A model generated the notes under the pieces. It ran no database searches. It saw only the letters and a program-made list of their open reading frames with translations, and had not been told where the DNA came from. 25,773 bases of DNA, taken from assembly GCA_046727335.1 (NCBI GenBank), contig JBKPCL010000008.1:1-25773 (forward strand). Direction: 5' to 3'. Within the stretch, counting starts at the first letter, position 1, and each line of letters opens with the position of its first letter. Source of the DNA: Actinomycetota bacterium (GTDB lineage Bacteria > Actinomycetota > Acidimicrobiia > IMCC26256 > PALSA-610). Both the position numbers and the translations under genes were made by a program. Below are positions 1 through 25,773 of the stretch, piece by piece.

Positions 1-574
1 CGCGGGCGACGGCGACCGCGCGTGCAGGCCCGCAGACGTCGCGGAGGTCGGCCAACGTCGCGGCAACACGGTGCGGCGACTCGAACAGCACCACGGTGCT
101 GTCGGACTGTGCGATCGCGCTCAGGCGCTCGGCCCGGGCGACGCCTTTCCGCGGCAGGAAGCCTTCGAAGCGAAAGCGTCCGGACGGCAACCCCGACAGG
201 ACCAGCGCGGCCAGCAATGCGCTCGGTCCGGGCACGACCTGGACGGCCAGCCCCGCGTCGAGGCACGCGCGTACGAGCCGCTCACCGGGGTCTGCGATGC
301 CAGGAGTGCCGGCGTCGCTGACGTAGGCGACCGTCTTGCCGCTCCGGATCGCCTCGACGATCTTTGCCGCTTCCGCCCGTTCGTTGTGGGAGTGGACGGC
401 GCGCAGGCGGTTGCCTGCCGGAACGCCGGCCGCGGAGAGGAGGACGCGCGTGCGACGCGTGTCCTCGGCGGCGACAATGTCGGCCGTTCGCAGTGTCTGA
501 ATCGCGCGCGCCGACAGATCGCCGAGATTGCCGATCGGCGTCGCGACCAGGATCAACGCGCCCTGCTCCGTCAC
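1..574 (-). CDS. rsmI: 16S rRNA (cytidine1402-2'-O)-methyltransferase RsmI; N-terminal part only, the gene continues beyond window position 1
   Basis: Manual minus-strand translation from GTG at 574 gives VTEQGALILVATPIGNLGDLSARAIQTLRTADIVAAEDTRRTRVLL...VAYVSDAGTPGIADPGERLV...VPGPSALLAALVLSGLPSGRFRFEGFLP. This is the canonical tetrapyrrole-methylase/RsmI N-terminus. The frame stays open to the window edge. The track omits it because there is no in-window stop. Confidence 0.75.
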   Translation of the reverse strand, partial: MTEQGALILVATPIGNLGDLSARAIQTLRTADIVAAEDTRRTRVLLSAAGVPAGNRLRAVHSHNERAEAAKIVEAIRSGKTVAYVSDAGTPGIADPGERLVRACLDAGLAVQVVPGPSALLAALVLSGLPSGRFRFEGFLPRKGVARAERLSAIAQSDSTVVLFESPHRVAATLADLRDVCGPARAVAVAR

Positions 575-942
575 CCCCGTACCTCGACGACGTCGCCCAG
601 CTGCAGCTTCCAACGGTCGAACGCGCCGTCGGGCGCTTCGATCGCGAAGTAGGAACGCCAGACGGGTCGGGACACACGCGCGGGCTTCATGTGTGCGACG
701 TGCACCACGAACCCGTACCGGTCGCAGAACGCGACGTCGATCGGAAACTTCACGCCGAAGGTGTGCACCTGCCGGGACGGTCGCAACACGAGCACGCCTT
801 CTAGCTCATCGCGGCCCATGAGCCCTCGGCGGCGCTGCTTGCGCGTCACCGCGACTTCCGCCGCCGCGAGCACGTCCTCTCCCCGCACGAGCCAAGGCAC
901 GATCGGCTCCCTAAACGTTGAAGCGGATCTCGAGCACGTCAC
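571..942 (-). CDS. DUF192 (COG1430) family protein
   Basis: The track ORF contains RRRGLMGR...VHTFGVKFPIDVAFCDRYGFVV, typical of DUF192. Its stop TGA (573..571) overlaps the RsmI GTG start (574..572) as a GTGA junction. Its 5' end overlaps the ychF stop by ~30 nt, so the true start may lie further downstream. Confidence 0.6.
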   Translation of the reverse strand: MTCSRSASTFREPIVPWLVRGEDVLAAAEVAVTRKQRRRGLMGRDELEGVLVLRPSRQVHTFGVKFPIDVAFCDRYGFVVHVAHMKPARVSRPVWRSYFAIEAPDGAFDRWKLQLGDVVEVRG

Positions 943-1936
943 CGTCTTGGACTTCGTAGTCCTTGCCTTCCACGCGCAACCTCCCGACTTCTCTCGCCTT
1001 CGACCACGAGCCGATCTCGAGCAACTCGTCCCAGCGAATGACCTCGGCGCGGATGAAGCCGCGCTGCAAGTCCGTGTGGATCACGCCCGCGCATTCGGGC
1101 GCCTTGGCGCCGGCGCGGAACGTCCACGCGCGCGACTCTTTGTCGCCGGTGGTGAGGAAGGTACGCCGGCCGAGCAGGTGGTACGCCGCGTGCGCGACGG
1201 TGTCGAGCGCGGACTCGCCGAGCCCGTAGCTCTCGCGCATCTCCGGCCGGTCATCGGGCGCGCAGGCCGCGATCTCGGCTTCGATGTCGACGGGGACGGC
1301 GATGCCGCCGCGAAGTGCATCAGGCACGGCTGGCGCGTCCGGCTGCTCACCGGTGTTGAGCACGACGAGTATCGGCTTGGTCGTGAGGAGGAAGACCGGC
1401 GCGAGCCGCGCCTGATCGTCAGCGGTGAGGCCGCTGCGGTGAATCGGGGTTCCTTCGCCGAGGACAGCATGGGCCCGCTCGAGCGCGTCGACCTCGGCCG
1501 CGACCTCCTTGTCGCCGCTCTTGGCCGCGCGCCGCTGACGATCGAGTCGCTGCTCGACGCTGCCGAGGTCGGCCATGACGAGCTCGAGCTCGATCGCGGC
1601 GAGGTCGCCTTCCGGGTCGGCGCCGACGCCGCCTTCGTCGAACGCGCGCAGGACGACGAGGATGGCGTCGCAGTTGCGCAGAGCGCCGAGGAATTTCGCA
1701 CCGAGTCCTTCGCCGGGCTTGGCGCCGGGTGGCAGTGCAAGGTGCACGAGCTCGAAGCCGGCCGGCACGACCTTCTTGGACTTCGACATCTCGGCGAGCC
1801 GATCGAGGCGGGGATCGGGAACCGTCGCGATGCCGACGGCGGCCTCGTACTCGCTAGGTGCCGGCAGCCCGGTGAGGGCGCTGAACAAGCGGTTCGCGCC
1901 GGCACCCGTGAAGCCGACGAGACCGAGGTTTTCCAT
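911..1936 (-). CDS. ychF: YchF/Obg-family ribosome-binding ATPase homologue with degenerate P-loop (probable pseudo-ATPase)
   Basis: The 341-aa product has the YchF C-terminal TGS domain (ESRAWTFRAGAKAPECAGVIHTDLQRGFIRAEVI...GKDYEVQDGDVLEIRFNV) and the conserved middle region (PDPRLDRLAEM..., GEGLGAKFL). The G1 motif reads GLVGFTGAGANRLFSALTG, so the Walker A Lys and Ser/Thr are replaced. The G3 DxxG is replaced by HLAL. Confidence 0.85.
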   Translation of the reverse strand: MENLGLVGFTGAGANRLFSALTGLPAPSEYEAAVGIATVPDPRLDRLAEMSKSKKVVPAGFELVHLALPPGAKPGEGLGAKFLGALRNCDAILVVLRAFDEGGVGADPEGDLAAIELELVMADLGSVEQRLDRQRRAAKSGDKEVAAEVDALERAHAVLGEGTPIHRSGLTADDQARLAPVFLLTTKPILVVLNTGEQPDAPAVPDALRGGIAVPVDIEAEIAACAPDDRPEMRESYGLGESALDTVAHAAYHLLGRRTFLTTGDKESRAWTFRAGAKAPECAGVIHTDLQRGFIRAEVIRWDELLEIGSWSKAREVGRLRVEGKDYEVQDGDVLEIRFNV

Positions 1937-2019
1937 CGCTTCCGGAGGCTACCGAACCGACACCGCTAACCTTCTCCGGTTCGCGCCCGGGTCGGTGGCG
2001 CCTGAATGGAGCGTTGGCC

Positions 2020-2103
2020 GTGAGCAAGAAGACGAAGAAGCGCCGATTGAAGGCCCGCCGCAACAAGGCGAACCACGGCAAGCGCCCGCGGGCGAGCAAG
2101 TAG
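2020..2103 (+). CDS. small Lys/Arg-rich peptide (27 aa); possible ribosome-associated bS22-like small basic protein
   Basis: GTG at 2020 is preceded by GGAGCG 8 nt upstream and encodes VSKKTKKRRLKARRNKANHGKRPRASK* with TAG at 2101-2103. It lies in the intergenic gap between ychF and fetB. Its composition resembles actinobacterial bS22-type peptides. It is too short for the track. Confidence 0.35.
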   Translation: MSKKTKKRRLKARRNKANHGKRPRASK

Positions 2104-2109
2104 CGCGAC

Positions 2110-2883
2110 TCACTGGGACGGCCGCGCCGGCACGACGAGCCGGTGGTCGGCCGTGAACAACCGGCGTTGCACTCCAATACCCACCACCGCAGTCGTTGTC
2201 GCCGTCGCGCCGAGCACGAGGTACATGACCGCGGCCTGCACCTTGACCGCGGCGAGCGGTGGTGTGCCGGCGAGGATCAAGCCCGTCATCGCGCCCGGTA
2301 GGAACACGAGCCCGACGGCCTTCGTCGATTCGATCTGCGGGATCAGCGCCGTCCGCAGCGCGGCGCGCAGGTACGGCCGACCGGCGTCGGTCGACGCGAG
2401 CCCGAGCGCGAGCCTCGCTTCGACCTCGTCGCGCTTGTCACGCAACTCCTCGAGCACCCGTCGCGCGACCACGACCGTCGCGGTCATCGAATTGCCGACC
2501 ATCATCCCGGCGAGCGGTATGAGCGTACGCGGTTCGAGCGGGAACACCGACAGGCCGAACAGCACGAGGAGTGTGACTGCACCAGCTGCGGCAAACGCGG
2601 CGAGCGAGAGCGAGAACAGCGCGGGGACCTCCGGTGCGCGCCGCCGAACCGTCTCGGCTGCGAACAGCACCATGACGAAAACCCATGCCCATGACCACGC
2701 GAGATTGCGCCGCAACACGAAGTTGAGCGCAACTCCGACGAGCAACAACTGCACGACGGCGCGGACGGAGGCCCACACGATGCTGCGCTCGAGTGAGAGC
2801 CGTTCGACGAACGAGAGTCCGACGGCGACGGCCACCAGGACGACCGACCCCGCCAATCCCGTCCATCCGATGTCATTCGGCAC
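2110..2883 (-). CDS. fetB: ABC transporter permease, FetB/YbbM (UPF0014) family, putative iron export
   Basis: The 257-aa polytopic membrane protein contains ...LAGMMVGNSMTATVVVARRVLEEL..LGLASTDAGRPYLRAALRTALIPQIESTKAVGLVFLPGAMTGLILAG, characteristic of FetB/YbbM. It overlaps the upstream ATPase gene, indicating an operon. Confidence 0.8.
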   Translation of the reverse strand: MPNDIGWTGLAGSVVLVAVAVGLSFVERLSLERSIVWASVRAVVQLLLVGVALNFVLRRNLAWSWAWVFVMVLFAAETVRRRAPEVPALFSLSLAAFAAAGAVTLLVLFGLSVFPLEPRTLIPLAGMMVGNSMTATVVVARRVLEELRDKRDEVEARLALGLASTDAGRPYLRAALRTALIPQIESTKAVGLVFLPGAMTGLILAGTPPLAAVKVQAAVMYLVLGATATTTAVVGIGVQRRLFTADHRLVVPARPSQ

Positions 2884-3658
2884 GGCCGACCTCCTCGAGA
2901 AACGCCCGGGCCTCGGGCGGTGGGTTGTCCATCAGGTTGGCGAGGGGCGCGCTGTGCACGATGCGACCCGCGACGACTACGAGCACGTGATCAGCAAGAC
3001 GACGCACCTGCGCAAGGTCGTGCGTCACCCACACGACCGGCACGCCGTCGATCGCGAGCTTGCGGGCGAGCTCTTCGAGGGCGATGCGCGCGGCTGGATC
3101 GAGCGACGAGGTCACCTCGTCCATCAACACGACCTCGGGCTTCGCAGCGAGCGCACGCGCGAGGCACAAGCGCTGCGCCTCACCGCCAGACAGCTGCGTT
3201 GCGTCGCGATCCAGGAAGTCCGGACTGAGCTGCACGCGCGCGAGCAGATCCCCGGCGCCGCGGTCGTCGAGCTCGGGATCGGCGACGAGCAGATTCTGGT
3301 GGCACGTGCCCGGGAACGGCGTCGGTTTCTGGAACACCATCGCGACGTCACGGCGGAGCTGCAGCGGATCGAGCTCGGCGACGTCGGTGCCGCGGAATCG
3401 CACGACACCGCCGCTCGGCAGCTCGAGCCGGTTGCAGCAGCGCAACAGCGTCGACTTTCCCGACCCTGACGGCCCCACGAGTGTCGTGACGCCGCGCGCC
3501 TCGATCCGGCCGGATGCACCGTGGAGACGCCAGCGGTCGCCGGGCGCGGCGAGCGACACCGACTCGAAGGCGAAGAGCGGCTCGCCGTCGGCCTGCGACG
3601 TCACGCGCGGATCATCGCACGGCGTCGGCCAACCAGCGCGCGCCCTTTTCGAGCGCAA
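2873..3658 (-). CDS. fetA: ABC transporter ATP-binding protein, FetA/YbbL-like
   Basis: Walker A GPSGSGKST, ABC signature LSGGEAQR and Walker B VVLMDEVTSSLD are present. The track start at 3658 overlaps the Rrf2 gene by 47 nt. An alternative GTG start at ~3604, 7 nt after the Rrf2 stop, is more plausible. Confidence 0.85.
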   Translation of the reverse strand: MRSKRARAGWPTPCDDPRVTSQADGEPLFAFESVSLAAPGDRWRLHGASGRIEARGVTTLVGPSGSGKSTLLRCCNRLELPSGGVVRFRGTDVAELDPLQLRRDVAMVFQKPTPFPGTCHQNLLVADPELDDRGAGDLLARVQLSPDFLDRDATQLSGGEAQRLCLARALAAKPEVVLMDEVTSSLDPAARIALEELARKLAIDGVPVVWVTHDLAQVRRLADHVLVVVAGRIVHSAPLANLMDNPPPEARAFLEEVGRAE

Positions 3659-4100
3659 GCGGAGGGGCCTCGTGCAGGACGCCGAGCACGAGGTCGGCGA
3701 TGGTCGTGGCGCGCAGCTCGGCGCGCCACGCTTCGTCGGCTTGGACGAACACGCGCTGGATGCCGCACGGCCGCGGGTACTCGCGCGCGGGCAGCGCGGT
3801 CGGCCCGCGCCGGCGGATCTCGGTGCAGCGGAACGCGGGCTCGTCGCCGTCGATCGCCTCGACCACGTCGAGGATCGTGATGTCGGCAGCGGGCCGCGCC
3901 AACCGGTAGCCGCCCCGCGGGCCTTTCACTGTCTCGAGCAGGCCGGCGCGAGCGAGCGCCTGGAGGTGCTTGGCCATGTAGGCGCTCGGAACGCCGTGAT
4001 ACTCCGCGAGCTTGGCGGCCGGCAGCGCGCCGTCAGGCGGAAGCACGGCGAGGATTGTGCACGCGTGCACGCCCCACTCGACGCCGTCCGACAACCGCAT
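3612..4100 (-). CDS. Rrf2-family transcriptional regulator
   Basis: The internal ATG at ~4100 gives MRLSDGVEWGVHACTILAVLPPDGALPAAKLAEYHGVPSAYMAKHLQALARAGLLETVKGPRGGYRLARPAADITILDVVEAI, a canonical Rrf2 wHTH. The 36-codon upstream extension in the track (GTG at 4208) is unlikely to be real. The gene lies first in an operon with fetAB. Confidence 0.8.
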   Translation of the reverse strand: MRLSDGVEWGVHACTILAVLPPDGALPAAKLAEYHGVPSAYMAKHLQALARAGLLETVKGPRGGYRLARPAADITILDVVEAIDGDEPAFRCTEIRRRGPTALPAREYPRPCGIQRVFVQADEAWRAELRATTIADLVLGVLHEAPPLALEKGARWLADAVR

Positions 4101-4136
4101 ATCCCGGATAGTACATGTCTGGATTAGGCGCTTCGT

Positions 4137-4652
4137 GTGGTCGGTACGATGCGCGCCGCCATGCCACCCGTCGACGAGGTCCAGTTGCTGCCTGACCCCG
4201 AGCAGCACAAGCTGCTCGCGGCGACGCTCGAACGCGTGAACCGGGCCAGCAACGCGGCGCGCGCGACCGCGCTGCAGCGCAACACGTTCGAAGGCGCCGC
4301 GTTGCGCGAGCTCGTGAAGGAGGAGGTCGAGCGGGCCAAGTTGCCGGACGGATTGGTCCGACCGATCACCGACCGCGTTGCCGCGTCGCTGGCGCGGCGA
4401 GCCGGAAAGCAGCCGAAGTTCACGACGTACCAGTCGCTCACGATGCCGGCGTCCGCGTTCAAGTGGGGTGGCTCGGATCGAGTGACGATGTTGACCGCTG
4501 CGGGGCGCCGCACGGTTTCGGTGCGCGTCGACCGCAGCCGCGGCGATCTGCGGCCACCCCTTGCGGGCCGTCCGGCCACGCTCGTCTACCGCAACGGCGA
4601 GTTCGAGCTCCTCGCCGCCGACGTCGACCGCACCCCCGCCGACGACGAGTAG
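4137..4652 (+). pseudogene. TnpB (IS200/IS605 OrfB)-like N-terminal fragment: HTH_OrfB_IS605 and partial WED region only, with no RuvC or zinc-finger domain. Probably a truncated IS remnant.
   Basis: The 171-aa ORF reads ...EVQLLPDPEQHKLLAATLERVNRASNAARATALQRNTF..., matching the TnpB N-terminal consensus (rlyPt.eQ...L....g..RfvyN.al). It continues ...FKWGGSDRVTMLTAAGRRTVSVRV...ATLVYRNGEFELLAADVD, which is WED-like. It stops at 4652, immediately before a convergent intact hydrolase gene. No space or sequence for a RuvC domain follows. Confidence 0.5.
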
Positions 4653-4664
4653 CGGCTTGCGTCG

Positions 4665-5552
4665 TTACTTCCAGCCCGCAAGGCGCTCGAGGTAGGAGAG
4701 CATCGCTGCGGTCGTCTCCTCCGGGCGCTCCTGTTGCGTCCAGTGGCCGCAGTTCTCGATGACAATCCGCTCGAGGTTCGGCACCCGTTCCTCCATCCCC
4801 TCGCTCATTGCCGGCGTGAGCACGGGGTCATCGGTCGCGGAGATCATGAGACACGGAACGTCGATCGTGCGGTCTGCGATCGGTGCCATCAGCTCCCAGT
4901 TGCGGTCCATGTTCCGGTAGTACTCGATCGGCGGCGTCAGCGCGCCGGCCGGACGGAACGCGTCCTTGTAGACGTCGAGCACTGCGGGCGGGAACGCGTC
5001 ACTGTTGTTCGAACCCGCGGCGCCGCCGAAGATCATGTCGATGAAGTCGTCGGAGCCACGTCCCCACGACAGCACCCACTCCGCGAGCCCACGCTCTTGG
5101 AACTGGATGATGTAGATCGGCGTCTCGGCAAAGATCTGCCGAAGCAGCTGAACGGGGGGTATCGGCGTGCGCGGAAAGTCCGGCGTGTTGACACCGATCA
5201 CACCGGCGAGGCGCTCGGGATACTGCCGCGCCATCATCCACACGAGCAGCCCGCCCCAGTCGTGACCGGCGACGACTGCCTGTTCGTGCCCGAACGCATC
5301 GACGACGCCGATGAGGCACGCGTTGACCCATTCGCAGTCGTAGGTGACGTCGGGCTTGTCGGAACGGCCGTAGCCGGGAAGGTCGGGTGCGGCCGCGTGG
5401 AAACCAGCTGCGCCCAACGCCGCGACCTGGTGCCGCCACGCATATGCAAGCTCGGGAAAGCCGTGCAGCATCAGCACAAGTGGACCGTCCGGCGGACCGG
5501 CTTCGAGGCAGAACAACCGGATGCCGTTGGTCGTCACATAACGGCTGCGCAC
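4665..5552 (-). CDS. alpha/beta-fold hydrolase, epoxide-hydrolase-like
   Basis: The 295-aa product has HGFPE (oxyanion HGxP), the nucleophile elbow GHDWGG, and C-terminal ...NCGHWTQQERPEE with the catalytic His. Confidence 0.85.
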   Translation of the reverse strand: MRSRYVTTNGIRLFCLEAGPPDGPLVLMLHGFPELAYAWRHQVAALGAAGFHAAAPDLPGYGRSDKPDVTYDCEWVNACLIGVVDAFGHEQAVVAGHDWGGLLVWMMARQYPERLAGVIGVNTPDFPRTPIPPVQLLRQIFAETPIYIIQFQERGLAEWVLSWGRGSDDFIDMIFGGAAGSNNSDAFPPAVLDVYKDAFRPAGALTPPIEYYRNMDRNWELMAPIADRTIDVPCLMISATDDPVLTPAMSEGMEERVPNLERIVIENCGHWTQQERPEETTAAMLSYLERLAGWK

Positions 5553-5647
5553 GATCGCACGCTAACTGCAGCCGCGCCCCGGTGACGCGGCTGCTGCGCG
5601 GGGCTACCGTTCGCGCCGTGCCGACCGCGCGACGGTTCGATCACCAC

Positions 5648-7033
5648 ATGAGCGACGAAGACGCGCTGATGTGGAACATCGAGAAGGATCCGGTCCTGCG
5701 CTCGACGATTGTCGCCATGGCCATCTTCGAGCAAGCGCCCGACTGGGAGCGGCTGCGCACTCGCATCGACCGGGCGACCCGCCTCATCCCACGACTGCGC
5801 CAGCGCGTGCTGTCGCCACCATTGCGGCTCGGACCTCCGCGCTGGACGGTGGAACCGACGTTCGACCTCGACTTCCACTTGCGGCGCCTGCGCCTCCCTG
5901 TGCCCGGCACCTGGCGCGACTTGCTCGACACCGTGCAGCCCATCGCGGGCGCAAGTTTCGACCGCGCCCGGCCGTTGTGGGAGTTCACGCTGTTGGAAGG
6001 GCTCGAACCCGTCGACGGCGGGACGGAACGGGCGGCGTTCGTTATGAAGGTGCACCACTCCGTCACCGACGGCGTCGGCGGCATGGAGTTGCTCACCCAT
6101 CTCGTCGACTTCTCGGAGGACGCGCTCGAACCCGACGACACGCCCACCCTCGCCGAACCCGAGCCCGAACATCTCGGCGGCTTCGATCTCGTGCGCGAAT
6201 CCCTCGCGCACACGCAACGGCGCGTCTTCGGCATCGCTCGCCGCCTGCCCGGCACGATCGCCGGCGCAACGTCCGACGCGCTACGACATCCACTCCGAAC
6301 CGCGACGACCACCGCGAGCACCGCCCGTTCCATCGGGCGCACGCTGGCACCTGCGACGGGCCCCATGTCGCCGGTCATGCGCGAGCGCGGCCTCGGACGG
6401 CGTCTCGATTCCTTCGACATCGCGCTCGACGACGTGAAGCGAGCGGCGAAGGCGACGGGCGGAAGCATCAACGACGTCTTCGTCGCGTCCGTGATCGGCG
6501 GCCTGCAGCACTACCACGCTCGGCACGGCGCGGTACTCGACGCGCTCCGTATGACGCTGCCGATCAACTTGCGAACTCGCGGCGACGCGCCCGGCGGCAA
6601 CCACTTCGCGCCGGCGCGCTTCGCGATCCCCGCGAACATCGATGACCCGCGAGCGCGCGTGGAACGCGTCGGCGCGCTCGTACGCGGTTGGCGATCGGAA
6701 CCCGCGCTACAGATGACGGGAACGCTCGCGGGTGTGCTCAACCGGCTTCCCACGTCGACGACCACCGCGTTGTTCGGCACGATGCTGAAGTGCTGCGACT
6801 TCGTGACGACCAACGTGCCCGGCGCACCGATCCCGGTCTGGGCCGGTGGAGCGAAGGTCGCCGGGATGTATGCCTTCGCACCGACGGCGGGCGCGTCGAT
6901 CAACGTGTCGCTCATTTCCCACGTCGACACGTGTTGCATCGGCATGGTCACCGATACGACCGCGGTGCCCGATCCCGATGTCCTCGTCGAATGCCTGCGT
7001 ACCGGTTTCGACGAGCTGCTCGCACTCGGGTAG
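5648..7033 (+). CDS. wax ester synthase/diacylglycerol acyltransferase (WS/DGAT) family O-acyltransferase
   Basis: The internal ATG at 5648 gives MSDEDALMWNIEKDPVLRSTIVAMAIFE... with the catalytic motif HHSVTDGVGG (HHxxxDG). The 87-codon N-terminal extension of track ORF 5387 is Arg-rich and overlaps the divergent hydrolase, so it is not real. Confidence 0.85.
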   Translation: MSDEDALMWNIEKDPVLRSTIVAMAIFEQAPDWERLRTRIDRATRLIPRLRQRVLSPPLRLGPPRWTVEPTFDLDFHLRRLRLPVPGTWRDLLDTVQPIAGASFDRARPLWEFTLLEGLEPVDGGTERAAFVMKVHHSVTDGVGGMELLTHLVDFSEDALEPDDTPTLAEPEPEHLGGFDLVRESLAHTQRRVFGIARRLPGTIAGATSDALRHPLRTATTTASTARSIGRTLAPATGPMSPVMRERGLGRRLDSFDIALDDVKRAAKATGGSINDVFVASVIGGLQHYHARHGAVLDALRMTLPINLRTRGDAPGGNHFAPARFAIPANIDDPRARVERVGALVRGWRSEPALQMTGTLAGVLNRLPTSTTTALFGTMLKCCDFVTTNVPGAPIPVWAGGAKVAGMYAFAPTAGASINVSLISHVDTCCIGMVTDTTAVPDPDVLVECLRTGFDELLALG

Positions 7034-7049
7034 TCGGTATCGTGACGCG

Positions 7050-8171
7050 GTGAGCACGCCGCCCGTCGACCTACCCAAGAACCTCCGCCCGAGAGACGGC
7101 CGTTTCGGATCCGGACCGTCGAAGGTGCGCGACGAGGCCGTCGCCGCGCTCTCGGATGTCGCGCACGGATATCTCGGCACGAGCCATCGCCGGGAGGGCG
7201 TGCGGTCGGTCGTCCGGCGGATTCGCGAAGGCCTCGGTGAGTTCTTCGCGCTGCCGGACGGTTATGAGCTGCTGCTCGCCAACGGTGGCTCGACGCTGTT
7301 CTGGGACGCGGCCGTGTTCGGGCTCATCGAGCGACGCAGCTCCCACCTCGTACTCGGCGAGTTCTCCTCCAAATTTGCGGCGGCGGCCCAGGCCGCGCCG
7401 CACCTGGACGACCCGCAGATCTGCGAAACGGAACCAGGCAAGGCGCCGAATTTCTTCACGAACGTCGAAGGCGACGTGTACGCCTACCCGCACAACGAGA
7501 CGTCGACCGGCGTGATGGTCCCGTTGCACCGGGCCGACGAGAGCGACGCGCTGGTCGTCGTCGACGGCACCTCCGGTGCGGGCGGATTACGCATGGACGC
7601 CTCCCTTGTCGACGTCTACTACTTCGCGCCACAGAAGTCCTTCGCAAGCGACGGCGGCTTGTGGCTCGCGCTCTGCTCGCCGCGCGCCATCGGCCGCATC
7701 GAAGCAGTGAAGGCGTCGGGACGGTGGATGCCGGCGACGCTCGATTTGTCGATCGCGATCGAGAACTCACGGTTGGAACAGACGTACAACACGCCCGCCC
7801 TCGCGACGCTCTTCCTCCTCGATCAGCAACTGCAGTGGATGCTGGCGCACGGCGGGCTCGAGTTCGCCGCCGACCGCTGCGACGCGTCGGCCGGCATTCT
7901 CTACGGCTGGGCCGATTCGCACGCGCACGCGTCTCCGTTCGTCAGCGACCCCGGCTTCCGGAGCCACGTGACAGCGACGATCGACTTCGACGAGACGGTC
8001 GACGCCGCCGTGCTCGCCGCCGCCCTGCGTGCGAACGGCATCGTGGATGTCGAGCCCTATCGGAAGCTGGGTCGCAACCAGCTCCGCATCGCGATGTTCC
8101 CCGCGATCGATCCCGAGGACATCGAGACCCTCACCCGCGCCATCGACTACCTGATCGAGCGGCTCGCTTGA
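7050..8171 (+). CDS. serC: phosphoserine aminotransferase, actinobacterial SerC type (class V aminotransferase)
   Basis: GTG at 7050 gives VSTPPVDLPKNLRPRDGRFGSGPSKV...YYFAPQKSFASDGGLWLA...NTPALATLFLLDQQLQWM...RKLGRNQLRIAMFPAIDPEDIETL, matching the mycobacterial-type SerC family. The track ORF 6846 N-extension is Arg-rich shadow. Confidence 0.8.
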   Translation: MSTPPVDLPKNLRPRDGRFGSGPSKVRDEAVAALSDVAHGYLGTSHRREGVRSVVRRIREGLGEFFALPDGYELLLANGGSTLFWDAAVFGLIERRSSHLVLGEFSSKFAAAAQAAPHLDDPQICETEPGKAPNFFTNVEGDVYAYPHNETSTGVMVPLHRADESDALVVVDGTSGAGGLRMDASLVDVYYFAPQKSFASDGGLWLALCSPRAIGRIEAVKASGRWMPATLDLSIAIENSRLEQTYNTPALATLFLLDQQLQWMLAHGGLEFAADRCDASAGILYGWADSHAHASPFVSDPGFRSHVTATIDFDETVDAAVLAAALRANGIVDVEPYRKLGRNQLRIAMFPAIDPEDIETLTRAIDYLIERLA

Positions 8172-8198
8172 CGGCATTCGACGTGCGATAGTGCCGAC

Positions 8199-9647
8199 GT
8201 GGTACCCGATGGGCTCGTCGCGGTCGTGAAGCGGGACTGCCCGACCTGTCAGCTCGTGGTGCCGGTGCTCGCGCAGCTGGCGCAGCACGGCACAGGCGGC
8301 GGGGAGCCGCTCATTATTTACTCACAGGACGATCCGACATTCCCGGACGGCCTCCACGCGCGCGATGACACCGGCCTCGAGCTGTCGTTCGCGCTCGATA
8401 TCGACACGGTGCCGACGCTGCTGCGCATGAAGCGTGGTGAGGTCGTCGATCGGACCGAGGGCTGGGAGCGGAGCCGCTGGGAGTCGTTGACCGGCATCGA
8501 CGAGCTCGGTCCCGGTCTCCCTGACTGGCGACCGGGTTGCGGATCGCGCACGCACGATCCGGATGTCGTCGACGCCCGCACCGTCGCAGCGACGTTGCCG
8601 AAGCTGCGCGCGCGCCGGATCGAGTTCGGCGAGTCCGAGGACGAGCACGAAGCGATGTTCGCCCGCGGGTGGAGCGACGGTCTGCCGCTCGTGCCGCCGA
8701 CCCCGGAGCGCGTCGCGCGCATGCTGGCCGGCACGCACAGAGATCCCGCCGACGTCGTCGCCGTGGTGCCGCCCGATCTCGTCGAGTGCACCGTCGAGAA
8801 GATCGCGATCAACGCGGTCACGGCCGGCTGCCGTCCGGAGTATCTGCCGGTCGTGATCGCGGCGGTGGCAGCCGCGTGCACGGACGAGTTCAACATCCAT
8901 GGTGTCCTCGCGACGACGTGGTTCGCGGGCCCACTCGTCATCGTCAACGGACCGATCGCACGGCGGATCGGCATGAACTCGGGGGTCAACGCGCTCGGCC
9001 AGGGCAATCGCGCCAACGCGAGCATCGGCCGCGCGCTGCAGCTCGTCGTCCGCAACGTCGGCGGCGGCCGCCCGGGTGAGGTCGACCGAGCAACACTCGG
9101 CAACCCCGGCAAGTACACGTTCTGCTTCGCGGAGGACGAAGCCGGATCGCCGTGGGAACCGTTGCACGTCGAGCGCGGCCTCACGCCCGATACTTCCGCA
9201 GTGACGCTGTTCGCGGCCGAGGGCGCACGGGGCGTCGTCGATCAGCTGTCTCGCAATCCCGAGTCGCTGGCGCGCAGTTTCGCCGCGTGCCTGCGCACCG
9301 TCGCGCACCCGAAGAACGTGATCATCTGGGATGCGGTGCTCGTCGTGTCGCCCGAGCATGGTCGGGTGTTCCGCGAAGCCGGCTGGTCGAAGGCGCGTCT
9401 GCGCGAGGAGCTCGATGGGCTGCTGCAGATCCCGGGCGAAGAGGTCGTGCGCGGCGCAGGCGGCGTTGCCGAAGGGATGCCCGAACAGTTACGGGCGTTG
9501 ACGCTCCCCAAGTTCCGCGACGGCGGACTACAGATAGTCCATGCGGGCGGCGGTGCGGGACTGTTCTCGGCGATCATCGGCGGGTGGGCGAGCGGGGCGA
9601 TTGGCAGTGAACCGGTGACCCGACGCATCGAGGAGCCAGCACCGTGA
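8199..9647 (+). CDS. thioredoxin-like (CPTC) domain fused to a ~400-aa uncharacterised domain; first gene of the UGSC selenoprotein operon
   Basis: The N-terminus VAVVKRDCPTCQLVVPVLAQLAQHG...VPTLLRMKRGEVV is a thioredoxin fold with a CxxC motif. The large C-terminal domain (…GVLATTWFAGPLVIVNGPIARRIGMNSGVNALGQGNRANASIGRALQLV…) could not be assigned to a named family. Its stop overlaps the next gene's GTG in a GTGA junction. Confidence 0.7.
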   Translation: MVPDGLVAVVKRDCPTCQLVVPVLAQLAQHGTGGGEPLIIYSQDDPTFPDGLHARDDTGLELSFALDIDTVPTLLRMKRGEVVDRTEGWERSRWESLTGIDELGPGLPDWRPGCGSRTHDPDVVDARTVAATLPKLRARRIEFGESEDEHEAMFARGWSDGLPLVPPTPERVARMLAGTHRDPADVVAVVPPDLVECTVEKIAINAVTAGCRPEYLPVVIAAVAAACTDEFNIHGVLATTWFAGPLVIVNGPIARRIGMNSGVNALGQGNRANASIGRALQLVVRNVGGGRPGEVDRATLGNPGKYTFCFAEDEAGSPWEPLHVERGLTPDTSAVTLFAAEGARGVVDQLSRNPESLARSFAACLRTVAHPKNVIIWDAVLVVSPEHGRVFREAGWSKARLREELDGLLQIPGEEVVRGAGGVAEGMPEQLRALTLPKFRDGGLQIVHAGGGAGLFSAIIGGWASGAIGSEPVTRRIEEPAP

Positions 9648-10174
9648 CGAGAACCGTCCTCGACCCGACGTCTGAACGGCAGCCGACGACGCGCGAGCGG
9701 GCGCCGCGTCCGCCGTCGATCGACGGCCGGCGGGTCGCGCTGCTCGACATCTCGAAGCCGCGAGGCAACGTCTACCTCGACCGGCTCGAGGAGTTGCTGC
9801 GAGCACGCGGCGTGGAGGTCGAGCGATTCGCCAAGCCGACGTTCACGAAACCGGCGCCCGTCGACCTGCGGCACGAGATCACGACGAAGTGCGACGTCGT
9901 CATCGAAGCGCTCGCCGATTGAGGATCGTGCACGTCGTGCAGTGTGCACGACACCGTCAACATCGAAGCGGCGGGCGTGCCGATGGTATTCGTCGCGTCC
10001 ACCGAGTTCGTCGACGCGGCCGCGGCGCAGGCGCGTGCGCTCGGCGCCGATCCCGCGCGAGTCTTCGTGCCACATCCGATCCAGGACCGGACCGACGAAG
10101 AGCTGCGGGCTTTGGCCGACGAGTCGCTCGAGGCAATCCTCGAGACGATCATCGGGGGCCTCGCCCCGGGATGA
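9644..10174 (+). CDS. UGSC-family selenoprotein (176 aa) with in-frame TGA = selenocysteine at 9920-9922 in a U-G-S-C (UxxC) redox motif
   Basis: Track ORFs 9644..9922 and 9944..10174 share one frame and are separated only by the TGA. The read-through product is ...KCDVVIEALAD-U-GSCTSCSVHDTVNIEAAGVPMVFVASTEF..., reproducing the family-defining UGSC motif (CGSC in Cys-homologues). A strong hairpin starts 4-11 nt after the TGA. Confidence 0.7.
9926..9952 (+). promoter_or_regulatory. candidate bacterial SECIS element (stem-loop directing Sec insertion at UGA 9920-9922)
   Basis: cgtgcacGTCGTGCAgtgTGCACGACac can form two alternative 8-bp helices. One pairs 9934-9941 with 9945-9952. The other pairs the GTGCAC palindromes at 9926-9933 and 9944-9951 around a 10-nt loop. 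Either helix starts 4-11 nt downstream of the UGA, the expected bSECIS spacing. Confidence 0.45.
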
Positions 10175-10189
10175 GGGAGCGAGGCTGCA

Positions 10190-10891
10190 TTGCTATTGCT
10201 GCACGAACTGCACACGGTTGCCGGCCGTCACGAGGACGACTTCGAGACGGCCTTCCGTGACGGCTGGATGCCGCAGGTCGCGACCGACTCCGGCGCCCGC
10301 CTCCTCTATTACCTGAAGCTCGCGCACGGCACCGGCCGCGCGTACCACGTCGTAACCATCACCGTGTTGCGCGACGGCGGCGCGTACGAGCGGCTCGTGC
10401 AACGCGTGCAGCGAGGTGATCTGCGCGCCTGGGCCGCGGACGTCGACCGGTTCCGGCATGAGGTCGAAGGAAAGGTCCTCGTCCCCGTCGAATGGTCACC
10501 GATGCGGGACGTCGACTTCGCGTCCGTTCCGACCGACGGCCGCACGCACGAGAGCGCGCTCTACATGGAGGACAGCGCGTGGCCCTACGAGGCAAAGCTC
10601 GACACGTATCTCGAGGCGGCCCGCACGCACTACGCGCCGAGTCTCGAGCAGCGGACAGAACGGTCGCTGCTCACGCTGCTCGCCGTCTTCCAAGCCGCGC
10701 TCGGCGCACCGCGCCGCCGCGAGGTCGTCTTGTGGCAGCGGGTCGACTTCCCGGAACGCTTGCCCGCATTGTTCACGCGCGAGTTGCCGCCCCACGTCAA
10801 GGGACCGGGCACATGGATGCACGACGCGCTCGAGGTGCGTGACGACTGGCAGAGCCGCCTGCTCCGCACCGCCGAGTGGAGCCCCTACTGA
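10190..10891 (+). CDS. NIPSNAP-like / Dabb-fold protein (233 aa), last gene of the selenoprotein operon
   Basis: The TTG start lies 16 nt after the UGSC stop and is preceded by GGGAGCGAGG. The N-terminal ~100 aa (HELHTVAGRHEDDFETAFRDGWMPQV...LLYYLKLAHGTGRAYHVVTITVLRDGGAYERLVQRVQ...WAADVDRFR) fits the NIPSNAP/stress-responsive dimeric alpha+beta barrel pattern. Confidence 0.5.
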   Translation: MLLLHELHTVAGRHEDDFETAFRDGWMPQVATDSGARLLYYLKLAHGTGRAYHVVTITVLRDGGAYERLVQRVQRGDLRAWAADVDRFRHEVEGKVLVPVEWSPMRDVDFASVPTDGRTHESALYMEDSAWPYEAKLDTYLEAARTHYAPSLEQRTERSLLTLLAVFQAALGAPRRREVVLWQRVDFPERLPALFTRELPPHVKGPGTWMHDALEVRDDWQSRLLRTAEWSPY

Positions 10892-10911
10892 GTCCACCGC
10901 AACGAACCGGC

Positions 10912-10944
10912 GTGACCAGCAGCCCCGTCAGGGCTGTCAGTCAC
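10912..10944. terminator. hairpin between convergent genes (possible bidirectional intrinsic terminator, I-shaped)
   Basis: GTGACcagCAGCCCcgtcaGGGCTGtcaGTCAC is a nested inverted repeat. It lies between the NIPSNAP-like gene stop (10891) and the stop of the minus-strand membrane protein gene (10960). Confidence 0.3.
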
Positions 10945-10959
10945 GCCAGTTGGAGGTCG

Positions 10960-12150
10960 CTACGAGCTCCAGGCCGTGCCGCCGAGTTTGCCGCCGAGCT
11001 CGGGGCACTCGCCGCTGAAGACGCCCCAGCTGCACTCGAAGCCGGGAACGACCCACGCGTGCAGCATCCAGATGTCGGTCAGCAATGTCTTGCGGCCGCC
11101 GAGCGCCCGGCACTGCTGCTCGCTCGTCGACTCGGCGCCGACGACGAGACCGCCGCGCAGGCACAACCCGCCGTTGGCGTTGTGCTGGTGCCAGTGGTCG
11201 TTCGTGCCCGCAAAGCCGTCGGGCGCGCCGTTTGGGTGGTACACGAGGTAGCTGAGACCGACGAGCTTCGCGTCGGGCGATGTTCCGTCGTACAGCAGCT
11301 CGGACGGGGTCGACGGGTTGAACGACCCCGCGAGTCCGGTGTTCGTGTAGTGCGCGCCGATGCACGGCACGTACACCGTCGACATCGAATAGCCGCCGGC
11401 CTCGGCGTCCTTGACGGTCGGGTACCTGGTCACGACGGTGCGTGCCTGCACCATCTGTTGTTTGAGCGTGACGCGCTCCGGCTGCGTGAGCGGGACTTGC
11501 ACCACCATGCCGCGCGCGCCGTGCTCCTCTTCCTGAATAACGGCGGTGGCGTCGCCGCCCGACCCGCCCGTCCCGCTGCCGATCTGGCCCGGCGACAACG
11601 GCGTGGGGCTCGCCTTTTCGCACGGCGAGCTGCCGGTGGCGGTTCCGGGGATCACGTCACCGTGACTGTGCGTCGCTGCGGTCGTTGCGCCCGACCCGCC
11701 GGTGGTGTGCACATGGGAGTGCGTCGTTGCGCTCGACGACGCAAGCGCGGTCGCGGGTGAAGCAGCTGCAGGCGCGGGTGCCACGCCGGCGCCGTCCGCG
11801 AGACCGGAGTTGCCCGCAGCCGCGGCGCAGCCGGCGATGAGCGCGACTGCCGCACCCGGCGCGAGGTACTGGGCGAGGCGCCGCCATACGGTCGTCTCGT
11901 GGCCGTGTTCGTAGAGCGTGACGAGCTGCGAGCTGCACAGCGTGACCACCAAGCCGATCGCGACGAGGCACAAGCCCGCGAAGAAGACGGCGTGCGGCAG
12001 GCTCGAGAGATCGAAGATGCCTTGCCGTTGCGCGAGCGTCGGATCCTTGGAGCGGCGAATCGCTTCGGCGATGAGCCCGCCGACTTGCGCGACGACACCC
12101 AGGACGAGCATCCAGATGCCGACTCTGCGCAGTTCCACGCGCGATCTCAT
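10960..12150 (-). CDS. membrane-anchored protein with His-rich linker and Cys-containing extracytoplasmic domain; function unknown
   Basis: The 396-aa product has N-terminal TM helices (IWMLVLGVVAQVGGLIAEAI, AVFFAGLCLVAIGLVVTLC). The linker reads THSHVHTTGGSGATTAATHSHGD. The C-terminal domain has paired Cys (VPCIGAHY…QQCRALGG…GFECSWGVFSGECPELGG). No family was recognised. Confidence 0.5.
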   Translation of the reverse strand: MRSRVELRRVGIWMLVLGVVAQVGGLIAEAIRRSKDPTLAQRQGIFDLSSLPHAVFFAGLCLVAIGLVVTLCSSQLVTLYEHGHETTVWRRLAQYLAPGAAVALIAGCAAAAGNSGLADGAGVAPAPAAASPATALASSSATTHSHVHTTGGSGATTAATHSHGDVIPGTATGSSPCEKASPTPLSPGQIGSGTGGSGGDATAVIQEEEHGARGMVVQVPLTQPERVTLKQQMVQARTVVTRYPTVKDAEAGGYSMSTVYVPCIGAHYTNTGLAGSFNPSTPSELLYDGTSPDAKLVGLSYLVYHPNGAPDGFAGTNDHWHQHNANGGLCLRGGLVVGAESTSEQQCRALGGRKTLLTDIWMLHAWVVPGFECSWGVFSGECPELGGKLGGTAWSS

Positions 12151-12236
12151 GCGAACCCTCCATGCACGGGCACGGCTACGTGCACGGCGCGTGCAAGCTT
12201 ACGCCCGGACCGGCAGCGGCAACACCGCGGCTGTGC

Positions 12237-13439
12237 TCACGCACAGGCGGCAGCCCTACTGGCCAGCGCCGATGTCCGCCGCCACTCCCGGAGCTGGTGT
12301 TGGTCAAGTCCGTTGGTCAGGTAACAGAACGAGATCCCGCTCTCCGGATCGGCGAACGCGACCTGGCCGCCCGCACCGTTGTGACCGAACGCGCGCGGAG
12401 ACACCGTGTGGCCCATGCCCCGGAAGTGTGAGCGGCCGTCGTCGCCCGCGACGACGAGGCCTCGGGTGCGATTCGCAGGTGTGCCGAGATAGTCAGGGAA
12501 GGTGTTGCGGACCGTTCCCGTCGCGTCCGCGAGCACCTCCGGCTTCCAGATGCCGGCCGGGTCGTGCAGCAACGCTTGGTAGTAGAGCGCGAGGTCGGCT
12601 GCGGTCGAAACGCCACCACCACCCGGCACACCGACGGCGCGCACTTGAGGCTGGTTGAACGAAATCAACGCTTCGGGCGTCACTTCGGTGACGGGCAACG
12701 CCGGGATTCCGATCGCTGCCTCGAGCTCCGCGGCGGTGAGCGGCTCACCCGTCAGAACGAGTTCGTTGATGTCACCTTGGTCGCTCGACGGAACACCGAG
12801 CTGCAAGCCGTGCAGGCCGAGCGGTTGCGTGATCCGCGTCCGCACGAAGTCACGAAAGTCCTCGCCCGTGCACCGCTCGATGAGCTCGGCCAGCACCCAG
12901 TGTGCGGACGTCGGGTGGTACTCGAACCGCGTTCCCGGTTCCCAGTTGCAGCGCCAGCGGGCAAAGCGTGCGAGGCGACGGTCGCGGTCGTCCCAGTCGA
13001 GCGCGTTGAAGGGCGCGTGCGGAAAGCCGGACGTGTGGAGGAGTACCTGCTCGACGGTGATGACGTCCTTGCCGTTCGTCGCGAACTCGGGCACGTAGTG
13101 CGCGACCGGCCGCGTGACGTCGAGCGCGCCTTCACCAATCAGAATCCAGACCGCGCCGGCCACCAACGCCTTCGTGCACGAGAAGATGACGTACCGAGAG
13201 TCGGGCTCGGCATCGCCCAGTGTGCGCCAGACCGCGACGCGTCCGTCGCGGGCGATCGCGATCTGGCACGACGGTGTGTGGCCCGCGTCCACCTCGCGCT
13301 GCGCTCGCGCGAACAGGTCGGCGACCTTGTCAGCGTCGAGGCCGAGCTCGGTTGGGTCGTCGACGGCTGTCCTCACGAACGGAGCACTGGGCATGACGAC
13401 GAGCGTAACGGGGTGCGCGGAGAAGCGCCCGCGGGGCAC
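12237..13439 (-). CDS. serine hydrolase, class C beta-lactamase/transpeptidase-like fold
   Basis: The SxxK motif is present as FSCTKALVAGAV, with an overall AmpC/esterase-like pattern (YxN-like region, GGGGVSTAADLALYY). An alternative ATG start at ~13394 (MPSAPFVRT...) is equally likely. Confidence 0.8.
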   Translation of the reverse strand: MPRGRFSAHPVTLVVMPSAPFVRTAVDDPTELGLDADKVADLFARAQREVDAGHTPSCQIAIARDGRVAVWRTLGDAEPDSRYVIFSCTKALVAGAVWILIGEGALDVTRPVAHYVPEFATNGKDVITVEQVLLHTSGFPHAPFNALDWDDRDRRLARFARWRCNWEPGTRFEYHPTSAHWVLAELIERCTGEDFRDFVRTRITQPLGLHGLQLGVPSSDQGDINELVLTGEPLTAAELEAAIGIPALPVTEVTPEALISFNQPQVRAVGVPGGGGVSTAADLALYYQALLHDPAGIWKPEVLADATGTVRNTFPDYLGTPANRTRGLVVAGDDGRSHFRGMGHTVSPRAFGHNGAGGQVAFADPESGISFCYLTNGLDQHQLREWRRTSALASRAAACA

Positions 13440-13450
13440 ACTTCTCCGCC

Positions 13451-14677
13451 ATGGACTTCAACGACTCTGCGGAAGAAGCGGCCTGGCGCGCGGAATGCCG
13501 GGCATGGCTCGACGAGCATGCACCCGACGTTGCCGGACCGAGTTCGGGCGGCGCGCTCGAACCCGGCGGCCCGGAGTACCTGAGCAGAGCGAAGCGCTGG
13601 CAGGCGATGAAGTTCGACGCCGGCCTCGCGCGCATCACCTGGGAGCCGGAGTTCGGCGGCCGCAACGGCACCACGACGCAGCAGATCATCTTCGGACAGG
13701 AGGAGGCGAAGTACCCCGTCCCGACAGAATCGTTCGTGATCGGCCTCGGGATGATCGCCCCGACAATCCGCGCCGTCGGGACCGACGCGCAGAAACAGCG
13801 ATACCTCACCAAGCTGCTTCGCGGTGAAGAGATCTGGTGTCAGCTGTTCAGCGAACCCGGAGCGGGTTCCGATGTCGCGTCCCTGTCGATGACGGCGACA
13901 CGCGACGGCGACGAGTGGGTGCTGAACGGGCAGAAGGTGTGGACGTCCGGCGCCCAGTACGCCGACTTCGGCGAGATCATCTGCCGCACTGCACCGGACG
14001 CGGAGAAGCACAAGGGCATCACCGCGTTCCTGGTCGACATGCGTTCGCCGGGCGTCACGATCAAGCCGCTCAGGCAGATGAACGGCGGCGCCGCGTTCAA
14101 CGAAGTGTTCTTCGACGACGTGCGCGTCCCGCACGAGCACGTGCTCGGCGCGCCGAACGAGGGTTGGAACGTGGCGATCACGACGCTGATGAACGAGCGC
14201 GTCGCGATCGGCTCGGCGGGCGGCGGCGGCGCCCGTTTCAACGTCCACGATGTCATCGCGCTCGCCCGGCGCCGGGGCGCAGCGTCCGATCCCGGAGTGC
14301 GCCAACAGCTCGCCGGCCTCTACGCCAAGAGCCGCATCCAGCGATTCCTGTCGATGCGCACGCTGACGGCCGCGTCGCAGGGCAAGATGCCCGGCCCGGA
14401 AGGATCGATCGGGAAGCTGTTCGGCGCCCGCGTCATGACCGAGCTCGGCGAGCTCGCACTCGCGATCACTGGTGCCGCTGGTGTCGCGGGCGACATCCAC
14501 GCCGACGGCGAGGACTATCGCTGGCATCAGCCCCTGCTCGCCGCGCCGGCCGCGCACATTGCGGGCGGCTCGGACGAGGTAATGAAGAACATCATCGGCG
14601 AGCGCGTGCTGGGTCTGCCGGGCGAGCCGCGCACCGACAAGGGCATCCCCTGGCGGGACGTCCCCAGGAGCGCGTGA
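13451..14677 (+). CDS. acyl-CoA dehydrogenase family protein (FadE-like)
   Basis: The 408-aa product reads ...IWCQLFSEPGAGSDVASLSMTATRDGDEWVLNGQKVWTSGAQYADF...AFLVDMRSPGVTIKP..., showing the ACAD middle beta-barrel and flanking helical domains. Confidence 0.85.
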   Translation: MDFNDSAEEAAWRAECRAWLDEHAPDVAGPSSGGALEPGGPEYLSRAKRWQAMKFDAGLARITWEPEFGGRNGTTTQQIIFGQEEAKYPVPTESFVIGLGMIAPTIRAVGTDAQKQRYLTKLLRGEEIWCQLFSEPGAGSDVASLSMTATRDGDEWVLNGQKVWTSGAQYADFGEIICRTAPDAEKHKGITAFLVDMRSPGVTIKPLRQMNGGAAFNEVFFDDVRVPHEHVLGAPNEGWNVAITTLMNERVAIGSAGGGGARFNVHDVIALARRRGAASDPGVRQQLAGLYAKSRIQRFLSMRTLTAASQGKMPGPEGSIGKLFGARVMTELGELALAITGAAGVAGDIHADGEDYRWHQPLLAAPAAHIAGGSDEVMKNIIGERVLGLPGEPRTDKGIPWRDVPRSA

Positions 14678-14692
14678 CAACCCCCACGAACT

Positions 14693-14731
14693 TGCGTCAG
14701 TTGTGTACGTCCCGTGTAGCTAACTGACGCA
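14693..14731. terminator. hairpin between convergent acyl-CoA dehydrogenase and SPFH genes (candidate bidirectional terminator)
   Basis: TGCGTCAGTT-gtgtacgtcccgtgtagct-AACTGACGCA is a perfect 10-bp inverted repeat around a 19-nt loop. It lies in the 57-nt gap between stops at 14677 (+) and 14735 (-). Confidence 0.4.
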
Positions 14732-14734
14732 GGT

Positions 14735-16810
14735 TCAGTGATCGGTCGGCGGCTCCTCCGGCGGAGCCGGCGCGCGGCCACCGTCGGGTTCGGCGGCGGC
14801 CTCGATCGACGGCGGTGGAGTGACGGCCGCGGCACCGCTCGGTTGACCGCTTCCGTGACCGTTCGTCCCGAGCGTGCGCATGAGCGTGGCCGCGAGGCCT
14901 TCCACCGCGCCGCCCCCACCGGCGACCAAAACCTCGGGAACGACCGTGATCTTCCCTTCGGCGACCGCGTTGGCGACAGCGACCAGTGCGGTCGCTGTCT
15001 GACCCAGCGCTTGCGTCTGGGCCTTGAACCCTTCGGCACGCGCGAGTCCCAGCGCCTCGGTCGCCTTGGCTTCGGCGAGGCCGATCGCCTGGGTCTTGGC
15101 GGCTTCGGCCTTGCCGGTGAGCTCGACGAAGGCCGCCTCACCGCGCGCTTGCGCCTCGCGTGCCTGCGCTTCGTTGCTGCGGATCTCGATGCCGACGGTC
15201 GACGCGGCGAGCTGCACCTGCATGTCCGCGGTGCCGCGCGCCTTCTCCATCTCGACGCGCGCGAGCTCGGCGCGCTGCTGCTCGGCGAACGTCGCCTTCT
15301 CCTGGTTGGCGATCTCCCGCTTCGTCAACACCACGACGAGCTCCTGCGGGAACTCGACGTCTTGGATGTACACACCGCGTGTCTCGACGTCGTACGCCGA
15401 GAGGTAGGCGGTGATCGCCTGGTAGGCGCTCGCCTGGACCTCACCGCGTGTCTCGATGAAGCGGACCGCTTCGAGCGACTGCAGCGTGTTGCGGAAGTGG
15501 TTGCCGACCGCGGCCTGGAGCACCTCGTTCACCAGGTTCTGCATCGTGCCGACCATCGAGATGACCTTGGGCGCGCGTGTGTCGGGCACGTGGATCTGCA
15601 CCTGGAGATCGATGCGGAAGACGAAACCTTCGCGGCTCTTCGCTTCGATCGGCGACAAGTGGGCGTCGAGGTTGTGCGCGGTCGACACCGCTTCCGCCCA
15701 GTTGAGCGTCAGGATCGATGTCGGCACGATCTCCGCCGCGTACACACGCGGGTTGATCGGGTACTTGCCGGTGCGTAGCGGCTCGGACCAGATGCCGCGA
15801 TGCCCGGGCCGCACGATCGCGCCGAATTTGAACTCCGCGCCCGACGTGTCGAGGGTGGGCAGGCCGACGTACGCCTTGATGACGGCGACCTCGCCCTGGT
15901 TCACGACGAGCATCGGCACCATCTCGACCCGCACGAGGAACGGGTTCAGCAAGTACGCGCCGTACAGCAGCGGATCGTGCTGCAAACCGATCCGGCCACC
16001 TGCGTCCAAGAAGCCTTGGTAGTCCTGGTAGTTGTTGTGGAGGTCGTTCTTGCTGCCGAGGAGGACCTCGATCGTCGAGCTGTCGCTGGCTTCGTCGTCC
16101 GGGTTGCCTTCGATCCGGGCGATGTCGTCGAACCCTCCGAGTCGACTCGCGATGTCACCCGACGGCAGGGGCTCGCCTTCGAGCGTCGTGACGATGCCGA
16201 TCATGTCTTGCGGCCCGCGCGGCGCGATCACGACGACCTGCAGCTGCTCGGGTGACAAGCCGAACGACTCCGGCCGCAACTGACCACCCGTGGACTTGGC
16301 GCGCTCGGTCAGCTCCGGTGACACCGGCAACCCGTAGACCTTCCGCGACGTGACGATGAGGAACGCGACCGGGTGGATGGGGAGCAGGGTGCCCGGAGGG
16401 AGGACGGGGCGCTGCACGCCTTTCCCGCCGCCGCCATCGACGAAGCGCCGGAGGTTGGAGAAGTTCTCGAATTCCGCCTTGTAGATCGCGCTCTTGGCGC
16501 CGATCGGGAGCGGCGCGCCGACCTGAGCGATGACGACGCCGATCTCCCCCGCGGGAACCTGCACCCACGGGTACTTCTTCACGTTGAAGACGGGCCACAG
16601 CTTGAAGCGCAGACCCGGCGTCAAGAGCTCGGCTTGATAACCCGCCTCGCCGTGGAAGGCGATCGGGTTGTCCTCCGGGAGCTTGCGGAACGAGAACCGC
16701 TTGACCACCAGGCCGACCTCGGTGGGCCCGATCGAGTTGACCGACTTGAACGCGCCGATCACCACGAAGAGGGCGACCAGAACGATGACGATGATCACGA
16801 TGGCAGACAC
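14735..16810 (-). CDS. SPFH/band-7 domain protein, flotillin-like (691 aa)
   Basis: An N-terminal TM anchor (MSAIVIIVIVLVALFVVIGAF) is followed by a band-7 domain. A long Ala/Glu/Gln-rich coiled-coil follows (…EKARGTADMQVQLAASTVGIEIRSNEAQAREAQARGEAAFVELTGKAEAAKTQAIGLAEAKATEALG…), typical of flotillin/YqiK. Confidence 0.85.
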   Translation of the reverse strand: MSAIVIIVIVLVALFVVIGAFKSVNSIGPTEVGLVVKRFSFRKLPEDNPIAFHGEAGYQAELLTPGLRFKLWPVFNVKKYPWVQVPAGEIGVVIAQVGAPLPIGAKSAIYKAEFENFSNLRRFVDGGGGKGVQRPVLPPGTLLPIHPVAFLIVTSRKVYGLPVSPELTERAKSTGGQLRPESFGLSPEQLQVVVIAPRGPQDMIGIVTTLEGEPLPSGDIASRLGGFDDIARIEGNPDDEASDSSTIEVLLGSKNDLHNNYQDYQGFLDAGGRIGLQHDPLLYGAYLLNPFLVRVEMVPMLVVNQGEVAVIKAYVGLPTLDTSGAEFKFGAIVRPGHRGIWSEPLRTGKYPINPRVYAAEIVPTSILTLNWAEAVSTAHNLDAHLSPIEAKSREGFVFRIDLQVQIHVPDTRAPKVISMVGTMQNLVNEVLQAAVGNHFRNTLQSLEAVRFIETRGEVQASAYQAITAYLSAYDVETRGVYIQDVEFPQELVVVLTKREIANQEKATFAEQQRAELARVEMEKARGTADMQVQLAASTVGIEIRSNEAQAREAQARGEAAFVELTGKAEAAKTQAIGLAEAKATEALGLARAEGFKAQTQALGQTATALVAVANAVAEGKITVVPEVLVAGGGGAVEGLAATLMRTLGTNGHGSGQPSGAAAVTPPPSIEAAAEPDGGRAPAPPEEPPTDH

Positions 16811-16869
16811 TGCAACACCATCTCCTTCCCCACGAGTTCCCCGCTGCGTCGACCCTACCTCTCTGCGCG

Positions 16870-18315
16870 ATGTGCTCGGTCGTGAACGAGAATCACGTGG
16901 TGCGTGACTCTTCCGAAGCCGCGCGGCGCGACGGCGTCTGGAGTCCGAACCGGCGCGCGCTCACGCTCGGCCTCGCCTTGACGATCACGCTCGTCGGCTT
17001 CGAGGCCTTGGCGATCGCGACCGTGCTGCCCGACGTCAATCGCGATCTGCACGGCATCAGTCTCTACGGATGGGTGTTCAGCGGCTTCTTCCTCGGCAGC
17101 CTGCTCGGGATCGTCGACGCCGGCCGTCAGTCCGATCGCCGCGGCCCGGCCGCGCCGTTCGTCGTCGGCATCACCTTGTTCGGGCTCGGTCTGCTGGCCG
17201 GCGGGCTCGCGCCGTCGATGCCCGTGCTGGTCGCGGCGCGTTGTGTGCAGGGGATCGGCGCGGGCGCGATCCCGGCGGTCGGGTACGTCGCAATCGGGCG
17301 CGCGTATCCGGCGTCGTTGCAGCCCCGGATGTTCGCGATCCTCTCGACCGCGTGGGTGCTGCCGGGAGTGATCGGACCCGCGATCAGCGGCGCCGTCGCC
17401 GACCACGTCGGTTGGCGGGCAGTGTTCTTGGGCCTGCTGCCATTGGTCGTGTTCGCGGGCGCGATGACGATCGGGTCGCTTCGCCGTATCGAACCCGAGC
17501 CCGATATCGACGTCGAAGATCACCGCGTCCACGCGTTGCTGCTCACGCTCGGCGCCGCGCTCGTCCTCGGCGCCGGGTCGTCGCGCAACATTGTGGTCGC
17601 CATCCCCCTCGCACTGATTGGTTCGTTGGTCGCGGTTCCTGCGTTTCTTCGTCTCGTTCCGCGCGGCACCGTGAGGTTGGCAGGGCCGATCCCCGCGGCG
17701 GTCGGTACGCGCGGCGTCCTCACGTTCGCCTTCTTCGGTGTCGACGCGTACGTGTCCCTCGTGTTGACGTCGCTTCGACACACCAGCACGACGCTCGCCG
17801 GCGTCGCGCTCACCGCGGCGACCTTGTTCTGGACGGCTGGCGCGTGGGTCCAGGAGCGCAGGGTGCACACGATCGGCCCGCGTGCCTTCGTGCGCGCAGG
17901 CTTCGCCGTCATCGCCTGCGGCATCGGTCTCATGGTGTGCGTCGTCGAGTTCACGGTGCCCGTCGCCGTCGCGGTCCTGGCCTGGGGCATCGCCGGCTTC
18001 GGGATGGGGATCGCCTATGCGCCCGGGTCGTTGACCGTCCTCGCGTTCGCGCCCGCGGGGAAGGAAGGGCGAGCGAGCGCGTCCCTCCAACTGTGCGACA
18101 CGCTGGGCGTCGCGCTCGGCACCGGTGCCGTGGGCGCCGTCGTCGCGGCGGGCGCGGCACTCGGTTGGGCACGATCGACGCCGCTCCTCGTGTCGTTCGC
18201 GGTCCTCGGCGTCGTTGCCGTGTTCGGCTCGATCATGAGCGTCCGGCTGCCGCGGGAGCTGCCCGAGTCGGCACGAGCGCTGCACAACGCGCCCGTGCAA
18301 CGAATGCACGAGTAG
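16870..18315 (+). CDS. MFS transporter
   Basis: The 481-aa polytopic protein has MFS signatures (GRQSDRRGPAAPFVVGITLFGLGLL; two 6-TM halves). The true start may be a downstream GTG (~16897). Confidence 0.8.
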   Translation: MCSVVNENHVVRDSSEAARRDGVWSPNRRALTLGLALTITLVGFEALAIATVLPDVNRDLHGISLYGWVFSGFFLGSLLGIVDAGRQSDRRGPAAPFVVGITLFGLGLLAGGLAPSMPVLVAARCVQGIGAGAIPAVGYVAIGRAYPASLQPRMFAILSTAWVLPGVIGPAISGAVADHVGWRAVFLGLLPLVVFAGAMTIGSLRRIEPEPDIDVEDHRVHALLLTLGAALVLGAGSSRNIVVAIPLALIGSLVAVPAFLRLVPRGTVRLAGPIPAAVGTRGVLTFAFFGVDAYVSLVLTSLRHTSTTLAGVALTAATLFWTAGAWVQERRVHTIGPRAFVRAGFAVIACGIGLMVCVVEFTVPVAVAVLAWGIAGFGMGIAYAPGSLTVLAFAPAGKEGRASASLQLCDTLGVALGTGAVGAVVAAGAALGWARSTPLLVSFAVLGVVAVFGSIMSVRLPRELPESARALHNAPVQRMHE

Positions 18316-18331
18316 GGCACACTGAGCCCAG

Positions 18332-18613
18332 ATGCCGGACGATCCGATCCCCCAGCTTGCCGACGCGCTGCGGGCGACCGGTGAAGCGCACCATCAAGCC
18401 TTCATCGCGACCGACGGCGCTGATCCCGAATGGCCGCTCTGGTACGCGGATCATCTCCAGCCGATCGTCTCCGATGCGGTCGGCAAAGACGTGACGCGTG
18501 CACAGATCGTCTGGGCCCTCGTCGACGCCGAGCGATCGGTCCCGGCGAAGGAGCCGTGGCCGACCGCGTACGCGCACCACATCGTCGACACACTCGGCGG
18601 CTCGGCGGCCTAG
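18332..18613 (+). CDS. small hypothetical protein (93 aa)
   Basis: It is a non-Arg-biased ORF with normal composition (MPDDPIPQLADALRATGEAHHQAFIATDGADPEWPLWYADHLQPIV...). It fills the gap between the MFS gene and the giant repeat gene. No family was recognised. Confidence 0.35.
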   Translation: MPDDPIPQLADALRATGEAHHQAFIATDGADPEWPLWYADHLQPIVSDAVGKDVTRAQIVWALVDAERSVPAKEPWPTAYAHHIVDTLGGSAA

Positions 18614-18727
18614 TCCGATTCGCGCGAGTCGTGGCTAAATCGGAGAAAGACAGCCGCCATCTCCTCTTCCAGACGCGTCGTCCACCCTGTACCTTCCGCG
18701 GTTGCGGGCGGATCAGGGAGGGGCAGG

Positions 18728-21700
18728 GTGGGACTCGGACGTCGCGGCCTGGTGCTGGTCGCAGCCCTAACGCTGTTCACGCTCATGCCGGTGCGTCCGG
18801 CGTTCGCAGCGGCACCCGTTGCATCGGACGGAACAGCGACCGTCGTTGAAGACACGCCGACGCCGATCACGCTGGATGCGACCGACGCGGACGGGGACAC
18901 GCTGACGTATAGCGTCGTCGACCAGCCGACCCACGGGCAGGTGACGTGCGATTCCGCGGGATCGTGCACGTACACGCCAGACCTCAATTACAACGGCTCC
19001 GACTTGTTCACGTTCAGCGCGAACGACGGCACCAGCGACTCCAACACCGCGACTGTCACCATCACGGTCACGCCGGTCAACGATCCGCCCGTCGCGAGCA
19101 ACGCGACGCTGAGCGTTCCCGAGGACGGCAGCGCGCCGATCACGCTCGTCGCGCTCGATCCCGACCTCGATCCACTCACGATCAGCATCGTCGATCAGCC
19201 GACGCACGGAACGCTCACCTGCGACTCGGCGGAATCGTGCACGTATACGCCCGACGCGCTGTACCACGGCACCGACTCGTTCACCTTCAACGCCAACGAC
19301 GGGACGGTCGACTCGAACACCGCGACGGTGAGCATCACGGTCACGCCGGTGAACCACCCGCCCGTCGCCAGCAACGGCACGCTCACGGTCGCCGAAGACA
19401 GCGGCGCCTCGCCCGTGACGCTGCACGCGACCGACGTCGACGGCGACCCGCTCACCTATGCGATCGTCGCCCAGCCCCCGCACGGCACGGTGGGTTGTGA
19501 CGCCGGCGGCTCACCGAACTGCACCTACACACCCGATGCGCTCTACAGCGGCCCGGACTCGTTCACGTTCCGCGCCAACGACGGCACCGTCAACTCGAAC
19601 ACCGCCACGATCAGCGTGACGGTGTCGGCCGTCAACCACGCGCCGGTCGCGAGCAACGGCACCATGAGCGTCGCCGAAGGCGGCAGCGGCCCGGTCACCT
19701 TGAGTGCGTCGGACCCCGACGGGGACTCGCTGACGTACACAATCCTCACTCAACCCGGCCACGGCACGGTGTCGTGCACCCCGTCCGGATCACCGAACTG
19801 CACCTATGCAACGAGCGCTCCGAACTACAACGGCTCGGACGCGTTCACCTTCCGCGCCGACGACGGCCAGCTCAACTCGAACGTCGCCACGGTCAACGTC
19901 ACGGTCACGCCGGTCAACGACCCGCCGGTCGCGACGAACGGCACCATGACCGTGCCCGAGGACGGCAGCGGCGGTGTGACGTTGCACGCCACCGACATCG
20001 ACAGCCCCACGCTGACCTACTTCATCGTCGCCCAGCCCGCACACGGCAACGTGATCTGCAACCCGTCCGGCGGACCGACGTGCACCTACACCGCCAGCGA
20101 CGCCAACTACAACGGGCCCGACTCGTTCACCTTCCGCGCCAATGACGGCCAACTCAACTCCAACATCGCCACCGTCGACGTCACGGTGACCCCAGTCAAC
20201 GATCCGCCCGTCGCTAGCGACGACACGCTGACGGTGTCGGAAGGCAACAGCGCGCCGATCACGCTCACCGCGAGCGATGTCGACGGCGACTCACTCACCT
20301 ATGCGATCGTCGCGAACCCGCAGCATGGCAACGTCAGCTGCGGAGCCGGCGGTTCACCGGACTGCACCTACACGCCGGATGCCAACTACAGCGGTGCCGA
20401 CTCGTTCACCTTCCGCGCCAATGACGGGACGGCCAATTCCAACACCGCGACCATCAGCGTCACCGTCTCGGCGGTGAACCACGCACCCACCGCCAGCAAC
20501 GGAACCTTGAGTGTCGCCGAAGGCGGCAGTGCTCCGCTCACCTTGTCCGCGTCCGACCCTGACGGTGATTCGCTCACCTATTCCATCGTGGCCCAGCCGA
20601 CCCACGGAACCGTCACGTGCGCTCCCGCCGGCTCAGCGAGCTGCACCTATACAACGAGCGCCCCGAACTACAACGGCTCGGACGCGTTCACGTTCCGCGC
20701 CAACGACGGGCAGCTCGACTCGAACGTCGCCACCATCAACGTCACCGTCACCCCCGTGAACGACCCGCCGGTTGCGACGAATGGAACGATGACCGCGCCC
20801 GAGGACGGCAGCGGCGGCGTCACGCTGCACGCGACCGATGTCGACAGCCCCACCCTCACCTACTTCATCGTCACCCAGCCCGCGCACGGCAACGTGGTGT
20901 GCAGCCCGGGCGGCTCGCCGAACTGCACGTACACCGCGACCGACCAGGACTACAACGGTCCCGACTCGTTCACCTTCCGCGCCAACGACGGCCAACTCGA
21001 CTCCAACACCGCGACCGTCACCGTGACCGTGACGCCGGTCAACGACCCGCCCGTCGCCACCAACGGCACCGTGGGCGTTGCCGAAGGCGGCAGCGCGTCG
21101 GTCACGCTGCACGCGACCGACGTCGACGGCGACCCACTCACCTATGCGATCGTGGCCCAGCCCCCGCACGGCACGGTGGGTTGTGACGCCGGCGGCTCAC
21201 CGAACTGCACCTACACGCCCGATGCGCTCTACAGCGGGCCGGACTCGTTCACCTTCCGCGCCAACGACGGCACCGTCAACTCCAACACCGCCACGATCAG
21301 CGTCACCGTCTCGTCCGTCAACCACGCGCCGGTCGCGAGCAACGGCACCATGAGCGCGTCCGAGGACGGCAGCGGCGGAGTAACGCTGCCGGCTACCGAT
21401 CCGGACGGCGACTCGCTCACCTATTCGATCGTCACTCAGCCCACCCACGGACATGTCGGCTGCACTCCGTCGGGTGCGCCGACGTGCACGTACTCGTCGA
21501 CGGATCCCAACTACAACGGACCCGACTCGTTCACCTTCCGGGCCAACGACGGCAGCCTCGACTCGAACGTCGGGACGATCAGTGTCACCGTCACACCGGT
21601 GAACGATCCGCCTGTCGCGACCAACAGCACCGCGAGCATTCCCGAGGACGGCAGCGGCGGCGTGACCCTCCACGCCACCGACATCGACACCGCCACACTC

Positions 21701-24700
21701 ACGTACGCGATCGTCACCCAACCGAGTCACGGCACGGTGACCTGCGGTCCAGGCGGCTCACCGAACTGCACCTACACCGCGACCGACCAGGACTACAACG
21801 GTCCTGACTCGTTCACGTTCCGCGCCAACGACGGCCAGCTCAACTCCAACACCGCGACGATCAGCGTCACGGTCACGCCTGTCAACGACCCGCCCGTCGC
21901 CACCAACGGATCCCTGGGCGTTGCCGAGGGTGGCAGCGCGCCGGTGACGCTGCAGGCGACCGACGTCGACGGCGACACACTTTCATACGCGATCGTCACG
22001 CAACCGAGTCACGGCACCGTGACGTGCGGTGCCGGCGGCTCACCGAACTGCACCTACACACCCGATGCGCTCTACAGCGGCCCGGACTCGTTCACCTTCC
22101 GGGCCAACGACGGCACCGTCAACTCCAACACCGCCACGATCAGCGTCAACGTCTCCGCCGTCAACCACTCGCCGGTCGCGAGCAACGGCACATTGAGCGC
22201 GGCAGAAGGCGGTAGCGCACCGGTCACGCTCAGTGCGAGCGACCCCGACGGTGATCCACTTACTTATTCGATCCTCACCCAACCCGGACATGGCACCGTG
22301 TCGTGTAACCCGGCCGGCGCTCCGACCTGCACCTACACCGCGACCGAGCCGAACTACAACGGCCCTGACGCGTTCACCTTCCGCGCCAACGACGGCCAGC
22401 TCAACTCCAACACCGCGACGATCAGCGTCACGGTCACGCCTGTCAACGACCCGCCCGTCGCCACCAACGGCACCCTCACCGTCGCCGAAGACTCGAGCGC
22501 ATCCGTCACCTTGCATGCGACCGACGTCGACAGCCCATCACTCACCTATGCGATCGTGGGCCAGCCCGCGCACGGCAACGTGATCTGCAACCCGGCGGGC
22601 TCACCGACCTGCACGTATACCGCGACCGACACCGACTACAACGGCGCGGACGTCTTCACGTTCCGAGCGAACGACGGCCAGACGAACTCCAACGTCGCGA
22701 CGATCAGCGTCACCGTCACGCCGGTGAATGACGCGCCGGTGGCCAGCGACGGCACGGTGACCGTCGCCGAGGAGTCCAGCGCGCCGGTCACGTTGCACGC
22801 GACCGACGTCGACAGCGGGACGCTCACCTACACGATCGTCAGTCAACCCGTGCACGGCCAGGTCGGATGCATTCCGGACGGATCGCCGAACTGTACGTAC
22901 ATCGCGACCGACCCGAACTACAACGGTCCCGACTCGTTCACGTTCCGCGCCAGCGACGGCCAGGCCGACTCGAACACGGCAACGATCAATGTGACGGTCA
23001 CACCCGTCAACGATCCACCCGTCGCCGCTGATGGCACCCTCACCGTCGCGGAAGACGGCAGCGCGCCGCTCACACTCCACGCCACCGACATCGACAGCCC
23101 CTCGCTGACGTACACCATCGTGGGCGCTCCGGCCCACGGCCAGGTGACCTGCAACCCGGCCGGCGCCCCGACCTGCACCTACACAGCAAACGACTTGAAC
23201 TACAACGGCCCCGACTCGTTCACGTTCCGCGCCAACGACGGCCAGAGCGCGTCGAACATCGCAACCGTGACGGTCACGATCACGCCCGTGAACGACCCGC
23301 CCGTCGCGACCAACCGCACGGTGTCAGTTCCGGAGGACAGCTCCAGTGCGGTAACGCTGAGCGCGACCGATCCCGACGGCGATGCGCTGTCCTACTCCGT
23401 CGTCACGCCGCCCACGCATGGCGCGGTGGCCTGCACGCCGGCCGGCTCGCCGAACTGCACGTACACCGCGACCGAGCTCAACTACAACGGCCCCGACACC
23501 TTCACGTACAAAGCCAACGACGGTCAGGCCGACTCGAACATTGCGTCCGTGAGTGTCACGGTGACACCCGTCAATGATCCGCCGGTCGCGACCAACGGCA
23601 CCCTGACCGTCGCCGAGGATGGCAGCGCGCCGGTCACCCTGCATGCGATCAACATCGACGGCGACATCCTGAACTACTCGATCGTGACCCAGCCGCTCCA
23701 CGGCGTCGTGACGTGCACACCGGCCGCATCGCCGAACTGCACCTACACCGCGACCGACCTGAACTTCAACGGCTCCGACTCGTTCACCTTCAAAGCCAAC
23801 GATGGGCAGCTTGACTCGAACGTCGCAACGGTCACGGTCACGATCACGCCTGTCAACGACGCCCCCGTCGCGCTGGATGGCGCGATCTCGGTCGGGAACG
23901 ATGGGCTGGAAGCCTTCACGCTCGCCGCGAGCGACGTCGACGCCGACCCGCTCACGTACACCATCCTCACGCAGCCCGCGCACGGCACCGTCACATGCAC
24001 ACCGGCGGGCAGTCCCAGCTGCACATTCACGACGACCGACAGCCACTTCACGGGCAACGACCAGTTCACCTTCCGCGCCAATGACGGTCATGTGAACTCG
24101 AACGTTGCGACCGTGATCGTCGCGGTCGCGTCGATCAACCAGCCGCCCATCGTGACCAACGGGACGCTGTCGGTTCCCGAAGACGGCAGCGCACCGATCA
24201 CGCTCACCGGCACCGACCACGAGAACGACCAGCTGACGTTCTCGATCATCGCGGCGCCGATCCACGGCACCGTCGTCTGCAACCCGCTCGGGCCGCAATC
24301 GGTGGCGTGCACGTTTACCGCCAACGACCCGAACTACAACGGTCCCGACTCGTTCACGTACCGAGCGAACGACGGTCAGGCCGACTCGAACATCGGCACG
24401 GTGTCTGTCACGATCACGCCGGTCGACGACGCTCCCGTCGCGGCCGCGGGCACCTTGACGCTCGACGAGGACACCAGCGCGCCCATCACACTTCACGCAA
24501 CCGACATCGACAGCGGCTCTCTCACCTACGCGATCGTCACCCAGCCGGCCCACGGCTCTGTGAACTGCAGCCCGGCCGCTGCCGCGACCTGCACCTACGA
24601 CGCGACCGACCTCAACTACAACGGCCCGGATTCGTTCACGTTCCGCGCCAACGACGGACAGCTCAACTCGAACGTCGCAACGGTCACCGTGACCATCACG

Positions 24701-25773
24701 CCGGTCGACGACGCGCCTGTCGCGAACCCAGACTCCGTGACGACCAACGAGGATCAGATCACGACGATCACGAGGGCGTTCCTCCTCTCGAACGACACGG
24801 ACGTCGACAGCCCGGCGCCGACGTTCACCGCGATCGTCCTGCCGCCGTCCGACGGGACACTGACCGTCGTCACGGGCGGCTACACCTACACGCCCAACCC
24901 CGACTTCAACGGCACCGATTCCTTCACCTACCGGATCTCGGACGGTTCACTCACCGACGAAGGTGTCGTCACGATCCACGTGACGCCGGTGAACGATCCG
25001 CCGGTCGCGAACCCAGACGGGCCCATCTCCGTCGAGGTGAACCAGCAGCTGGTCGTCAACGCGCCGGGCGTGCTCGGCAACGACACGGACGTCGACGGCG
25101 ATCACCTCACCACCTCGCTCGTCACCGGGCCGTTGCACGGAACGTTGTCGCTGCACGCCGACGGTTCGTTCACGTTCGACCCGGGGCTCAACTACCTCGG
25201 CAACGACTCGTTCTCGTACCGGGCAGTCGATCCGTCCAGCGCGAAGAGCGCCACGGTGACCGTCTCGCTGAAGGTCGCGTTCGGCGTGTTGCCGATCAAC
25301 TTCTTCGGGACGGCCGGTCCCGATAATCAGGGCTTCATCGGATCGCTGACGCAGGGGTTGAACGTCGACCTGCGAGGCGGGAACGACACCTATCGGCTGT
25401 TCTTCGGCGGACTCAACGGCCTGGTCACGATCAAGGACTCCGGCAACGACAGCGGCGACCGACTCATCGTCAGCGGCACGACCGGCAACGACACGATCTC
25501 GGTGGTCGGCAACCAGGTCACCTGGAAGACCCAGAAGATCCAGTACTCAGGCATCGAGCGCCTCGACGTGCTCGCCGGGAACGGCAATGACACCGTCAAC
25601 GTCGACGCCCATTCGCTCGGCGCGGCAGTGCGCACGATCGACGGTGGCGCAGGAACTGACATCTTGTCGATCAACGCGAGCGGTCTCGACGCTCACGTCT
25701 CCGGCAACACGCTCTTCATCAACGGTCGTGGCGCGCTGACGTTGTCCGGCTTCGAGCGGATTTCGTTGACGAG
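18728..25773 (+). CDS. giant secreted repeat protein (partial, more than 2,340 aa in window): Sec signal peptide + 21 tandem-95/Ig-like repeats + 2 cadherin/VCBS-like domains + RTX-type calcium-binding beta-roll repeats. Putative adhesin or surface protein.
   Basis: The GTG at 18728 is preceded by AGGGAGGGG. The signal peptide VGLGRRGLVLVAALTLFTLMPVRPAFA|AAP is typical. The frame is open to the window end, so the gene is absent from the track, which shows only Arg-rich alternate-frame shadows. The repeat consensus is ...PVNDPPVA-(S/T)NGT.TV.EDGS.PVTLHATDVDGD.LTY.IV.QP.HGTV.C.P.GSPNCTYT....YNGPDSFTFRANDGQ.DSN.ATV.VTVT... Confidence 0.85.
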   Translation, partial: MGLGRRGLVLVAALTLFTLMPVRPAFAAAPVASDGTATVVEDTPTPITLDATDADGDTLTYSVVDQPTHGQVTCDSAGSCTYTPDLNYNGSDLFTFSANDGTSDSNTATVTITVTPVNDPPVASNATLSVPEDGSAPITLVALDPDLDPLTISIVDQPTHGTLTCDSAESCTYTPDALYHGTDSFTFNANDGTVDSNTATVSITVTPVNHPPVASNGTLTVAEDSGASPVTLHATDVDGDPLTYAIVAQPPHGTVGCDAGGSPNCTYTPDALYSGPDSFTFRANDGTVNSNTATISVTVSAVNHAPVASNGTMSVAEGGSGPVTLSASDPDGDSLTYTILTQPGHGTVSCTPSGSPNCTYATSAPNYNGSDAFTFRADDGQLNSNVATVNVTVTPVNDPPVATNGTMTVPEDGSGGVTLHATDIDSPTLTYFIVAQPAHGNVICNPSGGPTCTYTASDANYNGPDSFTFRANDGQLNSNIATVDVTVTPVNDPPVASDDTLTVSEGNSAPITLTASDVDGDSLTYAIVANPQHGNVSCGAGGSPDCTYTPDANYSGADSFTFRANDGTANSNTATISVTVSAVNHAPTASNGTLSVAEGGSAPLTLSASDPDGDSLTYSIVAQPTHGTVTCAPAGSASCTYTTSAPNYNGSDAFTFRANDGQLDSNVATINVTVTPVNDPPVATNGTMTAPEDGSGGVTLHATDVDSPTLTYFIVTQPAHGNVVCSPGGSPNCTYTATDQDYNGPDSFTFRANDGQLDSNTATVTVTVTPVNDPPVATNGTVGVAEGGSASVTLHATDVDGDPLTYAIVAQPPHGTVGCDAGGSPNCTYTPDALYSGPDSFTFRANDGTVNSNTATISVTVSSVNHAPVASNGTMSASEDGSGGVTLPATDPDGDSLTYSIVTQPTHGHVGCTPSGAPTCTYSSTDPNYNGPDSFTFRANDGSLDSNVGTISVTVTPVNDPPVATNSTASIPEDGSGGVTLHATDIDTATLTYAIVTQPSHGTVTCGPGGSPNCTYTATDQDYNGPDSFTFRANDGQLNSNTATISVTVTPVNDPPVATNGSLGVAEGGSAPVTLQATDVDGDTLSYAIVTQPSHGTVTCGAGGSPNCTYTPDALYSGPDSFTFRANDGTVNSNTATISVNVSAVNHSPVASNGTLSAAEGGSAPVTLSASDPDGDPLTYSILTQPGHGTVSCNPAGAPTCTYTATEPNYNGPDAFTFRANDGQLNSNTATISVTVTPVNDPPVATNGTLTVAEDSSASVTLHATDVDSPSLTYAIVGQPAHGNVICNPAGSPTCTYTATDTDYNGADVFTFRANDGQTNSNVATISVTVTPVNDAPVASDGTVTVAEESSAPVTLHATDVDSGTLTYTIVSQPVHGQVGCIPDGSPNCTYIATDPNYNGPDSFTFRASDGQADSNTATINVTVTPVNDPPVAADGTLTVAEDGSAPLTLHATDIDSPSLTYTIVGAPAHGQVTCNPAGAPTCTYTANDLNYNGPDSFTFRANDGQSASNIATVTVTITPVNDPPVATNRTVSVPEDSSSAVTLSATDPDGDALSYSVVTPPTHGAVACTPAGSPNCTYTATELNYNGPDTFTYKANDGQADSNIASVSVTVTPVNDPPVATNGTLTVAEDGSAPVTLHAINIDGDILNYSIVTQPLHGVVTCTPAASPNCTYTATDLNFNGSDSFTFKANDGQLDSNVATVTVTITPVNDAPVALDGAISVGNDGLEAFTLAASDVDADPLTYTILTQPAHGTVTCTPAGSPSCTFTTTDSHFTGNDQFTFRANDGHVNSNVATVIVAVASINQPPIVTNGTLSVPEDGSAPITLTGTDHENDQLTFSIIAAPIHGTVVCNPLGPQSVACTFTANDPNYNGPDSFTYRANDGQADSNIGTVSVTITPVDDAPVAAAGTLTLDEDTSAPITLHATDIDSGSLTYAIVTQPAHGSVNCSPAAAATCTYDATDLNYNGPDSFTFRANDGQLNSNVATVTVTITPVDDAPVANPDSVTTNEDQITTITRAFLLSNDTDVDSPAPTFTAIVLPPSDGTLTVVTGGYTYTPNPDFNGTDSFTYRISDGSLTDEGVVTIHVTPVNDPPVANPDGPISVEVNQQLVVNAPGVLGNDTDVDGDHLTTSLVTGPLHGTLSLHADGSFTFDPGLNYLGNDSFSYRAVDPSSAKSATVTVSLKVAFGVLPINFFGTAGPDNQGFIGSLTQGLNVDLRGGNDTYRLFFGGLNGLVTIKDSGNDSGDRLIVSGTTGNDTISVVGNQVTWKTQKIQYSGIERLDVLAGNGNDTVNVDAHSLGAAVRTIDGGAGTDILSINASGLDAHVSGNTLFINGRGALTLSGFERISLT
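18812..24722 (+). repeat. 21 head-to-tail ~282-nt (94-aa) coding repeats, 'tandem-95 repeat'/bacterial Ig-like type, two Cys per repeat
   Basis: Each repeat boundary is marked by the PVN(D/H)(P/A)PVA junction, and 21 units were counted by translation. The repeats are coding-frame conserved, not CRISPR-like. Confidence 0.85.
19370..22755 (+). repeat. higher-order repeat: four copies of an ~846-nt unit made of three successive 94-aa repeats (types A-B-C)
   Basis: Repeats 3/6/9/12 end ...TYTPDALYSGPDSFTFRANDGTVNSNTATISVTVS(A/S)VNHAPVA. Repeats 4/7/10/13 read ...LSASDPDGD.LTY.I.TQP.HGTV.C.P.G.P.CTY.T..PNYNG.DAFTFRA. Repeats 5/8/11/14 read ...TLHATD.DSP.LTY(F/A)IV.QPAHGNV.C.P.G.P.CTYTA.D.(N/D)YNG. 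Corresponding segments such as 19440-19690 and 21128-21380 are about 93-95% identical at the nucleotide level. Confidence 0.6.
25330..25773 (+). repeat. RTX/hemolysin-type calcium-binding nonapeptide (beta-roll) repeats at the C-terminal side of the giant protein
   Basis: The motifs recur as LRGGNDTY..., DSGNDSGDRL..., GTTGNDTIS..., LAGNGNDTVNV..., DGGAGTDILSI... (G-G-x-G-(N)-D-x-[LIV]). Confidence 0.55.

Follow-up and report, generated by a model that had tools for sequence, protein, structure and literature searches.

Two adjoining open reading frames, 9644-9922 and 9944-10174, raise the question of whether the TGA between them ends a protein or is read as selenocysteine (Sec). They lie in a window of 25,773 bp, the whole stretch of DNA analysed here, which is an entire contig. 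The claim of an earlier note that both ORFs share one frame and are parted by a single TGA was confirmed by translation: the plus-strand frame 9644-10174 has no other internal stop and yields 176 amino acids including Sec, in line with the predicted UGSC protein of about 176 aa and with homologues of 171-190 aa. We consider, with a probability of about 90%, that 9644-10174 is a single UGSC-family selenoprotein gene in which the UGA at 9920-9922 encodes Sec. Judged from sequence, the case for this recoding rests on comparative evidence. The coordinates are collected in Table 1.

Table 1. Features of the UGSC locus and genes of the window
Feature	Position	Strand	Details
Partner gene	8199..9647	+	482 aa; thioredoxin-fold N-domain with CPTC at 8238-8249; stop TGA 9645-9647
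Shine-Dalgarno-like GAGGAG	9630..9635	+	8 nt before the GTG start, from sequence
UGSC-family gene, very probably a selenoprotein gene	9644..10174	+	176 aa; GTG start; TGA stop 10172-10174
TGA, very probable selenocysteine codon	9920..9922	+	Residue 93; opens U-G-S-C-T-S-C (UxxCxxC)
Competing stem of the earlier note	9926..9951	+	9926-9934 pairs with 9943-9951; -12.9 kcal/mol
Active-site codons	9929-9931, 9938-9940, 9947-9949, 9950-9952	+	Cys96, Cys99, His102 and Asp103, respectively
Conserved hairpin, putative SECIS	9934..9952	+	Arms 9934-9941 (GUCGUGCA) and 9945-9952 (UGCACGAC); loop 9942-9944 (GUG)
Genes of the window			YchF, UPF0014, Rrf2, hydrolase, WS/DGAT, SerC, partner, NIPSNAP-like, beta-lactamase-like, ACAD, SPFH, MFS, adhesin

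The UGSC-containing protein family was described from bioinformatics by Zhang & Gladyshev (PMC1976440, PMC2398784). It has been in the literature since about 2005-2008, with ABI76733.1 of Hyphomonas neptunium as an example, it is represented by curated NCBIfam and Pfam models, and the gene studied here is a further member of it. The comparison of the read-through product with this family, proposed in the earlier note as a check, gave a full-length match above both curated cut-offs, namely 155.8 bits against a cut-off of 125 for NF041046 (NCBIfam; profile positions 1-146 of 147) and 158.6 bits against a cut-off of 25 for PF24696 (Pfam; positions 1-170 of 172). The two halves alone scored 56.5 and 60.7 bits with NF041046, both under 125 and each covering half of the profile.

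Conservation was assessed in the 80 best related genomic loci. In 80/80 the codon in question is TGA, a frequency far above chance, and the sequence on either side of it is nearly invariant. The read-through peptide reads ...EALAD*GSCTSCSVHD..., and its motif D-U-G-S-C-T-S-C, already read from the DNA in the earlier note, recurs identically in all 80. TGA-bearing loci stem from Acidimicrobiia, other Actinomycetota, Deltaproteobacteria, Latescibacterota, Burkholderiales, Binatia and Thermoanaerobaculia; the nearest belong to MAGs of uncultured Actinomycetes and Acidimicrobiia (77-80% identity), with 80% identity of the window protein to L001 over residues 1-171. Cultured carriers of the family include Ilumatobacter, Ca. 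Microthrix and Hyphomonas neptunium. At the TGA position, 32 full-length homologues (with CGSC) and 79 metagenome loci carry Cys, while W, R or G is present in three database homologues, each encoded by a single-base neighbour of TGA. With the 80 TGA loci and the 32 Cys proteins, the expectation that Cys would align to the TGA and that conservation would persist on both sides was thus borne out. The 21 nt from the TGA to the GTG at 9944 encode G-S-C-T-S-C-S, the residues of which are kept while their codons vary (four codons for Gly+1; six for Ser+2, with both the TCN and the AGY box in use), and this stretch is therefore translated.

The genes needed for Sec insertion were identified in relatives. 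In six of them (L022 and five more), selD, selA and selB, each above its curated cut-off, and a tRNA-Sec with the anticodon TCA are located beside the gene, directly upstream of the pair formed by the partner gene and the UGSC gene. No sel gene or tRNA-Sec was found in the window, and the Sec competence of the source organism is assumed here from its relatives.

The signal that would direct recoding was sought downstream of the UGA. The 8-bp hairpin 9934-9952 begins 11 nt past the UGA, which probably matches the spacing in the E. coli fdhF SECIS. According to the bSECISearch consensus (PMC13188914), a bacterial SECIS has a loop of 3-9 nt with a G within its first two positions, a stem of 4-16 bp, a distance of 16-37 nt from the UGA and an MFE <= -7.5 kcal/mol; the hairpin lies within the consensus on all four criteria, having a 3-nt loop that starts with GU, 19 nt between UGA and loop, and a dG of -12.4 kcal/mol. 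Among 81 sequences, 96.5% of the cells of this stem are paired. The pair 9937:9949 is GC in 63, GU in nine and AU in three of 75 distinct sequences, with 0 mispairs, and the second pair of the stem shows an A-A mismatch in 16 of the 75. Covariation is thin (one pair with three double changes; a score reached by 2/500 shuffles) and the sequences are phylogenetically related, so that we placed most weight on the freezing of synonymous sites. In TGA forms, Ser+7 is AGT in 77/77 and Asp+10 is GAC in 81/81 sequences, and both codons are free in the 79 Cys forms. Counted over distinct sequences and against Cys forms that belong to a different and slightly less GC-rich clade, AGT is used in 76/76 Sec versus 1/60 Cys forms (p = 3e-38), GAC in 80/80 versus 33/60 (p = 2e-12) and TCR for Ser+5 in 63/63 versus 31/60 (p = 9e-12); the control codons are alike in Sec and Cys forms (p = 0.11 for Ser+2, p = 0.53 for His+9). 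Rfam returned no match at gathering thresholds for the whole window, and relaxed thresholds over 9890-10000 brought up nothing beyond miRNA and snoRNA noise (E >= 0.26).

The earlier note had correctly pointed to a SECIS-type hairpin, which is present and under selection, but had drawn it as the stem 9926-9951. When the window RNA is folded in isolation, this stem belongs to the MFE structure (P = 0.99); conservation of its six inner pairs is good, and all of its nine pairs are possible in 22/81 sequences. Its folding energy is not significant (z = -0.47 at 69% GC, with 64/200 shuffles folding as well), and the energy test was therefore replaced by the comparative codon analysis. Only 78.8% of its cells are paired across the alignment; its three outermost pairs cannot form in 41-52 of 75 distinct sequences because Ser+2 is freely encoded by AGC, AGT or TCC, and the stem is favoured in only 13/80 distinct Sec sequences. 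It also leaves two invariant bases without explanation: C9952, the last base of the GAC codon, is unpaired in it, and U9943 would pair more strongly as a G-C if Ser+7 were AGC, yet the codon is always AGT. Ribosome footprints suggest, moreover, that the 5' arm of a hairpin starting 3 nt past the UGA would sit in the mRNA channel while the UGA occupies the A site. We consider it quite improbable that 9926-9934/9943-9951 is the functional SECIS; as far as the aligned sequences can tell, the conserved bacterial SECIS is the stem 9934-9952.

Two further readings do without selenocysteine. If the TGA were a real stop, the locus would be a relic or pseudogene left after loss of the Sec machinery, or would consist of two separately translated fragments. 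The lack of sel genes and tRNA-Sec on the 25.8-kb contig would fit such a loss, the GTG at 9944 could formally start a second ORF, and the gene is indeed stored as two products in a public collection. However, neither the TGA nor the SECIS hairpin nor either half is damaged, and all closely resemble their counterparts in the orthologues; GC3 is coding-like on either side of the TGA (0.83-0.85), the 21 nt that precede the GTG are under protein-level selection, and neither half alone attains the family cut-off, which makes this reading very improbable. The UGA might instead be decoded as Trp or Cys by a near-cognate or suppressor tRNA, or under an alternative genetic code, and the W, R and G residues of the three database homologues could be taken as a hint of this. 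Since TGA is the ordinary stop of 9/15 window genes, the partner gene and the UGSC gene itself included, there is no global reassignment. The SECIS-type hairpin is selected only in TGA forms, the complete sel operon with its TCA-anticodon tRNA-Sec adjoins the orthologous gene in six loci, and the replacement residue in homologues is Cys, the sulfur analogue of Sec; a decoding without Sec is thus hardly credible.

Under the preferred reading, a Sec-encoding UGA, the 8-bp GUG-loop hairpin 9934-9952 would act as the SECIS once the ribosome reaches 9920-9922. It would recruit SelB-GTP-Sec-tRNA(Sec), a role of SelB that is taken from the general bacterial mechanism, Sec would be inserted as residue 93, and translation would continue to the TGA at 10172. 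The active-site codons at 9929..9952 share bases with the SECIS; the same bases encode S-C-S-V-H-D, so that RNA signal and active site would be superimposed.

The active motif is U-x-x-C-x-x-C-x-x-H-D with Sec93 in first place. In our alignment (A3), C99 and H102 are invariant, C96 and D103 are nearly so, and there is no fourth invariant Cys. Structure prediction for a natural Cys homologue (P0003, 61% identical), taken as a proxy, gives a domain of Rossmann/flavodoxin-like type built from five beta-alpha units, which would place Sec93 at the N-terminal end of helix 3. A 'likely Trx-like fold' had been suggested in 2008; the predicted structure of the homologue is not a thioredoxin fold. No chain in the PDB matches the UGSC family profile by sequence.

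The gene upstream points to a possible function. Across loci, the partner gene is always adjacent to the UGSC gene, and its stop overlaps the start of the latter usually by 4 nt, as is the case for the GTG here. Besides the thioredoxin-fold domain, the partner contains an invariant Cys114 within PGCGS (8532-8546), a position that bears Sec in at least one Microthrix genome, and a C-terminal domain of about 350 aa without Pfam or NCBIfam match. A fusion of UGSC to a domain called 'Unknown_1' was reported in 2008. A TrxR-like gene is located within about 2 kb of the partner in nine scanned Cys-type loci and in L163/L164, and on the same strand immediately upstream of it in L151, L154, L159 and L163/L164, the copy in L163 being at 76-1032. 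UGSC would be translationally coupled to the partner, and the two products may act together: a selenenylsulfide between Sec93 and Cys96, arising from attack of Sec on a substrate or on an oxidised site of the partner, would be re-reduced by the CPTC thioredoxin domain, and in some genomes with Cys forms the upstream TrxR-like flavoprotein could feed this relay. We infer such a coupled-pair redox relay with doubt and confidence in about equal parts. The motif U-x2-C-x2-C-x2-H-D might alternatively ligate a metal or iron-sulfur centre, as Sec does in formate dehydrogenase and [NiFeSe] hydrogenase. In favour of this, an invariant His-Asp comes after three (seleno)thiolates spaced at i, i+3 and i+6, CxxCxxC is a classic spacing for cluster binding, and the predicted fold is not that of thioredoxin. 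However, a fourth invariant Cys is missing, the identical UxxCxxC motif serves covalent redox chemistry in GrdB and PrdB, and the obligate partner with its thioredoxin CxxC domain, joined in some operons by a TrxR-like flavoprotein, suggests the context of a dithiol relay rather than of a metal centre. We therefore regard metal ligation as unlikely, though worth keeping in view.

Extensions of the module to other genes of the window were rejected. SerC (6846-8171) adjoins UGSC in only 3/80 loci and the NIPSNAP-like gene (10190-10891) in only 4/80. The giant ORF at 18611 was also considered for a further recoding site on its upstream side, an idea dismissed because the stop in that place is TAG and the adhesin is equipped with a GTG start and a signal peptide of its own.

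The locus illustrates cleanly how public gene calls cut a selenoprotein gene in two. As the earlier note had foreseen for automated annotation, the two truncated products are present in a public collection as proteins of 92 aa and 76 aa from the same 25,773-bp NCBI contig. Truncations ending exactly at ...EALAD account for 82 of the 120 top database relatives, and near-identical C-terminal fragments bear the name of an unrelated enzyme in databases. Fixing such split calls matters for censuses of selenoproteomes, and UGSC is among the most abundant environmental selenoprotein families. Beyond the earlier descriptions (PMC1976440, PMC2398784), the present analysis adds the exact SECIS stem, the upstream thioredoxin-fusion partner and the prediction of a Rossmann-like fold; together with the GrdB-type UxxCxxC relationship, these provide handles for experiments.

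Compared with the UGSC family, the window protein shows no defining difference: it shares the full-length profile match, the position of U-G-S-C, a single domain of about 175 aa and the existence of Cys-containing homologues that are outnumbered by the Sec forms. Its hairpin resembles the bacterial SECIS consensus and that of fdhF in its location just after the UGA within the coding region and in its small loop starting with GU, whereas it differs by the 3-nt GUG loop, by the absence of a bulged U in most sequences and by an upstream, mutually exclusive stem that competes in about 16% of sequences, the window included. With the thioredoxin-fold selenoproteins (Trx-like, Prx-like and SelW-like, with UxxC or CxxU), UGSC has in common a UxxC dyad at a helix N-terminus and a presumed thiol/selenol redox role.

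The closest characterised relatives appear to be the Sec-bearing C-terminal segments of GrdB, GrdF, GrdH and PrdB, the substrate-specific 'protein B' subunits of the reductases for glycine, sarcosine, betaine and D-proline, to which the likeness is weak and consistent. They share the UxxCxxC Sec motif, described for GrdB (PMC13188914) and represented here by U93-x-x-C96-x-x-C99. Models of the GrdB type (TIGR01917 for GrdB, NF040794 for GrdF, NF040795 for GrdH, and TIGR01918) recurrently matched UGSC members (19/25, 18/25, 8/25 and 6/25), at profile positions of about 333-403 in the three proteins with coordinates. The scores were about 16-20 bits overall against cut-offs of 602-800; the window protein reached 20.0 bits with TIGR01917 (cut-off 602) and 16.4 bits with TIGR01918 (cut-off 65.45). 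Pfam PF07355 (GRDB) matched none of the 25 UGSC members at E <= 1, UGSC is without the N-terminal GRDB domain of about 330 residues, and no genes for GrdA, GrdC, GrdD, GrdE or PrdA were found near the UGSC gene; the genes of the window likewise include no operon with PrdA and PrdC. While GrdB-type hosts are amino-acid-fermenting anaerobes, those of UGSC are for the most part aerobic Actinomycetota of soil and freshwater. Both systems are linked to a thioredoxin-type reductant. We tentatively propose, with somewhat more reserve than conviction, that UGSC, rather than being a stand-alone antioxidant, is the small Se subunit of a hitherto unrecognised two-subunit enzyme with the partner as its large subunit, and that the pair may represent a GrdB-like UxxCxxC reductase module of aerobic soil, freshwater and marine bacteria, supplied in some of them by a dedicated TrxR-like flavoprotein.

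The UGSC gene is real, and the reading in the earlier note was right except in its choice of SECIS stem. Translation confirmed that two same-frame ORFs, into which a mechanical ORF list cuts the gene (9644-9922, 92 aa; 9944-10174, 76 aa), are split only by TGA 9920-9922 and that read-through gives D-U-G-S-C-T-S-C. The product, expected at about 176 aa, has 176 residues with the motif ...EALAD-U-GSCTSCSVHD..., and GC3 is 0.83-0.85 on either side of the TGA, values usual for real genes on a contig of 69% GC like this one. As had been predicted for automated annotation, a public collection stores exactly two fragments of 92 and 76 aa from this contig. Near-identical JGI fragments of 76 aa (P0249-P0253, the cluster of window positions 9944-10171) bear the name 'alkanesulfonate monooxygenase SsuD/methylene tetrahydromethanopterin reductase-like', which is unrelated to the UGSC family. 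The assignment to that family held in profile searches with U replaced by C: the read-through product matched NCBIfam NF041046, 'UGSC family (seleno)protein', with 155.8 bits (curated cut-off 125) over profile positions 1-146 of 147, and Pfam PF24696, 'UGSC family', with 158.6 bits. The 92-aa half covers NF041046 positions 1-68 and the 76-aa half 77-146, both scoring below the cut-off.

Features of the window discussed in the text
Feature	Position (nt)	Strand	Remarks
SerC (phosphoserine transaminase)	6846-8171	+	TIGR01366, 542 bits; weak Pfam Aminotran_5 match; upstream of partner
Partner	8199-9647	+	482 aa; N-terminal thioredoxin domain, CPTC at 8238-8249; ~350-aa C-terminal domain
Shine-Dalgarno-like GAGGAG	8 nt before UGSC GTG start	+	Read from sequence
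UGSC gene	9644-10174	+	Single frame; one internal stop, TGA 9920-9922; terminal TGA 10172-10174
Conserved stem	9934-9941 (GUCGUGCA) and 9945-9952 (UGCACGAC)	+	GUG loop; overlaps the hairpin of the earlier note
Small gene	18332-18613	+	93 aa; same frame as giant ORF, single stop between
Giant secreted protein	18728-25773, past window end	+	Open frame from 18614; GTG near 18728; signal peptide

A locus scan with one genome per species yielded 492 relatives, and the best 80 were examined at the TGA codon. These loci, from Acidimicrobiia, other Actinomycetota, Deltaproteobacteria, Latescibacterota, Burkholderiales, Binatia, Thermoanaerobaculia and others, all (80/80) have TGA at the same codon between near-invariant EALAD and GSC(T/V/A)(S/T)C. 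The best 120 database proteins include 82 truncations ending exactly at ...EALAD and 32 full-length proteins with Cys at the TGA position and conservation running on both sides, the alignment anticipated for Cys homologues. Three others carry W, R or G there; these otherwise full-length proteins (P0001, P0004, P0005) show single-base neighbours of TGA (TGG, CGA/AGA, GGA), which may reflect sequence variation, errors or gene calling under another genetic code. G-S-C-T-S-C-S is encoded by the 21 nt that separate the TGA from the GTG of the 'second ORF'. This segment is translated, given that its amino acids are conserved although the codons used for them differ (four for Gly, six for Ser at +2, counted from the TGA, across the TCN and AGY boxes). 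A reassigned genetic code is excluded, since 9 of the 15 window genes, among them the partner and the UGSC gene itself, end normally at TGA. Taken across homologues, the comparison shows UGA 9920-9922 to be a sense codon under selection.

The earlier note placed the SECIS in a hairpin 4-11 nt downstream of the TGA (9926-9952). A hairpin does lie there (9926-9934 paired with 9943-9951) and is the structure that the isolated window RNA prefers, but the conserved and selected stem is the overlapping one at 9934-9952. The energy of the first is unremarkable for its composition (z = -0.47), and its three outer pairs are broken in 41-52 of 75 distinct rows (81 sequences), since the Ser+2 codon varies freely among AGC, AGT and TCC. 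It also leaves two invariant bases unexplained, U9943, where AGC would pair better, and C9952, which is unpaired in it. The conserved stem has 96.5% of cells paired across the 81 sequences and three invariant pairs; its sole freely varying pair, 9937:9949, is GC in 63, GU in 9 and AU in 3 sequences with zero mispairs, and 63 of 80 distinct Sec sequences favour this stem. As inferred from ribosome footprints, the ribosome covers the first ~11 nt after the UGA when that codon is in its A site, so that the stem of the earlier note would melt and 9934-9952 would be left free to fold. The conserved stem agrees with all four published bSECIS criteria (stem of 4-16 bp; loop of 3-9 nt starting with G and then G/U; UGA-to-loop distance of 16-37 nt; MFE <= -7.5 kcal/mol; PMC13188914), having a GUG loop, a UGA-to-loop distance of 19 nt and an MFE of -12.4 kcal/mol. 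No Rfam family recognised the element, either in the whole window at gathering thresholds or in 9890-10000 searched permissively.

Covariation within this stem is thin (three double changes in one pair; 2/500 shuffles reach the score), and the synonymous sites provide the stronger evidence. AGT is a rare Ser codon for GC-rich genomes. In the TGA forms Ser+7 is nevertheless AGT in 77/77, while Ser+5 is only TCG or TCA (64/64), Cys+6 is TGC (80/81), Val+8 GTG (71/71) and Asp+10 GAC (81/81); elsewhere in the same genes six codons occur at Ser+2, and GAT predominates at Asp-1 and Asp+13. By contrast, 79 Cys-form genes encoding the same residues use four codons evenly at Ser+5, TCG 37, TCA 17, TCC 13, AGC 10 and AGT 1 times at Ser+7, and GAC 48 and GAT 31 times at Asp+10, and all eight pairs can form in none of them (0/79). 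Fisher tests of Sec against Cys forms on distinct sequences, which ignore shared ancestry, gave p = 3e-38 for Ser+7, 2e-12 for Asp+10, 9e-12 for Ser+5 and 9e-11 for Thr+4, compared with 0.11 and 0.53 for the control codons Ser+2 and His+9. Judged by these codon choices, the hairpin 9934-9952 is shown to be under selection only when the codon is TGA. The hairpin is lost in the more distant Cys forms. The closest Cys-form homologue, P0003 (encoded by L161 947-1486, JGI contig Ga0589500_04564945), has TGT for TGA and keeps the whole hairpin (ACG TCG TGC AGT GTG CAC GAC), which points to a very recent Sec-to-Cys switch or a base-call variant.

No tRNA or sel genes were found in the 25,773-nt window, which spans the entire contig. 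Seven related loci have tRNA-Sec upstream of UGSC, at a distance of 1.5-3 kb. One of them, L022, has the order selD (326 bits, cut-off 125), selA (407, 268), selB (274, 242), tRNA-Sec, partner and UGSC (4383-10510), a layout common to five more (L020, L034, L047, L057, L074); L024 is truncated. The whole Sec machinery and the partner-UGSC module thus form one cluster in Ilumatobacteraceae-type MAGs.

Wherever a partner match was found (77/77 Sec loci, 55/55 Cys loci), the partner directly precedes the UGSC gene on the same strand; nearly all loci without a match are contigs starting at the UGSC gene. The partner stop and the UGSC start share 4 nt in 43/78 Sec and 36/55 Cys loci, and 64/78 and 52/55 have <=20 nt between the two genes. 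This arrangement across loci shows the two genes to be co-inherited, and they are probably translationally coupled. No other neighbour is conserved, and SerC (3/80 loci) and the NIPSNAP-like gene (4/80) were rejected as parts of the module. The thioredoxin domain of the partner is confident, its CxTC motif being CPTC in 63, CETC in 34 and CATC in 14 cases, and the C-terminal domain, in which several cysteines are invariant, matched no Pfam or NCBIfam family. With at least 8000 candidates among the database matches listed, the partner family is very large. In Ca. Microthrix sp. UBA2983 (L035 8866-8868) the partner has TGA in place of the codon for its invariant Cys114 (PG-C-GS), with an 8-bp GC-rich hairpin after it, against 27 TGC/TGT codons in loci matching the motif search; in some lineages the partner, too, may be a selenoprotein. 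A Pyr_redox_2 flavoprotein gene of thioredoxin-reductase size (318 aa) lies within ~2 kb of the partner in nine of the loci scanned, each a metagenome contig of Cys type, and also beside it in the separately fetched L163/L164. In L151, L154, L159 and L163/L164 it shares the strand of the partner and immediately precedes it, and it is divergent in the remaining scanned loci, including L090, L134, L137 and L153; in L163/L164 the two genes overlap by 4 nt, giving a three-gene operon (76-3022). No thioredoxin-reductase-like gene adjoins the module in the 80 Sec loci or in the window.

Following the general bacterial pathway, SelB would bind the hairpin 9934-9952 and deliver Sec-tRNA(Sec). We hypothesize by analogy, at a probability of roughly 0.5, that Sec93 and Cys96 would run a selenenylsulfide cycle reduced by the thioredoxin domain of the partner, whose C-terminal domain would supply the substrate site. 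The main functional rival is that U-x2-C-x2-C-x2-H binds metal. In a monomer model of the Cys homologue P0003, the ~25 N-terminal residues (1-26; 9644-9720) have low confidence. They nevertheless include invariant or near-invariant D7, P8, T9 and R17, which would fit an arm ordering only on partner binding. The partner-UGSC module is the part that may merit pursuit.

Elsewhere in the window, the giant secreted protein has >2,340 aa within the window and 23 Big_9/Cadherin_4/Cadherin_5 repeats; because its frame contains no stop before the window ends, the mechanical ORF list leaves it out. GC skew (about -0.2) and AT skew (about +0.2) shift abruptly from 19 kb onward because this repeat protein is encoded there. 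The boundary between the small gene and this ORF is not a second recoding site, since they are separated by TAG and the giant protein, an adhesin, begins at a start codon of its own.

The window gene is a new member of an already known selenoprotein family. The 'UGSC-containing protein' was described in 2007 as a selenoprotein of unknown function, with Hyphomonas neptunium among the carriers, and in GOS metagenomes it ranked among the most abundant selenoprotein families (255 Sec and 21 Cys forms), being commoner in non-marine samples (Zhang & Gladyshev; PMC1976440, PMC2398784). A 2026 review lists UGSC with NF041046 and the functions of such families as uncharacterised. Among 25 UGSC family members, weak matches were found to GrdB (19), GrdF (18), GrdH (8) and a generic 'selenoprotein B' (6), the GrdB-type matches lying at profile positions ~333-403 in the three proteins with coordinates given. 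As these scores fall well short of the family cut-offs and the Pfam GRDB profile matched none of the 25, a distant relationship and not membership is indicated. GrdB has a UxxCxxC motif (PMC13188914), with spacing identical to that of U93-C96-C99 in the window protein.

Follow-up and report, generated by a model that had tools for sequence, protein, structure and literature searches.

A UGSC-family selenoprotein and its conserved neighbour: a candidate two-part selenium-dependent reductase

With which partner, and in what kind of chemistry, does a UGSC-family selenoprotein act? Since 2007–2008 this family has been counted as one of the prokaryotic selenoprotein families that dominate by abundance in aquatic metagenomes; for its proteins, the original prediction knew of no function, and reviews up to 2026 still list none. 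The question is raised here by three consecutive genes, A, B and C (Table 1), within a 25.8-kb stretch of DNA (the window). The original prediction treated all three as one coupled redox module, composed of a thioredoxin (Trx)-like fusion protein, a selenoprotein and a NIPSNAP-like protein. It also likened the CxxC/UxxC pair to thioredoxin and selenoprotein A of glycine reductase.

Table 1. Positions of the genes, domains and motifs discussed in the text
Feature	Coordinates	Strand	Description
Gene A	8199..9647	+	482 aa ORF (ORF/translation); N-terminal thioredoxin domain and ~345-aa C-domain
Thioredoxin-fold domain of gene A	8199..8483	+	Residues 1–95
CPTC redox motif of gene A (Cys14/Cys17)	8238..8249	+	Codons 14–17, direct reading
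C-domain of gene A, conserved UGSC partner	8601..9644	+	Residues ~135–482
Cys211 codon, C-domain of gene A	8829..8831	+	AINAVTAGC here; consensus AINAVMAGC
Gene B, UGSC-family selenoprotein	9644..10174	+	176 aa through in-frame TGA; GTG start 9644–9646
In-frame TGA, selenocysteine U93	9920..9922	+	Motif U-G-S-C-T-S-C, context ...EALAD-U-GSCTSC...
SECIS-like hairpin GUCGUGCA-GUG-UGCACGAC	9934..9952	+	8 bp; 14–32 nt past U of UGA
Gene C	10190..10891	+	233 aa, TTG start, cysteine-free, weakly NIPSNAP-like

Gene B carries the selenocysteine (Sec)-containing motif assigned to it originally and belongs to the UGSC family. It scores 158.6 bits against Pfam UGSC PF24696 (cut-off 25; E 2.2e-46) and 155.8 bits against NCBIfam NF041046 (cut-off 125; E 7.2e-46), and the U/C-G-S-C motif is present. 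Its full-length Cys homologues are 43–58% identical to it. The codon column of the selenocysteine holds TGA in frame in 80/80 species loci and TGC/TGT in six more distant ones, a distribution far beyond chance; TGA is also found in 53 of the 58 readable metagenomic UGSC partners. In the hairpin that follows the TGA, 97.9% of cells are paired over 64 distinct sequences, and the synonymous positions within it are fixed in Sec loci but free to vary in Cys loci. Covariation is little, with one compensated pair (G-C to A-U, three sequences). The genes selA, selB, selD and tRNA-Sec were not found within the window. Structure prediction gives UGSC a flavodoxin/Rossmann-like fold instead of the Trx-like fold guessed in a 2008 paper.

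The gene A product is, as first described, a CPTC-bearing thioredoxin fold joined to a large domain; its AF2 model has a pLDDT of 94.6 and a pTM of 0.91. Domain 1 shows the features of the thioredoxin superfamily: it has the Trx fold, a CxxC where helix 1 begins and a loop that carries the cis-Pro. Among 90 aligned gene A homologues, 80 have residues at the CPTC columns (Cys14 in 78, Cys17 in 76), and 78 retain the cis-Pro, P72. The domain reaches 16.5 bits against TIGR01068 (curated cut-off 96.8) and 11.6 bits against Pfam Redoxin (cut-off 26.6). It stays below the curated thioredoxin cut-off (TIGR01068/PF00085) and is Trx-like rather than a canonical thioredoxin.

More than 8000 homologues of gene A were found; identity is 73–91% in the best 120, and the named sources are Acidimicrobiia. 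Clustered at 50% identity, the C-domain itself spreads over more than 6000 protein clusters. Searches of Pfam, NCBIfam and PDB sequences with this domain, alone and over 41 diverse homologues, returned no match, and it has no relative among solved structures. The domain belongs to no characterised family; the original prediction likewise could not assign it to a named one. Its best-conserved cysteine is Cys211, a candidate catalytic residue present in 86/87 aligned homologues, and Cys309 is less strict (79/88). Conserved alongside them are the invariant polar residues D160, T240, R271, N273, R278, K305, E312 and H387. The fusion partners of the C-domain are thiol/selenol modules only: Trx, Redoxin/AhpC or UGSC. 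Judging from the sequences compared, the Trx domain is an optional add-on, being absent, or swapped for a Redoxin/AhpC domain, in other lineages.

The link between the two genes is far more constant. A gene A homologue lies just upstream of UGSC on the same strand in 79/80 species loci, which cover Acidimicrobiia, Myxococcota/Deltaproteobacteria, Chloroflexi, Acidobacteria, Spirochaetales and others. In the window the genes share the predicted GTGA overlap at 9644–9647, the stop codon of gene A occupying 9645–9647. Of the 80 species loci, 60 show an overlap or a projected gap no longer than 30 nt, and 74 stay within 120 nt; six Cys-type loci have the identical arrangement with a 4-nt overlap. 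Divergent metagenomic C-domain genes adjoin a same-strand UGSC in 64 of 80 loci, where UGSC lies upstream in 50 (fused in frame in 13 of these) and downstream in 14. UGSC was not detected in 9/80 metagenomic loci with sufficient flanking DNA, nor within 5 kb upstream of one tandem C-domain protein. Natural UGSC–C-domain fusion proteins exist (P0461, P0482, P0499 and P0444), and the AF2 model of P0499, with a pTM of 0.85, predicts a single compact unit. The pair occurs in at least 593 species representatives. Relatives of Ferrithrix, Ilumatobacter and Microthrix are represented in the scanned genome loci, and PMC1976440 names Hyphomonas neptunium as a carrier.

The conserved core is the C-domain plus UGSC, and the A–B linkage is nearly universal. 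The coupled CxxC/UxxC unit initially proposed survives as a dedicated, conserved pairing of the Trx-fusion protein with UGSC, but its CxxC domain is dispensable in many lineages. As a UGSC-family member ("UGSC-containing protein" of Zhang and Gladyshev), the gene B protein itself is no different from those already described; what is new is its near-obligate partner context. The 2008 paper noted UGSC fused to an unnamed "Unknown_1", the sole mention of a partner in the searchable literature, and the C-domain is a candidate for its identity.

Gene C has a different standing. The gap that separates it from gene B does contain GGGAGCGAGG, in line with the Shine–Dalgarno sequence proposed there, but is 15 nt long, not 16. 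Its similarity to NIPSNAP/Dabb-fold proteins (PF07978) is weak: residues 16–104 score 19.0 bits, below the gathering score of 22.3, although a match recurs in 10/16 homologues (best E 3.7e-4). No sequence relative was found in the PDB. Gene C follows UGSC at 0–45 nt in the window and in the loci of eight listed close relatives (L009, L010, L011, L016, L029, L067, L087 and L088), and its homologues adjoin A–B wherever their location was looked up. Over the species set, it adjoins the pair in 6/80 loci (in one more it lies 4 kb away), all of close Acidimicrobiia relatives and mostly with serC synteny. It is absent from 73/80, including the closest locus, L007, and from the Cys-type and metagenomic loci. 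The neighbourhood check suggested with the original prediction therefore returned the Trx-fusion partner and not the NIPSNAP-like one.

A joint relay of the Trx fusion, UGSC and gene C, for which the close spacing in this sublineage speaks, runs against the evidence from the family at large, and we regard it as very improbable. Gene C lacks cysteine and is confined to the sublineage of the window, which places it outside the relay; for the most part it occurs where the serC synteny is kept, its NIPSNAP score is below threshold, and no NIPSNAP link to UGSC appears outside that one sublineage. Gene C is a passenger or an accessory gene particular to its lineage, outside the conserved unit.

Other neighbours are no more constant. 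Beyond A–B the flanking genes vary and in most cases lie on the opposite strand, which makes A–B a self-contained bicistron. Promoter and terminator scans contributed nothing to this picture. De novo clustering of the neighbours at 84 loci revealed, beyond the pair, only lineage synteny (a MutY-like gene and an MBL hydrolase in Acidimicrobiia). Redox genes occur occasionally: a TrxR-like gene that shares 4 nt with A (L002), MsrB (L004) and a UxxC Prx/TlpA-like selenoprotein (L021). The adjacency of TrxR, MsrB and serC is limited to one lineage each. ABC or Tct transporters, a glycogen debranching enzyme, a luciferase-like monooxygenase and an aldo-keto reductase likewise vary by lineage, and the gene context therefore offers no clue to the substrate.

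UGSC also bears comparison with selenoprotein B. The sequence U93-G-S-C96-T-S-C99 of gene B conforms to the U-x-x-C-x-x-C signature of GrdB/F/H (PMC6778437, PMC13188914): in GrdB/F/H and PrdB, as in UGSC, Cys residues stand at positions +3 and +6 relative to Sec. In eight of 12 UGSC members the Sec region matches the GrdB/GrdF/GrdH NCBIfam models, with E values of about 1e-4 to 1e-2, and hhalign places Sec on Sec when UGSC is aligned with GOS PrdB/GrdB-like sequences (E 0.006). The likeness is weak. Gene B obtains 20 bits against TIGR01917 (cut-off 602) and 16.4 against TIGR01918 (cut-off 65.45), below the curated selenoprotein B cut-offs, and has no PF07355 match. The motif together with this weak but recurrent similarity points to selenoprotein B (GrdB/F/H, PrdB) rather than selenoprotein A. 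The proposed thioredoxin/selenoprotein A analogy is accordingly abandoned, as UGSC does not carry the CxxU of GrdA.

The genetic organisation is also reminiscent of these systems. In PrdA/PrdB and in GrdE/G/I with GrdB/F/H, as in A–B, the gene of a small alpha/beta selenoprotein adjoins that of a larger partner, and thioredoxin, the electron donor of glycine reductase, is built into gene A. However, the N-terminal stretch of GrdB/PrdB that Pfam GRDB describes is missing from UGSC, and the partner subunit of A–B is not of the GrdE/PrdA type: the C-domain does not resemble GrdE/PrdA (PF09338), and neither a pyruvoyl proprotein signature, nor a T-C cleavage motif like T420/C421 of PrdA, nor other evidence of a pyruvoyl cofactor was found. 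Gene A, 41 homologues and the scanned window genes gave no match to Gly_reductase or any other grd/prd family, and the window contains no GrdA, GrdC/D, PrdC or PrdH. The hosts differ as well, being aerobic for A–B (Acidimicrobiia, Myxococcota and others) and Stickland fermenters for Grd/Prd. Another parallel is offered by fusions of thioredoxin with its client, such as Trx-MsrA/MsrB (PilB), or by the NrdH/Trx-ribonucleotide reductase pairing; as in gene A, a CxxC Trx fold is coupled to the reductase that it regenerates. Unlike these, the A–B system also includes a separate selenoprotein, and the Trx domain of gene A falls below the curated thioredoxin HMM cut-offs.

UGSC nearly always adjoins or is fused to the C-domain, and here comes with its own thioredoxin; the pair is therefore probably a two-part selenium-dependent reductase. 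More specifically, and with a confidence slightly better than even, we read A and B as a cytoplasmic, thioredoxin-recycled, selenoprotein-B-like two-subunit enzyme, whose catalytic core is the C-domain and the flavodoxin-like UGSC. We infer the following order of events. The C-domain, which carries Cys211 and the invariant polar residues, would bind the substrate. Sec93 of UGSC, at the strand-to-helix junction, would then act as the nucleophile or reductant, and Cys96, possibly with Cys99, may resolve the selenium adduct, yielding a selenenylsulfide. The latter would be re-reduced by Cys14/Cys17 of the tethered Trx domain, with electrons presumably supplied by NADPH/cellular thioredoxin reductase. 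This logic would parallel that of D-proline reductase (PrdA and PrdB) and protein B of glycine/sarcosine/betaine reductase. In the Prd system, the attack of PrdB Sec on the substrate held on PrdA is documented (PMC11229817).

Several other explanations have to be weighed against a selenoprotein-B-like reductase. The pair might serve in antioxidant defence or repair. As a thiol-dependent reductase or peroxidase, the C-domain would act on some cellular molecule that has been oxidised (a sulfoxide, hydroperoxide, persulfide or damaged cofactor). The substrate would then oxidise Cys211, while UGSC and Trx would shuttle electrons to it, Sec working as a redox relay and not as a carbon-attacking nucleophile. 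We consider this unlikely, but by a good distance the most serious of the alternatives. It would suit the near-invariance of Cys211, the AhpC/TSA-Redoxin domain (E 1e-16) that takes the place of Trx on some C-domains, the aerobic aquatic and soil bacteria that serve as hosts, and the abundance of UGSC, which ranks with the commonest selenoprotein families of surface waters (PMC2398784). The MsrB, TrxR-like flavoprotein and Prx/TlpA-like selenoprotein genes that adjoin some proteobacterial loci fit as well, yet each is found in a single lineage only. The C-domain, moreover, resembles no known peroxidase or Msr fold, and a pure relay leaves unexplained both why UGSC, not Trx, is the invariant partner and why its UxxCxxC motif is like that of selenoprotein B. 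Still less probable, in our view, is a role in selenium or sulfur trafficking or maturation, in which UGSC would carry Se/S or a bound metal to or from a C-domain acting as a transferase or maturase.

The most sceptical reading takes the TGA as a true stop, gene B as two small unrelated ORFs and the A–B adjacency as a coincidence of synteny. Gene callers do systematically split gene B at the TGA (into pieces of 90–108 aa and 73–76 aa), the Rfam scan found no SECIS or other RNA match, and the single-sequence fold downstream of the TGA has an unexceptional z-score of only -1.0. However, both halves of gene B match one HMM, Cys replaces the TGA in full-length homologues, and the TGA with its conserved hairpin is kept in 80/80 species across phyla. 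The adjacency persists where all other flanking genes differ, in metagenomic loci too, and fusions exist. Taken together, these observations refute the artefact, to which we assign practically no probability.

These findings turn the annotation problem of UGSC into a defined biochemical experiment. UGSC emerges as one half of a fixed two-component unit, for which the partner domain, its invariant residues and the natural fusions have now been identified, and its Sec motif is now linked to selenoprotein B. The partner, in turn, represents a large protein family with neither a Pfam model nor a solved structural relative. We speculate, tentatively and somewhat short of an even chance, that the C-domain and UGSC constitute an unrecognised, widespread class of selenium-dependent two-component enzymes, in which a Sec nucleophile, like that of selenoprotein B, would carry out small-molecule reduction or reductive cleavage in aerobic aquatic and soil bacteria. 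If true, this would explain the abundance of UGSC in ocean and freshwater metagenomes.

The window that carries genes A, B and C has a G+C content of 68%, and metagenome-assembled genomes (MAGs) of Acidimicrobiia supply the nearest source-named database relatives of its proteins. Genes A and B meet in the GTGA at 9644–9647, as originally predicted, with the TGA stop of A lying over the GTG start of B. The spacer expected before gene C is also there and contains GGGAGCGAGG, but it is 15 nt long and not 16 nt. Upstream of gene A are genes for a WS/DGAT acyltransferase and a class-V aminotransferase (serC-like), the latter ending 27 nt before A. Gene C is followed by a convergent hypothetical gene and then by genes for a beta-lactamase-fold protein, an acyl-CoA dehydrogenase, an SPFH protein, an MFS transporter and a giant Big_9/cadherin-repeat protein. 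This last ORF (>2386 aa, at least 23 Big_9/cadherin-like repeats) continues past the window end and presumably encodes a surface adhesin. Searches of the 25.8-kb window found no tRNA, no Rfam family and no gene of the selenium machinery. Reading the sequences by eye, we saw no obvious signal peptide at the N-terminus of A or B, which points to a cytoplasmic system.

Coordinates of the window genes and of features in homologous loci (locus number before the colon)
Feature	Coordinates	Strand	Remarks
Gene A	8199-9647	+	482 aa; N-terminal part ...VVKRDCPTCQLV...; TGA stop overlaps gene B start
Gene B	9644-10174	+	GTG start; TGA stop 10172-10174; 176 aa if TGA 9920-9922 is read through
Gene C	10190-10891	+	TTG start; 233 aa
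Giant repeat ORF	18614-25773	+	continues past window end
UGSC split at TGA	L088:4486-5001		public gene calls
UGSC split at TGA	L093:7291-7827	-	public gene calls
UGSC split at TGA	L087:4308-4965		public gene calls
ORF between A fragment and UGSC	L020:867-5906	-	Dormibacterota MAG; 1679 aa
TrxR-like flavoprotein (Pyr_redox_2)	L002:3576-4532	+	Cys-type locus
MsrB	L004:3907-4410	+	just upstream in Cys-type locus
Prx/TlpA-like (AhpC/TSA) ORF	L021:3910-4503	+	in-frame TGA 4147-4149, motif W-U-P-Y-C
C-domain gene by SBP	L095:5001-7154	+	SBP_bac_5/SBP_bac_1 neighbours
C-domain gene by SBP	L093:8124-9755		SBP_bac_5/SBP_bac_1 neighbours
C-domain gene by SBP	L091:2725-3579		SBP_bac_5/SBP_bac_1 neighbours

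Gene B scores 158.6 bits against PF24696 (cut-off 25) and 155.8 bits against NF041046 (cut-off 125), and by these profiles is a full, ordinary member of the known UGSC family. Its in-frame TGA, in the context ...VVIEALAD-U-GSCTSCSVHD..., encodes selenocysteine (Sec, U93); the data contradict a true stop. When a single genome was scanned for each species, at least 593 species had a UGSC gene, and in the 80 best loci, which were analysed, the TGA is kept in frame throughout (80/80) within [IV]EALAD-U-GSC[TS][ST]C. Full-length Cys homologues with the motif CGSC share 43–58% identity with B. An 8-bp hairpin, GUCGUGCA-GUG-UGCACGAC, lies 14–32 nt past the UGA; in an alignment of 64 distinct sequences, pairing holds in 97.9% of cells, five pairs are invariant, and one G-C pair is compensated to A-U in three sequences and becomes G-U in three more. 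In Sec loci of different phyla the synonymous positions of the hairpin codons stay fixed; in the three Cys loci that were examined they are free to vary. The region has no match in Rfam and its single-sequence fold is unremarkable. Taken together, there is good evidence for a putative SECIS-type element, with thin covariation. Public gene calls break UGSC selenoproteins in two at the TGA (ORFs of ~90–108 aa and 73–76 aa), so database counts of the family are distorted; at L087 the A gene is miscalled too.

The prediction that the first protein combines a CPTC thioredoxin (Trx) fold with a large domain outside named families is borne out. The first ~95 residues of A adopt a thioredoxin fold: a four-sequence profile of them matches PDB thioredoxins (E 2e-5), with CPTC falling on the active-site motif CGTC/CGPC and VPT72 on the IPT that holds the cis-Pro. 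The same part falls below curated thioredoxin HMM thresholds, and we therefore call it Trx-like and not canonical. The remaining ~345 residues (C-domain) gave no match to Pfam and NCBIfam models, searched with A and 41 diverse homologues, or to PDB sequences. Conservation was counted over 90 A homologues: Cys14 and Cys17 are present in 78/80 and 76/80 of those possessing the N-terminal domain, Cys211 (consensus AINAVMAGC) in 86/87 and Cys309 (YTFCFAE) in 79/88, and D160, T240, R271, N273, R278, K305, E312 and H387 are essentially invariant. A fifth cysteine, Cys114 (8538–8540; motif PGCGS), sits in the linker that joins the Trx domain to the C-domain and is kept in 78 Trx-fused homologues.

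The Trx-fusion partner proved recurrent: an A homologue lies directly upstream of UGSC on the same strand in 79/80 species loci. In the sole exception (L020) a 1679-aa reverse-strand ORF separates the two, which may reflect an insertion or misassembly. A tblastn search of 86 loci with three queries (Trx part, C-domain, gene C) found the C-domain in all 86, and the Trx part, with one exception, wherever upstream DNA was available. Projected from the A stop to the first UGSC residue, the genes overlap in 30 loci and are separated by 1–30 nt in 30, by 31–120 nt in 14 and by 130–268 nt in 5. Cys-type loci (~50% identity), in which a Cys codon replaces the TGA, keep the same order with a 4-nt overlap among wholly different neighbours (Tct transporter and GntR, nitrate reductase, ABC transporters). 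Clustering of all ORFs revealed no further gene recurring beyond lineage synteny, and the genes that flank the pair in other phyla mostly lie on the opposite strand or are functionally unrelated; A–B is thus a self-contained bicistron.

Gene C does not belong to this unit, and the data contradict the three-protein module originally proposed. Its recurrence, raised originally as a check, was not borne out: it is directly downstream in just 6/80 species loci (L009, L010, L011, L016, L029 and L067), with one further copy 4 kb off (L008). The loci bearing it are close relatives from one sublineage, mostly with common serC synteny, and the closest locus, L007, is without it. Its assignment to the NIPSNAP/Dabb fold is weaker than originally put: the NIPSNAP match scores 19.0 bits, below the 22.3 threshold, and recurs in 10/16 homologues; no relative was found among PDB sequences, and the protein has no cysteines.

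Approached from the other side, an exhaustive profile-free search returned 6141 clusters (50% identity) with a relationship to A, and for 1550 of these E is <= 1e-30. The C-domain occurs standalone (~350 aa), with an AhpC/TSA-Redoxin domain in the place of Trx (~530 aa), in tandem (P0432) and fused to UGSC (P0461, P0482 and P0499; P0444 is what follows the TGA in a Sec-containing fusion). At L090 a standalone C-domain gene precedes a Sec-containing UGSC gene with an ATGA overlap; at another locus (L093/L094) UGSC comes first with a C-domain gene after it, and a second C-domain gene lies on the opposite strand. Metagenome contigs were scanned with an alignment of standalone C-domains, and 64 of the 80 best loci (40–54% identity to the query) have an adjacent same-strand UGSC, 50 upstream (13 fused in frame) and 14 downstream. 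Seven of the other 16 are cut off on one or both sides; the remaining nine have no detectable UGSC despite at least 700 nt either side. Among the partners whose motif can be read (58), 53 have the TGA. UGSC falls into two subclasses that follow gene order: upstream or fused copies typically read U-G-S-C-T-S-W, so the third Cys is not universal, and downstream copies, as in the window, U-G-S-C-T-[ST]-C. This reciprocal linkage makes C-domain plus UGSC the invariant association; the Trx domain is accessory, being missing or replaced in some lineages. Several divergent C-domain genes, including the tandem P0432, adjoin ABC-transporter solute-binding proteins (SBP_bac_5, SBP_bac_1), which in this small sample may point to a small molecule taken up as substrate.

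The AF2 prediction for P0499, a natural fusion (pLDDT 87.8, pTM 0.85), folds the UGSC part into a beta-alpha-beta sandwich and places C/U-G-S-C where strand 3 meets the next helix. All structure matches listed for the Trx-less fusion model span 103–173 residues and are generic Rossmann/flavodoxin-type alpha/beta folds, which we attribute to the predicted UGSC part. In glycine/sarcosine/betaine reductases (Grd), UxxCxxC after Sec defines GrdB/F/H and CxxU defines GrdA (PMC6778437, PMC13188914). The UGSC motif is exactly UxxCxxC, so the analogy with selenoprotein A drawn originally is not supported. The window protein and 8/12 family members weakly match full-length NCBIfam GrdB, GrdF and GrdH (E ~1e-4 to 1e-2) over the Sec region (residues 79–150 on model positions 333–399); Pfam is silent because its GRDB model stops just before Sec. 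With hhalign, PrdB/GrdB-like sequences from the GOS supplementary dataset align over 77 columns, Sec on Sec and Cys+3 on Cys+3, albeit weakly (E 0.006, probability 6%). These similarities are suggestive of a remote homology to selenoprotein B, which is not established; actual membership is ruled out by the scores and the absence of GrdE/PrdA-type partners.

In Grd and D-proline reductase (Prd), the selenium adduct is resolved by a Cys next to it, giving a selenenylsulfide. Thioredoxin is the reductant of glycine reductase. In D-proline reductase the substrate sits on PrdA, the Sec of PrdB attacks it and PrdC regenerates the enzyme (PMC11229817). Mapping this mechanism onto the documented linkage, fusions, Sec usage and folds of A–B gives the best-supported model by analogy, from which we infer a relay order and reaction type: the C-domain would be the substrate-binding catalytic subunit, the Sec of UGSC would act as nucleophile or reductant, Cys96 (and Cys99) would resolve the adduct, and the tethered CPTC domain, itself fed by cellular thioredoxin reductase, would recycle UGSC. 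The chief alternative, which we consider unlikely, is a reductase for antioxidant defence or repair with Cys211 as redox centre, where UGSC and Trx would only pass electrons on. Speaking for it are the occasional neighbours of the MsrB, Prx-like and TrxR kinds, the Redoxin fusions and the aerobic hosts. A carrier or maturation role for the pair seems to us less likely still. Across loci, no neighbour is consistent enough to suggest a substrate.

The TrxR-like flavoprotein of L002, whose gene overlaps the start of the A homologue by 4 nt in one lineage, and the MsrB of L004 are single-lineage redox neighbours. In a proteobacterial MAG (L021), the Prx/TlpA-like ORF directly upstream of the A homologue has a hydrophobic N-terminal stretch, possibly a membrane anchor, and is a candidate second selenoprotein in the same cluster.

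Save for a one-line 2008 mention of a 'UGSC/Unknown_1' fusion, the following are absent from the literature searched: the near-obligate reciprocal pairing of UGSC with a large uncharacterised domain family, the architectural range of the latter (Trx-fused, Redoxin-fused, UGSC-fused and standalone), and the predicted flavodoxin-like fold of UGSC with its selenoprotein-B-type motif.
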